Shown piece after piece: positions 1 through 41,462 of a DNA stretch of 41,462 nt. The DNA comes from Candidatus Thorarchaeota archaeon SMTZ1-45 (lineage in GTDB: Archaea > Asgardarchaeota > Thorarchaeia > Thorarchaeales > Thorarchaeaceae). The notes below the pieces were generated by a model. The model ran no database searches, was not told where the DNA came from, and saw only the letters and a program-made list of their open reading frames with translations. A program made the position numbers and the translations under genes. The stretch is from assembly GCA_001563335.1 (NCBI GenBank), contig LRSL01000077.1, positions 1-41,462 on the forward strand. Direction: 5' to 3'. How positions within the stretch are numbered: the first letter of the stretch is position 1; each line of letters begins with the position of its first letter.

Positions 1-3000
1 GAACCACTCTCAGACTCAACATCATCAATGTATATACTATAGGTTGTAGGATAGTTACCTGAAGCCACCCATGTGATACTGATACCAGTATCGTCTTCTG
101 CGATGGTCATGTCGTCAGGACTATTGACAATAGGAGCGCGATTGAACGGTGGAAGCATATTTGTTGCCACAATCTCGCCAGCTATTGACATTCCAGGCAC
201 GGTCTGGTTCATTTCCACGAGCATGCCATTGCACTGAAGGATCTCAAATGTCATTGAGTAGTATTCAGTAACAATCCCAACTACATGCGTAGCATATCCA
301 TTCCAACTTCCACTCCCAACCACAGACATTATGGTGTTCCACTGCATGAAACACATTAAGTCGCCTATCGAGGCGGTCGGAACACAGCCCAGATCAATCG
401 ATGTTGCTACTGGTGCTGATTCAGGTGCTGATAGGCCTGGGAAGAACAAGAACTGCCCTTTATAGAGGTTCAGTCCAGGTGGCATCGCAGTACCACCTTC
501 TGAGATGTAACCATTTAGCACATTGAAGACAACCCACGTTTCAAATGCTTGTGATGGAAATCCTGCTTGAGTGACGTTCACATAGAATGTGGAGTTCACT
601 TCAAATGAACTCACCCATTCAAGGATTGTGAAATTGATCATCTCTAACAGATACCCTGGGGCATCGACCAGAAAGTTGGCATAGTCCCCTGGTGATGGAT
701 TAACAATGGGTACGACCCCATAGGACTCGACAGACACTGTTGCAACCGCACTTGCACCATTCGCCCAATCGCCAATGAGAGATATCACATTTGTGCCGTT
801 GGTGAAGACTGGTACAAACGAACCATTGACAAAAGTAGTGTCAGTCAACTTGTAAACTTCTGCTGCGTTAACAAAGACGGTGATATTTACAAGATTCTGC
901 ATGTCAGTAGCCGTGAAGTTGATGTATACGAGTCCGCCTCTCACAGACTGAGTAGGCACGGGTTCAGTTATGACCAGATTATAGACATCAAGAATCTTTG
1001 TTTCCACATTGTTGTACGTTACTACTTCGCCTACTACTGGCTCCACATAGGCTGTGACATTTATAGGACCAGGCGTTGTCACAACGTAGCTGACCTCAAA
1101 GGCTGTCCAATCTCCAGGATCAAGAGAGGCCACTACAGTTGAGTCCTCTAGCACTCCATCGACCCATAGTTCAAGACTGAACCCGGTTTCAGTATTGTTA
1201 CCTTGGTTCAGAACGTACGCAGTCAGATTTACTGTTTGACCAGATCCTAAAGCACCTGGAGCACCCAAGCCTGCCCGTAAATCGTGGTCTTCAACTCCCA
1301 CCCAGTTGGTGATTATGTTCTCAAACAGAATGGCATTGTCAGCTTGAGTGATAGCCCAGCTGAAGCTCTGGCTCAAACAGAGCACCTTCTCTAGACCCAG
1401 GTCCACAACAGCCCCTAACACATACTTTCCATCGCGTGTGCGTATCAGCTCAGTTGCTGGGAAAGTTGTAGTTAAGCCATTAGAAAACCAGTCGTAATAT
1501 AGCTCAGTGACACCAGTCATCAATGGATGTTCAGTGACAAAATCTGTTGTGTTGTCTTGGGCTGAGTCCCAAATCTCCTCAATTCCAATCCCTAAGTCAG
1601 ACATAACGGTGGCTAGACCTTCAGGAATTTCACCAACTTGCATGAGTACGAATTTACCACCTCCAGCAAGGTACGAATTGAGTATGTCAAGGTCCTCAGT
1701 GGGCCAGCTGCTTCCGTAAGCGCCTGCAAACACCGCGTCATATGAAGCCAAACGATTGTAGACTGAAAGATCGCCCTCGAATGCAAGACTGCCTGATATC
1801 TCATCTGCTACCCAACCTAAGTCTGTGTATAGACTCATAATCTCATAAGGTCGCATCTCATAGTGTGTTGTAACAAAGCCTATTGCTGTTATAGAACGGT
1901 TATAGAAGAATGTGACAGTGTCTGACGCAGAGTGGTCTAGAGCATCATAGGCAAAGACCGTTAGATTGTAATGATGCAAATTAGGGACAACTAGGTACAT
2001 CTCAAAGTCGTAGGTCGTTCTGTAAAGACTGCCGTTGATGTAGACCTCATAATATGCTATCCAGGAACTCATGTCGTATGCTGTCCAGTTGACCTTCGCC
2101 TCTAGGTTTGTCCCACCATCGAGAGGAAACTCTATTGATATGATTGGCGTATCTAGGTCCACCACAAGCGTCATACCGACAGTATAGTTGAATGAGTCTG
2201 TTTCCATGTAAACCTCTATGTACCGCATACCCGTCGCAAGTCCTGTCAGATCCAAATAATCCAAGGTCGTATTATCATAGAAAGTATAGTCCAAGAAGAT
2301 ATGGTACATGTCAATAGCCACATCTGAGTGTCCAATCCAAGTCAGCTGGTAGTCTGACGAATCGGTCATTTCTGGTGATGTGATGAATATCCATTTTTCA
2401 GGTGGCGTATAACGAAGTGTCACATCGTCAATGGGGAATGATGCAAAAGTGTGACTTACATAGTTGTCATAGATTGCTCCATGATTGAGACCCGTAGAAT
2501 AAGTCCAGTCATAGATGTTCTCAACCAAATCATAGTTGAAGTCAATAGTTCCATTCTCGTAGAGTATTGTCTGAAAAGTGCCAACTAGGTAAGAAGATTG
2601 ATCGTACACATTGTTATACTCGATGATAACGCAACTCGGTGAAGTCAACGAAAGGTTGTAGATTCCAGGATTACCATCCAGGAAAGAGATAGGTGTAGCA
2701 TAAGGCGCCACTGCATACCATGAGTCTTCACCAGAGGATCCCATCCACACCCATGGGTGAGATGGCTCTGTGTTGTAGAATGACATCCAACCATTTCTTG
2801 AAACATAGACTGTTGAGAAGCTTTCGCCATAGAACGGAAAACTGAATGGTAAATCAATGGCTACATATTCATCCATACTCAAATCGTTCCATGTTCCACC
2901 AGTAGCATCGATCCAATTGAAACTAATTTCTGTTTCAGTATAATCGAATGATCCTGTCGTTGGATCAATCTCACACTCGATGAACTGCTTACTCTGAGTC

Positions 3001-3188
3001 CGAGTGTCATCCACCTGTTTAGACAATGAGTCTCTCAGTTCTATATTATCCACTTGTCTTGCCTGTTGGTCAGGCAAAATCTGTGGAGATTCTCTGAAAT
3101 TCATGTGAACTATTGGAAGAGTGCACATGATATTTCCTAGCATGAAAATCAATGAAAATGATATTATACATAAAAAGAATCTCTTCAT
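1..3188 (-). CDS. Large secreted/surface multidomain protein, >1060 aa, 3' end beyond the window edge
   Basis: Absent from the ORF track because no stop occurs in the window. Read by hand from ATG 3188: signal-like MKRFFLCIISFSLIFMLG, nidogen(NIDO)-like LPFSFPFYGESFSTVYVSRNGWMSF (~2770-2860), CARDB-like DHDLRAGLGAP...VNLTAYVLNQGNNTETG...NNVETK (~1000-1290), Ig-like repeat VNSPDDMTIAEDDTGISITWVASG at the edge. GGAGGAGAGTGA upstream. Confidence 0.85.
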   Translation of the reverse strand, partial: MKRFFLCIISFSLIFMLGNIMCTLPIVHMNFRESPQILPDQQARQVDNIELRDSLSKQVDDTRTQSKQFIECEIDPTTGSFDYTETEISFNWIDATGGTWNDLSMDEYVAIDLPFSFPFYGESFSTVYVSRNGWMSFYNTEPSHPWVWMGSSGEDSWYAVAPYATPISFLDGNPGIYNLSLTSPSCVIIEYNNVYDQSSYLVGTFQTILYENGTIDFNYDLVENIYDWTYSTGLNHGAIYDNYVSHTFASFPIDDVTLRYTPPEKWIFITSPEMTDSSDYQLTWIGHSDVAIDMYHIFLDYTFYDNTTLDYLDLTGLATGMRYIEVYMETDSFNYTVGMTLVVDLDTPIISIEFPLDGGTNLEAKVNWTAYDMSSWIAYYEVYINGSLYRTTYDFEMYLVVPNLHHYNLTVFAYDALDHSASDTVTFFYNRSITAIGFVTTHYEMRPYEIMSLYTDLGWVADEISGSLAFEGDLSVYNRLASYDAVFAGAYGSSWPTEDLDILNSYLAGGGKFVLMQVGEIPEGLATVMSDLGIGIEEIWDSAQDNTTDFVTEHPLMTGVTELYYDWFSNGLTTTFPATELIRTRDGKYVLGAVVDLGLEKVLCLSQSFSWAITQADNAILFENIITNWVGVEDHDLRAGLGAPGALGSGQTVNLTAYVLNQGNNTETGFSLELWVDGVLEDSTVVASLDPGDWTAFEVSYVVTTPGPINVTAYVEPVVGEVVTYNNVETKILDVYNLVITEPVPTQSVRGGLVYINFTATDMQNLVNITVFVNAAEVYKLTDTTFVNGSFVPVFTNGTNVISLIGDWANGASAVATVSVESYGVVPIVNPSPGDYANFLVDAPGYLLEMINFTILEWVSSFEVNSTFYVNVTQAGFPSQAFETWVVFNVLNGYISEGGTAMPPGLNLYKGQFLFFPGLSAPESAPVATSIDLGCVPTASIGDLMCFMQWNTIMSVVGSGSWNGYATHVVGIVTEYYSMTFEILQCNGMLVEMNQTVPGMSIAGEIVATNMLPPFNRAPIVNSPDDMTIAEDDTGISITWVASGNYPTTYSIYIDDVESESG

Positions 3189-3812
3189 GATGAAGATCAC
3201 TCTCCTCCACTTCTCACACGCTTTGGAATTCTTTTTCCTAAAGTGCTTTTAATATAATAAGCTGAATTTTGTAATAAATCTAAGCAATTAATGAATGTAT
3301 TTTGGATTCTGAAAGTTTCTTAAAAATGAAGGAAATAATTTCCTCAGGGAACATGTGATGGTGATGGATGTACATTTGCAAAAGCTATCTATTATGCCAA
3401 AGTACCGTAATCCCTAGAAACTTCCATCCGGAGAAAAGTAAAAGCAGACATGCAAATGACTAATGCAAACACGTTCTGTGCTCCAAAATCTAAGGGCATT
3501 GTTACTAAATAGATGATGAATAGACCGGTGACAAAAGCTGCATAAAAGGTCATTCGAGGAATGGAACCATTTTCGAAGAAGAGATAATTTTCAAGAAAAC
3601 CTAAGTCTGTACAAGGATTGATAATATAATCACTAGCTGATGTCTTCAGATTCAGCTGGTCTCATATTAAAGCAGCCTACATAGAAAGGATGGCGTCATG
3701 AGGCAATAAAAACCAATGTAGGAATACGATGACAAAACAACTACTCAACCAAGATTACGAGCATCAAACCTCAAAAGTCCTTGATTAAATGATTCAATGA
3801 GGTAAGTAGTTA

Positions 3813-4298
3813 ATGTCAGAGTATCTGATTCAAGATAAACGGGTAGTCTGGAGATTCTTGTTGGTTCTCTTTATCGCAGCTTTGCTCTTACCACATACAT
3901 TAGAGATCTCAAGCCACAGTATTCCTGATGCTTCTTATACGCGGTATAGTGTAATCTCTGTGTTGTTGACTATATTTTATGAGTATGGCAGCACAATAGT
4001 CGGACCGTACAGTACATTATTCATTATGCCTCCCACCTCAGCAGCTTTGTTGAACGCGCTGACATTAGTCCTCAATATCTCAATCATCGTGAGTCAGTTT
4101 GGATTTGCCAAAGGGAGAGTTTCAAGGAGGAGAGTCCTGCAAATAATTGGAATAGTTTTGTGTGTTCATGTGGTTCTACTGCTTGGCGTTTTCTCGTATC
4201 AGGTGGACGGATGGGCAAGTGTGTTGGCAATTCCTCTGCCTATCTTTCCCATAATTAGTACTCTAGCAATGCTTCGGGGTAAAACTCCAAATCCATGA
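3813..4298 (+). CDS. Hypothetical multi-pass membrane protein
   Basis: 161-aa ORF with about 4 hydrophobic segments; GAGGTAA just upstream of the ATG. Confidence 0.7.
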   Translation: MSEYLIQDKRVVWRFLLVLFIAALLLPHTLEISSHSIPDASYTRYSVISVLLTIFYEYGSTIVGPYSTLFIMPPTSAALLNALTLVLNISIIVSQFGFAKGRVSRRRVLQIIGIVLCVHVVLLLGVFSYQVDGWASVLAIPLPIFPIISTLAMLRGKTPNP

Positions 4299-4586
4299 TT
4301 CCATTAGCTGTACCAGTGTTTTGATGATGCTAGTTTAAGTAAAAAGAATGATGAAAGATAGAGATATTCCTTCTATCTCTCAGTCCAGAATTTCTTTACA
4401 GCCTTGATGATCTAATGGGGAATTGTGAAGATATAACCAACAATACAGGAGTGTGCAACTTCACTGATCAGAGTCTCTCAAAATTTCATTCCAATCTTTA
4501 GTTTATTGAATAAGTCTAGAAATGTTGCTTCGAAGATTATTCTTTTATTAAAACAACGTTTGAAAAACTGCATGGATTAAGATTGG

Positions 4587-5267
4587 GTGAACACCGTGCA
4601 AGATGAAGAAGAGATTTCTCTGAGAGACCTTGTATACTTCCCACTCTTCTTCAACATGGTTGCTTTAGTTGCAACGGGACTATCCTTTGTGTTTCTGCCA
4701 GAACTGATGCTTGACTATGGGCAGATGATGTTCATGATATATCTGTCAGTGTTCCTCGCTGAGCTCCTGCTCGCTTATTTTCTCACTCGTCGACTTAGAA
4801 ATACGGACATGTCAATAAGGAGCCTAATCACCCCAAAAAGAAGACTGAGATGGCTTCCTGCCACCACAGTGTTCATTGCGCTCAATGCACTGTTCATTGT
4901 ATATATTGGAGTTGCCCTTTGGACTGGATATGTCACTTCTTTCACAGGGCTAAGCTCACTTCAAGTAATCTTCTTCATTGTGCTTGCACCTCTTGCAGCG
5001 GGATTTGTTGAAGAGCTTGCGTTTAGAGGGTACCTGATAGAGATTATGCTGAAGAAAGGACTCACGGAAAACAGACTAGTCGTGTACTCTGCTGTTTCTT
5101 TTGCTCTCATTCATGGTTTCTTCATAATTGACAAGCTGATCATGACCTTCGTGTTTGGACTAATTGCAGGCTTCTACTACGTTAGGGAGCGAAACTTACC
5201 TGTGTTAATAGTTTCGCACGTCGTAGTCGATGTGGTGACATTTGGTATGTCGGTCTACGGTTTCTGA
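4587..5267 (+). CDS. CPBP (Abi / CAAX-protease-like) intramembrane glutamic metalloprotease
   Basis: Motifs EELAFRG, SFALIH and VSHVVVD in a multi-TM protein. Confidence 0.9.
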   Translation: MNTVQDEEEISLRDLVYFPLFFNMVALVATGLSFVFLPELMLDYGQMMFMIYLSVFLAELLLAYFLTRRLRNTDMSIRSLITPKRRLRWLPATTVFIALNALFIVYIGVALWTGYVTSFTGLSSLQVIFFIVLAPLAAGFVEELAFRGYLIEIMLKKGLTENRLVVYSAVSFALIHGFFIIDKLIMTFVFGLIAGFYYVRERNLPVLIVSHVVVDVVTFGMSVYGF

Positions 5268-5349
5268 CAATTGCATAGTCAAAATGCAGAACAGACTGTC
5301 GGTCAAATGAGAAGAGTTATAGCGTCCAAATCATGTTCGCATTTCTTGA

Positions 5350-5508
5350 CTATCTCTCAGCTTGGATTTTCTTGACTTCCTCAATGACTTCAGGTAGGAC
5401 TGTGAAGATATCACCTACAATTCCGAAGTCTGCTACGCTGAATATAGGTGCATCATGGTCCTTGTTGATTGCTATCACCAGATCTGAGGAACTCATTCCT
5501 GCCAGGTG
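5350..5508 (-). pseudogene. etfA: Orphan 3' fragment of a second etfA paralogue
   Basis: Hand translation [52 protein letters not shown] aligns ungapped to the last 52 aa of the intact EtfA (37/52 identical by hand count). In-frame TGA at 5521-5523 upstream; no N-terminal part. Confidence 0.9.
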
Positions 5509-5577
5509 TGACTGTTTTAGTCAATTATTCTTATTGTCATCAAATCTCTTACTTCAACAATCAAGAAACCTATAATC

Positions 5578-5633
5578 ACAATTGAGAGGATTATAGCCAC
5601 TAGCAGAGGTTGATTGCCATAACTCTCAATTGT
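5578..5633. repeat. Inverted repeat / potential hairpin
   Basis: ACAATTGAGAG (5578-5588) and CTCTCAATTGT (5623-5633) are perfect reverse complements; the pairing extends inward imperfectly (TTATAGC / GCCATAA). Confidence 0.6.
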
Positions 5634-5741
5634 ACGATAGAAGCTAAAAGCTAAAATTGTAGTAGGATGGCGATGCTTGCAATTATCCACGTAAGGACTC
5701 CTACTCTCTCTTCTTCTTCTAAATCAGTATTTCCAGTTTGC

Positions 5742-6155
5742 CTATCTGTTTTTTTTTAATGTGGTGTATACAAAGAGAGGAATTGGCATCACTATGTAAG
5801 TAATGCCCAAAAACATCCAAATCACCCAAACCCCTTGGTAGAGGAATACCAAAAAGATGAATGACTCGATCGTGTTAAGTTCGCAAAATACCTGTGGACA
5901 ACCATCACCTTGAGATGGTTTGAACGGAAAAGGAAAGAGGCTATAACCAGGCGTAGGAAAATAAAACTCAAACCGTCGATTCCGTTGATCCCAATGCACA
6001 ATACTCCCAACATCCACTATGATAGACAAATAGAGAAGTAATAAAAGAACTACAAAGCGTCTAACAAGAAGTGCTCTGTGCGTAAAGACCCAACTTCGAA
6101 TATGAGGGAGTATTCCCGTAAGATTCTCCTCTGAAATGGACTTGGGCAAATCCAA
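5742..6155 (-). CDS. Hypothetical two-TM membrane protein
   Basis: 137-aa ORF, TTG start, two hydrophobic stretches, basic C-terminus; no recognised family. Confidence 0.55.
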   Translation of the reverse strand: MDLPKSISEENLTGILPHIRSWVFTHRALLVRRFVVLLLLLYLSIIVDVGSIVHWDQRNRRFEFYFPTPGYSLFPFPFKPSQGDGCPQVFCELNTIESFIFLVFLYQGVWVIWMFLGITYIVMPIPLFVYTTLKKNR

Positions 6156-6249
6156 TCCCCCAAGTTGTATTGACCATCTTCAAATTAAACTGTATTCATT
6201 TGTTTTATCAAAGATCCTATCATGGTCTTGGAAATGAAGAGAGAAATAC

Positions 6250-6270
6250 CCTCACTCAACAAGAGTGAGG
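6250..6270 (-). terminator. Hairpin downstream of etfA
   Basis: CCTCACTC-N5-GAGTGAGG perfect 8-bp stem 14 nt after the etfA stop, followed on the minus strand by a pyrimidine-rich tract. Confidence 0.55.
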
Positions 6271-6284
6271 TCTTAAATTAGGAA

Positions 6285-7484
6285 TTATCTCTTGGCTTGT
6301 AGTTCCTTTATAGCTTCAATGATTTCAGGAACTACTGTGAAAATATCTCCCACTATGCCAAAGTCAGCGATACTAAAAATTGGCGCGTCTGGGTCTTTGT
6401 TGATAGCTACGATGACGTCACTGCTTTGCATTCCTATTTGATGTTGAATAGCTCCAGAGATTCCGAGAGCAATGTAGAGCTTTGGACAGACTGTCCTTCC
6501 TGACTGACCGACCTGTTGTGATGGTGGAAGCCATCCTAGGTCAACAATGGGACGAGAACCACCAATTGCTGCATCAAGGAGTTCTGCGAGCTGTTTTGGA
6601 AGCTCGAGGTTTGATGGGTCCTTGATTCCGCGGCCACTGCAGACGATAACATCTGCCTCCTCCACTGATTTCATACCCTCAACAGCCTCACTCACCGACT
6701 CCAACACCCGAGTCCGCACCTGCACTGGATTGATTGTCATTGGGACTCGTTCAATCTCACCATTCCTTGATGTGTCAGGTTCCAGAGGCTTGAACACATT
6801 TGGTCGAACAGTAGCCATCTGAGGCCTTGTGTATGGGGAGAGAATCTCAGCCATGATGTTTCCACCAAAGGCGGGTCTTGTCTGTACAAGCTGACGCTCC
6901 TCATCGATATCGAGTCCAGTGCAGTCAGCAGTAAGCCCAAGTGCCATCCTAGCTGCGACACGTGGAGCTAAGTCTCGCCCATTGTTGGTCGCACCAAACA
7001 GCACAATTCCAGGTTTTCTGGGAGCTATCAGCGTGTTCATAGCAATGGTATATGCATCAGTTGTATAATGGTCGAAGACCTTCTCATCAACAACAAGAAC
7101 CTTGTCAGCTCCATGATGTATCAGCTTCTGAGCATGAGCTTCAATCTCATGACCAATCAGGATTGCAACCAGCTCCTCTCCTAGCTTGTCAGCTAACTCA
7201 CGACCTTTTGCTATGAGTTCTAGTCCGACATTACGAAGACGACCATCACTGGTTTCACAGAAGACCCAGACGTTCTTGTATTGTGCAATAGCCTCTCTGT
7301 CAATAGCTTTCCTCTCAATTTTAATAGCATCGACAGGACATACCTCTTCACAGGACCCACACAGGACACATTTGTCCATGTCAAACTTGACCTTGTCACC
7401 ATCTTTTTCGATTGCATCAAAGTTGCAGACCTTTGGACAGAGCATACATCCATTGCATGTGTCCCTATCGTAATGCAAAGTCAT
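6285..7484 (-). CDS. etfA: Electron transfer flavoprotein alpha subunit with N-terminal 2x[4Fe-4S] ferredoxin domain (CarE/LctC-like architecture)
   Basis: CNGCMLCPKVC and CVLCGSCEEVCP; GLTADCT, RPAFGGN, PQMATVRP, QVGQSG, GISGAIQH, AINKDPDAPIF. Start moved to ATG 7484, 1 nt after the etfB stop. Confidence 0.95.
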   Translation of the reverse strand: MTLHYDRDTCNGCMLCPKVCNFDAIEKDGDKVKFDMDKCVLCGSCEEVCPVDAIKIERKAIDREAIAQYKNVWVFCETSDGRLRNVGLELIAKGRELADKLGEELVAILIGHEIEAHAQKLIHHGADKVLVVDEKVFDHYTTDAYTIAMNTLIAPRKPGIVLFGATNNGRDLAPRVAARMALGLTADCTGLDIDEERQLVQTRPAFGGNIMAEILSPYTRPQMATVRPNVFKPLEPDTSRNGEIERVPMTINPVQVRTRVLESVSEAVEGMKSVEEADVIVCSGRGIKDPSNLELPKQLAELLDAAIGGSRPIVDLGWLPPSQQVGQSGRTVCPKLYIALGISGAIQHQIGMQSSDVIVAINKDPDAPIFSIADFGIVGDIFTVVPEIIEAIKELQAKR

Positions 7485-7485
7485 C

Positions 7486-8280
7486 TTAGAGTGCCCCCTT
7501 CTTTGCCAAGAACTCAACGAGCTCTTTCGCCGCTGCTTTCGGGTCTTCAGCCTCTATCTTGATTCCACCTTTCTTCTTTTCAGGTGGGAACACCTTTCTC
7601 ACCTGAGTAGGCGATCCCTTCAGACCAAGCTTGTCAACATCATACCCCAGTGTTTCAGCATTGACTTCCTCAAAGGGTTTCTTCTTTGCCTGCATGATGC
7701 CCATGATATTGGGAAGACGTGGTTCGTTCAGCCCTTTGGTGGCTGTGAGAAGTACTGGCATCTTTGCTCGTACTATGTCATATCCCTCATCTGTTTCTCT
7801 ATGGGCGATGACGAATTTTCCATCCTCACTCAGCTCAAGATGACGAACATAGCATATCTGGGGCACACCCAACAACTCAGCGATCTCAGGACCTACCTGA
7901 GCTGTATCGCCATCAATTGCCTGCTTTCCACAGATGACAAGATCAAACTCCATCTTTTTAATCTGCTCTGCAAGAGTGAGTGCTGTGACCCATGTATCAG
8001 CACCTGCAAAAGCACGATCTGTCATATGGATAGCCTTGTCACCCCCCATGGCAAGGGCCTTGAGTAGTGCTTCTTTTGCTTGTGGTGGGCCCATTGTGAT
8101 TATGGTCACCTCACCGCCATACTTCTCACGTAGTTTTATTGCCTCTTCAACTGCATATTCATCGAACGGATTCAGAATACTTGGTACTCCTTCTCTAATG
8201 AGCGTACCAGTTTCCTCATTTACCTTAACGTCAGCAATCTCGGGTACTTGCTTTACAGGAACGACTATCTTCAAAGCCAG
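7486..8280 (-). CDS. etfB: Electron transfer flavoprotein beta subunit
   Basis: VKQVP, NPFDEYAVEEA, GADTWVTA, GKQAIDGDTAQVGP, NEPRLP. Start uncertain: CTG 8280 (5 nt after GGAAGTGA), TTG 8274 or TTG 8295. Confidence 0.95.
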   Translation of the reverse strand: MALKIVVPVKQVPEIADVKVNEETGTLIREGVPSILNPFDEYAVEEAIKLREKYGGEVTIITMGPPQAKEALLKALAMGGDKAIHMTDRAFAGADTWVTALTLAEQIKKMEFDLVICGKQAIDGDTAQVGPEIAELLGVPQICYVRHLELSEDGKFVIAHRETDEGYDIVRAKMPVLLTATKGLNEPRLPNIMGIMQAKKKPFEEVNAETLGYDVDKLGLKGSPTQVRKVFPPEKKKGGIKIEAEDPKAAAKELVEFLAKKGAL

Positions 8281-8486
8281 TATTTTCACTTCCAATGGTC
8301 TTTTGTGGGTCAGTTTCGAGGAGGTCCCCGATATAAGGAATACGCACTGGATATAGAATAGTGAAGAGTGTCCTCATTGATTCTTGGTGCTCTCACAACT
8401 CATAAGGACAGGAATATTCAAATGAAAGCACCTTCACTATCATGAATTCGAATTGAAAGCAACACTAGAATAGGAGTTGGTAGGAG

Positions 8487-11400
8487 ATGGCTCTTTGTTC
8501 ACTCTCATATTCTAAAGGGGTAATTATAGTAATTCTGATAGTTCTACTAGTTGGTTCTAGCAGAGATGATCAGCATTTTCAGCTCAACACGCCATCAATC
8601 GCTAAGCACTATTCCATAAGTGACTATGCAACAAGAAGCCCTATCAATGTCACAGGGGATGCGGCTTTGGATTCACTTGGTTTGCCAGGTAGTGGTAATC
8701 AGAGTCAACCATACTTGATTCAAGGTTTTAACTTCACTGACTATCCTGAGGATTCTGCTATTGCTCTGTATGACACGACACGATATGTGACCATAAGGGA
8801 CTGCCACTTTGGAGGATCATTTAAAGTATCTATTACACTCTCAGCGGCTCATAATGTGCTCGTCTTCAATAATTCATTTCAAGCACATTGGCGATCCATT
8901 TATTCTGTGGGTTGCTCAAATCTAGGAGTGATCAACAATACGTTTTCCTATCCTGTCGCTTTGTACTCGAGTCCTGGTTGCCTTTTCACTAACAACATTC
9001 TCAATCCTGTAAGAGTGTATGAAGGCCATTATATCAAAGATGCAACAAACTCTATCATTGTCAACAATACCTGTGTATCAGGTGGTATATATGTTGAAAC
9101 CGGCACAAATGTAACATTCTCTAACAATACTGTTGGAGGGAAACCAATAGGCCATTTTGAGGGGCTTCAGGACAATATAATCAACGGAGCAGATTATGGA
9201 CAAATTGGAATTAATCAGTGTAGAAATGTGACAGTTAAAGGTGGGACCTTCAACAATAATGACGTAGCTATCTGGGTTGTTGATAGTACAAACTGTACAG
9301 TCCAGGATGTTAATACCTATAACTGCTGGAGTTCTGTAGGATTCAGTCGATGCAACCAGTCATTTGTATTCAATGCGACAGGTGGTTTTCTGTCATCGAT
9401 TTATGGAGTTTCGATTTCCGACTCCCAAAATATCATTGCAAGGGATTGTGAATTCACAGCATGTGGTTACTATGGAGTATCAACATGGAATTCAGAAAGA
9501 GTGACAATTATTGATAATATGTTACAGAATGGAGGATGGGGCATTTATGTGTATGAGTCATCTCAATTAGAGGTGGCCAACAACCAAATAATTTCAAACA
9601 ATATGGGACTTGAGGTGTCTATAAGTCAAGACATTCAAGTGATTGGAAATGCTATTCTTGATTCTCAAGAGTATGGGATCTTACTAAATCAAATCACAAC
9701 CGACTCAGTTCGTCTGTCTAACAATAATGTGACTGGAGGAACAATTGGAATCGAGGTCGAGAACTCAAGTGATGGCCCACTCATTGAGAACAACACAATC
9801 AACAGTGGACAAAATTATGGTATCAATCTCGAGCTGTCAACCAACGTCACAGTTCGGTTAAATAATTTTTCAAATTGTGGACTTGGCATAAATGGCTTGA
9901 TGTATACATCCCAGTTTGTTCACGGCGATATTCAACTATGGAAACATCAGATTAATGGAAACACCGTGAACACCCACCCACTTGTTTATCTGAGGGAGGC
10001 TAGTGATCAAGCAGTGGACCCATCTGCTGGACAAGTCTGGCTCATAGACTGCGACACAATAAGTGTTCTTAGTCTGAACGTTTCGAATTCAGGAGTCGGT
10101 TGTGGAATAGCACACAGCAGTAATATCCATGTGTCTGGACTCATATCCGACTTCAACATATGGGGTATATTTCTTACCTCTACTTATTCCTGCACTGTAG
10201 AGTTCAGTAGATGTAGCTTCAATGTAGAAGGCATCTATGGGCAGGTTTCAACAAATCTTCGTATTCATAATAATACATGCAAGTACAATGATGAGAATAT
10301 GGTCGTCTTGGGGGGTCCTGGGCTCACTGTGACATCGAATGAATGTGGTCACAACACGGGTGTGGGAGTTCTAGGGAGTTACGGATCCATTGGAATACAG
10401 GGTTGCAGCCACGCAGATATTTCTAACAACACATGTTATGATGCTTGGAGTGGGATATATGTTTCAGGGTTTAATCAGGAAAATGTGAGTATTTCTGGAA
10501 ATAACTGCTATCAGACAGGTGCAGGCATATGGACATCCTCACTATCAAACAGCTCTGTTGTGGATAACTTCTGTCATGATAGTGGGGAGGGTGTTGGCGT
10601 TTGGCTCTGTTACAACATCACACTTCTATCAAATGTCTTCTCGGAAATAGTTGACACAAATGTCCATGTGTATCATGGATCAGACAATACACTTGACAGT
10701 AACCACTTTGGAGGATGTACTTATGCTACAGTATTCTTTGAAGCTTCACCTGATGGTGCTATAAGAAACAATAACCTTACTGGTGATGCGCCAATCGGTA
10801 TCCAACTCAAGGACTCTCCACGCGCTTCAATCTACAACAACACCGTGGACATTGTAGGGTCTTTAGGGTCAGTAAGTGTCCTTCTTAATGACTCATCAGA
10901 TTGTATTTTACAAGAGAATTTGATATCAGGTGCAATTAATTTCGGGATTCATTCTTTCAACTCAACTAATACAATATGCAGAAACAACACGATAATGAAC
11001 TGTGCGAATGATGGAATTTGGTTCGACTCCTCAGTGGATGGTCAGGCAGACTCTAACTGGATAAGTGATTGCCTTGTTGGGATTCACGATTCATTCTGCA
11101 ATACCTCTATTCATATTACAAACCAGATTAACAATTGCTCTAAGGGTATCTTTCTCCAAGAGTCGCGACAATCACACACAGAGTATAATATCCTGTTTGA
11201 CAACATTGTTGGCATCGAGATCGAATATTCCTACAACATTATCTTGTCCCACAACAATATCAGTTATTCCCAGTCCAATGGCTTTACTCTCAATAATGTG
11301 GATACATGTGCTATGACTGATAATCTCATTCACAACAGTATAGATACTGGCCTTGCTATTTACCAGTCTCAATATGTTACCGTTACAAACGGTACATTCT

Positions 11401-12476
11401 ACTCTAACGGACAGTCAGCATGTGTGTTGATTGAGTTTTCAAACAATTGTGTTCTATCTGACTGTGAAGTAAGGGACAACTCTTACGGTGGTGTGTATCT
11501 GGAGTCATCCACGGACTGCCTCATCATCAACAACGTGATTATGAACAATCTACTCGATGGAATACGGATCATGGGATCTAGCAACCAGAACACGGTTTAT
11601 GGCAACACACTGGCACTCAACATTGGTGGAAATGGAAAGGACTACGGGATAAATAATGCATGGGATGATGGTATGGGAATAGGTAATATTTGGGATGACT
11701 ATTCGGGTACAGGAGTGTACCAAATTCCTGGTTCTGCTGGAAGCATTGACCACTACCCACTCCTCTACGATATCAACAGACCAAGTATTGATAGCCCGGC
11801 CGACATATACTATGATTATGGAGCAACTAACCAAATCATCACATGGTCGTGCAGTGATGACAATCCATCCTTATTCTATGTATTTGTTAATGGCACTCAG
11901 ATTAATCAAGGTGTTTGGGATGGTAGTAACATCTTCTTCAATGTTACAGGACTTACACCAGGTGTATACGACTATACCTTGCTTATCTATGACTTGGGAG
12001 GAAATTATGCATCCGATTCAGTTCTTGTTATTGTAACTGGTCCAGCACTCCCAAGTATAATAGGAGCTCCCATAGAATCGACAACGATTGAAGTCGGAAG
12101 CTCTGAGAGTGTACTTACCTGGAACGTGGTCACTCCGTTCCCGAACAACTATCAGATTCTTGTCAATGGAACTGTTGTGCAGGAAGGAGATTGGGATGGG
12201 TCTGCGATTACGTTTGGATTGGGTCAACTGAGTGTGGGGTTGTATAACATTACATTAGTGGCATATGATGAACTCGGAAACTTCGCAAGTGATTCAGTAT
12301 GGGTACAGGTGAATCCTTCTTCTTTGGATTTGACGCAAATACCAATATCACAGATTGTTGCTATAGCAGCACTTTGTATACTTGGATACTTTGGCTACAG
12401 GATTCTTGCTCATAGCAAGAAACAGAAGTCAGAATCAGATTGGAGAGAGATGTTAGACGACTTCGGACGTTACTAG
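8487..12476 (+). CDS. Large membrane-anchored right-handed parallel beta-helix (NosD/CASH-like) surface protein with two C-terminal Ig-like repeats
   Basis: N-terminal hydrophobic signal, many N-x-I-x-N-N/GI-x-L beta-helix turns, GNIWDDYSG cap motif, two Ig-like repeats (IITWSCSD...WDGS..., VLTWNVV...WDGS...), C-terminal TM helix and short charged tail. Confidence 0.9.
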   Translation: MALCSLSYSKGVIIVILIVLLVGSSRDDQHFQLNTPSIAKHYSISDYATRSPINVTGDAALDSLGLPGSGNQSQPYLIQGFNFTDYPEDSAIALYDTTRYVTIRDCHFGGSFKVSITLSAAHNVLVFNNSFQAHWRSIYSVGCSNLGVINNTFSYPVALYSSPGCLFTNNILNPVRVYEGHYIKDATNSIIVNNTCVSGGIYVETGTNVTFSNNTVGGKPIGHFEGLQDNIINGADYGQIGINQCRNVTVKGGTFNNNDVAIWVVDSTNCTVQDVNTYNCWSSVGFSRCNQSFVFNATGGFLSSIYGVSISDSQNIIARDCEFTACGYYGVSTWNSERVTIIDNMLQNGGWGIYVYESSQLEVANNQIISNNMGLEVSISQDIQVIGNAILDSQEYGILLNQITTDSVRLSNNNVTGGTIGIEVENSSDGPLIENNTINSGQNYGINLELSTNVTVRLNNFSNCGLGINGLMYTSQFVHGDIQLWKHQINGNTVNTHPLVYLREASDQAVDPSAGQVWLIDCDTISVLSLNVSNSGVGCGIAHSSNIHVSGLISDFNIWGIFLTSTYSCTVEFSRCSFNVEGIYGQVSTNLRIHNNTCKYNDENMVVLGGPGLTVTSNECGHNTGVGVLGSYGSIGIQGCSHADISNNTCYDAWSGIYVSGFNQENVSISGNNCYQTGAGIWTSSLSNSSVVDNFCHDSGEGVGVWLCYNITLLSNVFSEIVDTNVHVYHGSDNTLDSNHFGGCTYATVFFEASPDGAIRNNNLTGDAPIGIQLKDSPRASIYNNTVDIVGSLGSVSVLLNDSSDCILQENLISGAINFGIHSFNSTNTICRNNTIMNCANDGIWFDSSVDGQADSNWISDCLVGIHDSFCNTSIHITNQINNCSKGIFLQESRQSHTEYNILFDNIVGIEIEYSYNIILSHNNISYSQSNGFTLNNVDTCAMTDNLIHNSIDTGLAIYQSQYVTVTNGTFYSNGQSACVLIEFSNNCVLSDCEVRDNSYGGVYLESSTDCLIINNVIMNNLLDGIRIMGSSNQNTVYGNTLALNIGGNGKDYGINNAWDDGMGIGNIWDDYSGTGVYQIPGSAGSIDHYPLLYDINRPSIDSPADIYYDYGATNQIITWSCSDDNPSLFYVFVNGTQINQGVWDGSNIFFNVTGLTPGVYDYTLLIYDLGGNYASDSVLVIVTGPALPSIIGAPIESTTIEVGSSESVLTWNVVTPFPNNYQILVNGTVVQEGDWDGSAITFGLGQLSVGLYNITLVAYDELGNFASDSVWVQVNPSSLDLTQIPISQIVAIAALCILGYFGYRILAHSKKQKSESDWREMLDDFGRY

Positions 12477-12570
12477 AGTGTGGTTTTATCATAGTAGGAA
12501 GTAGTTTAATCCACATAGCGGGAGTGAAGTGATTTCACCTTAAGCAGTGATTGAAACTTACATGAGCTGT

Positions 12571-13440
12571 TTATTTGTGTACTAAATGTTGTAGGATAGG
12601 TATTGCAGAAACCCTGTTCATCTCAAGCCCCACCTCACTCTCATCAAGACCCATTGCAAGGCCGAGTATCTGCGGATAGAGAAGGACTGGGAGGTTATAC
12701 TCCTCACCATAAGACTCCTTCAGACCCAGCTGTTGCAGGTCAAGTTGATTGCAACAAGCAGGACAAACGACAGTAATAAAAACCGCTCCTGCTTCCTTCA
12801 TTGATTTGAGCTTGTCCCGAGCGAGTCTTATGGCTAGATCCTCATCTACAGGGAGCACAGTGGCACCACAACACTGTTTCCACAAGGGATACTCGATGAC
12901 CTGCGCGCCAGTGACTCTCATAAGTTCATCCAGAATAATTGGAGTGATTTCAGTAACATCTGTAGGTCGAAGAACATGACATCCATAGTGAATCGCTATA
13001 CCAACACCATCAAGGGGTCTTGTAATCTTCTTTCTTATGGAGTCAATACCAACATCTGCATGGAGGACCTCTATGAAATGACGTGGTCTGCTTATGCCCT
13101 TAAACTCAAAACCCTCTTGTTTCAATTCATCGTTGACCTTTTCTCTGGTTTTTGTATCATGCCTTAGAAGATGATATACATCTTTTAGACTACCAAAGCA
13201 ACCATTACAAGGAGTGACGACATCGTGTCCAATTCTGTCAGCTATCGCAAGGGTACGAGCGTTCACTTTCAACCAACCTAAATAGTCCATTGCTCTCAGA
13301 TTTGGACTGCCACAACATGCCACATCTTCTAAGTATTCTAGTTCCAGTTCCAAGATTTCTGCGACACGACACATGGACGCTTCATAGTTGGGATAGTTCG
13401 CAGGCACGCTGCAACCCATATAGAGGCTATATTTGGGCAT
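12571..13440 (-). CDS. hdrB: Heterodisulfide reductase subunit B (copy 2)
   Basis: Two CCG domains: YMGC...CCG...PCNGC and HYGCH...CCGA...CPAC. Start set to ATG 13440 directly after the hdrC stop. Confidence 0.93.
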   Translation of the reverse strand: MPKYSLYMGCSVPANYPNYEASMCRVAEILELELEYLEDVACCGSPNLRAMDYLGWLKVNARTLAIADRIGHDVVTPCNGCFGSLKDVYHLLRHDTKTREKVNDELKQEGFEFKGISRPRHFIEVLHADVGIDSIRKKITRPLDGVGIAIHYGCHVLRPTDVTEITPIILDELMRVTGAQVIEYPLWKQCCGATVLPVDEDLAIRLARDKLKSMKEAGAVFITVVCPACCNQLDLQQLGLKESYGEEYNLPVLLYPQILGLAMGLDESEVGLEMNRVSAIPILQHLVHK

Positions 13441-13441
13441 G

Positions 13442-13984
13442 TCACTTCCCCTCCTTGACAAGTCGACCAGTGCGAGTTTCACTTAGGATTTTTTTCACAG
13501 GATCCGTTGAGAGACCTGGCACCTCCGGTTCGAGATCCAAGTCTTCCCGCTCCCAATCAGCAGTGACTGTATATAGCTGACCCTTCTCAATGAGCTCCTT
13601 TCCAAGTGCGATGATACTACTTGGAACACTTCCCTCTTCAGCTGCAAGGTTCTTGCAGTCAAAGAAGATGTCTGTAACGCGTACAAGTTGAGGACATCGT
13701 TCCTGACACTCAAAGCATGTCAAACAGAGCCAGATTTCCTTCGAGGAGAGCACCTTTTCCCTCATCCCAAGGAGAATCATCCGAATCAACTGATGCGGTT
13801 TGATGTCCCAGACATTTGCAATTGGACATGCAGCTGTACAGGTTGAGCAAGCAAAACATGCAGATAGATCTTCGGCATTTGGCATGCTTTGTATCTCTCT
13901 TCTAAAACCTAGGTCAAGCTGTGACATGTCAATTGGGTCAATAAGAACTTCTGGAGGGGTTATCTTGTTTCGAGTTTCAGTCAG
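13442..13984 (-). CDS. hdrC: Heterodisulfide reductase subunit C (copy 2)
   Basis: CFACSTCTAACP and WLCLTCFECQERCPQ. The track starts at ATG 13927, but the frame is open back to CTG 13984, which overlaps the hdrA stop (CTGA) and lies 7 nt after GGAGGTG. Confidence 0.93.
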   Translation of the reverse strand: MTETRNKITPPEVLIDPIDMSQLDLGFRREIQSMPNAEDLSACFACSTCTAACPIANVWDIKPHQLIRMILLGMREKVLSSKEIWLCLTCFECQERCPQLVRVTDIFFDCKNLAAEEGSVPSSIIALGKELIEKGQLYTVTADWEREDLDLEPEVPGLSTDPVKKILSETRTGRLVKEGK

Positions 13985-16014
13985 GTTGATGCACCTCCAG
14001 ATGTCTTTTCTGCCTGCTCACGTTTTTTGTGAGCTGAAATGAGACCGAGAATCTCAGCCTCTATCTGTTCGGTCGTGAAATGCCTTCGCGAGATGGCTCC
14101 CGTGGGACACACAACCTGACACTTTCCACAGCCTGTACAGAGGATTGAACTGATTTCTGCCAGTTCTTTTTCGTCATCTGTGACAGTCATAGATATTGCA
14201 GTGAATGGACAGACCTTCTCGCAGAGACCGCACCCTATGCAGAGGGCATCATCAACAACCGCCTTGTCCATCTGCACTCGGACCCTGCCCTTGAGCACAT
14301 GTGACGCGGCTGCACTTGCTGCAGCTTTTCCGTCAGCGACGCTAGCAGGGATATCCTTAGGGCTCTGACAGGCTCCAGCGATGAACACACCTCTTGATTT
14401 TGTGTTCACCGGTTCGAGTTTTGGATGGAGCTCCTTCATGAAGCCCCCTTCACTTCGATCCACACCAATCATATGTGCAAGATGAGCTGCTCCCGGCGAT
14501 GGGTCTATAGCCATGGTCAGGACTACCATGTCAAAGTTGAGACGTAGTAGACTACCTGTCCCTTGATCGAAGACGGTGAAAGAGATACTTCCATCCTTTT
14601 CTTCAGTCATGTCACTCGGGAACCCTCGCACGAATCGTACTCCACTCTCACGCACTCGTCTGTAGAACTGTTCATACTCTTTACCTCCAGCCCTGAGCTC
14701 ATGATAGATAATCCATTGTTCAATGTCATCAGGATACAATCTTTGAGTCATCTCTGCATGTCTGAGTGTGTACATGCATCCAAAGTTGCAACACCAGGGG
14801 CGACGATTCTCATCTCTTGAACCTGCACAGTTGATATACGCTATGCGTTTGGGAGGCTGCTCAAACTTCGGTGGGATGAGTATCTTACCCTCAGTTGGTC
14901 CCACCAGACTTAGTAAGCGACCATACTGACCTGCGGTTACCACACGGTCAAATTTGCCTCCCCCATATTCAGGCAGTTCCTTGATGTCCATCTCTATGAA
15001 TCCTGTTGCAGCAACGATTGCACCAACAGTGATCTCAATCTCTTCCTCTTCAACATCATATGAGATGGCATCACTGGGACACTTCTCGGAACAGATAGTG
15101 CAACCATCGGTCCAGTGAGTGCATGATTCCCTGTCAAGGAAGAACACTCCTGGAACCGCTTGTGGAAAGGGTTTGTAAATCGCCTTTCTCTCCTCAAGTC
15201 CGAGATTCCACTCATCAGGGCCTTTTGCAGGACAGTTTCGTTCACAAGCTCCACAGTTGATACATTTCTCTATGTCAACATATCGAGGGTATTTCTTCAC
15301 GCGTACCCTGAAGTTACCATAGTCCCGTTCAACCTCAATGACCTCTGAATAGCTGAGAAGCTCAATATTCTTGTGACGTTCAACTGCAGATAGTTTGGGA
15401 GAGAGAATACACATCGAGCAGTCAAGTGTAGGGAAGGTCTTTTCCAGACGGGCCATATAACCTCCGATTGACGTGTACTTCTCTACGAGGTATACCTTGA
15501 TGTCCTTGTCAGCAAGGTCAAGCGCAGATTGTATTCCGGCTATGCCAGCACCTATCACGAGAACACTCTTTTCCACCGGATATTCCTCAAATCCAATGTC
15601 TTCCAGCTTCTTTGCCCGTTCAATCGCAGCCACGACAAGGTCGTAGGCAACTTTGTATGCCTCTTCTGGGTTGTCGTCATGGATCCACGTGTCATGTTCT
15701 CGAAGGTTTGCCTGAGCCAAACGGAAGGGATTGAGACCATTCTCTTCAAGAATCTCTCTGAATAACTGTTCATGGAGCTTTGGCGTGCAAGCGCCAATAA
15801 CAACACCGGTGAGATTGTGATCTTTGATCTGCTTGGCTATTGTGTCCTGTCCATCTTTTGAGCAGGTGAACATGTTGGATGTAGTGAACACAACACCTGG
15901 ATAGTCCTTAAACTCCCGGGCAAGCTTCCTGACATTGATTACACCACCAATGTTAGTCCCGCAGCTACAGATGAAGACTCCAATACGATCTTCCGTGTCC
16001 TTCTTTTTTGTCAA
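13981..16014 (-). CDS. hdrA: Heterodisulfide reductase subunit A, full length
   Basis: N-terminal CSCGTNI domain, GAGIAG FAD motif, KTFPTLDCSMC, inserted 2x[4Fe-4S] domain, CAGSRD...CCNFGC, C-terminal 2x[4Fe-4S] domain. TTG start 9 nt after GGAGGTG. Confidence 0.95.
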   Translation of the reverse strand: MTKKKDTEDRIGVFICSCGTNIGGVINVRKLAREFKDYPGVVFTTSNMFTCSKDGQDTIAKQIKDHNLTGVVIGACTPKLHEQLFREILEENGLNPFRLAQANLREHDTWIHDDNPEEAYKVAYDLVVAAIERAKKLEDIGFEEYPVEKSVLVIGAGIAGIQSALDLADKDIKVYLVEKYTSIGGYMARLEKTFPTLDCSMCILSPKLSAVERHKNIELLSYSEVIEVERDYGNFRVRVKKYPRYVDIEKCINCGACERNCPAKGPDEWNLGLEERKAIYKPFPQAVPGVFFLDRESCTHWTDGCTICSEKCPSDAISYDVEEEEIEITVGAIVAATGFIEMDIKELPEYGGGKFDRVVTAGQYGRLLSLVGPTEGKILIPPKFEQPPKRIAYINCAGSRDENRRPWCCNFGCMYTLRHAEMTQRLYPDDIEQWIIYHELRAGGKEYEQFYRRVRESGVRFVRGFPSDMTEEKDGSISFTVFDQGTGSLLRLNFDMVVLTMAIDPSPGAAHLAHMIGVDRSEGGFMKELHPKLEPVNTKSRGVFIAGACQSPKDIPASVADGKAAASAAASHVLKGRVRVQMDKAVVDDALCIGCGLCEKVCPFTAISMTVTDDEKELAEISSILCTGCGKCQVVCPTGAISRRHFTTEQIEAEILGLISAHKKREQAEKTSGGAST

Positions 16015-16929
16015 TTAGGATTGCACCTCCAGTTTCCCCCGCACAGGGCTGGGTCCCAGATTCTTGATTCTCTCAACAAACTCTGTCACTATTTCAGCGA
16101 ACCTAATACCCATGGCCGCTGAGGCGAAGTCAATGTACAGTCTGCCGCCCAGACCAATCTCCTCAAAAATACTCTGCCAGAATTTGACGAAGTCAGCCTG
16201 CATGAAGTTACCAGCCAATGGGTCATCACCACCATAGTGACATTCTGAGAGAAGGCATCCAGTCACTAGAACCCCGTCGACTCCGTTCTCCAATGCGGTC
16301 ATTATCTGAATGGGTTCCACCGCTCCACTACAAGGCACTCTTACTGTTCGAATATTTGTGGGATAGTGTAGATGCATCAGCCCTGCTAAGTCAGCTGCTG
16401 CATGAGAGCACTCCCAACACACAAAGCAGATTATGAATGGCTCCCAATCATGAATCTCTACGACTGGGGGTGGTTCTACTTCGCCAATGACGCTCACTAG
16501 ATCATATGTCTTCTCCAGTGAGAGACAGTCTTCTTTGCAGGCTTCAACGCACTTGTTACAGGCAATACACTTCTGAGCTGACCAAGAGATAGAACCATAA
16601 CCAGGAAGTCCTTCAGGAACAGAGATGGTCTGAACCTCGCCATTCTGTTTCAGTACTTGCAACAATGAAACCAATGACTCACGATTCTTTGACCTAAAGC
16701 CTTCTTCGGGTATCACTGCGTTAATATACTCTGGAAGTCTAAGTGAAGGTTCCAGCTCGAGAGCCTCAACTTCGCATGCCTCAATGCACTTCTTGCAAGC
16801 ACTACATGAGGGCGGTATATAGCTGATAGTGCCAAATCCCTCAACCTTTTCCGGGACTTCCAAGATTCGAGTGGGTGTCTTCACTGCAATGTTTCGTATC
16901 TTCTGAATGAGCCGTTCTCGCTTATCCAC
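16015..16929 (-). CDS. mvhD: Ferredoxin-MvhD fusion (two [4Fe-4S] motifs plus [2Fe-2S] MvhD/FlpD domain)
   Basis: CSACKKCIEAC and CIACNKCVEAC, then FVCWECSHAAADLAG, RVPCSG, GVLVTGC...CHY, LGPSP. Confidence 0.88.
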   Translation of the reverse strand: MDKRERLIQKIRNIAVKTPTRILEVPEKVEGFGTISYIPPSCSACKKCIEACEVEALELEPSLRLPEYINAVIPEEGFRSKNRESLVSLLQVLKQNGEVQTISVPEGLPGYGSISWSAQKCIACNKCVEACKEDCLSLEKTYDLVSVIGEVEPPPVVEIHDWEPFIICFVCWECSHAAADLAGLMHLHYPTNIRTVRVPCSGAVEPIQIMTALENGVDGVLVTGCLLSECHYGGDDPLAGNFMQADFVKFWQSIFEEIGLGGRLYIDFASAAMGIRFAEIVTEFVERIKNLGPSPVRGKLEVQS

Positions 16930-18886
16930 GCAGCTCCACCTCCTTCTGCATCTTCTCAGGCGTTGCTGCCATCATATACGTGGCTCTCACCCGATCTGGG
17001 TCTTGCCCAACCTCACGCAGCATCTCCCTGGTGAGTTGGACCACGAGTTCTGATAGATGATCACCAGTCTGGTGATGACACCCACCAGGTGGGCAATGTG
17101 CCACAATGACTCTTTCAGCCCCTACAACCAGACCTTTCAGAATCTCAATTGGAGAAACCATCCCAGCACAGGGAAATTGGATTACATATGTTCCTGAGGC
17201 ATAGCTCTTGCCAGTAAAACCAGCTTGGTCAATAGAGGCATTTGCACACTCACTGCAGGCATAAACAAGTGTGAATGGTTTATTCCTCTCAAGGTGACTG
17301 TGAGTTTTCGCTATTGTTTCGAGTCTAGTAAACCAGCTCTCCTTGCTGTGAGACTGAAACTCTATGGCTCGAGTTGGACAGGCGGACACGCAAATGCCAC
17401 AAAACTCACAATGGACTGGAATGTGTATTACTTTGTCCTCGAACAGTCGCAAGGCATCATTTGGACAAGCTGTTATACATGCCTTGCACACATCACAGCT
17501 CTCGTCATCAATGAGTGGTGTCCACCCGGAATGTTTCAAAGGCGACCTGACTACTTTGAAAGCCTCCAAGACTGCATTCTGAGCTGAAACCAGAGCGTGA
17601 GAGAGGTCCATTACTGTCTTTGCACCTCCAGCAATGAAGATACCTCTTCGAGAGGTCTGTACAGGTTTCATCTTACTGTATCTAGTCTTAATGAAGCCGT
17701 TATCATCACATTCTACACCCAAAGCTGCAGCGAGCCGAGTCGTGTCACTGATTGGACCGACAAGCTCATTGATTGCGAGTGTGTCTACTGTGACCTCTCT
17801 CACTATCGACTCAAGTCTGTTCTCAATTAGACAGGTCAATCCACCATCATGCTCTTTGACCTGTTTCACATTACCACGCAAAAAGATGACCCCTGAGTTA
17901 CGAGCTCTGCGATATAGGTTCTCATCATCTGTCTGGATGTCTGAGTGTGATACAAAGATGATATTGCCCTGGCTAGCAAGCTCTTCGGTCATTCTCAGGA
18001 GATGACTGCCCTCAGCTGAAGACATTTCGACATCAGGGTCAGTAACGACCAAGATGTTGGAGCCCTTCTTTGCGTTTTTCTTTCCTGATCTAGTGACCAA
18101 GCTCTGTAGAGTAAGGACCCTCTCGGATTTTCCATAACGACATTTCTTTGCTATGTTAGGAATGTATTGCTGAGTGCCTGTGGCGATTATGATAGCCCCG
18201 TAGTCTTGTGTGGTTAGGTTGTCCTCAGAGTCTTTCCACGTAATCTCATATGACCCCATTTGCCCCTCAATCTCTTGCACATACCCCTGAGCCCGCTCCA
18301 CACCAGATAGTGATTTGTGAAGCGTCTTGAGCATTTGGGCTAGTGTTTCTTTATCACTCATGAAGAAATGGTCTTCGTAGTACTTTTCATCATTCTGACC
18401 TGGAGGTTCCAGAAGGGTTACCCCAACTCTTAGCTTCTGGAGGTCGGATGCAGCTTTTAGCCCAGCAATTCCGCCACCAATAATGAGAACTCGTTCAATC
18501 ATGTTCTCATTGAACTCAATTGGAGGCTCCATATAGTCCAGCTGTAATGCGGCATCCGTTAACAGTACTATCGCTTTACTGGTTGCAGACTTGCTATCCT
18601 CAGAGTGCACCCAAACAACATGTTCTCTGAGAGGGACAAAGGAAATTAAATCGGTCTTAAGTTTCTCTTTCACTGGGATGCCAATGATTTGAGAGCTGCA
18701 CGCTCCAATTGCTACTTGATCACCATTTGAAACACTCTTCTTAATCTTGGTGAGCCCATCTTCCAGACATAAACTGTCTACGGTTTCAATCGTATCGAAT
18801 GCCTTGGCGACTTCCTTCTCGACCTTAGAAAAGTCTACGGTCTTGTTTAGTGTATTATTACAGGTACAGAGAAACAGCTTCTTCAT
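16922..18886 (-). CDS. Divergent HdrA-like flavoprotein fused to ferredoxin and MvhD (QmoB-like architecture)
   Basis: N-terminal CTCNNT...C...GACS...REHVVWVH domain, GGGIAG, GIFIAG, CDVCKACITACP / CEFCGICVSACP, MvhD-like ACSECA...PCAG...CPPGGCHH. The DCxxC motif, inserted ferredoxin and CxGSR cluster motif are absent. Confidence 0.88.
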   Translation of the reverse strand: MKKLFLCTCNNTLNKTVDFSKVEKEVAKAFDTIETVDSLCLEDGLTKIKKSVSNGDQVAIGACSSQIIGIPVKEKLKTDLISFVPLREHVVWVHSEDSKSATSKAIVLLTDAALQLDYMEPPIEFNENMIERVLIIGGGIAGLKAASDLQKLRVGVTLLEPPGQNDEKYYEDHFFMSDKETLAQMLKTLHKSLSGVERAQGYVQEIEGQMGSYEITWKDSEDNLTTQDYGAIIIATGTQQYIPNIAKKCRYGKSERVLTLQSLVTRSGKKNAKKGSNILVVTDPDVEMSSAEGSHLLRMTEELASQGNIIFVSHSDIQTDDENLYRRARNSGVIFLRGNVKQVKEHDGGLTCLIENRLESIVREVTVDTLAINELVGPISDTTRLAAALGVECDDNGFIKTRYSKMKPVQTSRRGIFIAGGAKTVMDLSHALVSAQNAVLEAFKVVRSPLKHSGWTPLIDDESCDVCKACITACPNDALRLFEDKVIHIPVHCEFCGICVSACPTRAIEFQSHSKESWFTRLETIAKTHSHLERNKPFTLVYACSECANASIDQAGFTGKSYASGTYVIQFPCAGMVSPIEILKGLVVGAERVIVAHCPPGGCHHQTGDHLSELVVQLTREMLREVGQDPDRVRATYMMAATPEKMQKEVELRG

Positions 18887-20155
18887 CTAAGCACCTCCCT
18901 CTAAGTCTAGGTATACCTGTAATGCCACAGAGTTTGCCTCAGCTACACTGGTAGGAATGTCAGTGGGTCCAGTGGATGTACCGCAGGCATAGATTCTTTC
19001 TCTAGGGTCTTGATGGGAAATGAATCCATGCTTATCGAGAATAGAGGTGAACTCTTCTCTTTCAGATGCAAGAGGTATAAGTGATGAGGCTAAAACAACA
19101 AGGTCAGACTCAATCTCTAATCGTTTCTTTGACTCTGTGTCCTCTACAATGGTTAGTAGTGAATCACCTCGAATTGTCACTTGGTCGGGCTTTCCGCGAA
19201 TAAACTTAACACCGAGCTCTCTCGCAAGAGTGAGATAGTGTTGACTGTGCAAAGGAACTCGCAGATCCATGTAACAAAGTGTAACGTTAACTCCAGAGTT
19301 TTTCAACATAACTGCATGTTTGAGGCTATATGTACAGCAGGCCTGGGAGCAGTATTCGGCAGCATTCAAATCCCTGCTCCCAGCACAGAGTATCATTGTA
19401 ACGGAGTTCACAGATTTCCCTGATGCTGTGAGAACTGCGCCATTGGTAGGACCGGTGGAGTCTAGAAGACGTGCAAGCTCCCGTTGAGTCAGCACATCTT
19501 GATACTCACCATACTCATACCCTGACAAATTACTTGGGTTTCGTTCTTCAACGCCAGTCGCAATAACTACAGCGTCAGCAGTTATAGAGCGGCTTGTTCG
19601 TTTCTGCTCGAGATTGATGGCGCCCACTCCACAGACATCTACGCATTTCCCGCATTTCGTACAAGACTCGATATCAATCACAGGAATGAGAGGAATAGCC
19701 TGTGGAACAGGTCTGTAGATTGCTTTCCGATTACGCCTTCCAAGATTCATCTCATCAAGGACTTCAACATCGCATACATTGATGCATTCTAGACACACAA
19801 CACAGCGGTCAGGTGAAACTAGTCTTGGTTGAGACCGCAACGACAGAGAGAACTTCTTTCCATTCTTCTTGATGGATTTTATATCTGTCAAAGTATGAAG
19901 GGTCAATCCCTTCTGTGTTCCGAGCAGCGTTCTATATTGGCAGCGGCGATGTTTGCCATCGTATAACTCCTCGCAGACATCAAGGCAGAGCGCGCAGTCA
20001 TCAGTAGGGAATACTTTACCAAGGTGAGCTGAAAGACCTCCAACGGTCGCTTCCTTTTCAACAAGATGTACTCTCATCCCAAGATCAGATAGCTGTTGAG
20101 CAACTTGAACACCAGCAATTCCAGCACCAACCACAACAACGGTCTTGACCATCAC
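18887..20155 (-). CDS. Truncated HdrA-like flavoprotein (QmoA-like length, retains inserted ferredoxin)
   Basis: Begins directly at VVVGAGIAG; KVFPTDDCALC, CVVCLECINVC, CTKCGKCVDVC, CAGSRD...CSQACC; lacks the N-terminal domain and C-terminal ferredoxin. Confidence 0.88.
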   Translation of the reverse strand: MMVKTVVVVGAGIAGVQVAQQLSDLGMRVHLVEKEATVGGLSAHLGKVFPTDDCALCLDVCEELYDGKHRRCQYRTLLGTQKGLTLHTLTDIKSIKKNGKKFSLSLRSQPRLVSPDRCVVCLECINVCDVEVLDEMNLGRRNRKAIYRPVPQAIPLIPVIDIESCTKCGKCVDVCGVGAINLEQKRTSRSITADAVVIATGVEERNPSNLSGYEYGEYQDVLTQRELARLLDSTGPTNGAVLTASGKSVNSVTMILCAGSRDLNAAEYCSQACCTYSLKHAVMLKNSGVNVTLCYMDLRVPLHSQHYLTLARELGVKFIRGKPDQVTIRGDSLLTIVEDTESKKRLEIESDLVVLASSLIPLASEREEFTSILDKHGFISHQDPRERIYACGTSTGPTDIPTSVAEANSVALQVYLDLEGGA

Positions 20156-21054
20156 TCACCAACTCCTATTTTTTCAAGTAAGGGTTCTATTTTCACTCGA
20201 TGATACCTTCTTGAATTGCTGACCACAAGGTCTGTCAGACCCATAGCAAGAGCTAACATCTCTCCCAAGTATAAGACGGGCATATTGAGTTCTGTATCTA
20301 GATACTCGATGGCTTTCCTCTGCTGCATCTCGAGTTGTGTGTAGCAAGTGGGACAGATTAGAACAATCGCATCTGCACCTGCATCACTTATTTTCTGAAG
20401 CTTCTGGGCAGTGAGCTTGAACGACTTTGACTCATCGGAAGGTCCTATAGGAGCACCACAACAAGCCATCTTATCCTTGTATTCCACTGGCTCTGCGCCA
20501 ACAACTCTGATTAAATCCTCCATCCATTGTGGATTCTCTGCATCATCCATGTATGTTGCTTCAATTGGTCTGACAAGGTGACACCCATAATGAGAGGCTA
20601 TGGAGAGACCCTTGAGAGGATGAGTTATTTTTTTCGCGATTTGATCCAAGCCAACATCCTCATGTAGTACATGAAGTATGTTCTTCACAGTGACTTCCCC
20701 AGTTGCCTGCATTCCAGCATTCTTCAGTCTCTTGTTGACCCTTTCTCGTATATCTGAATCTGTTTTGAGCGTGTGTTTCACAACAGACAATGTGTGAAAA
20801 CAACCACTACATAGAGCAACCGTGTCACGAGAACTTGCCTCGCTCACAGCAATATTTCTAGCGCCTATTGTGAACCAAGCTTCAATGTCCACACCAGGGA
20901 ATGTGGTTGGTTCAGGACAGCATGTGTGCCCCTCGTCTGTTACTAGCTCCACATTCAGACGGTTCAGAACCTCTCTCATCGTGAGTTCAAAGTGTGGAAG
21001 TCTGAAGGGGATAGTACAGCCAGGGAAATAGGTGTACTCAATTGACTTACTCAC
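20152..21054 (-). CDS. hdrB: Heterodisulfide reductase subunit B (copy 1)
   Basis: YFPGC...CCP...CSGC and HYGCH...CCGA...CPTC. Start set to GTG 21054, 6 nt after GGAGGTG. Confidence 0.93.
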   Translation of the reverse strand: MSKSIEYTYFPGCTIPFRLPHFELTMREVLNRLNVELVTDEGHTCCPEPTTFPGVDIEAWFTIGARNIAVSEASSRDTVALCSGCFHTLSVVKHTLKTDSDIRERVNKRLKNAGMQATGEVTVKNILHVLHEDVGLDQIAKKITHPLKGLSIASHYGCHLVRPIEATYMDDAENPQWMEDLIRVVGAEPVEYKDKMACCGAPIGPSDESKSFKLTAQKLQKISDAGADAIVLICPTCYTQLEMQQRKAIEYLDTELNMPVLYLGEMLALAMGLTDLVVSNSRRYHRVKIEPLLEKIGVGE

Positions 21055-21574
21055 CCTCAGCACCTCCATATCTAGATTCAACAGATTCAACCCGTTCAAC
21101 AGTGCCTAGTTCCTTGAGGATTTTACCAAGCTGTGCAACTGGAGGGGGTCCCAAACTCGGTAGCCCCATCTTTTCACGAGTCTTATGCATTGGTTCGCTA
21201 ACTAAGATTGTGCGTCCCTCTGACAGAATGGCTCGTGCTCTATCCAGAGCTGTCTGAGGTGTATTTCCAGAAAGAAGACCCCTTACTTTGGCGAGTACTA
21301 GGATCTCTGGTATCTTCACATGCTCAGGGCATCTGACTTCACACTGTTCACAGGTAAGGCAAGTCCAGATCAGCCGCTCCTGCGCTAACGATTCATCTGC
21401 TAGAATAAGCTTCTCTAGAAAGAGTCGAGGGTTGAAAGACTCATCTATCATTGCGATTGGACAGGCAGCAGTGCACCTTCCACATTGGTAGCATCTCAAT
21501 AGCGTCTTACCCTCTGGTTGCAGAAGAATCCACTTACGAAATTCAAGGTCAGAGGATATACCATGATCCGTCAT
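21047..21574 (-). CDS. hdrC: Heterodisulfide reductase subunit C (copy 1)
   Basis: CYQCGRCTAACP, FNPR, IWTCLTCEQCEVRCPE. Start set to ATG 21574 (track uses TTG 21625). Confidence 0.93.
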   Translation of the reverse strand: MTDHGISSDLEFRKWILLQPEGKTLLRCYQCGRCTAACPIAMIDESFNPRLFLEKLILADESLAQERLIWTCLTCEQCEVRCPEHVKIPEILVLAKVRGLLSGNTPQTALDRARAILSEGRTILVSEPMHKTREKMGLPSLGPPPVAQLGKILKELGTVERVESVESRYGGAEGE

Positions 21575-21824
21575 AATATTCAAACCTTGTAAACTGGATG
21601 TGAATTCTCGAGTTAAGCGTCCCAAAAAGAATGTCGATTTGTTTAGGGATTATGTAACAACTGAATTTGCGCTTCATAGGAAAGAGCATCATGGATAGTG
21701 TTTGTATTTGAGAAGACCCATTTCATCACTAGATGATGCAATATCTTTCCGTACATAATCCTTTTATTAGTGTACTAGCGCTAACCGAAATAGTTCCTTT
21801 AACAAATAGAGGAGAGTAATCACA

Positions 21825-22142
21825 ATCGGAAAAGAAAAGGCAATTGGTGCCCTTATCTTCATCTTCGCCCTGCTGGTGCTAATCTACTACACGTGGGGGC
21901 TAGTTATACTTCAGCTGGTTCCAGACCTATCAACCTGGGTTATAGATAACTTTGGTGCTTTTGCACCTCTATTCAATCCAAGTCCAGATTTCCTAGTTCA
22001 ACTACCGATATACCTGGGCGTGGTTCTGATTATGGTCATTGCTATGTGGATTGGTTGGACAATGCTAACCACTCCAGCTCCTGAGCCACTTGAGGACTTC
22101 GACTTCGATGAAGAAGAAGTTGCAGAGAAGGCTGAAGAGTAA
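21825..22142 (+). CDS. Small two-TM archaeal membrane protein with acidic tail
   Basis: WIGWTMLTTPAPEPLE resembles a family I recall from TACK/Asgard archaea. The frame extends upstream of track start 21876 as (ATC)GKEKAIGALIFIFALL, bounded by TAG 21807-21809; GAGGAG at 21809-21814. Confidence 0.8.
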   Translation: MGKEKAIGALIFIFALLVLIYYTWGLVILQLVPDLSTWVIDNFGAFAPLFNPSPDFLVQLPIYLGVVLIMVIAMWIGWTMLTTPAPEPLEDFDFDEEEVAEKAEE

Positions 22143-22166
22143 TCGTTTCGATAACAGCTAGTAGAC

Positions 22167-22182
22167 AGGGCCGAAAGGCCCT
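22167..22182 (+). terminator. GC-rich hairpin with GAAA tetraloop
   Basis: AGGGCC-GAAA-GGCCCT followed by TTCATTCCGTTTT, 24 nt after the stop at 22142. Confidence 0.65.
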
Positions 22183-22284
22183 TTCATTCCGTTTTCCCTA
22201 TAGTTGACATGCTACTCGTTTGTATAAGTGCAAGTAGGTCATGACTTAAGAAGCAATACCACATCTTCGATGTAGTGTTATTAG

Positions 22285-22824
22285 ATGCCTTTCTTTGGAC
22301 GTCCAAGAGACCCTGAATATAGAGAAGCTGCAAGATTGTTGAATGAGGGGAGAGCAGAAGAGGCTATCACAAAACTGAGATTGATTATTGAAAAGACACC
22401 TGAGCATATAAACGCCTACATAACACTAGCTGTTGCCCTCATGGAGGTTCAAGAAAAACCCATGAAGGATACTCCTCAGACAGTTGAGGCATTAGCGCTC
22501 CTTGACACTGCAGCAAACTTGGATCCAAAGAGTCCAATTCCATACTTCAACATGGGTGTAATGCTCAGGACCATTGGACTTCTTGAGGAGGCGCTAGTGA
22601 GCTTTGAGAAAGCCCTAGAGAGAGAGAAACGCCAACCACTTGCGATAGCCAATATGGCTGAAATCAACTATGAGTTAGAACGATGGGAGGAGGCAATTCG
22701 TCTTGCCAAACTTGCTCTGATAAGAGACCCTGGACTTGAGTCAGCGATGGGCTGGGTCAGGGTGGCCATGCGAAAAGCAGGCATGCTAGACCATGATGGT
22801 AATGTGATTGAACGACCCGATTGA
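22285..22824 (+). CDS. Tetratricopeptide repeat protein
   Basis: TPR-like helices: AYITLAVAL, PYFNMGVMLRTIGLLEEALVSFEKALE, AIANMAEINYELERWEEAI. Confidence 0.85.
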   Translation: MPFFGRPRDPEYREAARLLNEGRAEEAITKLRLIIEKTPEHINAYITLAVALMEVQEKPMKDTPQTVEALALLDTAANLDPKSPIPYFNMGVMLRTIGLLEEALVSFEKALEREKRQPLAIANMAEINYELERWEEAIRLAKLALIRDPGLESAMGWVRVAMRKAGMLDHDGNVIERPD

Positions 22825-22917
22825 TGGCCAGTACGCAATCCTTAAATTGACTCCCCTTGGCTTCTGCACAGCTGTGAGTTGTAACAATCGACTCCGAATA
22901 TCACAATGGGTGATAAC

Positions 22918-23328
22918 ATGTCACAGAAAGGCGAACCAATGTATCGTGGGTACCCCCTGTCAGAGCTGGCAAAGATGAATATGGACTCACTCATCGAGCT
23001 GCTCCCATCACGCAGGAGAAGGACCCTGAAACGCGGCTTACCCCCACGTCAGAAGAAACTGCTTATGAAGCTCAGGGCAGCAAGAAAACAACAGAGGAAG
23101 GGGAAGGAGGTTGTTGTTCGCACTCATTGCCGTGACATGGTCATTCTTCCTGAGATGGTTGATCTCACCATCGGCATTCACAACGGTAAGGACTTCGTTC
23201 GTGTCAAGATCATCCCGCAGATGATTGGGCACTTGACTGGGGAATTTTCAAATCCGATGAAAGTTGTCAAGCATGGTAACCCGGGGATAGGTGCAACAAA
23301 AAGCAGCGCATATGTGCCCCTCAAGTAA
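22918..23328 (+). CDS. rps19p: 30S ribosomal protein uS19 (archaeal S19P, eukaryotic S15 homologue)
   Basis: YRGY, RRRRTLKRG, VRTHCRDMVILPEMV, HNGK, MIGH..GEFS, HGNPGIGATKSSAYVPLK. ATG 22918 follows GGTGA. Confidence 0.97.
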   Translation: MSQKGEPMYRGYPLSELAKMNMDSLIELLPSRRRRTLKRGLPPRQKKLLMKLRAARKQQRKGKEVVVRTHCRDMVILPEMVDLTIGIHNGKDFVRVKIIPQMIGHLTGEFSNPMKVVKHGNPGIGATKSSAYVPLK

Positions 23329-23471
23329 AATTCATTCTCTTATTCTTTTTTATGGAAAAAAGGGCTTTATGAGTCCTTTTTCGTACTATCAAGAAATCAA
23401 AGTGAGTTCTCAACCCCTATCAACAGGAAAACAAAAATTGATTAATTGGAGAGAAGACTTTCCATCCGTAG

Positions 23472-25400
23472 GTGGATAGAGTGGAGATTCTAAAAAGACA
23501 TGGTGTCCAAATCAAGAAGTTGATTGTGGTCATATCTATTGTCTTGTTTATAGCTGCACCATTCGTTTCATACGCTCATAGAAATACTGACCCAACTTTC
23601 ATAACCAGAGACGAGAGTCCGATGGAAGGATCCATAGGATATACAATTCATAGGACACCACATTCACCTCAAACTAGTGTTGTTGTTTACAATGGTAGTG
23701 TCAATGACCAAAGTGCTGACTGGTATCCTAGGTGGAGCATCTTTTGTGAAATTCACAATGAATCACAAGGAGTATTAATTGACCTCGCAGGTACTGGAAC
23801 TACAACTTGGGGAGCTACTCTTGATTCATCTGTGGAGTTCATTGGTAGTCCTACTCTTCCTTTGATGAATTACTCAGAAGTCTGTTTCATGATCGAAATC
23901 AAAGCCATTCATGGATCAGCAAATGTGAGTCTAAAAATGAACTATGATTTATGGCCAGATTCCGATTGGGCAGAAGGTGGAGAAAATAGTACTTTTTTCA
24001 CCGAAGGCCAGTCTGGAGTGGTTATCTTGAAACCATCTCTTAGTGGCGCTTATGACCTTTGTTCGGGATGGGTTATTCGCACTATAATGATGTTGGAGAT
24101 CACTTCTTCGGAAGAGTCACTAGTAAGGGTTGGTGATGTTAGCATTTCAGTTGTTTCGAATGAAAACCTATACCCTGTTACATTTGATTTGCAAGCCCCA
24201 GATGGAGAGAGCCTATTTCTTAATCCCTACATGCAGGCACTCAGATTTGAGGATTATCTCTACTATGATAATGATTATCCAAGGTATCCTGCAGTAGAAT
24301 TAAAGCGAACAGGGAATATCACGGATTCTTCCGTATTTTCTCCACGCATCACCAATGAAACTCTCTATCTTGCAGAGGGAAGTTATGAGGGAGTAGCAGG
24401 ATGGTTCTATGGCGAGTACCAAATGCAGGATTCTATACTTAACACCAGTTTTACAATTGGACCTGATGAATCTGTTCATATTGGAATTAGAATCCCTACT
24501 TTCCGTTTGTATATCGAGATTGCCCCATCCTTTGCGTATAGCAAAGTTACTGTTCGAGATTTTGGTTATATCTACAGAATTGAATATCCGATACAAGGCG
24601 CAGAGTACCTATACATGCCCAATCGTACAAGTATCTCCATTACTGTAAGTCCTATTGCATATTTGTACAATCGAGATGTTGACTATGCACACTTCAATTA
24701 CAGACAAGCGACTGCAAGAATATCTGTTTTGACTGATGGAGCTTCATGTGTCCGAGTGAGTGTCGTTTTCTCACAATTCTCTCTATTCGGAATCATATTT
24801 GATTGGGGGCAGATTCTTGGAATATTGGGAACAACATTGCTACTACTATTGTTGATTCATGGAGGAATAAAGAAGAGTTTTGCAGGGGCTAGAAAGGACT
24901 TTAATCTTAGAACAAACATCCTTCCGGTTTCATTGTACTATATTACCATGTTTTTCCCTTGGGTCACCTACAGTTTTAATACGGATGGAAATCCATTCAC
25001 TATCGTATCTGGAGTAGTTATGATTCCGCTATGTACAACACTCTGGTGGAGCTCACAAAGCCAGCTAACTCCGGCACCAAGTAGCTACTTACTTCCGAAT
25101 ATCATTGTGATTCTGATTTTTTATTGGATACCAATGATCTATCTTAGCTATTTGATTGCAACACGTACAAATTCTATCAGCGACGAGTTGTTTCATAACG
25201 AAGAAGGTTCATTTCTAAGTCTAGGTATTTTAGGAAGCCCATTCATAATCGGTTGCTATTATGCTTGGCTCTGTATAATTGGCCTTTGTTATCTCAATAT
25301 TGGACTTATAGCAGCAGTTTTAACACTGCCTTCTTGGGGTGTGGTTTCTTGGTTAAAAAAGCGCAACAATCGAGCTCATGCCAATCATGTCAACTCTTAG
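23472..25400 (+). CDS. Hypothetical membrane protein: N-terminal TM, large extracellular beta-rich region, about 5 C-terminal TM helices
   Basis: 642-aa ORF; hydrophobicity pattern and many N-x-S/T sequons; no recognised family. Confidence 0.75.
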   Translation: MDRVEILKRHGVQIKKLIVVISIVLFIAAPFVSYAHRNTDPTFITRDESPMEGSIGYTIHRTPHSPQTSVVVYNGSVNDQSADWYPRWSIFCEIHNESQGVLIDLAGTGTTTWGATLDSSVEFIGSPTLPLMNYSEVCFMIEIKAIHGSANVSLKMNYDLWPDSDWAEGGENSTFFTEGQSGVVILKPSLSGAYDLCSGWVIRTIMMLEITSSEESLVRVGDVSISVVSNENLYPVTFDLQAPDGESLFLNPYMQALRFEDYLYYDNDYPRYPAVELKRTGNITDSSVFSPRITNETLYLAEGSYEGVAGWFYGEYQMQDSILNTSFTIGPDESVHIGIRIPTFRLYIEIAPSFAYSKVTVRDFGYIYRIEYPIQGAEYLYMPNRTSISITVSPIAYLYNRDVDYAHFNYRQATARISVLTDGASCVRVSVVFSQFSLFGIIFDWGQILGILGTTLLLLLLIHGGIKKSFAGARKDFNLRTNILPVSLYYITMFFPWVTYSFNTDGNPFTIVSGVVMIPLCTTLWWSSQSQLTPAPSSYLLPNIIVILIFYWIPMIYLSYLIATRTNSISDELFHNEEGSFLSLGILGSPFIIGCYYAWLCIIGLCYLNIGLIAAVLTLPSWGVVSWLKKRNNRAHANHVNS

Positions 25401-25539
25401 TAGTTTAGCATATCTCACTCATTAAACAGGTTAAGCATGGAAACCCAGAAATCGGTGCTACCAAGTCTTCTGCCTACGTACCACTGAAATAAGCAGATAA
25501 TCTAAGGATTTAGTTCTTCCAATCTCTAGATTGTAACTG

Positions 25540-27678
25540 TTAACCCAGTTGTAATATTGCAATTAGTGGTAGAAAGAGTGTTGCAGTCAAAGAGATTACA
25601 ACCAATAATGTGTTGATTGAGGGGCCTGCAGTGTCCTTAAATGGGTCACCAACCATATCACCGCGAACTGCGTTGCGGTGTATTTGCTCATATCGCGGGT
25701 GGTTGTGATCATACTCAGGAGACTCAATCAACTTCTTTGTGTTGTCCCATGCGCCACCAGAGTTGCTCATGAGAAGCGCCATGATAAAACCAACCATCAC
25801 TGCACCACCAAGATAACCACCGAGAGCCTCAAGTCCAAGAAGAACCCCAGTCAATATTGTAACTCCTATCGCTAGTAGGGTAGATGGCATTAGTTCACGA
25901 ATGGCACCAGAAGTGGCAATTGCAATGCATTTGTCATAGTCAGGTTTTGAGGTCCCTTCCAAGATACCTGGATCTGCTTCGAATTGTCTACGAATCTCTT
26001 TGATCATTCGTCCTGCATTACGGTCCACTCCGAGAATCAACATGGCTGTGAATGTCACTGGTACCAGAGCTCCGATGAAGACACCTGCAAGTATGAAGGG
26101 ATTCGATATATTCACAACAACTGGTCTTTCAAGAAGTACAGTTGCTGATTCTATAAATGCCGCAAAGAGTGCCAAGACGGATATTGCCGCTGAGCCGATC
26201 GCGAATCCTTTCGTTATCGCCTTGGCAGTATTGCCTGCAGCATCGAGTTTGTCACAAGCCACTGTTGCCTCATGTGGAGCTTCGGCTTGTTCTATCACAC
26301 CTCTAGCATTATCAACGATGGGGCCATAGCTGTCAGAACTCATGGTAAGTCCATTTGTGGCAAGAAGACCAACTGCAGCTATTGCAACCGTATAGATTCC
26401 TCCTTCCCAACCACCAAGTCCGATGGTTGTTGCAGTTTCCCCAAGTACATATGAGGCTACGAGTGCTGCAACCACTCCGAGAACAGATGGAACAGCACTA
26501 AGCAAACCATAGGAATAGCCTGAAAGAATGAGATTGGCAGTACTCTTCTCGGCATTCTCAACCATATTCTGAACTGGTTTAAAGCCAAAAAGCCCCTTAT
26601 CATTAGTAAAGACATCTGATGTGAATCCGATGAAAACACCAGCAAGCAGTCCAAAAATCGCTGATAAGGCAATAACAAGGTCAATTTCAAGTATAAAGAG
26701 GACAACAAGGACTAATGATGCAAACAATATAGTCGTGATATATGTACCTCGATTAAGTGCAGGTCCGGGATCATCTTGAGCATTTGGTCGAACTAAAAAC
26801 ACACCGAGGACTGATGCAAGTGTACCCAAACCAGCTATTAACAGGGGTAAAAGACCAAACACAATTGGTGGGGAAGGAGGAGTGACATCGATAGCAGCTC
26901 CAAGTAATGCAGCTGCAAGGATTGCAGCGACGTTACTATCAAAGATATCTGCACCAGTACCAGCAACATCACCTACATTGTCTCCAACTGCATCTGCGAC
27001 TGCTGCTGGGTTTCGAGGATCATCTTCTGGAATGTGGAGTTCTATTTTTCCTACAATATCTGCGGCCATGTCAGCAGTCTTTGTGAAGATTCCACCACCA
27101 GCCTTTGCGAATAGAGCTACAGTGCTTGCACCAAATGAGAATCCAGTTAGGATTTCCCAGAGAGCTGTTTCTCTGTACATCTCAATATGGTCAAAGAATG
27201 TATCAGGAAGGACAATGTTCCATAACCAGTATAGTGCTGAAAGGCCCACAAGTGCGATTCCTGCAATCATAAGCCCCATGACAGAACCAGCCCGAAATGC
27301 AACCATAAAAGCTGGGTTGAGACCACCTTTTGCTGCTGCTGCTGCAGTTCGACGATTCGCCCTTGTTGCAACTGCGAGACCAATGTATCCAGCACTCATA
27401 CTAGCAAAAGAACCTAGGATGTAGGAAACGGCAATAGGAATTCCAAGTAAACCAAATGCTATCGCAATGACAATGGCCAGAAGAAGTGTAAAGATTGTCA
27501 ATATTTTATATTGTATCTGAATGAATGAATTTGCACCTTCTTGAATAAGATGACTGACCTCTCGCATTCGATCATCGCCCTCATCTGCCTGCATCACCTT
27601 TCGGTATGTGAGTAAAGCAACAAAGACAGCAAGAAGGCCGGAAAGGAGTCCAGTTGATAGAAATAGAACTTCCGACAT
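25540..27678 (-). CDS. hppA: Membrane-bound H+-translocating pyrophosphatase, K+-independent type
   Basis: GGGIFTKTAD, EDDPRN, DNVGD, GGAWDN, GDPFKDTAGP; GNTAKA has Lys at the Ala/Lys K+-dependence site. Start ATG 27678 or 27708. Confidence 0.95.
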   Translation of the reverse strand: MSEVLFLSTGLLSGLLAVFVALLTYRKVMQADEGDDRMREVSHLIQEGANSFIQIQYKILTIFTLLLAIVIAIAFGLLGIPIAVSYILGSFASMSAGYIGLAVATRANRRTAAAAAKGGLNPAFMVAFRAGSVMGLMIAGIALVGLSALYWLWNIVLPDTFFDHIEMYRETALWEILTGFSFGASTVALFAKAGGGIFTKTADMAADIVGKIELHIPEDDPRNPAAVADAVGDNVGDVAGTGADIFDSNVAAILAAALLGAAIDVTPPSPPIVFGLLPLLIAGLGTLASVLGVFLVRPNAQDDPGPALNRGTYITTILFASLVLVVLFILEIDLVIALSAIFGLLAGVFIGFTSDVFTNDKGLFGFKPVQNMVENAEKSTANLILSGYSYGLLSAVPSVLGVVAALVASYVLGETATTIGLGGWEGGIYTVAIAAVGLLATNGLTMSSDSYGPIVDNARGVIEQAEAPHEATVACDKLDAAGNTAKAITKGFAIGSAAISVLALFAAFIESATVLLERPVVVNISNPFILAGVFIGALVPVTFTAMLILGVDRNAGRMIKEIRRQFEADPGILEGTSKPDYDKCIAIATSGAIRELMPSTLLAIGVTILTGVLLGLEALGGYLGGAVMVGFIMALLMSNSGGAWDNTKKLIESPEYDHNHPRYEQIHRNAVRGDMVGDPFKDTAGPSINTLLVVISLTATLFLPLIAILQLG

Positions 27679-28187
27679 TATCGCATCGATTTTGCGATTA
27701 AGAACCATATTATAGAGCTTACTATTTTCATAACCGCATAGAAACCCATCTGGTCTATTGCCTAATATCAGCCATTAGAGTGATGGTGGCAAACACACGG
27801 ACAGTCGTGGTAGGAGGGGGAGTTTTTGTATGAGGGCATTGTTACGAAAAACAGACCCGTGTGTTCGCCTTTGATTTCATCTATGAATGTTAGGGTCTTT
27901 GAAAGAAAAAACACAAGCCTTCAGTATTGGGTAGTGTTGGCGTGGCAATGTCCTGACGCATTTTCCTATGATATCATTCACTCAAACAGGGATAATCTTG
28001 TACCTCGGAAGCACCGAGCTGTAAGTAACAGATATATTATCTTTAGCAATTAGCAGGAACTTCCTACTGTAGGATAGAGATTGATATCTTTGAAACACTC
28101 CAGTCTGGATTAAATCAACAAACCTATTCAGGTGAAGTTATTTAGCGGGAAGTATTGATTTAATGCGCGACTTCTGGAGTTGTTCGA

Positions 28188-28517
28188 GTGAGTCTGAAAG
28201 GTCCCCTGCGTGACAAGAAAGCCTACATTAAGACAATCCTAGAACCGCTCAATGTAATAGTTCAGAGTCTAAGGAACCGGACAGTTGGTGACTCAATAGC
28301 ATACTATGAGATTATTTGGGACACTCCAACTGTGGATCCTCGGACAGGCGAAATTGAGATGGCGCTTATGTCTCGTTTTGACGATTTATTATTCAGAATA
28401 GTAAGTGAGAGCTTGACAAATGAGCGTGTTGTGCGGAGAGTGACCAGCCGCAGTACGAGAATCTTTTTCAGACATATGGCGAATCTTGAGGTGTCTATAG
28501 ACACATCAGCAATCTGA
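28188..28517 (+). CDS. Hypothetical protein
   Basis: 109-aa soluble ORF, GTG start after GGAG; no recognised family. Confidence 0.6.
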   Translation: MSLKGPLRDKKAYIKTILEPLNVIVQSLRNRTVGDSIAYYEIIWDTPTVDPRTGEIEMALMSRFDDLLFRIVSESLTNERVVRRVTSRSTRIFFRHMANLEVSIDTSAI

Positions 28518-28594
28518 GCCATCTGGTCCTTAGCTTTATCTCTATTCATGCTAATCTTGACATAGTTCACAAATTGGGTTGGATGAGTCGTAGC

Positions 28595-28825
28595 ATGAAT
28601 CAAAAGAAACAGGTGGGTTTCCGTGGACCTTTAGTACTCGCTGTCGGAGGGACCTTTATTGTGTTTCCACTCTTGTCCTATGCTCAGCTGTTGCATGATG
28701 GAAGACTCTCATTTCCGTATGAGGGAGCAGCAATGGGGATGACACTCTATGTGTGTCTGTTTGTATTTCTTGGTCTTCTGATAGCTGGAATGGGCCTGGA
28801 GATGATTCTTGAAGATAGTAGATAG
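28595..28825 (+). CDS. Small two-TM membrane protein
   Basis: Two hydrophobic segments; likely ATG 28595. Confidence 0.6.
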   Translation: MNQKKQVGFRGPLVLAVGGTFIVFPLLSYAQLLHDGRLSFPYEGAAMGMTLYVCLFVFLGLLIAGMGLEMILEDSR

Positions 28826-28833
28826 AGCGTAAA

Positions 28834-28857
28834 AGGAGGAGCTACTAAGCCCCTCCT
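28834..28857 (-). terminator. Hairpin between convergent genes
   Basis: Minus strand AGGAGGGGCT-TAGT-AGCTCCTCCT (one G-U) running into a short T tract, 16 nt after the M14 gene stop. Confidence 0.6.
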
Positions 28858-28873
28858 GTATGTGTTTCTTCAG

Positions 28874-30571
28874 TCATCTGGTCTTAGCAAAGTAGACAAC
28901 AACTACTAGAGCCACAATAGCGACTCCAGCAACAACAGCAATGAGGAGCGGGTCGAGTGTTGAAGGAGCAGCCAAAGATAACACAAACTCTGTGAAACCA
29001 GTATAGTTGTTTCCAAAGAGAATGCTCACACCAGAGCTGGTCAAGTCCTCAGAGAGTACAATCGTGGCCTGATCCGTGAGTGATTGTCCACCACCAACCG
29101 CGATGATGGAGTCTAGAGTTACTCCAGCTTCGTCTAGAATAAATACACCCTCTTTACTGCCGAGACGAGGGCTTAGGCAATCGGTCCTTGTAGAGAGGGA
29201 GATGCTTTCTCCTGTAGTTGTCCCTCCATATATACCTGTAATTGACACATCAAGCCTAGGAGTCATCTCAAGCAGATAAATGAATGAAGGAAGCATGTCC
29301 TCCCAGAGTGAATCAATATAGTCCTCGACTGGGTTGAAGTAACCATAGATACCTTTCCACTCGCGGATGATGTGTGTGTTGTTATTCTCTATGATCACAT
29401 GAGCCTCCTCCAAGTCCACCGTTCCATTATGGTATAACTCTAATGTGATTGGAACTGTTGTACCTCGCTCATAGTACATCCACTCATCCCAGGAGCCACT
29501 CAACGCGGTCTCTAGTTTAGTTTTTGCAGGTAAATATCCTAGATACTCGTTGAATCCATCTGGGAGAATATCATCAAAATCAAGACATATCTGATAGTAG
29601 AGTAGATTCTCAGGCCAGTTGTCATATTCATCAGTTGGGAAATAGGTCGCGTTTATTCCAGAGTGAAGAGAGTATGCCATCGCAAACCTGTGGTTTAATG
29701 CAAAGTCACGGAAAGCTTGAGTTTCTGGTTCTGAGAATGGTGCTGTTCCACAATAGACCTGTGTTATCGGATTTAATAGATCTGGATCATTAAGTCCCCA
29801 GAATGAGGCATAATTACGATTGAGGTCAACAAGACCAACCTCATCTTCATTGACTAAACCATCCTCATCGTTGTCAATTCCCTCCCAGTACTCCCAATCG
29901 TAGTCGTTAATGTCAGGAACTTCTGTTGGAGACTCTTTTTCGTAAACAAGGAAATTAGAGATCCATCCGTCACCATCTACATCATCAATATCATCCTCAG
30001 AGAAGAGCCCATCACCATCATTGTCGAAGGGTCTCAGATTCTTTCTGAGCCAGTGATTACCTTGATTGACTACAATCTCCAGGGCATCAGGATTGAGCGT
30101 GGGGATGATGTATATCTCTTGAGTGTCAATATACTCTGTAATAATGGCATCAACCCCATAACTGTTGAGTAGGTAGAGAATGAATCGCAGTGCCATTTCA
30201 ACAGTAATCTGTTCTCGACCGTGATGTTGAGCAACAACAAGTGTCTTAGCCTTCTGAACAGTGTTCAACTCGTTTGTGACTCGAAGACACGTCAGGTTTC
30301 GACCTTGGTAGCTTTGACCAATTACTTCCAAATCAACTAGTTCAGGCACTAGGCTGTGTATGTTCTCAATCTCCTCATCCACCTCCGATGGATCATGAAA
30401 CTGATCAGCATAGAGCAGTGAAATATCATCCCAAGTACGAGTGACTGATGGTGTGACCACTTTCTCTATGACCGGTGTTGTACCTACCTGTTCTGAAGCC
30501 ATCACTTGAATAGGTGCAATAACTAATGTGAGAATCAGGGAGAGGAGTACAATTCTAGATTTTGCTTGTAT
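28874..30571 (-). CDS. Membrane-anchored M14 family zinc carboxypeptidase
   Basis: HHGRE, NPD, RKN, VDLNRN, PFSEPET, SLHS, ELY; DxDxDG-type loops; C-terminal TM. The signal peptide QAKSRIVLLSLILTLVIAPIQVMA lies upstream of track start 30505 and can only start at ATA 30571 or ATC 30574. Confidence 0.92.
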   Translation of the reverse strand: MQAKSRIVLLSLILTLVIAPIQVMASEQVGTTPVIEKVVTPSVTRTWDDISLLYADQFHDPSEVDEEIENIHSLVPELVDLEVIGQSYQGRNLTCLRVTNELNTVQKAKTLVVAQHHGREQITVEMALRFILYLLNSYGVDAIITEYIDTQEIYIIPTLNPDALEIVVNQGNHWLRKNLRPFDNDGDGLFSEDDIDDVDGDGWISNFLVYEKESPTEVPDINDYDWEYWEGIDNDEDGLVNEDEVGLVDLNRNYASFWGLNDPDLLNPITQVYCGTAPFSEPETQAFRDFALNHRFAMAYSLHSGINATYFPTDEYDNWPENLLYYQICLDFDDILPDGFNEYLGYLPAKTKLETALSGSWDEWMYYERGTTVPITLELYHNGTVDLEEAHVIIENNNTHIIREWKGIYGYFNPVEDYIDSLWEDMLPSFIYLLEMTPRLDVSITGIYGGTTTGESISLSTRTDCLSPRLGSKEGVFILDEAGVTLDSIIAVGGGQSLTDQATIVLSEDLTSSGVSILFGNNYTGFTEFVLSLAAPSTLDPLLIAVVAGVAIVALVVVVYFAKTR

Positions 30572-30788
30572 GATTTTTGCTCACCTCTTTTGTTTTCCAG
30601 TATGATTAGATTCCCAGGTGTTTCATCGGACAATAATGCGCTCCGGGACCTAATTGCAGACTTTCACAGTAGCCCCAGTCCCTATAATAGCAGTTTAGTT
30701 TCACGTAACATCTCGCGGTTTTATTCAATCACTCCAAAACAATGAACATAAGAGGAGGAGAACGAGATTGTTCAAGCGGCGGCAGTTC

Positions 30789-31247
30789 ATGAAAAAAGCA
30801 ATCATTGTCTATGAAAGCGTTTATGGTAACACAAAGAAGATTGCGGAGGCAATCTGTGAGGGCATTAACAAGGCTGAGGGAGTGAAATGTGTAGTCAAAA
30901 AGACGGGAGAGATACACACTGACGATCTCTGCGATTATGATGCAATTCTGTTTGGATGTCCAAACCATAACCAAGGACCAGCGTTGAATCTTCTTCGATT
31001 CATTGATAGAGCTGCTATAGTTCATCTCAAGGCAAAGATTGGTGCAGCATTTGATACGTATACTGGCGGTAACAAGGATGTTGCTGTCGCGAAGCTAGAA
31101 ACAACTATACTCGAGAGACTTCCAGGCATTTCCCTTGAGGGGAGATTATCAGCCAAGGTCACTAGCCGAAAAGGACCGCTTGCTGCGGATGAAGAGTCAA
31201 AAGCGATAGAATTTGGGAAAGAGTTTGGGCAGAAGATTTTGTTATAG
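30789..31247 (+). CDS. Flavodoxin-family protein
   Basis: IVYESVYGNTKKIAEAI, DAILFGCP, AAFDT; ATG 30789. Confidence 0.9.
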   Translation: MKKAIIVYESVYGNTKKIAEAICEGINKAEGVKCVVKKTGEIHTDDLCDYDAILFGCPNHNQGPALNLLRFIDRAAIVHLKAKIGAAFDTYTGGNKDVAVAKLETTILERLPGISLEGRLSAKVTSRKGPLAADEESKAIEFGKEFGQKILL

Positions 31248-31326
31248 ACGCCTGACGATGCTAACAATTCATAAGTATCGGTGTATAGATGGATTCTGGA
31301 TTTGCGTAAGTTAGGAGGTAGATCTT

Positions 31327-31953
31327 ATGCAATGGAAAAAGATGCTATTCGCGATAATTATTGGTATTATCTTGTTCACCACTGACATGAGGTTTGGATG
31401 GATATCAGTCACTCTTGGTGGGATTTGGACGCTCTTTCTCATTGTCTTCATTGTCGGAATCCTTGCAGGGGATATCTCTGGAGGATTCGTAGCGGGGATT
31501 TTAACTGAGCTATTTGGTGTTCTACTATTAGCGATATTTCCAACAATCTTCTTCCCCGAAATCACCATCTCCGCATCAGACATTCTCTCTATGATGTGGC
31601 TTGTAATGTCTTTATCACTCTCATACAGTATGAGATTTCCAGATGAACCAGTTCCATGGATTGAAACTTTGGTAATCATCATATTGCTAATTGTACTCGC
31701 CCCAATTGTCTATGGGATGGCCCTTATTTTTGGTCCCTTGGGCGGTCTAATTGGGAGGTTTATCTATCCAAGGATCTTTAAACCAAAGGTTGCTCCAATG
31801 AGAGTACCTTCTCAGGCACCTCAACCATCAACACCACCGCCTCCGTCGGAAGAACCAATGGAGGAAACGTCATTACCTGAAACAGAATCAGTTTCCGAGG
31901 AAGAATTTGATGAGGAGTCATTTTCTTCCGAGTCAGAGTCATTTGATGAGTAG
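31327..31953 (+). CDS. Hypothetical membrane protein with Pro-rich then Glu/Ser-rich disordered C-tail
   Basis: 4-5 TM segments with G-x-x-x-G motifs; GGAGGT upstream. Confidence 0.8.
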   Translation: MQWKKMLFAIIIGIILFTTDMRFGWISVTLGGIWTLFLIVFIVGILAGDISGGFVAGILTELFGVLLLAIFPTIFFPEITISASDILSMMWLVMSLSLSYSMRFPDEPVPWIETLVIIILLIVLAPIVYGMALIFGPLGGLIGRFIYPRIFKPKVAPMRVPSQAPQPSTPPPPSEEPMEETSLPETESVSEEEFDEESFSSESESFDE

Positions 31954-32087
31954 AATAACAACAGTTATAACATATTAATTCATATTATCTAATATGTTAG
32001 AGCTGAAACCAGCTCTGATGATCCCAGGTTTCAATGCTTTGGCAGAGTTCCGCTGAATAATCTGGAGAAACCACAAGAGATAGAACG

Positions 32088-32420
32088 ATGAAGACCGAGA
32101 CAATATCTATGTCTAGCGCAGAAACAAAGACACCATGTGGTAAATGCAGTTGTATAATATTATACACATCTGAGTTCTGTGTGTTTTGCGAGGCGGCGGA
32201 AGAGATACTGATCGAAGCTCTGACTAATTTTGGGGTTTCTAGAACTGCAATCAGAGAGGTGGATGTCGAAACCGAAGATGAGTGTGGTTGCAGAACTGAT
32301 GATGTCACAATGTTGCCCACCATCAAAGTCTGTGATCAACACATCACTGGACTGCCTGAGGAGCAATCTATGAAAGACGCTGTCATGCGGGCCATCATGA
32401 AGGAGTGTTTTTGTGAGTAA
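32088..32420 (+). CDS. Thioredoxin/glutaredoxin-fold protein, Cys-rich
   Basis: LYTSEFCVFC active-site CxxC, EVDV, MLPT cis-Pro motif, ITGLP; 10 Cys in 110 aa. Confidence 0.8.
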   Translation: MKTETISMSSAETKTPCGKCSCIILYTSEFCVFCEAAEEILIEALTNFGVSRTAIREVDVETEDECGCRTDDVTMLPTIKVCDQHITGLPEEQSMKDAVMRAIMKECFCE

Positions 32421-32422
32421 GA

Positions 32423-32878
32423 CTAGAAGTCAAGCTGGATTGTTTCCCAACGCACTCTACCCTGTTCTACAGCTTCTTTGATCTTACGTTCGGTACGACT
32501 TAATGTGGCATCGCCTGTCTTGATATCAGCAAGAATGACTGTTATCGGCTCACCCGAGTTGCCGTCTTTGACCGCAGTGTAGCCATCGAAAATGAGGTAG
32601 TCAATCGGAGCTCCTATGAATCGAGCATCCGCCGGGTCATACTTAAAGACATCTCTATACATTGGCACCAGATGTTCAGCTATTTTGCCCTTCAGGACAT
32701 AACGACTTCTGTCTGCAGCATCCTTCCGAATTGATGACTCTTGCTCGGCCCAGATTTGGCGAAATTCCTTCTCCACTATAGCAATCTTATGACGAAGTTG
32801 CATCTTCATAATCAGATAAACAGCTGCGGCTAGGACTAGACCTATGGAGAGCCCAATTAGAGTATCTGTAAATGCCAT
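32423..32878 (-). CDS. Holliday junction resolvase-like endonuclease (Endonuc_Holl family) with N-terminal TM
   Basis: DAADRSRYVLKGKIAEHLVP, DARFIGAPIDYLIFDG, DIKTG...LS..ERKIKEAVEQGRVRWE. Confidence 0.88.
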   Translation of the reverse strand: MAFTDTLIGLSIGLVLAAAVYLIMKMQLRHKIAIVEKEFRQIWAEQESSIRKDAADRSRYVLKGKIAEHLVPMYRDVFKYDPADARFIGAPIDYLIFDGYTAVKDGNSGEPITVILADIKTGDATLSRTERKIKEAVEQGRVRWETIQLDF

Positions 32879-33107
32879 ACAAAGGAGTGTGATTTATTCA
32901 ATATATTCTCAGGTAATCAGAGGGTATTCGCTGGAGATTACCATTCAGATAGATATTCTCCCAGCGAGTTTCGATTCTGCAACGGACTCTCAAACTATTT
33001 CATTAGAGATTGGATTCTAGTATCACGAAGTTCTAGAAAGTTGGTTGTGTTTCGTCAAAGCGGACCCTTAAGTGTGAGTTTCTTTAGAAAATAAATAGTG
33101 AGTCACG

Positions 33108-34157
33108 ATGTCAGAAGAAACATTAGGTCTCCTAAAGACACTATCTGCGATTCCAGGACCTGTTGGAAGAGAAACATTGGTCCAAGACGTCATTAAAGAG
33201 CACTTCAGGGAACACTGTGGGAGCTTTGTTCAGGATCGGCTTGGAAATGTCATAGGTACATTGGAAGGAGAAATCCAGAAACATTATGCTATTGTGGCTC
33301 ATGCAGATGAGGTTGGATTTCTTGTAAGTAGCATTGATGAGAATGGTTTCCTACGTGTCAAGTGGAACACTCAAAGTCACATGCCAGACCTTCGTCTATT
33401 ACCAGGTCAATGGGTTCTAATCATGACCGAGAAAGGATTGATTCCTGGTGTGTTCTGTGTAATGACCGCACATCTGGCAGGTCCTGAGGGAAAAAACAGA
33501 ATCCCTACATACGAAGAGATTTTCCTCGATATCGGAGCAAAGAGTGTTGAAGATATTAAAGAGTTGGGCATCAATATTGGAGACCCAGTCATCTATGCCG
33601 CACCAGTTGAGAAACTACTGAACCATCATGTTTCTGGAAAGTCCATGGATGACAGGGTAGGACTTGTGGTGCTCCTGAGGGTCTTGAAACAAATCGCAAT
33701 GGTTCCAAAATCTAAACGGCCTACAATCACATTTGTTTCGACTGTGATGGAAGAATTGGGAGCAAAGGGGGCAGCAGCAGTAGCAAAAGACCTTGATGTG
33801 GATTCAGTCATCGTACTAGATATCGGGCTTGCAGATGATCATCCTGGAACAAAAGGAGAAACGAGTATTGCCCTCGGAGGGGGACCAGTTGTCGTAATCA
33901 AAGACATTGCTATACACTACTCACATGACTTAGTCCAGAAAATAATCAAGACCGCGGAAGCAGAAGAAATACCAATTCAGCGAGCTGTTTTTCATTCCTA
34001 CATGACAGATGGAGTACAATTTGCCTCTCATGGCCAGATTGTAACTGTCCTGGCGGTGCCGTGCAGATATTCGCACTCCAGTTTTGAAACCGTTAATCTC
34101 CTAGATGTGGACATGACAATACATCTGCTGATGAAACTGCTTGGACCTAGTTTGTAG
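33108..34157 (+). CDS. M42 family (TET-like) aminopeptidase
   Basis: AHADEVG, IFLDIG, GKSMDDRVG, MEELG, VLDIG, TDG, RYSHS. Confidence 0.92.
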   Translation: MSEETLGLLKTLSAIPGPVGRETLVQDVIKEHFREHCGSFVQDRLGNVIGTLEGEIQKHYAIVAHADEVGFLVSSIDENGFLRVKWNTQSHMPDLRLLPGQWVLIMTEKGLIPGVFCVMTAHLAGPEGKNRIPTYEEIFLDIGAKSVEDIKELGINIGDPVIYAAPVEKLLNHHVSGKSMDDRVGLVVLLRVLKQIAMVPKSKRPTITFVSTVMEELGAKGAAAVAKDLDVDSVIVLDIGLADDHPGTKGETSIALGGGPVVVIKDIAIHYSHDLVQKIIKTAEAEEIPIQRAVFHSYMTDGVQFASHGQIVTVLAVPCRYSHSSFETVNLLDVDMTIHLLMKLLGPSL

Positions 34158-34581
34158 CAGTTCTGTTGGACAAAGGTTCAACGCGTACTTTCATGCTTTC
34201 TCGGGCTAAAACAACAACTTCAGTCCCCTTGTTGATAGTACCAATATCACAGCGAGCCTCCCAGATTTCAGCTCCAACTCTAATCTTTCCAGCTATTTGT
34301 GTGACTTCCTCAATTACTATTCCCGTCATTCCTTTTAATTCATAGAAAGGTCTAGCCTCTTCCAAAAGAGACGGGTAGACAAGGTAGTATTTTGCTGCGA
34401 CAAATACTACAGCACCGATTATCAAAAGGACAGTGGCTATTAGAAACCAATCAGGTCTGAAGATGTATACAATCCACATAGCAATGGGGATTAGGACTAG
34501 CTCATCTATTGTGATGGCAATAAATTTGGCTCTAGGTGAAAAATCTACCACTTCTTCACATCCTATTTCTTGAGCTTTCAT
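34147..34581 (-). CDS. NfeD-like membrane protein (short form, OB-fold)
   Basis: Two TMs then LKGMTGIV, GKIRVGAEIWEARC, IxKGTEVVV...VRVEP. The true start may be GTG 34551. Confidence 0.85.
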   Translation of the reverse strand: MKAQEIGCEEVVDFSPRAKFIAITIDELVLIPIAMWIVYIFRPDWFLIATVLLIIGAVVFVAAKYYLVYPSLLEEARPFYELKGMTGIVIEEVTQIAGKIRVGAEIWEARCDIGTINKGTEVVVLARESMKVRVEPLSNRTATN

Positions 34582-34690
34582 TAACGTGAGATGAAAAAAA
34601 GGTTTGCAACCTAGAAGACCATTTTCCTATATTGGATAGATAGTACGATTGAAAAGGGGAAGATAATGCGGCCACCATAGTGACCAGTTC

Positions 34691-35812
34691 TTGAAGACTG
34701 AAACAATCCAAATCATGGCTGGAGCAGCCATGCTGTCAGCATTCACCTATGTCCCTATACTAGCGAGAGAAACGATTGGGATTTCAGAGCTACTTGTAAC
34801 CATTATTGTAGGTGGATATGCGACAGCTTCTTTCATTTCTTCATACATTTTTGGTCGGGCTGGGGATATCTATGGAAGGAGAATAGTAATCAGACTGGGT
34901 CTTCTTCTTGCCACATTTAGTTTTGGACTACTCATGGTTTCTTCAAGCTTTGAGGTCTTATTCTTTGTAAGGGTCGCAAATGGATTCTGTGTTGGAATGT
35001 ATCCTGGAGCTCTTGCAGCGTATGCATTTGAATCAAAGATGAAAATGGGTAGGTTTGCTACATGGGGTGCAGCTGGTTGGGGGTTGGGTACTCTCTTTGC
35101 AGGTTATGCTGCAGGATTCAACATCTACTATGCATTCCTTATGTCAACGGTTTTTCTGGCTATTGCTTTTGGGTCAGCACTAACACTCCCTCCAATGAAA
35201 ACTGAGATGGTGAAGGTTCCTTGGTTCCCGATTGAAACATTCAAACGAAATGCTTCGATTTACTTAGCAGTATTCATTCGCCATAGTAGTGCTTTCGCTG
35301 TTTGGACTCTCTGGCCTTTGTTTCTCTATGACTTAGGAGCAGATACTCTCTCAATAGCAATTGTACAAGCAACTAATGCTGTTGCGCAGGTCTTCTTCAT
35401 GGTCACTGTTACAGATCGTTTCGACAGCAAGAAACTTGTGGCAATTGGACTTATCTCATCTGCAGCCACGTTTGCGTGGTTTACATTTGCTCATAGCATC
35501 ATTGAGATATTGCCCTCTCAGCTTTTACTCGGGTTTGCGTGGGCAACACTCTATGTTGGTGCATTGAAGTATGTTACTGAGAATAACAAAGAGAGATCGA
35601 CAGCTGCAGGACTTCTTCAGTCGATGTTGTCGCTGTCAGGTGTTGTTGGTCCAGTAATGGCTGCCTTTATTTATACAATCATTCCTGGTTATACTCCCAT
35701 TATGTTCTATGCTGTAGGAATGTCTCTTTTCGCCTATGTAATATTCTGGTGGAGTAACCGCAATGATGAGCAGCAACCAGTCACAAGAGATTTAGAAACA
35801 AATCTGCTGTAG
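34691..35812 (+). CDS. MFS transporter
   Basis: Motif A FGRAGDIYGRR, second-half TDRFDSKK, about 12 TM segments. Confidence 0.92.
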   Translation: MKTETIQIMAGAAMLSAFTYVPILARETIGISELLVTIIVGGYATASFISSYIFGRAGDIYGRRIVIRLGLLLATFSFGLLMVSSSFEVLFFVRVANGFCVGMYPGALAAYAFESKMKMGRFATWGAAGWGLGTLFAGYAAGFNIYYAFLMSTVFLAIAFGSALTLPPMKTEMVKVPWFPIETFKRNASIYLAVFIRHSSAFAVWTLWPLFLYDLGADTLSIAIVQATNAVAQVFFMVTVTDRFDSKKLVAIGLISSAATFAWFTFAHSIIEILPSQLLLGFAWATLYVGALKYVTENNKERSTAAGLLQSMLSLSGVVGPVMAAFIYTIIPGYTPIMFYAVGMSLFAYVIFWWSNRNDEQQPVTRDLETNLL

Positions 35813-35888
35813 AGGGAAGATGGATTTGCGCTGGTAGATTTGTCCATATATCTTCCAGGTGATGCAACATTCTGTGGATGGTCGTTCT

Positions 35889-36728
35889 ATGTACATTAGA
35901 AAGATGTCACAACAGGATATCGAATTTGCATTGACTCTTACAACCACAGAAGGCTGGGGAAGTATCAAACTTGACTTTGAAGAGCTACTGGCTTTTGATC
36001 CTCAAGGATGTTTCATCGCAGAATTTAGTGATGAGCCTATTGGAATGATTTGCACTACGCCATACAACAGTTTTGGATTTGTTAGCAATCTTATTGTCTT
36101 GAGAGAACATAGAAACAAAAAGCTTGGTACGGAACTGATGAAGCATGCTCTTGAGTATCTAGAGAGGAAACATGTGGTATCACATCTACTTGACGGAGTT
36201 ATGAAGGCAATATCTCTGTATGAACGATTTGGTTTTGAAAAGAGACATAAATCTCTGCGTCTTGAGGGTTACGTTGAGCCAAAAGAGTCAGCTGATATTC
36301 GATACATGACAGCTGGAGATTTGGATGATATAGATCAGTTTGATACAAAGTTCTTTGGAGCGAGTCGAAAAAGGTTCATTGAGTCCAGACTGAGACATTT
36401 CCCGAAGCTTTGCAAGGTGTTAGATATTAATGGAGAATTAGCAGGGTATATCATGGGGAGTGAGAGGTCAGGTTTCATCAGGATTGGCCCATGGGTTATG
36501 AAGAATAATCATGAACAAGCTGAGGATTTGTTAAGAGATTTTGCCTTGGAAGTTGATGGTATGCCTCTACAGATTGGCGTTCTAAAGAATAATAGAAGAG
36601 CACTTCAGATTTTCCAGAAACATAAGTTTGCTCAGAAAAGCTTCTCATGGAGGATGATGAGAGGCCCTAAAGGCAACTGGACATTCTCAGACCATCTATA
36701 TGCAATTTGCTCAGCGGCACGGGGGTAG
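35889..36728 (+). CDS. Tandem-domain GNAT acetyltransferase (YitH-like)
   Basis: EGWG, VLREHRNKKLGTELM, AISLYERFGF, second domain with RIGPW; ATG 35889. Confidence 0.88.
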   Translation: MYIRKMSQQDIEFALTLTTTEGWGSIKLDFEELLAFDPQGCFIAEFSDEPIGMICTTPYNSFGFVSNLIVLREHRNKKLGTELMKHALEYLERKHVVSHLLDGVMKAISLYERFGFEKRHKSLRLEGYVEPKESADIRYMTAGDLDDIDQFDTKFFGASRKRFIESRLRHFPKLCKVLDINGELAGYIMGSERSGFIRIGPWVMKNNHEQAEDLLRDFALEVDGMPLQIGVLKNNRRALQIFQKHKFAQKSFSWRMMRGPKGNWTFSDHLYAICSAARG

Positions 36729-36745
36729 ATTACTAGTCCAAAGTA

Positions 36746-37915
36746 TCACCTTCTCCTGCGACGTTTGGCTTCCTCTAACTTTTGACCAATATCCACTCTC
36801 GAGAGTCTGTCAGCTAGGATTGGTGATATAATTACAAACACGATGGCAAAAATACCAATTACACTCAAATCTATACTTAGAGTTCCGTAGCTGCCTTCAA
36901 CGAACATTCTGATCAAGCTACGGTATACATTAGCTATTGGCAAATACTCGTTTATTGTGCCAAATGCAACTCCAACTAGCTCTAGAGGTGCAATGCCACC
37001 GCCAACTATCCAGTAGAAAAGACCACAAAGAGCTGCTAGGGGAACCATGAATACAGAGTTACGTACGATAGCACCAAGCAAGAGTCCAACTCCTGAACAG
37101 AATGCTGACAGCAGAAAGGTCAGAGCGAGGAATGTGACAATATCACCATTGGGCCAGACTCCAAACATCAAGTAACTTAGACCAAGAACTATTGGAGGTG
37201 CAATATAGCTTATCACTACACCACTCAACATCTTTCCAAGAAAGATTGAGTGAGTGGACTGATTTGATAAATTGAGTTCATCCCAGGTTTCCTGCTCAAA
37301 CTCTTGAGTTAATGCAGATCCAGCACCAAAAATAGCACCAACCATAATGGCGTAAATAGTGATTGTCCATGCCATATAAGCCAAGCGTGGTGGAGTGAAG
37401 GAACGGAGATTCTCTACCTCAAATGTAACCTGCGTATCTTGGTCGAGATATCTCTGGTAGAATAAATCGAGCTTTCGAATCACAGGCATCCGGAGGTTCT
37501 TTGTCAAGTCCTCATGAACATTAGCTACCCGAATGTGGATGGAAGTGGATTCATTATGCGATAGTGCATATTCGAAACCAATGGGTATTGTGATTACAAG
37601 AAGAAGATCACCATTATCAAATAGCTGTGATGCACGATCTGCATCCATCTCGAGGGGAACGAGTCTAGGGGGGATAGGGTCGTATTCCTCAAGTATCTCA
37701 ATAAATCCGTTTGTAAAAATGCCTGGAGTCTGTTCTTCAACAACCAGTGCCACCTCAACTCCTGATCCATAGTAGACCCCACCCATCAATAGAGTGAAAG
37801 CGGCAAAGAACAGGATGGGAAGAAGAATCACAAGTGATAGCTTACGAGGATTCCTTTTCCAGACTCTCAGTTCTTTCAGAAGGCTTGCTCTCATGACTCT
37901 GAGAAACTGATTCAA
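36746..37915 (-). CDS. ABC-2 type exporter permease
   Basis: KELRVWKRNP, extracellular loop, EFEQETWDEL, IFLGKML, GGGIAP; overlaps the upstream permease stop (TTGA). Confidence 0.9.
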   Translation of the reverse strand: MNQFLRVMRASLLKELRVWKRNPRKLSLVILLPILFFAAFTLLMGGVYYGSGVEVALVVEEQTPGIFTNGFIEILEEYDPIPPRLVPLEMDADRASQLFDNGDLLLVITIPIGFEYALSHNESTSIHIRVANVHEDLTKNLRMPVIRKLDLFYQRYLDQDTQVTFEVENLRSFTPPRLAYMAWTITIYAIMVGAIFGAGSALTQEFEQETWDELNLSNQSTHSIFLGKMLSGVVISYIAPPIVLGLSYLMFGVWPNGDIVTFLALTFLLSAFCSGVGLLLGAIVRNSVFMVPLAALCGLFYWIVGGGIAPLELVGVAFGTINEYLPIANVYRSLIRMFVEGSYGTLSIDLSVIGIFAIVFVIISPILADRLSRVDIGQKLEEAKRRRRR

Positions 37916-39045
37916 GAACGCTCAACCTCCCTTTTCATTAGATGAGTTACAACAGCTGTTAGTACTAACCAGGTTCCAAGGAGGTATAGCGCACTGGGTA
38001 AAAGGCCAAGGAGTGTATCAGAAAAGAAGACGCGAGCCCATAGACCAATAGAATGAGTGGTGGGTAGAACTAGTAGAATGACTCTCAAGGAAAATGGTGT
38101 AAGTCCAATCGGAGCAAGTCCTCCACCACCAAGAAAACCAACTACCGTTAGTAGGACTGCCGCAAGCAATGATTGCTCCCTTTTTCTTGCCTGCATACCT
38201 ATCAATTCACCAAGAGGAACAAGAGCAAGAGTTGTCAGAATGAGAATCCCGAAAAGCGTGAGTAGATTTCCTACTGGGAATACGTTCAAGCTCAGAGTGA
38301 TGACTGGTGTTGTTATCAGGAGTACCAAGAACGAACGAGGGATAGCTGCTATGGTTCGCCCGATCACTATGGCAAGCCTTGACGTGGGAGAGTTTAGCAT
38401 GTCATGAATGGCTCCAGTTTCAAACTCGGTGGCTGTCACTAGAGCTTGGCTTGCCAAAGCACATGTCATGAGTGATAGGAGCAGTCCCACCGCACCCATA
38501 TATGCAAGATTGGATGGAGTTGAAGGTAAGAACAAAGTTTCATCCAACGCAATAAGAGCATTAGACTGGTCAAACTCGGGAGCAATCGCTTCCTGATTAT
38601 ACAGAAGTACTGCAGCTTCAATTCGATGGACGTAGTTTTTGACAACATCATCATTGGCATTATTGATGAAGAGTATCACTATTCCCTTCTGCCCTGAGCT
38701 TATGTTTGCTCCAAATCCTTCAGGAATCAATATGTAGCCAATCAGCTGAGTTGACTGATAGAGTTCAGAGGCGGTTTCCAAGTCGTATCTCTCAATACTA
38801 AACCAAGTATGATTGGTAGTTGAAACCATGTTTTCGATTATTCCCGCCATGTCATCTGCCTCGGGAGACAAATCTTGAACAACTAGACCACAGGCAAAAG
38901 ACTCACCACCACCTACAGAGGTCCACATTATTGAATAGACAAGTAGAAAGACAAATGGGATGATAAGACTGGGAGCAAGAAATCGAGGGTCACGCTTGGC
39001 TTGCTTCAAGTCCTTCTTCACGATTGCTGTGATCTCACGTAGCAT
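37912..39045 (-). CDS. ABC-2 type exporter permease
   Basis: KKDLKQAKRDP, EFETGAIHDMLNSP, IVIGR, GGGLAP, LPTTH. Confidence 0.9.
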   Translation of the reverse strand: MLREITAIVKKDLKQAKRDPRFLAPSLIIPFVFLLVYSIMWTSVGGGESFACGLVVQDLSPEADDMAGIIENMVSTTNHTWFSIERYDLETASELYQSTQLIGYILIPEGFGANISSGQKGIVILFINNANDDVVKNYVHRIEAAVLLYNQEAIAPEFDQSNALIALDETLFLPSTPSNLAYMGAVGLLLSLMTCALASQALVTATEFETGAIHDMLNSPTSRLAIVIGRTIAAIPRSFLVLLITTPVITLSLNVFPVGNLLTLFGILILTTLALVPLGELIGMQARKREQSLLAAVLLTVVGFLGGGGLAPIGLTPFSLRVILLVLPTTHSIGLWARVFFSDTLLGLLPSALYLLGTWLVLTAVVTHLMKREVERS

Positions 39046-39046
39046 A

Positions 39047-40009
39047 CTAATCCCTCAAAATTGAGCCAGTGATTGCTAGAAACACATCACCAAGAGATGG
39101 TTCTCTCATTGATGTTTGCTTCACGACTAGTCCACTTTCAGATAGTCGACTAATTACAAGAGGTAAGTCAGAGTGTCCTGCTTGACTTCGAATCCAGGCT
39201 GTGCGAGGTCCCCCATTCAATGGATCGGACACCTTCTCCACATCGAGCTTGACTTTTTCAGATAGCCATTCAGAGCCAAGTTTGGAGTCCATTCCCTCAA
39301 TCAAGACTTCAATTAGATAGTCCCCAACATGCTTACGCTTTAGTTCACTAGGAGTTCCAGTTGCAACAAGTCGCCCGTTATCAATCACAATCACGCGATC
39401 TGCTAATGCTTCAGCCTCATCCATATAGTTCGTACAGAAAAGAACAGTACGACCCTCATCCTTCATCTTGCGTACTTGATTCCAGATCAAATTTCTGCTT
39501 TGAACATCCACACCCAATGACATCTCATCCAGTATCAGAAGTTCTGAGTCATGAAGTATGGAACGAACAAGTGCCAGCCGCCGTTTCATTCCCCCGGAGT
39601 ATGTCTTCACAAGGTCATCCTTCCGATGTGTCAGCCCAGCAAGCTCAAGCATTCTAGTAATACGGTCATTCACCTCTTCCTTTGGGACTCCATATAGTTC
39701 TGCATGATACTCCAGCGATTCATACGCAGTCAGGTCTTGATAGAGAGCAGTTTCTTGTGGCATGAATCCAATGAGTTTGCGAATTATGTCAAGATTCTCT
39801 ACCACCTCGTGCCCAGAAACCTTCACACTGCCAGAGGTTGGTTTCAGTATTCCAGTGATCAGTTTGACAGTGGTCGATTTACCTGCCCCATTAGGACCTA
39901 GGAGGCCAATAATCTCTCCCTGTTCAACTGAGAAGGAGAGTTCCTCCAAGGCCCTGTGGCCGCCCTTGTAGATATGCGTTAGATTTGACACTTCAACTAT
40001 TGAGGCCAG
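39047..40009 (-). CDS. ABC-2 (DrrA-like) exporter ATP-binding protein
   Basis: GPNGAGKST, YSGGMKRRL, LILDE, TNYMDEAE, REPSLGDVFL. The track start GTG 40018 lies inside the AGGTGA SD; CTG 40009 is 5 nt downstream of it. Confidence 0.93.
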   Translation of the reverse strand: MASIVEVSNLTHIYKGGHRALEELSFSVEQGEIIGLLGPNGAGKSTTVKLITGILKPTSGSVKVSGHEVVENLDIIRKLIGFMPQETALYQDLTAYESLEYHAELYGVPKEEVNDRITRMLELAGLTHRKDDLVKTYSGGMKRRLALVRSILHDSELLILDEMSLGVDVQSRNLIWNQVRKMKDEGRTVLFCTNYMDEAEALADRVIVIDNGRLVATGTPSELKRKHVGDYLIEVLIEGMDSKLGSEWLSEKVKLDVEKVSDPLNGGPRTAWIRSQAGHSDLPLVISRLSESGLVVKQTSMREPSLGDVFLAITGSILRD

Positions 40010-40054
40010 TTGAATCACCTATGTAATAATACCAGACGTAGAACATAGGTTTGG

Positions 40055-40073
40055 TGTCACGAGAGGAGTAACA
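40055..40073. promoter_or_regulatory. Candidate operator TGTCAC-N7-GTAACA
   Basis: Near-palindrome in the divergent ABC/wHTH promoter; matches the copy at 40400-40418. Confidence 0.55.
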
Positions 40074-40114
40074 ATGCATACTTCTTTATGACATGATGAC
40101 TGAAGTGTTTAATC

Positions 40115-40390
40115 ATGTCATTGGAGTTCTTGACTCGTTCAGAGGTCAGAGAGGTCTTGTTTGAGCTGATGTGGGGAGATCGATTTGAGAGAGACCTGAG
40201 GACAAGGACCTCCTCGGATGAAGAGTTCTCTGAGATTAAAGAGAGACTTCTCAAGGAGGAAATTGTCTATCAGTTCCGAGGCGAAAACGATGCCCCATTT
40301 CTGTCCTTGACTGACAAAGGTGTAGCGATCATTAACAGACTCTATGAAATCGAACGGATTCTTGAAGGCGAAGACATCGATGCTGACTAG
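40115..40390 (+). CDS. Small winged-helix-like DNA-binding protein
   Basis: REVLFEL...RLLKEEIV...LSLTDKGVAII wing pattern; TTTATGA about 24 nt upstream. Confidence 0.7.
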   Translation: MSLEFLTRSEVREVLFELMWGDRFERDLRTRTSSDEEFSEIKERLLKEEIVYQFRGENDAPFLSLTDKGVAIINRLYEIERILEGEDIDAD

Positions 40391-40399
40391 AGCTCAATC

Positions 40400-40418
40400 T
40401 GTCACTCCTAAAGTGACA
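40400..40418. promoter_or_regulatory. Candidate operator TGTCACT-N5-AGTGACA upstream of the trmB TATA box
   Basis: Perfect 7-bp palindromic arms; TTTAAAA box at 40424-40430. Confidence 0.6.
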
Positions 40419-40464
40419 AGAGGTTTAAAATTCTAAAGTGCATACTTGTAGAATTGGGATTAGA

Positions 40465-41295
40465 ATGACTCAGAACACAATTGTTGGAGACCTCACAAGT
40501 CTGGGGCTCACAAAGAACGAGGCAAAAGCGTATCATTCTCTCGTTAGGCTTGGAAGATCTTCAGCTAGAGTCATTGCTGAGGACTCAGGGATTCCTAGAA
40601 GCAAGGTGTATGAAACTCTTGGTCTTCTAGAGAAGCGTGGAATCATCAAGAAGGTTTCAGGAAGTGATCCAACACTCTTTGATCCAGCACCGGTTGATGC
40701 AGCCTTGGACCATCTTGAAGAGAAAGTCAAGAGCTCAGCAACGAGTGCAAGAAAGATGTTGAGGGGACTTCAATCTCTTAGGGGCACGGAGGCTAAGGAG
40801 TTTGCTTGGGCAGTGCAGGGCATGGAGCAGGTCATCATGGGTTTACGAACCGCTATAGAAAACGCTCAAGAGTATGTGTTCATAGCATCAGCCTCTCCTA
40901 TTCTGTTAAGCCATCTTAGAGGAGCTTTTAGTGCAGCAAAAAGTCGAGGTGTCAAGATTGAGTTATTCACGACATCACTAGGATCAAAAGAAGTTCCTGG
41001 TCTTGACCACTATCTGCAAGTAACCATAGCAATGCCCAGCAAAGACCTTTTGATTGAGAGTTTCAAAGAGATATTTCAAGCACCAGCATTGTCAACAGAA
41101 GAGTGGGAACCAACCCGGATGTTAATCATGAATGTTGATGGACGGGAAAGCATAGGGGTATTCCTGCCAGGGGATGAATCCTCACAACCATGGGCATTAC
41201 ACATTCGAAGTCGTCTTGTGGTATTGATTCAATGGCAGGTTGTGAAGACCGTAATCTCAAGTGTAGAGGCGATAATTCAAAACAGGATGTCTTAG
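40465..41295 (+). CDS. TrmB family transcriptional regulator
   Basis: LGLTKNEAKAYHSL...IAEDSGIPRSKVYETLGLLEKRG, then effector domain (IENAQEYVFI, RGVKIELF, VDG); ATG 40465. Confidence 0.92.
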   Translation: MTQNTIVGDLTSLGLTKNEAKAYHSLVRLGRSSARVIAEDSGIPRSKVYETLGLLEKRGIIKKVSGSDPTLFDPAPVDAALDHLEEKVKSSATSARKMLRGLQSLRGTEAKEFAWAVQGMEQVIMGLRTAIENAQEYVFIASASPILLSHLRGAFSAAKSRGVKIELFTTSLGSKEVPGLDHYLQVTIAMPSKDLLIESFKEIFQAPALSTEEWEPTRMLIMNVDGRESIGVFLPGDESSQPWALHIRSRLVVLIQWQVVKTVISSVEAIIQNRMS

Positions 41296-41380
41296 GTCAA
41301 CATATCCTACTATATTGAAAAATTCTTTTCGATTCATATTTTAACCAGCCTTGAGGTTGTATCACAGGAGTGAGTGAATT

Positions 41381-41462
41381 TTGAACGAGGCTCATCTTTC
41401 AGCTCTCAAGTGTCCAAAGTGTGGCAAGAGGCTCCGTTTGAACGGAAATTTCACCCCTTTAT
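41381..41462 (+). CDS. 5' end of a gene with an N-terminal zinc-ribbon (Trm112-like), truncated by the window edge
   Basis: GGAGTGA then TTG: MNEAHLSALKCPKCGKRLRLNGNFTPL. Confidence 0.6.
   Translation, partial: MNEAHLSALKCPKCGKRLRLNGNFTPL

Follow-up and report, generated by a model that had tools for sequence, protein, structure and literature searches.

An eight-gene Hdr-type operon of a Thorarchaeota archaeon and the case for a composite flavin/iron-sulfur assembly

How would an Hdr-type operon receive its electrons when it encodes two HdrB/HdrC pairs and three HdrA-like flavoproteins, but no hydrogenase or other donor module? This question is raised by eight adjacent genes in a 41,462-nucleotide stretch of DNA from Candidatus Thorarchaeota archaeon SMTZ1-45, referred to here as the window. 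A first-pass annotation, made from the sequence, had described them as a doubled and possibly undescribed system, forming a single asymmetric super-complex that would link two different thiol/disulfide pools, or fed by a separate donor such as the neighbouring Etf. We propose, with about an even chance of being right, that the operon encodes one composite soluble Hdr-type flavin/iron-sulfur assembly, specific to one Thorarchaeal family.

The operon and its conserved six-gene unit

In the list of open reading frames of the window, the eight genes are co-directional on the minus strand, running from 21625 (or 21574) to 12571 in the order hdrC1-hdrB1-hdrA'-hdrA''::mvhD-Fd::mvhD-hdrA3-hdrC2-hdrB2 (Table 1). 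Neighbouring genes overlap by 4 to ~50 nt or directly abut, the sole gap being the 53 nt between hdrA3 and hdrC2, and they constitute a real, tightly packed operon of this Asgard archaeon. The ATG at 21574, giving a protein of 175 aa, is probably the start of hdrC1 rather than the TTG, since most orthologue matches begin at residue 18. Coordinates, Pfam and NCBIfam bear out the eight packed or overlapping Hdr genes of the first-pass annotation, and the last two also its three HdrA-like flavoproteins and two MvhD domains. Its statement that donor genes are missing agrees with a Pfam scan of the other 23 open reading frames of the window, among which MvhAG, FdhAB, Flx, FrhB and MetVF were not found.

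Table 1. Features of the operon and of the neighbouring etf genes
Feature	Position	Strand	Description
hdrC1	21047..21625	-	HdrC-like 2x[4Fe-4S] subunit; 192 aa from TTG
hdrB1	20152..21099	-	HdrB, 315 aa, two complete CCG motifs
hdrA' (A1q)	18887..20155	-	QmoA-like short HdrA, 422 aa
hdrA''::mvhD (A2qD)	16922..18886	-	QmoB-like HdrA with fused MvhD, 654 aa
Fd::mvhD (FdD)	16015..16929	-	Adaptor (proposed), 304 aa
hdrA3	13981..16014	-	Canonical full-length HdrA, 677 aa
hdrC2	13442..13927	-	HdrC, 161 aa (Pfam and NCBIfam)
hdrB2	12571..13482	-	HdrB, 303 aa, PF02754 twice, two complete CCG motifs
etfB	8295-7486	-	EtfB (Pfam)
etfA	7517-6285	-	EtfA with N-terminal ferredoxin domain (Pfam)

Both HdrBC pairs are intact, as had been claimed: a motif script found all the CCG cysteines of the two C-x(n)-CC-x(n)-C-x2-C motifs in HdrB1 (C28, 60/61, 97, 100 and 173, 213/214, 249, 252) and HdrB2 (C24, 56/57, 92, 95 and 168, 204/205, 240, 243), and two CxxCxxCxxxCP motifs in both HdrC1 and HdrC2. 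The proteins of the operon all miss the NCBIfam equivalog cut-offs, HdrB1 (PF02754 twice, E 9.8e-31) reaching 269 bits with TIGR03288 (cut-off 345) and HdrC1 (Fer4_8/Fer4_17 in Pfam) 73 bits with TIGR03290 (cut-off 160). The description of the operon as doubled did not hold up. In pairwise comparison, HdrB1 and HdrB2 share 37.7% identity and HdrC1 and HdrC2 29.7%, which marks the pairs, as judged by sequence, as distant paralogues and not duplicates of each other; HdrB1 shares no more than 38% identity with any of the genome's other HdrBs that were compared. The second pair is 81% (hdrC2) and 76% (hdrB2) identical to the hdrC and hdrB of the core cluster on contig C69, and these identities, together with a tree of hdrC/hdrB, identify it as a within-family copy of hdrCB from that other, near-universal core Thorarchaeal Hdr cluster.

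The order of the block is conserved in relatives. Of 28 related loci, 20 keep the first six genes complete and in unchanged order, while contig ends or N gaps interrupt the other eight; in no related locus are the two halves separated. Among the 18 related loci where the position of the hdrC2-hdrB2 pair can be read, 12 have it and 6 lack it. The conserved unit is made of six genes, hdrC1-hdrB1-hdrA'-hdrA''::mvhD-Fd::mvhD-hdrA, found in 29 of 86 genomes of a single Thorarchaeal family and in none of 314 further Asgard genomes that were scanned. Full-length FdD is present in 27 of the same 86 genomes, with partial matches in 2 more, and in none of the 314.

Complementary HdrA proteins and a ferredoxin-MvhD fusion

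In alignments with solved HdrA (9sfi/5odc, E 1.7e-73 and 8.8e-70), HdrA' corresponds to residues 144-565. It contains the FAD and inserted ferredoxin domains, a Cys197-equivalent motif (FPTDDCALC) and a CAGSRD...C...CC cluster, with neither the N-terminal domain nor the C-terminal ferredoxin. HdrA'' brings an N-terminal cluster domain (C7, C9, C40, C63), a FAD motif, a C-terminal 2x[4Fe-4S] ferredoxin (Fer4 at 457-510) and a fused MvhD (FlpD at 540-650), as assigned from Pfam, a PDB alignment and motifs; across 29 orthologues, these cysteines are invariant. Neither a Cys197 motif nor an inserted ferredoxin or CxGSRD cluster is present. Orthologues of at least 55% identity come, where named, from Thorarchaeota or Promethearchaeota, with one from Sifarchaeia, and the next matches fall to ~30%. 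By their sequences, the two proteins are complementary in domains and cysteines, a pattern published for heterodimeric tandem HdrAs.

A short HdrA-like protein followed by a longer one with a C-terminal MvhD-like domain, both beside hdrCB, is also the architecture of QmoA and QmoB. QmoAB-HdrCB arrangements occur in Gram-positive sulfate reducers, and both HdrC1 and HdrC2 give weak matches to the qmoC model, over its N-terminal region. Even so, a QmoAB-HdrCB-like module serving dissimilatory sulfur metabolism is highly improbable here. The qmoC matches reach only 47 and 63 bits where the cut-off is 300, with no membrane part matched, and the operon has neither a QmoC membrane subunit nor AprAB. 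The profile search returned no AprA above its cut-off (best 46.6 bits against 641.75), DsrC was not found in the 88%-complete genome, and Qmo is the name of none of the named HdrA'' relatives among the 120 matches listed.

HdrA3 aligns over its full length to the HdrA of 8rvu/5odc (E 1.6e-181 to 8.4e-179), with the N-domain, FPTLDCSMC, the inserted ferredoxin, the CAGSRD cluster and the C-terminal ferredoxin. In the window, it carries neither a fused MvhD nor an NfnB/GltD insertion. Its orthologues in seven loci (L015, L017, L019, L020, L022, L023, L024) contain an insertion of ~460 aa which, in the one scanned with Pfam (L017), comprises Fer4_20 and Pyr_redox_2. In five of them (L015, L017, L020, L023, L024), HdrA3 is 1134-1135 aa long and is followed by no HdrBC, yet it lies inside the block. 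HdrA3 of the sister lineages carries, to judge from these domains, an NfnB/GltD NAD(P)H module, usually without a second HdrBC. The swap of this insertion for hdrC2-hdrB2 is not clean, since L019 holds both.

FdD ends in an MvhD domain (FlpD/MvhD at residues 166-292 in Pfam), and solved Hdr complexes provide MvhD matches to its residues 160-300 (E 6e-30 to 3e-23). Its N-domain is a 2x[4Fe-4S] domain of "split" type with an internal duplication (C42/45/48/52 and C121/124/127/131) for which no solved relative was found by sequence beyond the cluster motif. Only 56 representatives of this domain family were found among 1.84 billion, and full-length homologues of FdD occur only in Thorarchaeota. 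When residues 440-654 of HdrA''::MvhD were modelled with residues 1-160 of FdD, the complex prediction gave a median score of 0.78 (0.80, 0.78, 0.78), the best of three controls reaching 0.09; this score is the model's own confidence, obtained for this one pair with cut domains and our own alignments. Of 157 solved complexes, 116 attained this value, as did 2 of 215 mismatched pairs; these counts apply only approximately, since our own alignments were used. The runs share at least 97% of contacts, with a partner pLDDT of at least 78. Interface residues of the FdD N-domain are more conserved than its remainder (0.81 vs 0.65, Mann-Whitney p = 0.003), whereas on the HdrA'' side the interface and the remaining residues of the fragment are equally conserved (0.80 vs 0.80). 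The N-terminal ferredoxin domain of FdD is thus predicted to dock on the MvhD/ferredoxin end of HdrA''.

Candidate electron partners

Since each half of the operon holds a full HdrA/B/C and MvhD set, HdrA'A''(MvhD)-B1C1 and HdrA3-FdD-B2C2 might be independent complexes, merely co-transcribed and fed in trans by MvhAG, FdhAB or an orphan FrhB-like protein. Genes for all three are present in the genome, the Fdh proteins being FdhA/FdhB-like and the FrhB-like orphan (C82:6135-7232) including a ferredoxin domain, and the gap upstream of hdrC2 would fit such a division. We consider this reading unlikely, although it is the strongest of the alternatives. In the genome, MvhAG adjoins its own hdr genes and mvhD, and FdhAB its own mvhD. 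The predicted binding of FdD to HdrA'' would tie the halves together, six relatives keep HdrA3 and FdD in the block without any second HdrBC, and the halves stay joined in every related locus. The second [NiFe] hydrogenase of the genome is group-3b-like.

A second possibility gives the role of missing donor or acceptor to the bifurcating-type EtfAB, which would couple NADH or, via an acyl-CoA dehydrogenase, acyl-CoA to Hdr through Etf and its ferredoxin domain, with HdrB2C2 as the Etf-oxidising unit. In five close relatives, etfB-etfA directly follows hdrB2 on the same strand, and no Etf other than the EtfAB of the window was found in the genome. The best solved relatives of EtfA and EtfB are bifurcating (CarDE/Bcd-Etf/LctBC/EtfABCX), EtfA matching CarE at E 1.4e-110 with the N-terminal ferredoxin domain included. 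The nearest paralogue of hdrC2-hdrB2 sits in a cluster adjoining an acyl-CoA dehydrogenase gene, and an HdrD-like hdrF gene clustered with etfBA has been published for Desulfobacterium autotrophicum. However, only one sublineage of close relatives, six genomes with the window included, shows this adjacency, which therefore counts as about one evolutionary event; in the window itself, etf and hdrB2 are kept apart by a 4-kb gene running in the opposite direction. Etf is present in 65 of the 86 family genomes, with or without the Hdr cluster; 20 other Thorarchaeal Etf loci have no Hdr or acyl-CoA dehydrogenase gene within ~8 kb; and L010-L012 and L026 have hdrC2-hdrB2 with no Etf nearby. EtfAB is therefore a possible partner with a weak link to the operon, and the earlier suggestion that it is the donor seems to us quite improbable.

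Known relatives and the proposed assembly

Whether the system is undescribed has two answers. A full-text literature search found no paper describing this gene set, but its kind is already in print, as tandem complementary HdrAs, NfnB/GltD-inserted HdrAs (HdrL, type III) and donor-less multi-hdrA clusters have all been reported. The operon is an uncharacterised variant of a cluster kind noted in sulfate reducers and methane-oxidising archaea.

The sister loci, whose extra HdrA incorporates the NAD(P)H (GltD/NfnB) module, match the "HdrABC/HdrL" cluster type. Examples are Sfum_0819-0824 of Syntrophobacter fumaroxidans (hdrABC, an FeS protein, MvhD and HdrL), detected together in proteomes, and D. 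autotrophicum, where HdrL1-3 occur with mvhD. As these accounts present them, such clusters resemble the operon in gene content: HdrABC is accompanied by a further large flavoprotein of HdrA type, by MvhD and by an FeS protein for electron transfer, and catalytic subunits of hydrogenase or formate dehydrogenase are missing. The operon of the window differs from them in several ways. Its HdrA3 lacks an NAD(P)H module, two complementary proteins stand in for the one HdrA of the HdrABC set, a single polypeptide with an unusual split-ferredoxin domain unites FeS protein and MvhD, an additional HdrCB follows, and the host is an archaeon in whose genome DsrC was not found.

In ANME, Chadwick et al. 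(2022) describe tandem or fused complementary HdrA paralogues, read as heterodimeric HdrA, and NfnB-inserted HdrA9-11, and Lyu et al. (2025) type III (GltD-inserted) HdrA in multi-hdrA clusters of ANME-1. The likeness lies in the N-domain/Cys197 complementarity of adjacent hdrA genes, in the site and type of the insertion of the sister loci, and in more hdrA than hdrBC genes with no donor gene. Unlike these, the window belongs to a different phylum, ComA was not found in its 88%-complete genome, and the Fd::MvhD adaptor and core-type HdrCB go unmentioned in the ANME accounts available.

The solved methanogen complexes MvhADG-HdrABC and FdhAB-MvhD-HdrABC (5odc, 7bkb, 8rvu, 9sw2) share with the operon a full-length HdrA (HdrA3, E ~1e-180), complete HdrB/HdrC cofactor motifs and an MvhD matched by that of FdD. 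They differ in that here no hydrogenase or formate dehydrogenase is present, a ferredoxin-like domain fused to MvhD takes the place of the donor subunit, a putatively heterodimeric HdrA pair is added, and equivalog cut-offs are missed. FlxABCD-HdrABC, the NADH dehydrogenase/heterodisulfide reductase of Ramos et al. (2015), which according to Imachi et al. (2020) is also present in Asgard archaea, is alike in the logic proposed for the sister form, as NAD(P)H electrons enter HdrABC via an MvhD-like subunit; the window has no FlxA/B/C homologues and, where present, the NAD(P)H module is inside HdrA.

A single super-complex is plausible, and the composite assembly is the reading we prefer. It is suggested by the conservation of the block, its restriction to one family, the packing of the genes, the complementarity of HdrA' and HdrA'', the predicted contact of FdD with HdrA'', the sister loci that keep HdrA3 in the block without HdrBC, the S. 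fumaroxidans parallel, and the other donors being taken, in that MvhAG and FdhAB of the genome lie next to their own mvhD. Against it, either half is formally a complete HdrABC-MvhD set that could act alone, and a search of RNA runs found none that contains the stretch. The variability of hdrC2-hdrB2 across loci, and the two HdrBC units with ferredoxin on both sides, also count on that side.

In the composite assembly, the first module would be an asymmetric HdrA'/HdrA'' heterodimer carrying one HdrB1C1 disulfide-reducing unit, with a total of one N-terminal cluster domain, Cys197 ligand, inserted ferredoxin, HdrC-facing cluster, C-terminal ferredoxin and fused MvhD. The second would be the canonical HdrA3, with FdD as the adaptor joining both. 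By homology with solved MvhD-HdrA complexes, the MvhD domain of FdD may serve HdrA3, itself without one, while its split-ferredoxin domain would sit on the MvhD/C-terminal-ferredoxin end of HdrA''; the HdrA'-HdrA'' contact is likewise proposed from homology. This bridge would create a continuous iron-sulfur wire from one flavin to the other, and the HdrA3 side would act as a built-in electron-input module, from which the lack of an attached hydrogenase, formate dehydrogenase or Flx gene would follow. As for the substrates and direction of electron flow, we infer that in the sister form NAD(P)H would reduce a disulfide together with ferredoxin, or the reaction would run the other way. In the lineage of the window, where HdrA3 comes with hdrC2-hdrB2 in place of the insertion, electrons may instead enter or leave the second module via a thiol/disulfide couple and/or ferredoxin.

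Composition of the operon and its three HdrA proteins

The first-pass annotation had described an eight-gene Hdr operon with intact CCG cysteines, and the ORF listing, the Pfam and NCBIfam searches and a motif script all confirm it. Eight minus-strand ORFs span positions 21625 to 12571; neighbours share between 4 and about 50 nt or abut without spacing, and the sole gap, of 53 nt, lies between hdrA3 and hdrC2. Inspection by eye of this gap and of the upstream region revealed nothing decisive. The sequencing runs listed as containing the stretch are DNA runs, with no RNA run among them. Both CCG motifs, which mark non-cubane [4Fe-4S] clusters, are complete in HdrB1 and in HdrB2, each of which matches PF02754 twice, and both cluster motifs are present in HdrC1 and HdrC2.

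Genes of the operon in their order, and further features of the window and its genome
Feature	Position	Strand	Evidence
HdrC1	gene 1	−	Pfam, NCBIfam
HdrB1	gene 2	−	Pfam, NCBIfam
A1q (HdrA'), HdrA-like, 422 aa	gene 3	−	Pfam, NCBIfam
A2qD (HdrA''), HdrA-like, 654 aa, C-terminal MvhD/FlpD domain	gene 4	−	Pfam, NCBIfam
FdD, ferredoxin + MvhD, 304 aa	gene 5	−	Pfam, NCBIfam
A3 (HdrA3), full-length HdrA, 677 aa	gene 6	−	Pfam, NCBIfam
HdrC2	gene 7	−	Pfam, NCBIfam
HdrB2	gene 8	−	Pfam, NCBIfam
NosD/right-handed beta-helix repeat protein, 1329 aa	8487-12476	+	
EtfB	8295-7486	−	
EtfA	7517-6285	−	
Hdr cluster on contig C69	L032:5844-14258	−	
Second large Hdr locus, contig C109	L029:78-19261		
Orphan FrhB/FdhB-like protein, contig C82	L075:6135-7232	+	

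The operon proteins miss every NCBIfam cut-off of the CoB-CoM heterodisulfide reductase equivalogs (TIGR03288, TIGR03290, NF040770 and NF041778), with 269 and 272 bits for HdrB1 and HdrB2 against a cut-off of 345, 73 and 92.5 bits for HdrC1 and HdrC2 against 160, and 723.5 bits for HdrA3 against 1100. Since all of these cut-offs are missed, the proteins are classed by sequence as members of the Hdr superfamily and are not callable as CoM-S-S-CoB reductases.

The set of HdrA features typical of the HdrABC-MvhD superfamily is complete in HdrA3 and divided between HdrA' and HdrA''. HdrA3 matches solved HdrA from end to end (E 1.6e-181 to 8.4e-179), and carries the N-terminal cysteines, the motif FPTLDCSMC with the Cys197 equivalent in it, the inserted ferredoxin, the CAGSRD...CC...C cluster and the C-terminal ferredoxin. 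A1q aligns to residues 144-565 of HdrA only, starting at the FAD motif, and retains FPTDDCALC, the inserted ferredoxin and the CAGSRD cluster, with neither the N-terminal domain nor the C-terminal ferredoxin. A2qD brings the N-terminal domain (C7, C9, C40, C63), the FAD motif, the C-terminal ferredoxin and the fused MvhD, and lacks the Cys197 motif (no FPTxDCxxC), the inserted ferredoxin and the CxGSRD cluster; across 29 orthologues the cysteines of its clusters do not vary. This division, with an N-terminal domain lacking Cys197 in one protein and Cys197 lacking the N-terminal domain in the other, is that of heterodimeric tandem HdrA proteins of the HdrA5/6 and HdrA12/13 type, and the same complementarity in the tandem hdrA genes of ANME archaea is described as reflecting an obligate heterodimer (Chadwick et al. 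2022). By analogy, A1q and A2qD would form a heterodimer half as symmetric as the (HdrA)2 of methanogens, offering a single route each from MvhD and to HdrBC, plus one site for ferredoxin, an arrangement that would fit the lone HdrB1C1.

Distribution and variants of the six-gene block

Homologues with a name are labelled Thorarchaeota or Promethearchaeota. A scan for relatives with one genome per species returned 28 loci, titled Thorarchaeota, Promethearchaeota or uncultured archaeon, on which the eight operon proteins were mapped by tblastn. The order C1-B1-A1q-A2qD-FdD-A3 is identical in 20 of them, the other eight (L005, L008, L010, L013, L021, L025, L027 and L028) being interrupted by contig ends or N gaps, and none of the 28 has the operon halves separated. 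In L025, a record titled 'chromosome', the region upstream of FdD is bounded by two runs of N, each of exactly 100 (5619-5718 and 9667-9766), and different genes (a class I tRNA synthetase and peptidases) lie past the second run; owing to these two runs the arrangement is uninterpretable, and the upstream half of the cluster was probably lost in a scaffolding gap rather than being truly absent.

Full-length relatives of FdD are confined to Thorarchaeota, with 46 full-length or near-full-length clusters at identities of at least 61%, plus two shorter fragments; below these come MvhD-only matches covering about 45% of the query. Among 400 genomes of the phylum, FdD has full-length matches in 27, all from the family of the window, and partial ones in two more genomes of this family, which counts 86 genomes with the window included, while the 314 genomes outside it gave MvhD-domain matches only. 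Within the genus of the window, FdD is found in 15 of 28 genomes and is missing from several that reach 93-97% completeness. Because of this distribution and of the synteny, the six-gene block is a conserved yet accessory, family-specific unit, of which the eight-gene form is one variant.

The variable part includes the second HdrBC pair, which follows A3 in 12 loci (L001-L003, L006, L007, L009-L012, L019, L026 and L028) and is missing despite continuing sequence in six (L015, L017, L020, L023, L024 and L025), these 18 being the loci legible at that place and the other 10 being unreadable there. The operon had been called doubled in the first-pass annotation, a description that does not survive the comparison of its two halves: HdrB1 and HdrB2 are 37.7% identical and HdrC1 and HdrC2 29.7%, and identities of 30-38% rule out a tandem duplication of C1B1. 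HdrC2 and HdrB2 are closest to the hdrC and hdrB products of contig C69 of the same genome, with 81% and 76% identity, respectively. The C69 cluster reads hdrC-hdrB-short hdrA (416 aa)-hdrA::mvhD (721 aa)-760-aa FeS protein-acyl-CoA dehydrogenase, and it represents the core Thorarchaeal Hdr cluster, since its 721-aa protein is present in single copy in 84 of the 86 family genomes. The 760-aa protein shows weak winged-helix-like matches and ends in a split-ferredoxin domain related to the N-domain of FdD. A quick method was used to build a concatenated HdrC and HdrB tree of 19 core clusters and 11 window-type clusters. Here 10 genomes have their C2B2 pairs in one clade (SH-aLRT 99), which lies in a polytomy with the core pairs, and the C2B2 pair of the L019 genome stands apart, beside core pairs that include its own genome's (support 92, not decisive). 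By the identities and this tree, C2B2 is a copy of the core hdrCB that arose within the family and was recruited to its place behind A3 once and possibly twice.

HdrA3 itself varies. Its orthologue is a single ORF of 1134-1138 aa in L015, L017, L019, L020, L023 and L024, and L022, which is cut by a contig end, gives the same split tblastn match. In L017, the sole copy scanned with Pfam, about 460 extra residues hold Fer4_20 and a complete Pyr_redox_2, which by sequence is an NfnB/GltD-like NAD(P)H module within the ferredoxin domain; in L015, L019, L020, L022, L023 and L024 the insertion was called by length or by the split match. The HdrA3 of the window, with 677 aa and no PF14691 match in Pfam, lacks this HdrL/type III feature. 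A quick tree with long outgroup branches places the orthologues without the insertion in one clade (SH-aLRT 100) and those bearing it in a basal polytomy; it requires a single change, either gain or loss, and the homologue search yielded no close outgroup. The genome of the window encodes, on contig C109, a type III paralogue (1128 aa) that is 41% identical to the L017 protein over its whole length, insertion included.

Contig C109 carries a second large Hdr locus in this genome, with a fused double HdrA::MvhD (1151 aa) accompanied by hdrC-hdrB, two further hdrCB pairs, the NfnB/GltD-inserted HdrA of 1128 aa and an HdrA-like protein of 684 aa. The variants of the accessory cluster cross genus labels: genus g1 has both an FdD form at 87% identity or more and one at 70-74% that goes with the NAD(P)H insertion, and genus g12 has forms at 88%, 80% and 76%, unlike the core 721-aa protein, which follows the genera. 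There are thus hints of transfer or differential loss of the cluster within the family.

Inserted modules of this type have been described in the HdrL of Desulfobacterium autotrophicum, in HdrA9-11 of ANME-1 (Chadwick et al. 2022) and in the "type III" HdrA of Lyu et al. 2025, where the clusters housing the ANME-1 protein are reported to hold several hdrA genes and otherwise no functional gene. The nearest gene set that we found described is Sfum_0819-0824 of S. fumaroxidans (hdrABC, an FeS protein, MvhD and HdrL), reported as a set in the proteomes of sulfate-grown cells; in Thorarchaeota a single protein takes the place of the FeS protein and MvhD, and the HdrA of the ABC set is divided between two. 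Thorarchaeota are also described as having many hdrA copies and fusions (Padalko et al. 2024). The suggestion that this is an undescribed system thus stands in part: full-text searches yielded no description of the Thorarchaeal gene set, the Fd::MvhD fusion or the second HdrBC recruited behind A3, although supplements may list the genes, whereas the building principles (tandem complementary HdrA, HdrL/type III, donor-less multi-hdrA clusters, and HdrABC with an FeS protein, MvhD and HdrL) are already published. Because all of these are in print, the cluster belongs to a known, biochemically uncharacterised kind of Hdr gene cluster.

Candidate partners in the window and the genome

As the first-pass annotation had stated, the window encodes no donor module of the usual kinds: the 23 other ORFs, scanned with Pfam, include EtfB and EtfA and no MvhAG-type hydrogenase, formate dehydrogenase, Flx, FrhB or MetVF. 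The NAD(P)H-binding flavoprotein of FlxA type and the FeS proteins FlxBC that define FlxABCD-HdrABC are likewise missing from these ORFs, and the three DHODB_Fe-S_bind matches of the genome lie on other contigs, namely C23, beside an NfnB-like gene, C31, in a group-3b-like hydrogenase locus, and C26.

Across the genome (3.54 Mb in 119 contigs, of which the window is C77; about 88% complete) there are at least seven Hdr loci, and CCG proteins and MvhD domains number about 21 and 10, respectively. Its MvhA and MvhG are part of the cluster hdrA'-hdrC-hdrB-hdrA-mvhD-mvhG-mvhA, FdhA and an FdhB-like gene adjoin their own mvhD, its second [NiFe] hydrogenase is group-3b-like in its gene set, and no NuoF-like gene was found in it; for these reasons, the genome contains no obvious orphan donor for the cluster. 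An NfnAB-like pair is encoded on contig C23. A possible redox partner or donor acting in trans is an orphan FrhB/FdhB-like protein of 365 aa with an N-terminal 2x[4Fe-4S] domain; its gene, on contig C82, adjoins that for GTP cyclohydrolase II, and the surroundings contain no hydrogenase, Fdh or Hdr gene. Of the genes for coenzyme M synthesis, that for ComA (PF02679) was looked for and not found in this 88%-complete genome.

A role like that of the Qmo complex would draw on the resemblance in architecture between operon proteins and QmoABC, which has a membrane haem-b subunit, QmoC, and a partnership and gene linkage with AprAB. Matches to the QmoC model NF038018 reach 47 and 63 bits, where the cut-off is 300, over just the first ~100 of 360 model positions. 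No AprA above cut-off was found in the genome, where the best TIGR02061 match scores 46.6 bits against 641.75, so the link to AprAB is missing, and DsrC was not found either at its 88% completeness. With low qmoC scores, no DsrC and no AprA above cut-off, the Qmo reading was rejected, and we regard such a role as highly improbable.

The EtfAB of the window is the only Etf found in the genome, and by sequence it is closest to the electron-bifurcating group (CarDE, Bcd-Etf, LctBC, EtfABCX). EtfA matches five bifurcating Etfs with E values from 1.4e-110 (CarE, with its ferredoxin domain covered) to 3.1e-83, against 5e-47 or weaker for non-bifurcating ones, and EtfB does so with 8.6e-70 to 4.2e-58, against 5.4e-35 or weaker; the N-terminal ferredoxin domain of EtfA is also a feature of CarE and LctC. 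An Etf-fed Hdr system would agree with the position of etfB-etfA directly after hdrB2 in five close relatives (L001, L002, L003, L007 and L009), where etfB lies within roughly 70-360 nt of hdrB2, and at about 70 nt in L001 and L009. This adjacency is, however, limited to one sublineage of six genomes, the window included; Etf occurs in 65 of the 86 family genomes with or without the cluster, and 20 other Etf loci have no Hdr gene within about 8 kb. In the window, moreover, hdrB2 and etfB are separated by the opposite-strand gene of the 1329-aa beta-helix protein, which looks like a recent insertion, since etfB closely follows hdrB2 in the five relatives. As the phyletic pattern and the 20 other loci reveal no general Etf-Hdr linkage, the proposal that Etf is the specific donor drops to a minor alternative, and we consider an Etf-fed system improbable.

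FdD as a proposed adaptor and a possible MvhD-to-MvhD bridge

The C-terminal half of FdD is an MvhD (E 6e-30 to 3e-23 against solved MvhD), whereas its N-terminal 160 residues have no solved relative beyond a 25-residue cluster motif. This N-domain is internally duplicated, with a helix, a GFG strand and CxxCxxCxxxC occurring twice in the alignment, and Pfam gives only generic Fer4 matches for its family. It matches just 56 of 1.84 billion cluster representatives at E ≤ 0.001, among them free-standing proteins of about 160 aa, a protein with MvhD and the split ferredoxin in reversed order, the C-termini of ~740-aa proteins resembling the 760-aa protein of C69, and an NfnB-like protein of 972 aa. 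The AlphaFold2 model of FdD, with a mean pLDDT of 64 and values below 50 at residues 44-122, is too poor for a fold search.

When FdD 1-160 was predicted in complex with residues 440-654 of A2qD (C-terminal ferredoxin and MvhD), using our own alignments, the three runs scored 0.80, 0.78 and 0.78 (median 0.78), against 0.09 for the best of three controls. Of 157 solved complexes, 116 attain the 0.78 mark, as do 2 of 215 mismatched pairs, counts that are rough with own alignments. At least 97% of contacts are common to the runs, with a partner pLDDT of at least 78, and the predicted interface comprises residues 43-47, 79-111 (the second-repeat helix) and 132-133 of FdD, and 463-473, 502-506 and 578-628 of A2qD. 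The interface residues of FdD are more conserved than the remaining domain (0.81 versus 0.65, p = 0.003), and those of A2qD do not differ from the rest. The modelling supports the binding of the FdD N-domain to A2qD but is no demonstration of it.

Whether the subunits of the operon join in one composite assembly is, in our view, an evenly balanced question; that they form two independent complexes we hold to be rather unlikely. In the published Hdr path, electrons pass from MvhD through the C-terminal ferredoxin to FAD, where one branch leads to HdrBC and the other to free ferredoxin by way of the N-terminal cluster and the inserted ferredoxin (Chadwick et al. 2022). In a composite assembly, the wire would run from the FAD of A3 through its C-terminal ferredoxin to the [2Fe-2S] cluster of the FdD MvhD, then through the two [4Fe-4S] clusters of FdD to the MvhD of A2qD, its C-terminal ferredoxin and the A1q/A2qD flavin, from which one branch would reach HdrB1C1 and the other, via the inserted ferredoxin of A1q, ferredoxin. 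In the sister form with the insertion, A3 would draw electrons from NAD(P)H and the whole would be an NAD(P)H:disulfide/ferredoxin bifurcating or confurcating enzyme, a logic already proposed for Flx-Hdr and HdrABC/HdrL. The window form lacks the NAD(P)H port and has the core-type HdrBC attached to A3, so that this second module would exchange electrons with a thiol/disulfide couple and ferredoxin. We propose, very tentatively, that FdD may be a dedicated MvhD-to-MvhD bridge, each half of its split ferredoxin docking one MvhD, which would hard-wire two bifurcating HdrA modules into a supercomplex. In the window form, this would have no need of a conventional two-electron donor and would link the thiol/disulfide couple of the core-type HdrB2C2 to a different couple at HdrB1C1, with ferredoxin as the shared low-potential partner.

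If this bridge is true, two bifurcation or confurcation sites would act in series, a mode undemonstrated for any Hdr, and the C-terminal adaptor domain of the 760-aa C69 protein would be a general MvhD-docking module. It would also show how two bifurcating flavoproteins can be linked without a classical donor module, and make the split-ferredoxin domain a handle by which they could be spotted in further genomes. Should the bridge prove unreal, the operon would still be a clean counterpart, in an archaeon, to the HdrABC/HdrL clusters that sulfate reducers and ANME-1 have and that are uncharacterised.

Models of eukaryote origins give Asgard archaea a central place and build on assumptions about their handling of reducing equivalents, among them the syntrophic release of H2 or formate and the balancing of ferredoxin. 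The cluster is of moderate to good interest for bioenergetics and Asgard physiology, as a compact case, open to testing, of modular evolution within flavin-based electron bifurcation, where the same six-gene scaffold either has an NAD(P)H port inside HdrA3 or has recruited a second HdrBC instead, and which includes a small adaptor protein with a predictable partner surface.

Follow-up and report, generated by a model that had tools for sequence, protein, structure and literature searches.

The DNA analysed here, a stretch of 41,462 nucleotides referred to below as the window, carries on its minus strand an eight-gene operon (21625 to 12571) in which genes resembling hdrA, hdrC and hdrB follow one another (Table 1), with MvhD/FlpD-domain genes also neighbouring hdrC. 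The middle gene of the three combines a 4Fe-4S dicluster domain (Fer4_8) with the company of an HdrB-like gene with CCG domains and an HdrA-like gene. At 92 bits against a cut-off of 160 for the NCBIfam model TIGR03290 HdrC, and 48 against 350 for NF041779, its product stays below both equivalog cut-offs and is not assigned as methanogen HdrC (CoB-CoM heterodisulfide reductase subunit C); HdrC-like is the fitting term, as for its counterparts in non-methanogens. The HdrC family profiles begin near residue 24-41 and so leave the choice between the two candidate starts considered here, CTG 13984 and ATG 13927, unsettled. There is no Rfam match within the window.

Table 1. Positions in the window of the hdr genes, of the hdrA-hdrC junction and of further putative weak starts
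Feature	Position	Strand	Remarks
hdrA-like gene, upstream of hdrC	13981..16014	-	TTG start after GGAGGTG; NCBIfam HdrA2 723 bits, below the cut-off of 1100
hdrC-like gene	13442..13984	-	180 aa from CTG; Pfam Fer4_8 at 1e-11
hdrB-like gene, downstream of hdrC	12571..13440	-	ATG 13440 after AGGAGG; CCG domains
GGAGGTG, Shine-Dalgarno of hdrC	13992..13998	-	within the last hdrA codons; 7-nt spacer, then CTG
CTG, proposed hdrC start codon	13982..13984	-	CTGA overlap with the hdrA stop (13984-13981)
TGA, hdrA stop	13981..13983	-	sequence read
N-terminal HdrC extension, TETRNKITPPEVLIDPID	13928..13981	-	18 codons after CTG; conserved in orthologues
ATG, first canonical start of hdrC frame, rival start	13925..13927	-	internal Met in orthologues
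Small membrane protein, start region	21810..21827	+	AGGAG (21810-21814), ATC 21819, ATC 21825; gene to 22142; 25 aligned loci
Secreted M14 peptidase, start	30572..30587	-	GAGGTGA (30587-30581), 6-nt spacer, ATC 30574-30572; gene to 28874; orthologue columns, Pfam Peptidase_M14
ABC ATPase, start	40007..40020	-	AGGTGAT (40020-40014), CTG 40009-40007; gene to 39047; orthologue columns
ETF-beta, start region	8278..8293	-	GGAAGTGA (8293-8286), CTG 8280-8278, TTG 8274-8272 two codons on; subclade alignment

Read directly, the minus strand at the hdrA-hdrC junction is ctGGAGGTGcatcaacCTGActgaa. An earlier note on this DNA had described there a GGAGGTG Shine-Dalgarno (SD) sequence 7 nt ahead of a CTG that overlaps the hdrA TGA, a frame open for 19 codons from this CTG to ATG 13927, and at the latter neither an SD nor the tight packing of the rest of the operon, and the anatomy is as it had claimed. 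The motif and the codon lie at 13998-13992 and 13984-13982, and the CTG with its 18 following codons, LTETRNKITPPEVLIDPIDM, is open as far as ATG 13927-13925. From the stop at 14020-14018 down to that ATG the hdrC frame has no ATG, GTG or TTG, and no 4-mer or longer of AGGAGGTGATC stands in SD register before ATG 13927. A start at the ATG would leave a 53-nt gap (13980-13928) behind hdrA, whereas the remaining seven junctions of the operon abut or overlap. The near-cognate codon sits at the genome's normal distance from a strong SD: the genomic SD signal falls at -14 to -8, and the aligned spacing is 5-8 in 148 of 195 SD-ATG pairs. The 4-nt stop/start overlap is CTGA in this genome (G000) and ATGA in its relatives G010, G014, G016 and G018.

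On the reading preferred here, GGAGGUG would base-pair with the 16S rRNA 3' end and bring the CUG, 7 nt further on, into the P site, where initiator Met-tRNA would read it despite the first-base mismatch. Ribosomes finishing hdrA at the overlapping UGA would provide the subunits, and translation of hdrC would in this way be coupled through the CTGA overlap to that of hdrA. Termination-reinitiation coupling at overlapping gene pairs is established in archaea and bacteria, and may have a further outcome, with ribosomes that end hdrA restarting partly at the CUG and partly sliding to AUG 13927 to yield a long and a short HdrC. The overlap, together with an internal Met kept as a potential second start in 25 of 26 homologues, is consistent with such dual starts. 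No sequence feature marks AUG 13927 as a start, however, and the internal Met needs no special explanation since ATG-bearing orthologues carry the same Met; dual starts are a lesser possibility.

What stands in the orthologues at the position of the CTG, a check that the earlier note had proposed, speaks for the CUG start. At the aligned column 24 of 26 same-genus homologues have ATG and two, G000 itself and G022, have CTG; the 26 are made up of 24 genus loci (22 ATG, 2 CTG) and the loci G016:C252 and G000:C69, both with ATG. In the genus loci this ATG lies 7 nt after GGAGGTG or GTGGTG, the five closest orthologues (L001-L005) having GGAGGTG or GGAGGTA at the identical distance, and the motif is also present in G016. 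The N-terminal extension is retained by all of the homologues and is conserved in the 24 loci as (M/L)[TA]E...PP..LIDPI[DE]M, and within PPEVLIDPIDM G000 and G022 are separated by five synonymous changes and no non-synonymous one. The A to C change from ATG to CTG is synonymous in the last Thr codon of hdrA (ACA to ACC), and it is by this silent route that the CUG would have derived from an ancestral AUG.

Did that change instead kill the old start, leaving hdrC of G000 to begin at ATG 13927 behind 19 upstream codons that are an undecayed, untranslated relic? ATG 13927 is the first canonical codon and encodes the conserved Met just mentioned, and the HdrC profiles can do without the extension. 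Nor is there on the G000 branch an informative change within the extension by which selection could be revealed, the sole difference from the nearest relative, G010, being a D-to-N of G010's own; the hdrC tree pairs G000 with this ATG-bearing relative at a support of only 80/79. Against this, the start so proposed would be without an SD and would open the sole gap in an abutting operon, with the perfect SD and its 7-nt spacing retained ahead of the CTG all the same. G022, moreover, shares the CTG and an intact extension, in whose conserved half the differences are only synonymous, and CTG both serves other genes of the genus as a conserved start and is the codon most enriched behind ‘orphan’ SDs, as described below. 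A relic is on these grounds unlikely.

The earlier note had pointed to similar cases at 21825, 30571/30574, 40009 and possibly 8280. The sequence agrees at all of them and orthologues back the first three sites; for the fourth a near-cognate start is plausible. Among 25 loci of the small membrane protein, column 21819 has ATC in 14, ATT in 8, ATG in 2 and CCG in 1, and column 21825 has ATC in 19 and ATA in 6, while GTG 21876 is not conserved. It is ATC 21825 that agrees with the SD register, and the start may be at 21819 or 21825. In the secreted M14 peptidase the start column is ATC in 20 and ATT in 5 of 25 genus orthologues from 25 species; an in-frame TGA within the SD lies two codons upstream of the ATC, the signal peptide lies downstream of it and upstream of the first GTG, and ATA 30571 is also present beside ATC 30574 after GAGGTGA. 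The ABC ATPase has CTG at the start column in all 22 genus orthologues, with a stop immediately ahead of it in L097 and L100; across 42 wider loci the column reads CTG 31, TTG 8, GTG 1 and other 2, and the N-terminus predicted from the CTG start is (M)ASIVEVSNLTHIYK. In the ETF-beta gene CTG 8280 is invariant in 14 of 14 subclade loci and aligned SD spacing is 6 for it against 12 for the TTG, whose column varies between TTG and CTG as a Leu codon would; in more distant relatives ATG aligns with the TTG column.

The genome-wide tally that the earlier note had proposed shows, in a gene-anchored form, a pattern beyond chance. Taken naively, after every GGAGGTG-like motif on both strands, it gave a weak ATG peak and none that could be seen for CTG/AUH, the signal being diluted by internal motifs, and gene-anchored tests were used instead. 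The main test considered SD motifs of at least 6 nt at the 5' ends of genes that have no canonical start in frame (n=108), with out-of-frame triplets at the same places as control. CTG, ATA, ATC or ATT accounted for 34 of 137 in-frame register codons and for 9 of the 273 control triplets (odds ratio 9.7, p = 1e-10), and an in-frame internal control gave 38/185 against 488/5127 (p = 1e-5); the excess at SD lengths of at least 6 is about 20 genes with one of these background controls and about 30 with the other. Of 61 codons CTG ranks first in enrichment behind orphan SDs, and in the frame-control test the second-position variants of AUG (ACG, AAG and AGG) show no enrichment. The CTG/AUH start share by SD length is 3.1% for 5-mers, 5.2% for 6, 9.5% for 7 and 7.9% for 8 or longer; such starts would make up about 5-8% of strongly SD-led genes and about 1-1.5% of all genes.

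The excess is found again in G001 (9/47 against 4/97) and, in another genus, in G067 (9/32 against 2/56). A raw comparison of extension lengths between stop-to-stop ORFs of G000 and those of G001 and G010 was noisy because of opposite-strand shadow ORFs and of ‘extensions’ of 4-9 codons that are translated SD and spacer; from pairwise comparison only aligned canonical-versus-near-cognate columns and long conserved extensions were kept. The 676 G000-G001 orthologue pairs include cases of ATG in one genome aligned with CTG, ATA or ATT in the other. Across 16 genera a gene with an eS25 domain has ATT at 24 of 29 loci, and its first canonical start can lie as many as 54 codons within the domain. 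In five further G000 genes the Pfam profiles FAD_binding_2, ABC_tran, NTP_transferase and Ribosomal_S25 start upstream of the first canonical codon. For hdrC, the M14 peptidase, the ABC ATPase and the eS25-domain gene no canonical in-frame start can yield the conserved N-terminus.

Might the genome-wide excess be an artefact of gene calls or base composition, and the conserved cases a handful of exceptions of the kind found in any prokaryote? The gene calls are from a crude, purpose-made caller, the A-rich codon AAA is also enriched 2.7-fold at 5' ends relative to the internal control, and an unrelated Asgard family gave 6/56 against 5/117, which is not significant. The frame control, however, shares positions and composition with the codons tested, the enrichment is limited to first- and third-position variants of AUG and is repeated in the two further Thorarchaeote genomes, and if the near-cognate codon is not used many of the genes concerned are left without the beginning of a Pfam domain or without their signal peptide. 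This reading is accordingly unlikely. Could the CTG and its unusual counterparts elsewhere stem from wrong base calls, misassembly or a minority strain? The metagenome bin is 88% complete with 5.8% contamination and has a low read depth of 4-9 (about 9 in the likely source run). Such an origin is hardly credible, given that contigs from two other studies (runs X2 and X3) span 13982-13984 with identical bases, that there is no variant in X1-X3 as assessed on contigs only, that G022 has the same CTG, and that the other weak-start sites are common to 22-25 species each. A search for sequencing runs that contain the stretch turned up no RNA run.

The initiation machinery itself offers the following. 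The single-copy aIF1 gene and the aIF2-gamma gene of G000 both have a GTG start. ARAGORN, run with and without introns (26 and 31 tRNAs called), called no initiator tRNA, and a CAU anticodon stem-loop motif has one site, on contig C69, its 5' half being non-contiguous.

The preferred reading, to which we give a probability of about 0.78, is that hdrC begins at CUG 13984 and that the same near-cognate mode serves three or more further genes in the window and roughly 30-50 across the genome. CUG, AUC, AUU or AUA, spaced as usual behind a strong SD, would constitute a shared mode of weak starts, at which ribosomes presumably begin with Met as the first residue and, by analogy with Escherichia coli and Staphylococcus aureus, would give a lower yield than from AUG. 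In some genes the weak start would have persisted throughout a genus or family, probably as an inherent brake on translation. The retention of weak codons through 16 genera in the eS25-domain gene, and through 25 species in the peptidase, looks like the outcome of selection and suggests fixed low translation or factor-dependent control. The earlier note had deemed the start-codon selection unusually relaxed and SD-driven, and of note if the organism were an Asgard archaeon, which as a Thorarchaeote it is. An SD-driven choice fits, the share of weak starts climbing with SD length; the density in the window (4-5 of about 34-37 genes) does not hold as a genome rate, and support for ‘unusual’ comes entirely from published bacterial figures, the second Asgard family having given a weaker, non-significant signal. 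A tentative extension, which we entertain while doubting it, is that the Thorarchaeaceae and perhaps Asgard archaea at large have a relaxed start regime in which 1 in 12-20 strongly SD-led genes begin at CUG/AUH and TTG supplies a quarter of canonical starts, with weak codons fixed in genera or families even in the eS25-domain gene. A comparison of the Thorarchaeote samples with G036 returned p = 0.03 by one measure but p = 0.55 by a second, which does not establish lineage specificity.

Gene finders commonly used for metagenome bins accept only ATG, GTG and TTG, so genes with near-cognate starts are in practice truncated. Standard gene finding strips the signal peptide from the M14 peptidase, the FAD-binding GxGxxG from a flavoprotein and the first strand from ABC ATPases. 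Since Asgard proteomes are heavily mined for eukaryote-like proteins, systematic N-terminal truncation matters, and if the relaxed regime were true a percent or more of published Asgard proteins would be affected. The conserved CUG/AUY starts are also test cases for the tolerance of mismatches by an SD-using archaeal ribosome. In the Asgard and Thorarchaeota literature on start codons no paper on near-cognate starts was found, though supplementary start-codon tables may exist.

SD-positioned near-cognate starts are known from bacteria, and are most likely frequent in the present Thorarchaeote genome. Genetic code table 11 of NCBI lists ATG, GTG, TTG, CTG, ATT, ATC and ATA as starts; the four codons enriched here are exactly its rare ones, which the table merely permits. 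In eukaryotes the initiator tRNA reads CUG, with factors of the eIF1/aIF1 family controlling fidelity; eukaryotes locate the CUG by scanning and Kozak context without an SD, and no link to the present starts is claimed. In E. coli infC and pcnB, as here, a near-cognate codon (AUU) behind an SD is the sole start, and expression there is kept low. Confirmed E. coli genes of this kind number only two, whereas here there would be about 30-50 with CUG the most enriched, and fidelity, set in E. coli by IF3, is in archaea, which are without IF3, a matter for aIF1, aIF1A and aIF2. AUA, AUC, AUU and CUG have been measured at 1-2% of AUG (Hecht et al., bioRxiv 10.1101/063800), and annotated starts in well-annotated bacterial genomes are given in the same source as 81.8% ATG, 13.8% GTG and 4.35% TTG. 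In S. aureus an extended SD is reported to aid recognition of the weak codons of infC (AUA), cvfC1 (AUU), ccpN (AUA) and citZ (AUA), which are conserved and support expression at about 10% of the AUG level (PMC13009471). The likeness extends to the weak-start share, which here too climbs with SD length, but the S. aureus cases, mapped by ribosome profiling, comprise four sites in a single bacterium, and those described here, in an archaeon, are predicted from sequence, at a density roughly tenfold higher and with CUG included. As to archaea, a 2020 review of initiation names AUG, GUG and UUG only (PMC7531240). About 30% of putative alternative initiation sites in Haloferax volcanii are reported as near-cognate but were set aside (PMC7261190), and CTG is reported to start 5% of new small ORFs in Methanosarcina mazei (PMC11456600). 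Those are alternative sites or small ORFs, whereas the starts considered here would be the main, conserved starts of ordinary enzymes.

The minus strand at the hdrA-hdrC junction reads ...ACATCTGGAGGTGCATCAACCTGACTGAAACT..., and the account of it in the earlier note, of a Shine-Dalgarno (SD) motif, a CTG sharing bases with the hdrA stop and a frame open to ATG 13927, proved exact. From the upstream in-frame stop down to ATG 13927, which the frame from the CTG reaches as LTETRNKITPPEVLIDPID, there is no ATG, GTG or TTG. A start, or second start, at AUG 13927 is possible, this being the first canonical codon (ATG, GTG or TTG) of the frame; as the note had also claimed, it has no SD-consensus 4-mer or longer in register and would leave a 53 nt gap behind the upstream gene, in an eight-gene operon of Hdr-like genes where every other junction abuts or overlaps. 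The hdrC product has a 4Fe-4S dicluster domain and HdrC as its top NCBIfam match (92 bits, under the cut-off of 160); upstream lie HdrA-like and MvhD-domain genes and downstream an HdrB-like gene with CCG domains. The contig belongs to a bin of 3.54 Mb (119 contigs, 42% G+C, 88% complete), and its host, rightly suspected of being Asgard, is a Thorarchaeote.

Positions in the window of the hdrC junction and of other genes with proposed weak starts
Feature	Positions	Strand	Remark
SD GGAGGTG of hdrC	13998-13992	minus	7 bases before CTG
CTG, proposed hdrC start	13984-13982	minus	last two bases open TGA of upstream gene
Upstream gene (HdrA-like), 677 codons	13981-16014	minus	ends on TGA overlapping CTG
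Small membrane protein	21810-22142	plus	AUH (AUA, AUC or AUU) start; weak DPM2-like match
M14 carboxypeptidase	28874-30574	minus	domain match; ATC/ATT start
ABC ATPase	39047-40009	minus	CTG start

A search of 41 related genomes gave 24 same-genus hdrC loci, in every one of which the 19-codon extension is open, conserved as (M/L)[TA]E...PP..LIDPI[DE]M, with GGAGGTG, GGAGGTA or GTGGTG seven bases upstream of the start column. That column is ATG in 22 and CTG in two, the genome of the window (G000) and its congener G022; with two added ATG-bearing homologues, the hdrA-linked copy of another congener, G016, and a second G000 copy (contig C69), ATG occupies it in 24 of 26, where the earlier note had looked to orthologues for an ATG. 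Within the hdrA-linked clade (ATG 4, CTG 2) the junction is ATGA where G000 shows CTGA, the A-to-C change being silent in hdrA (ACA to ACC, Thr). All five differences between G000 and G022 across PPEVLIDPIDM are synonymous. The gene tree groups G000 with the ATG-bearing G010 and, since support for this pairing is only 80/79, one origin of the CTG and two would both be possible. The note had also raised base error. Contigs of four public runs were compared with the window over 12000-31500; X2 and X3, two runs of other studies, have contigs that cover 13982-13984 with no difference listed (depth 4-6; depth is 9 in X1, the likely source run). Orthologue columns and these contigs together establish the base as genuine and the extension as already coding in the common ancestor. 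On these sequence comparisons hdrC probably starts at CUG 13984.

Within 14206-15198, one contig in all four runs links 14225 to 15176, omitting 950 bases of hdrA; only 20 letters match on its shorter side and its loose ends differ from the window, so that its source is probably a paralogue or the hdrA of some other, related organism's operon.

The note had pointed to further weak starts in the window. For the M14 carboxypeptidase (AUA/AUC 30571/30574 in that account), ATC (20) or ATT (5) and never ATG occupies the start column of all 25 genus orthologues, six bases past GAGGTGA, whose TGA is an in-frame stop two codons upstream; the residues behind the start form a typical signal peptide, which is finished before the first GTG. 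The CTG at 40009 proposed for the ABC ATPase stands behind GGTGAT in 22/22 genus orthologues, and an ATG three codons downstream is found in only about half of them. Initiation at the in-frame GTG within its SD is ruled out because a stop codon directly precedes the CTG in two species. Across 42 wider Thorarchaeote loci the column is CTG 31, TTG 8, GTG 1 and other 2, variation typical of a start codon and not of a Leu codon.

The peptide RRVITIGKEKAIGALIF... of the small membrane protein is conserved, with synonymous changes, in 25 loci, whereas conservation does not extend to GTG 21876. The loci have ATC 14, ATT 8, ATG 2 and CCG 1 at column 21819, and ATC 19 and ATA 6 at column 21825; the two ATG species favour 21819, and 21825, the codon originally named, is favoured by the SD register (AGGAG at an aligned spacing of 7). 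With either codon the start is AUH. The protein is two-helix, with no NCBIfam match and a sub-threshold match (E = 3e-4, 21.4 bits vs cut-off 27.3) to eukaryotic DPM2, the regulatory subunit of dolichol-phosphate-mannose synthase. Across 21794-21854 the X1 contigs split into 61-, 43- and 48-nt pieces, a pattern typical of a bubble caused by a variant of one base near 21824; that base would be the last of the ACA codon between the two ATC codons (ACG in relatives).

For ETF-beta, CTG 8280, put forward earlier only as a possibility, is the likely though unproven start: it is invariant in the 14-member G000 subclade (14/14), at an aligned spacing of 6 from GGAAGTGA. The competing TTG 8274 is aligned with ATG in two distant relatives; its spacing is 12 and its column varies TTG/CTG in that subclade, as expected of a Leu codon. 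Between ETF-beta and hdrB lies a 1329-codon ORF (8487-12476, plus strand) with seemingly no counterpart in the otherwise syntenic G010:C86, where match coordinates place the two flanking genes about 5 kb closer together.

How general is this latitude? A simple codon-usage caller gave 3153 genes in G000; its SD signal occupies -14 to -8, and a distance of 5-8 separates the end of ..GTG from the start codon in 148/195 cases. The genome-wide tally envisaged in the note found an in-frame excess of CTG plus ATA, ATC and ATT (CTG+ATH) in each of three tests. The first considered in-frame codons lying four or more codons before the first canonical start, with an SD of at least 6 nt at spacing 5-9: CTG was top of 61 codons (7/197), and CTG+ATH numbered 23/1373 vs 66/12851 for all the rest (odds ratio 3.3, p = 8e-6). 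The second took SD motifs of at least 6 nt at gene 5' ends, with SD-like motifs deep within genes as control: 366/522 had a canonical in-frame start in register, and for the remainder CTG+ATH made up 38/185 register codons vs 488/5127 internal (p = 1e-5; 7-mers 16/51 vs 111/1187), an excess of about 20. At the same positions, the third found CTG+ATH in 34/137 in frame vs 9/273 out of frame (odds ratio 9.7, p = 1e-10; 7-mers 16/35 vs 3/77), with no enrichment of ACG, AAG or AGG. Such a codon occurs in 32 genes vs 414 canonical SD-led motifs, and the weak share is 3.1%, 5.2%, 9.5% and 7.9% at 5-, 6-, 7- and at least 8-mers by the out-of-frame control, which maybe overstates the 5-mer class. Starts behind SDs of at least 6 nt are ATG 245, TTG 106, GTG 71, CTG 11, ATT 8, ATA 8 and ATC 7; TTG is unusually frequent there (106/422 canonical), above GTG. 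We estimate weak starts in about 30-50 genes, 1-1.5% of all and 5-8% of those with strong SDs. The four to five originally counted thus stand for the window (34 called genes; 3 of its 12 starts with SD of at least 6 nt) and not as a genome-wide rate, its density being above the average (at a rate of 1.5%, P = 0.002; within the strong-SD starts, P = 0.04). To weak starts behind SDs as a general phenomenon we assign a probability of about 0.9.

In five further G000 genes the Pfam match already begins before the first canonical start. They are a flavoprotein of the succinate dehydrogenase type (ATT; position 1 of FAD_binding_2 falls on residue 7, the first canonical start on residue 39), a nucleotidyltransferase (ATT), two ABC ATPases (one ATC, one ATA) and an eS25-domain gene (ATT). 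Over 29 aligned loci of the last, from 16 genera (one of 30 being excluded for a stop upstream of the column), the start column is ATT 24, ATC 1 and ATG 1, with ATG or TTG two codons on in three. The G000 gene, L248 (G000:C118:10777-11628, minus), is a 283-residue ORF with Ribosomal_S25 at residues 5-84 and roughly 200 residues beyond it without any Pfam match; it opens with ATT after TAGGAGAGTA, and 54 codons separate this from the first canonical start. Comparison of 676 orthologue pairs with the congener G001 (1.15 Mb) found clear switches, with CTG, ATA, CTG or ATC in G000 where G001 has ATG or GTG and the reverse (ATT or CTG in G001, ATG in G000; one of these is a radical-SAM gene with its CxxxCxxC motif ahead of the first canonical start), and two further shared starts, one ATT and one ATC. 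An ORF of G000:C51 (11889-12666, reverse complement) opens TGA ATT GGA GGA, with ATG ATT GGA GGA in G001; one extra A behind its ATG pushes this out of frame, so that the gene starts at ATT or else the assembly is wrong by one base. An ArsR-like regulator (LSETL.I..D..ILR.GRALSSGTR; G000:C69:+64905, G067 +30954) starts on a CTG six bases past GAGGTG in two different Thorarchaeote genera.

Frame tests elsewhere gave 9/47 in frame vs 4/97 out of frame in G001 (p 0.01), 9/32 vs 2/56 in G067, of another Thorarchaeote genus (400 kb, p 0.0015), and 6/56 vs 5/117 in G036, which belongs to a different family in the phylum (800 kb, p 0.18) and has plausible cases. Comparison of the Thorarchaeote samples with G036 yields p = 0.03 by one measure and p = 0.55 by another; the habit may not be peculiar to Thorarchaeia. 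One G036 case (C1 near 404903, L327-L328) is an aIF2-gamma-like GTPase (..NIGTCGHVDHGKT) with an apparent ATT start 7 nt past GAGGTGA, recalling bacterial infC; its first canonical start is 16 codons on, and the G000 orthologue starts with GTG. G000:C69 (minus, around 162332 on the reverse complement) carries the T arm, the acceptor 3' end and the anticodon stem-loop of an initiator-like tRNA, lacking a contiguous 5' half and given no gene call by ARAGORN; this may be an intron-containing or split tRNA.

The SD-led near-cognate start is of a kind already known. New here are its occurrence in an archaeon, where aIF1 and aIF2 act as fidelity factors, its high density, CUG as the leading weak codon and conservation across genera. 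Where a 2020 review of archaeal initiation treats starts, AUG, GUG and UUG are the only ones named (PMC7531240), the relevant part of a Haloferax ribosome profiling study puts near-cognate sites aside (PMC7261190), and Methanosarcina small ORFs are given as 5% CTG (PMC11456600). Full-text literature on Asgard or Thorarchaeota and 'start codon' yielded no paper on weak starts, though supplements may hold start-codon tables; a Heimdall profilin paper only voices doubt over one predicted start.

From anatomy we infer initiation at the weak codons, their first residue and the effect on yield. The SD duplex would fix the weak codon in the P site, initiator Met-tRNA would read it with one mismatch and, for hdrC, overlap with the hdrA stop would add coupling. 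This mechanism is suggested because the codons used are first- and third-position variants of AUG, lie in exact SD register and climb in frequency with SD strength, all of which match the bacterial picture. In Escherichia coli AUA, AUC, AUU and CUG initiate at 1-2% of AUG, with infC and pcnB given in the relevant part of that account as the sole confirmed natural cases (bioRxiv 10.1101/063800), and in Staphylococcus aureus four weak starts, each with an extended SD, are put at about 10% of AUG (PMC13009471); relative to the bacterial examples compared, as those portions present them, the density here is some tenfold higher.

Follow-up and report, generated by a model that had tools for sequence, protein, structure and literature searches.

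Translation start of the M14 carboxypeptidase

Where does translation of an M14 carboxypeptidase begin when the part of its frame that encodes a putative export signal holds no canonical start codon? The question is raised by contig LRSL01000077.1 of Candidatus Thorarchaeota archaeon SMTZ1-45, a metagenome-assembled draft genome (119 contigs, 88% complete); the window referred to below is the whole stretch of 41,462 nucleotides analyzed from this contig. The carboxypeptidase frame lies on the minus strand and, as read from the sequence, opens directly after an in-frame TGA (30583-30581). We consider it very probable that an AUC codon at 30574-72 starts a membrane-anchored, exported M14 precursor, and that this codon is a maintained start of low output. 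The gene and its product have the following parts.

28874..30574, minus strand: putative complete CDS of the M14 carboxypeptidase precursor (566 codons + stop)
29294..30373, minus strand: Peptidase_M14 domain, residues 68-427, with the H-x-x-E zinc motif and an acidic insert
28886..28954, minus strand: predicted C-terminal transmembrane anchor, about residues 541-563, then the basic tail KTR

The match to Pfam PF00246 (Peptidase_M14; E=1.6e-41, 143.3 bits vs. a cut-off of 21.6) spans profile positions 4-283 of 286 and is thus near full-length. The zinc motif reads HGRE (residue 118), and the translation also contains SLHSG and LELY, which may contain the distal His and the catalytic Glu of M14, as well as the acidic insert, which is rich in D-x-D-x-D-G. 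Hydropathy over 19 residues peaks at 3.13 at residue 543, and the last ~22 residues are hydrophobic up to the KTR tail. No NCBIfam model matched the protein, no Rfam family was found in 30350-30800, and predicted structure in the initiation region is similar to that of shuffled sequence, not above it (z=+1.0).

Shine-Dalgarno sequence and start codon

The 5’ end of the frame contains a Shine-Dalgarno sequence, two adjacent AUH (AUU, AUC or AUA) codons and, much further on, the first canonical codons.

30581..30587, minus strand: GAGGTGA, Shine-Dalgarno sequence; it ends (30583-30581) in the in-frame TGA, the upstream limit of the open frame
30572..30574, minus strand: ATC (AUC), probable initiation codon, 6 nt past the Shine-Dalgarno sequence; the conserved codon
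30569..30571, minus strand: ATA, second codon (Ile), spacing 9; not a conserved start
30500..30505, minus strand: GTG (30505-03) and adjoining ATG (30502-00), first canonical in-frame starts, codons 24 and 25 from the ATC
30497..30574, minus strand: predicted signal peptide of 26 codons, with n-region QAKSR, core IVLLSLILTLVIA and c-region PIQVMA; cleavage after VMA

After the TGA the codons run GCA AAA ATC (30574-72) ATA (30571-69) CAA GCA AAA TCT AGA ATT GTA CTC, so that the ATC is itself preceded by an in-frame TGA two codons upstream. The first ATG, GTG or TTG in frame is the GTG at 30505, 23 codons past the ATC and beyond the hydrophobic core; the GTG/ATG pair sits at the extreme end of the hydrophobic leader (..APIQVMA/SEQ, the slash marking the predicted cleavage site). 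GAGGTGA is complementary to the 16S rRNA 3’ end (...GGATCACCTCCT) of two same-genus genomes; this anti-Shine-Dalgarno sequence was taken from genus relatives because the genome’s own 16S rRNA was not found in its assembly. A preliminary description of the locus had pointed to the GAGGTGA with its in-frame TGA, to a signal peptide encoded without any ATG, GTG or TTG before 30505, and to the loss of the export signal if translation began at 30505 or 30502; the minus-strand reading bears out all three, since both canonical codons fall past the hydrophobic core. The C-terminal anchor that it proposed also agrees with the predicted hydrophobic stretch ahead of KTR.

We propose that the seven nucleotides of GAGGUGA pair with the 16S rRNA 3’ end and would so place the AUC, 6 nt downstream, in the ribosomal P site. 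The ordinary initiator Met-tRNA, with a CAU anticodon, would then read AUC with a mismatch at the third position, so that the codon is probably decoded as Met; the genome does encode an initiator-type tRNA with the usual CAU anticodon. The product would be a precursor with a Sec-type signal peptide that is cleaved after VMA, leaving a predicted mature N-terminus of SEQVGT (SEQVGTTPVIEK...), and the C-terminal membrane helix would hold the catalytic domain on the outside of the cell.

One competitor for the AUC is the ATA next to it (30571-69). ATA belongs to the known near-cognate start codons, one ABC ATPase gene of this genome apparently uses it behind GGAGGTG, and two peptidase relatives have ATA at the conserved start position itself. 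The ATA of this genome, however, lies one codon past that position, where 26 of 37 distinct relatives have ACA and the others ACG, CCA, AGA etc.; 36 of the 37 are non-ATA, and ATA is found in this genome only. Its spacing is also rare: from the genome’s Shine-Dalgarno sequences to the first ATG, distances peak at 4-7 nt (252 of 335 pairs), a range that takes in the 6 nt of the ATC, and equal 9 nt in just 13 of 335. We regard initiation at the ATA as extremely unlikely and infer that the start is the ATC at 30574-72. The preliminary description had held that the signal peptide could be translated only from AUA or AUC; an AUH start does appear to be needed and the ATC is conserved, but the ATA half of the claim fell away. 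Base 30569, to which it attached weight, is not critical, because the ATA is private to this genome and a spacing of 9 is disfavored.

Conservation of the start region among relatives

In each of the 20 same-genus orthologues (61-100% identity), GAGG TGA is followed by two codons and then by ATC (17) or ATT (3). Across related genomes and metagenomes, the pattern GAGGTGA + 6 nt + ATH is kept in 60 of 61 loci, which represent 37 distinct 5’ ends; since it recurs so widely, the arrangement is not due to chance. Among the 37, the start codon is ATC in 27, ATT in 9, ATA in 1 and ATG in none, and the Shine-Dalgarno sequence is GAGGTGA in 36 and GGGGTGA in 1. Neither the Shine-Dalgarno sequence nor the first two bases (A and T) of the start codon show any per-base diversity (0), vs. 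0.65 in the 47 nt upstream, where the DNA appears to be saturated with change. Diversity in the leader is 0.41, 0.22 and 0.57 at codon positions 1, 2 and 3, respectively, a pattern that looks like that of coding sequence.

The arrangement extends beyond the genus. Of 22 loci in other genera of the family, 8 show it and a further 2 show it at a spacing of 5. One species of another genus (L213) has ATG at the exact codon where its sister species (L214) has ATC; L036 has ATC then ATG, and L022 has ATG directly ahead of a retained Ile codon. The last arrangement is also seen in MITPSK-type proteins, and some metagenome proteins start MTLSRYHV or MITPSK. Six homologues from other Asgard families start at ATG, followed by a hydrophobic N-terminus. 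Among relatives, the start codon exchanges only with other start-capable codons. Part of the conservation of the Ile codon could be inertia, because it is kept even with an ATG directly in front. Together, a weak codon and a strong, invariant Shine-Dalgarno sequence would make a maintained low-output start, which appears to have been kept across several genera of the Thorarchaeota family; that ATG is absent from all 37 sequences, related and non-independent as they are, suggests selection for a weak start, and its purpose may be attenuation.

Signal peptide and the annotated start

By simple measures of charge, hydropathy and the residues at -3/-1, the predicted leader looks like a class 1 (Sec-type) signal peptide, in which a basic n-region precedes a hydrophobic h-region and small residues occupy -3 and -1. 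Signal-peptide features are seen in all 37 distinct 5’ ends, with a median n-region charge of +2 and a best 12-residue hydropathy of 2.34-3.28. Next to the predicted cleavage site, 35 of the 37 have A at -1, and 35 have V, T or G at -3.

This bears on the view taken by annotation, i.e., that translation starts only at the GTG at 30505 or the ATG at 30502, giving a peptidase with a tail anchor that faces the cytoplasm, or, in a milder form, that both starts are used and two isoforms result. The two codons are the sole canonical ones, gene callers choose the ATG, and Met is common at position -2 of the predicted cleavage site (25 of 37). The other 12, however, have L, I, V, Q, T or A there, and no Shine-Dalgarno motif precedes the GTG or the ATG. 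The first canonical start also wanders: over 23 orthologues its position ranges between codons 3 and 102, with 21 of them having it no earlier than codon 7, and in one of the loci (L016) the next canonical start would cut into the M14 domain. The 26 codons upstream show coding-type constraint as well as signal-peptide features throughout, and distant homologues have an N-terminal hydrophobic leader behind an ATG. A start restricted to the GTG or ATG, or shared with it, is very unlikely on this evidence.

Sequence reliability and non-standard decoding

Given the draft state of the assembly, one might suspect an error of sequencing or assembly, a mutation private to this genome or a pseudogene in decay, and the preliminary description had named an error or private SNP at base 30569 as grounds for abandoning AUH initiation. 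Contigs from run X1, possibly the source sample, and from run X2, which comes from another sample and study, show 0 differences from the window over 30354-30612; the X2 contig is identical, and there is therefore no sequencing error. Alignment of orthologous 5’ ends, which the same description proposed, recovers the ATH start pattern in all but one of the related loci, the frame runs uninterrupted over 566 codons, and the Pfam domain is matched over its full length. An artifact or a dying gene is barely conceivable. A third run (X3), which shares few of the words and represents a relative ~90% alike, covers 30373-30578; differences near its contig end are unlisted, and it does not bear on the start codon. 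The sequencing runs listed as containing the stretch include no RNA run.

Two kinds of non-standard decoding could also bring the leader into the protein: readthrough of the TGA from an upstream start, in a genome for which ARAGORN predicts a tRNA-Sec, or initiation with Ile by an initiator-like tRNA with a GAU anticodon, for which the A1:U72 end pair of the tRNA(GAU) on contig C20 might speak. Against readthrough, the frame is closed by a further TGA 14 codons upstream of the first, the interval contains no start codon, and the DNA upstream of the start is unconserved. The tRNA(GAU) has G1 instead of A1 in 4 of 8 relatives, has an elongator-type T-loop and anticodon stem, and stands in tandem with a tRNA-Ile(UAU); it is thus an ordinary Ile tRNA, and a special initiator tRNA was discarded. 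Decoding of either kind is scarcely credible. Reinitiation after termination of a short ORF at the TGA was likewise rejected, as no in-frame start codon for it occurs within the window, and an ATG AGG TGA mini-ORF that could serve as its source is found in only 7 of 20 orthologues.

Near-cognate starts elsewhere in the genome

Starts of this kind are not confined to the carboxypeptidase. An SdhA-like flavoprotein has its FAD domain from residue 7, counted from an ATT behind GAGGTGA + 6 nt, and the start codon in 24 genus orthologues is ATT (21), ATA (1), ATG (1) or CTG (1). Besides the ABC ATPase gene with an apparent ATA start, another of the same genome starts at ATC, and the window’s HdrC-like gene has CTG at a codon that is ATG in 26 of 28 relatives. 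Other near-cognate candidates, including ATA in C106 and CAC/GGT in C33, have a plausible canonical start nearby and were set aside. A weak AUH start in the gene for aIF1 (SUI1), which would have paralleled infC, was looked for and not seen; the apparent start of that gene is GTG.

At the right spacing, Shine-Dalgarno sequences are followed by an excess of near-cognate codons (10/1112 vs. 22/10961; OR 4.5, p=4e-4) when sites with a nearby canonical start are left out, and only then; at a control spacing the OR is 0.7. The excess corresponds to about 8-12 near-cognate-started, Shine-Dalgarno-led genes in this genome, a rate put at some 10-12 per 3.5 Mb. A cruder count over all of the first 80 codons of open frames found ATT, ATC, ATA and CTG unenriched (AUH ratios 0.7-1.2), and a count restricted to GAGGTGA had too few cases to be usable. 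Because the cruder genome-wide count shows no enrichment, AUH initiation is rare rather than general. The case for AUH initiation made in the preliminary description thus stands for the peptidase gene and gives way as a statement about decoding in general, the use of such codons being sporadic.

Comparison with known systems

AUU starts are known from bacterial infC (IF3) and E. coli pcnB, where they are conserved, lower output and are missed by gene callers. The peptidase shares with them a near-cognate AUH behind a Shine-Dalgarno sequence, conserved among relatives and overlooked by gene callers. It differs in being archaeal, with start selection by aIF1, aIF1A and aIF2 rather than IF3, in using mostly AUC, and in coding for a probably exported peptidase rather than for a factor of initiation or RNA processing. 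infC has an autoregulatory loop, whereas none is known for the peptidase. In eukaryotes, near-cognate initiation occurs at CUG, GUG, ACG, AUU and similar codons. The parallel there is an initiator Met-tRNA on a codon with one mismatch, under stringency set by an eIF1/aIF1-type factor; the peptidase start, however, would be placed through pairing with the Shine-Dalgarno sequence instead of through scanning and Kozak context. As an M14 zinc carboxypeptidase, the protein resembles its ATG-started Asgard homologues in its near-full domain, H-x-x-E motif and N-terminal export signal, and is set apart by its C-terminal anchor, acidic insert and non-canonical start. On the basis of this anatomy and its conservation, the peptidase start appears to be a new, infC-like case of a maintained weak start codon in an archaeon of the Asgard group.

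Annotation and implications

The database entry for this gene (P0001; 542 aa) starts at the ATG at 30502-00, and just 6 of the best 120 database relatives cover at least 99% of the 566-residue precursor. Most database copies lack the export signal because relatives keep the arrangement while gene callers ignore it; the entries are truncated, and secretome and localization predictions for these sediment archaea therefore miss a probably extracellular peptidase. Losing the signal peptide on annotation alters the predicted location in the cell, and the same loss affects the FAD-binding fold of the SdhA-like enzyme and the P-loops of the ABC ATPases. In the portion of an archaeal translation-initiation review drawn on here, the archaeal starts named are AUG, GUG and UUG only, and our literature search turned up no paper that describes AUU or AUC starts in archaea, Asgard or otherwise. 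For archaeal metagenome-assembled genomes, gene callers should admit ATH and CTG behind strong Shine-Dalgarno sequences.

A broader idea, which we think rather unlikely, is that Thorarchaeota keep AUY and some CUG starts under selection as translational attenuators or sensors: the strong, invariant Shine-Dalgarno sequence would recruit the ribosome, and rejection of the near-cognate codon by aIF1, according to its stringency, would set the output. If so, this would be an archaeal equivalent of near-cognate start control in eukaryotes as well as of infC autoregulation, a few percent of the lineage’s Shine-Dalgarno-led genes would belong to the class, among them exported hydrolases and respiratory flavoproteins, and start-codon stringency would be relaxed or tunable in this Asgard family. 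An AUY start kept over several genera would offer a natural substrate for stringency tests of the eukaryote-like aIF1/aIF2 machinery.

The 5' end of the peptidase gene

The frame of the M14 carboxypeptidase opens directly 3' of an in-frame TGA that forms the last three bases of the heptamer GAGGTGA, and continues GCA AAA ATC ATA CAA GCA AAA TCT AGA ATT GTA CTC. The preliminary description of the heptamer, the in-frame stop, the codons that follow and the signal peptide was correct to the base, since frame, TGA, codons and leader all read as claimed. Its statement that no ATG, GTG or TTG precedes 30505 was borne out on reading the frame. The features are as follows.

30587-30581, minus strand: heptamer GAGGTGA, including TGA 30583-30581
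30574-30572, minus strand: ATC, the supported start codon
30571-30569, minus strand: ATA
30574-30497, minus strand: predicted Sec signal peptide, 26 codons from ATC to GCT (QAKSR, then IVLLSLILTLVIA, then PIQVMA)
30505-30503, minus strand: GTG, earliest in-frame canonical start
30502-30500, minus strand: ATG adjoining the GTG

QAKSR, IVLLSLILTLVIA and PIQVMA make up the three regions of the predicted Sec signal peptide. Read from ATC, the protein matches PF00246 (Pfam) over residues 68-427 (E = 1.6e-41) and ends in a hydrophobic helix of ~22 residues followed by KTR. An acidic insert inside the M14 domain (window ~29800-30100, residues ~160-255) is rich in D-x-D-x-D-G-like repeats (DNDGDG, DVDGDG and DNDEDG in the translation), which we take to resemble calcium-binding loops.

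The window is one entire contig of a draft genome of 3.54 Mb (119 contigs, 42% G+C). A sequencing error at the ATA, raised in the preliminary description, is not what was found: contigs assembled from two public marine-sediment runs, one possibly the source sample and the other from a different sample and study, show 0 differences over 30354-30612.

Conservation of the ATC start

Each of the 20 orthologues from the genus (61-100% identity at the protein level) carries GAGG TGA, two variable codons and then ATC (17) or ATT (3). With further loci added from genome and metagenome collections, the alignment of 5' ends retains the heptamer, 6 nt and ATC, ATT or ATA in 60 of 61 loci, corresponding to 37 distinct 5' ends. 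Of these, 36 have GAGGTGA as the heptamer and one has GGGGTGA, and the codon 6 nt 3' of it is ATC in 27, ATT in nine, ATA in one and ATG in none. At the next codon, where the window has ATA, 26 of the 37 have ACA, and ATA occurs in the window only.

Per-site diversity among 22 distinct sequences is 0 at the seven Shine-Dalgarno bases and at the A and T of the start codon, and 0.65 over the 47 nt upstream. Within the leader codons it is 0.41, 0.22 and 0.57 at positions 1, 2 and 3, respectively, a pattern typical of sequence that is translated and under purifying selection. By simple charge, hydropathy and residue measures, the predicted signal peptides have a median n-region charge of +2, a best 12-residue hydropathy of at least 2.34 in 37/37, and a predicted cleavage site with Ala at -1 in 35/37 and V, T or G at -3 in 35/37.

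These features of the leader, both the coding constraint and the resemblance to a signal peptide, count against production of the peptidase solely from GTG 30505 or ATG 30502. Neither codon is conserved or preceded by a Shine-Dalgarno sequence, and this reading fails, although internal initiation there may occur now and then. The next canonical start ranges from codon 3 to codon 102 across orthologues (codon 7 or later in 21/23), and in one orthologue its use would take away part of the catalytic domain. Read-through of the TGA was rejected: the frame carries a second TGA 14 codons further 5', no start codon separates the two, and the DNA upstream shows no conservation. Reinitiation following a short ORF upstream was rejected because it is not general among orthologues.

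Exchange with ATG in relatives

Other genera of the family supplied 22 loci, whose starts were read by eye: the heptamer is followed by 6 nt and ATT, ATC or ATA in eight and by 5 nt and ATT in two, while 12 have an ATG or TTG start. Locus L214 reads TGA AAC ACA ATC AGA GAA; its sister L213, of the same genus, has ATG exactly at the ATC codon, with TGA changed to CGA. Another locus (L036) has ATC followed by ATG, and some metagenome proteins start MTLSRYHV, MITPSK or MKITRSK. In six homologues (31-46% identity) belonging to other Asgard families, an ATG start is followed by a hydrophobic leader. The exchange in relatives and the ATG-started homologues therefore locate the N-terminus of the family at this codon. 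The comparison indicates that the AUY state is old, being found across several genera, with reversion to ATG in some branches.

Ribosome binding and decoding

Among 335 first ATGs of this genome lying behind a match of at least 6 nt to GGAGGTGA (spacing measured from the aligned 8-mer), 252 have a Shine-Dalgarno spacing of 4-7 nt; 59 show the spacing of the ATC (6) and 13 that of the ATA (9). Initiation had been placed at either AUA or AUC. Conservation and spacing both speak against ATA, which is private to the window, and that reading fails; the ATC, conserved and at spacing 6, is the supported start. The genome's own 16S rRNA was not found in the assembly; in two same-genus relatives, the 16S 3' end is GGATCACCTCCT, complementary to GAGGTGA. 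The initiation region is A-rich, folds no more strongly than shuffled controls (z = +1.0) and matches no Rfam family.

Contig C69 carries an initiator-type tRNA gene with three G:C pairs adjoining a CAU anticodon and U at position 72. Because this gene is present, we infer that ordinary Met-tRNAi would read AUC with a third-position mismatch. On the minus strand (position 162332 of the reverse-complemented contig) its 3' half can be read and its 5' half seems interrupted; ARAGORN makes no call there, and the gene may contain an intron or be split. The aIF1 (SUI1) gene (C29:39538-39888) has an apparent GTG start preceded by AAGGAG; an ATG close by on the 5' side is out of frame.

In tandem with tRNA-Ile(UAU) lies a tRNA(GAU) whose end pair is A1:U72; it was considered as an Ile initiator and rejected on its elongator-type arms and G1 in 4/8 relatives. 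The pair (C20:8613-8767; locus L110, 1017-1168) has encoded CCA, weak anticodon stems and Rfam tRNA scores of 55.9 and 50.2 bits, and is retained in 10/28 genus genomes; an Ile tRNA with a UAU anticodon is uncommon in archaea. ARAGORN also predicts a tRNA-Sec (TCA) at C29:24794-24884, and some TGA codons of this genome may therefore encode selenocysteine.

Near-cognate starts elsewhere in the genome

A crude count of codons behind Shine-Dalgarno sequences, in the first 80 codons of 2838 open frames, gave strong enrichment of ATG, TTG and GTG and none of ATT, ATC or ATA. Where the Shine-Dalgarno sequence is strong (match of at least 6 nt), TTG often serves as the start (61 TTG vs 147 ATG vs 34 GTG). 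Restricting the count to codons without a canonical start upstream in frame or in the next 8 codons gave an excess of ~8-12 near-cognate-start genes in this one genome.

Restricted count of codons behind Shine-Dalgarno sequences (near-cognate: ATT+ATC+ATA+CTG)
Match at least 6 nt, spacing 4-7: near-cognate 10/1112; other codons 22/10961; OR 4.5, p = 4e-4
Match at least 6 nt, spacing 10-13 (control): near-cognate 2/1112; other codons 28/10961; OR 0.7, not significant
Match at least 5 nt, spacing 4-7: near-cognate 23/1112; other codons 105/10961; OR 2.2, p = 0.0013
Match at least 5 nt, spacing 10-13 (control): near-cognate 11/1112; other codons 105/10961; OR 1.03, not significant

An SdhA/FrdA-like flavoprotein gene (C16:12414-14096, minus strand; locus L042) has ATT behind GAGGTGA and 6 nt; its FAD_binding_2 domain begins at residue 7 from the ATT, and the first canonical start lies 38 codons later. 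Within the genus, 21 of 24 orthologues share the ATT (ATA, ATG and CTG in one each), and 22/22 orthologues from other genera start with ATG, GTG or TTG. An ABC ATPase has ATC or ATT in 7/22 relatives and a nearby ATG in the rest. Further cases are a second ABC ATPase (ATA), a DNA methylase (CTG) and a nucleotidyltransferase (ATT). In the window, an HdrC-like 4Fe-4S gene (13442-13984, minus strand) has a CTG start at 13984-13982, 7 nt after GGAGGTG (feature 13982-13998); 26/28 relatives have ATG and one other has CTG. Since the excess of genes is of this size and individual cases hold on inspection, near-cognate starts, the AUH initiation proposed for this genome included, are real but sporadic in the lineage.

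Known context and annotation

Bacterial infC and E. coli pcnB are textbook examples of maintained AUU starts. Within the literature collection searched, no paper was found that deals with AUU or AUC as a start codon in archaea, Asgard or otherwise. In passages of an archaeal initiation review (PMC7531240), AUG, GUG and UUG are named as start codons and the term AUU is absent; work cited in PMC6237735 has aIF1 discriminating against non-canonical starts, and passages of PMC8410842 treat start-prediction uncertainty only.

Among the best 120 database relatives of the peptidase, 107 are at most 556 aa and only six span 99% or more of the 566-aa precursor; the entry for the gene in the window is 542 aa. 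The predicted signal peptide is thus cut off in most records. The peptidase start adds a well-conserved archaeal case to a known device and is no new mechanism; its practical consequence for annotation is clear.
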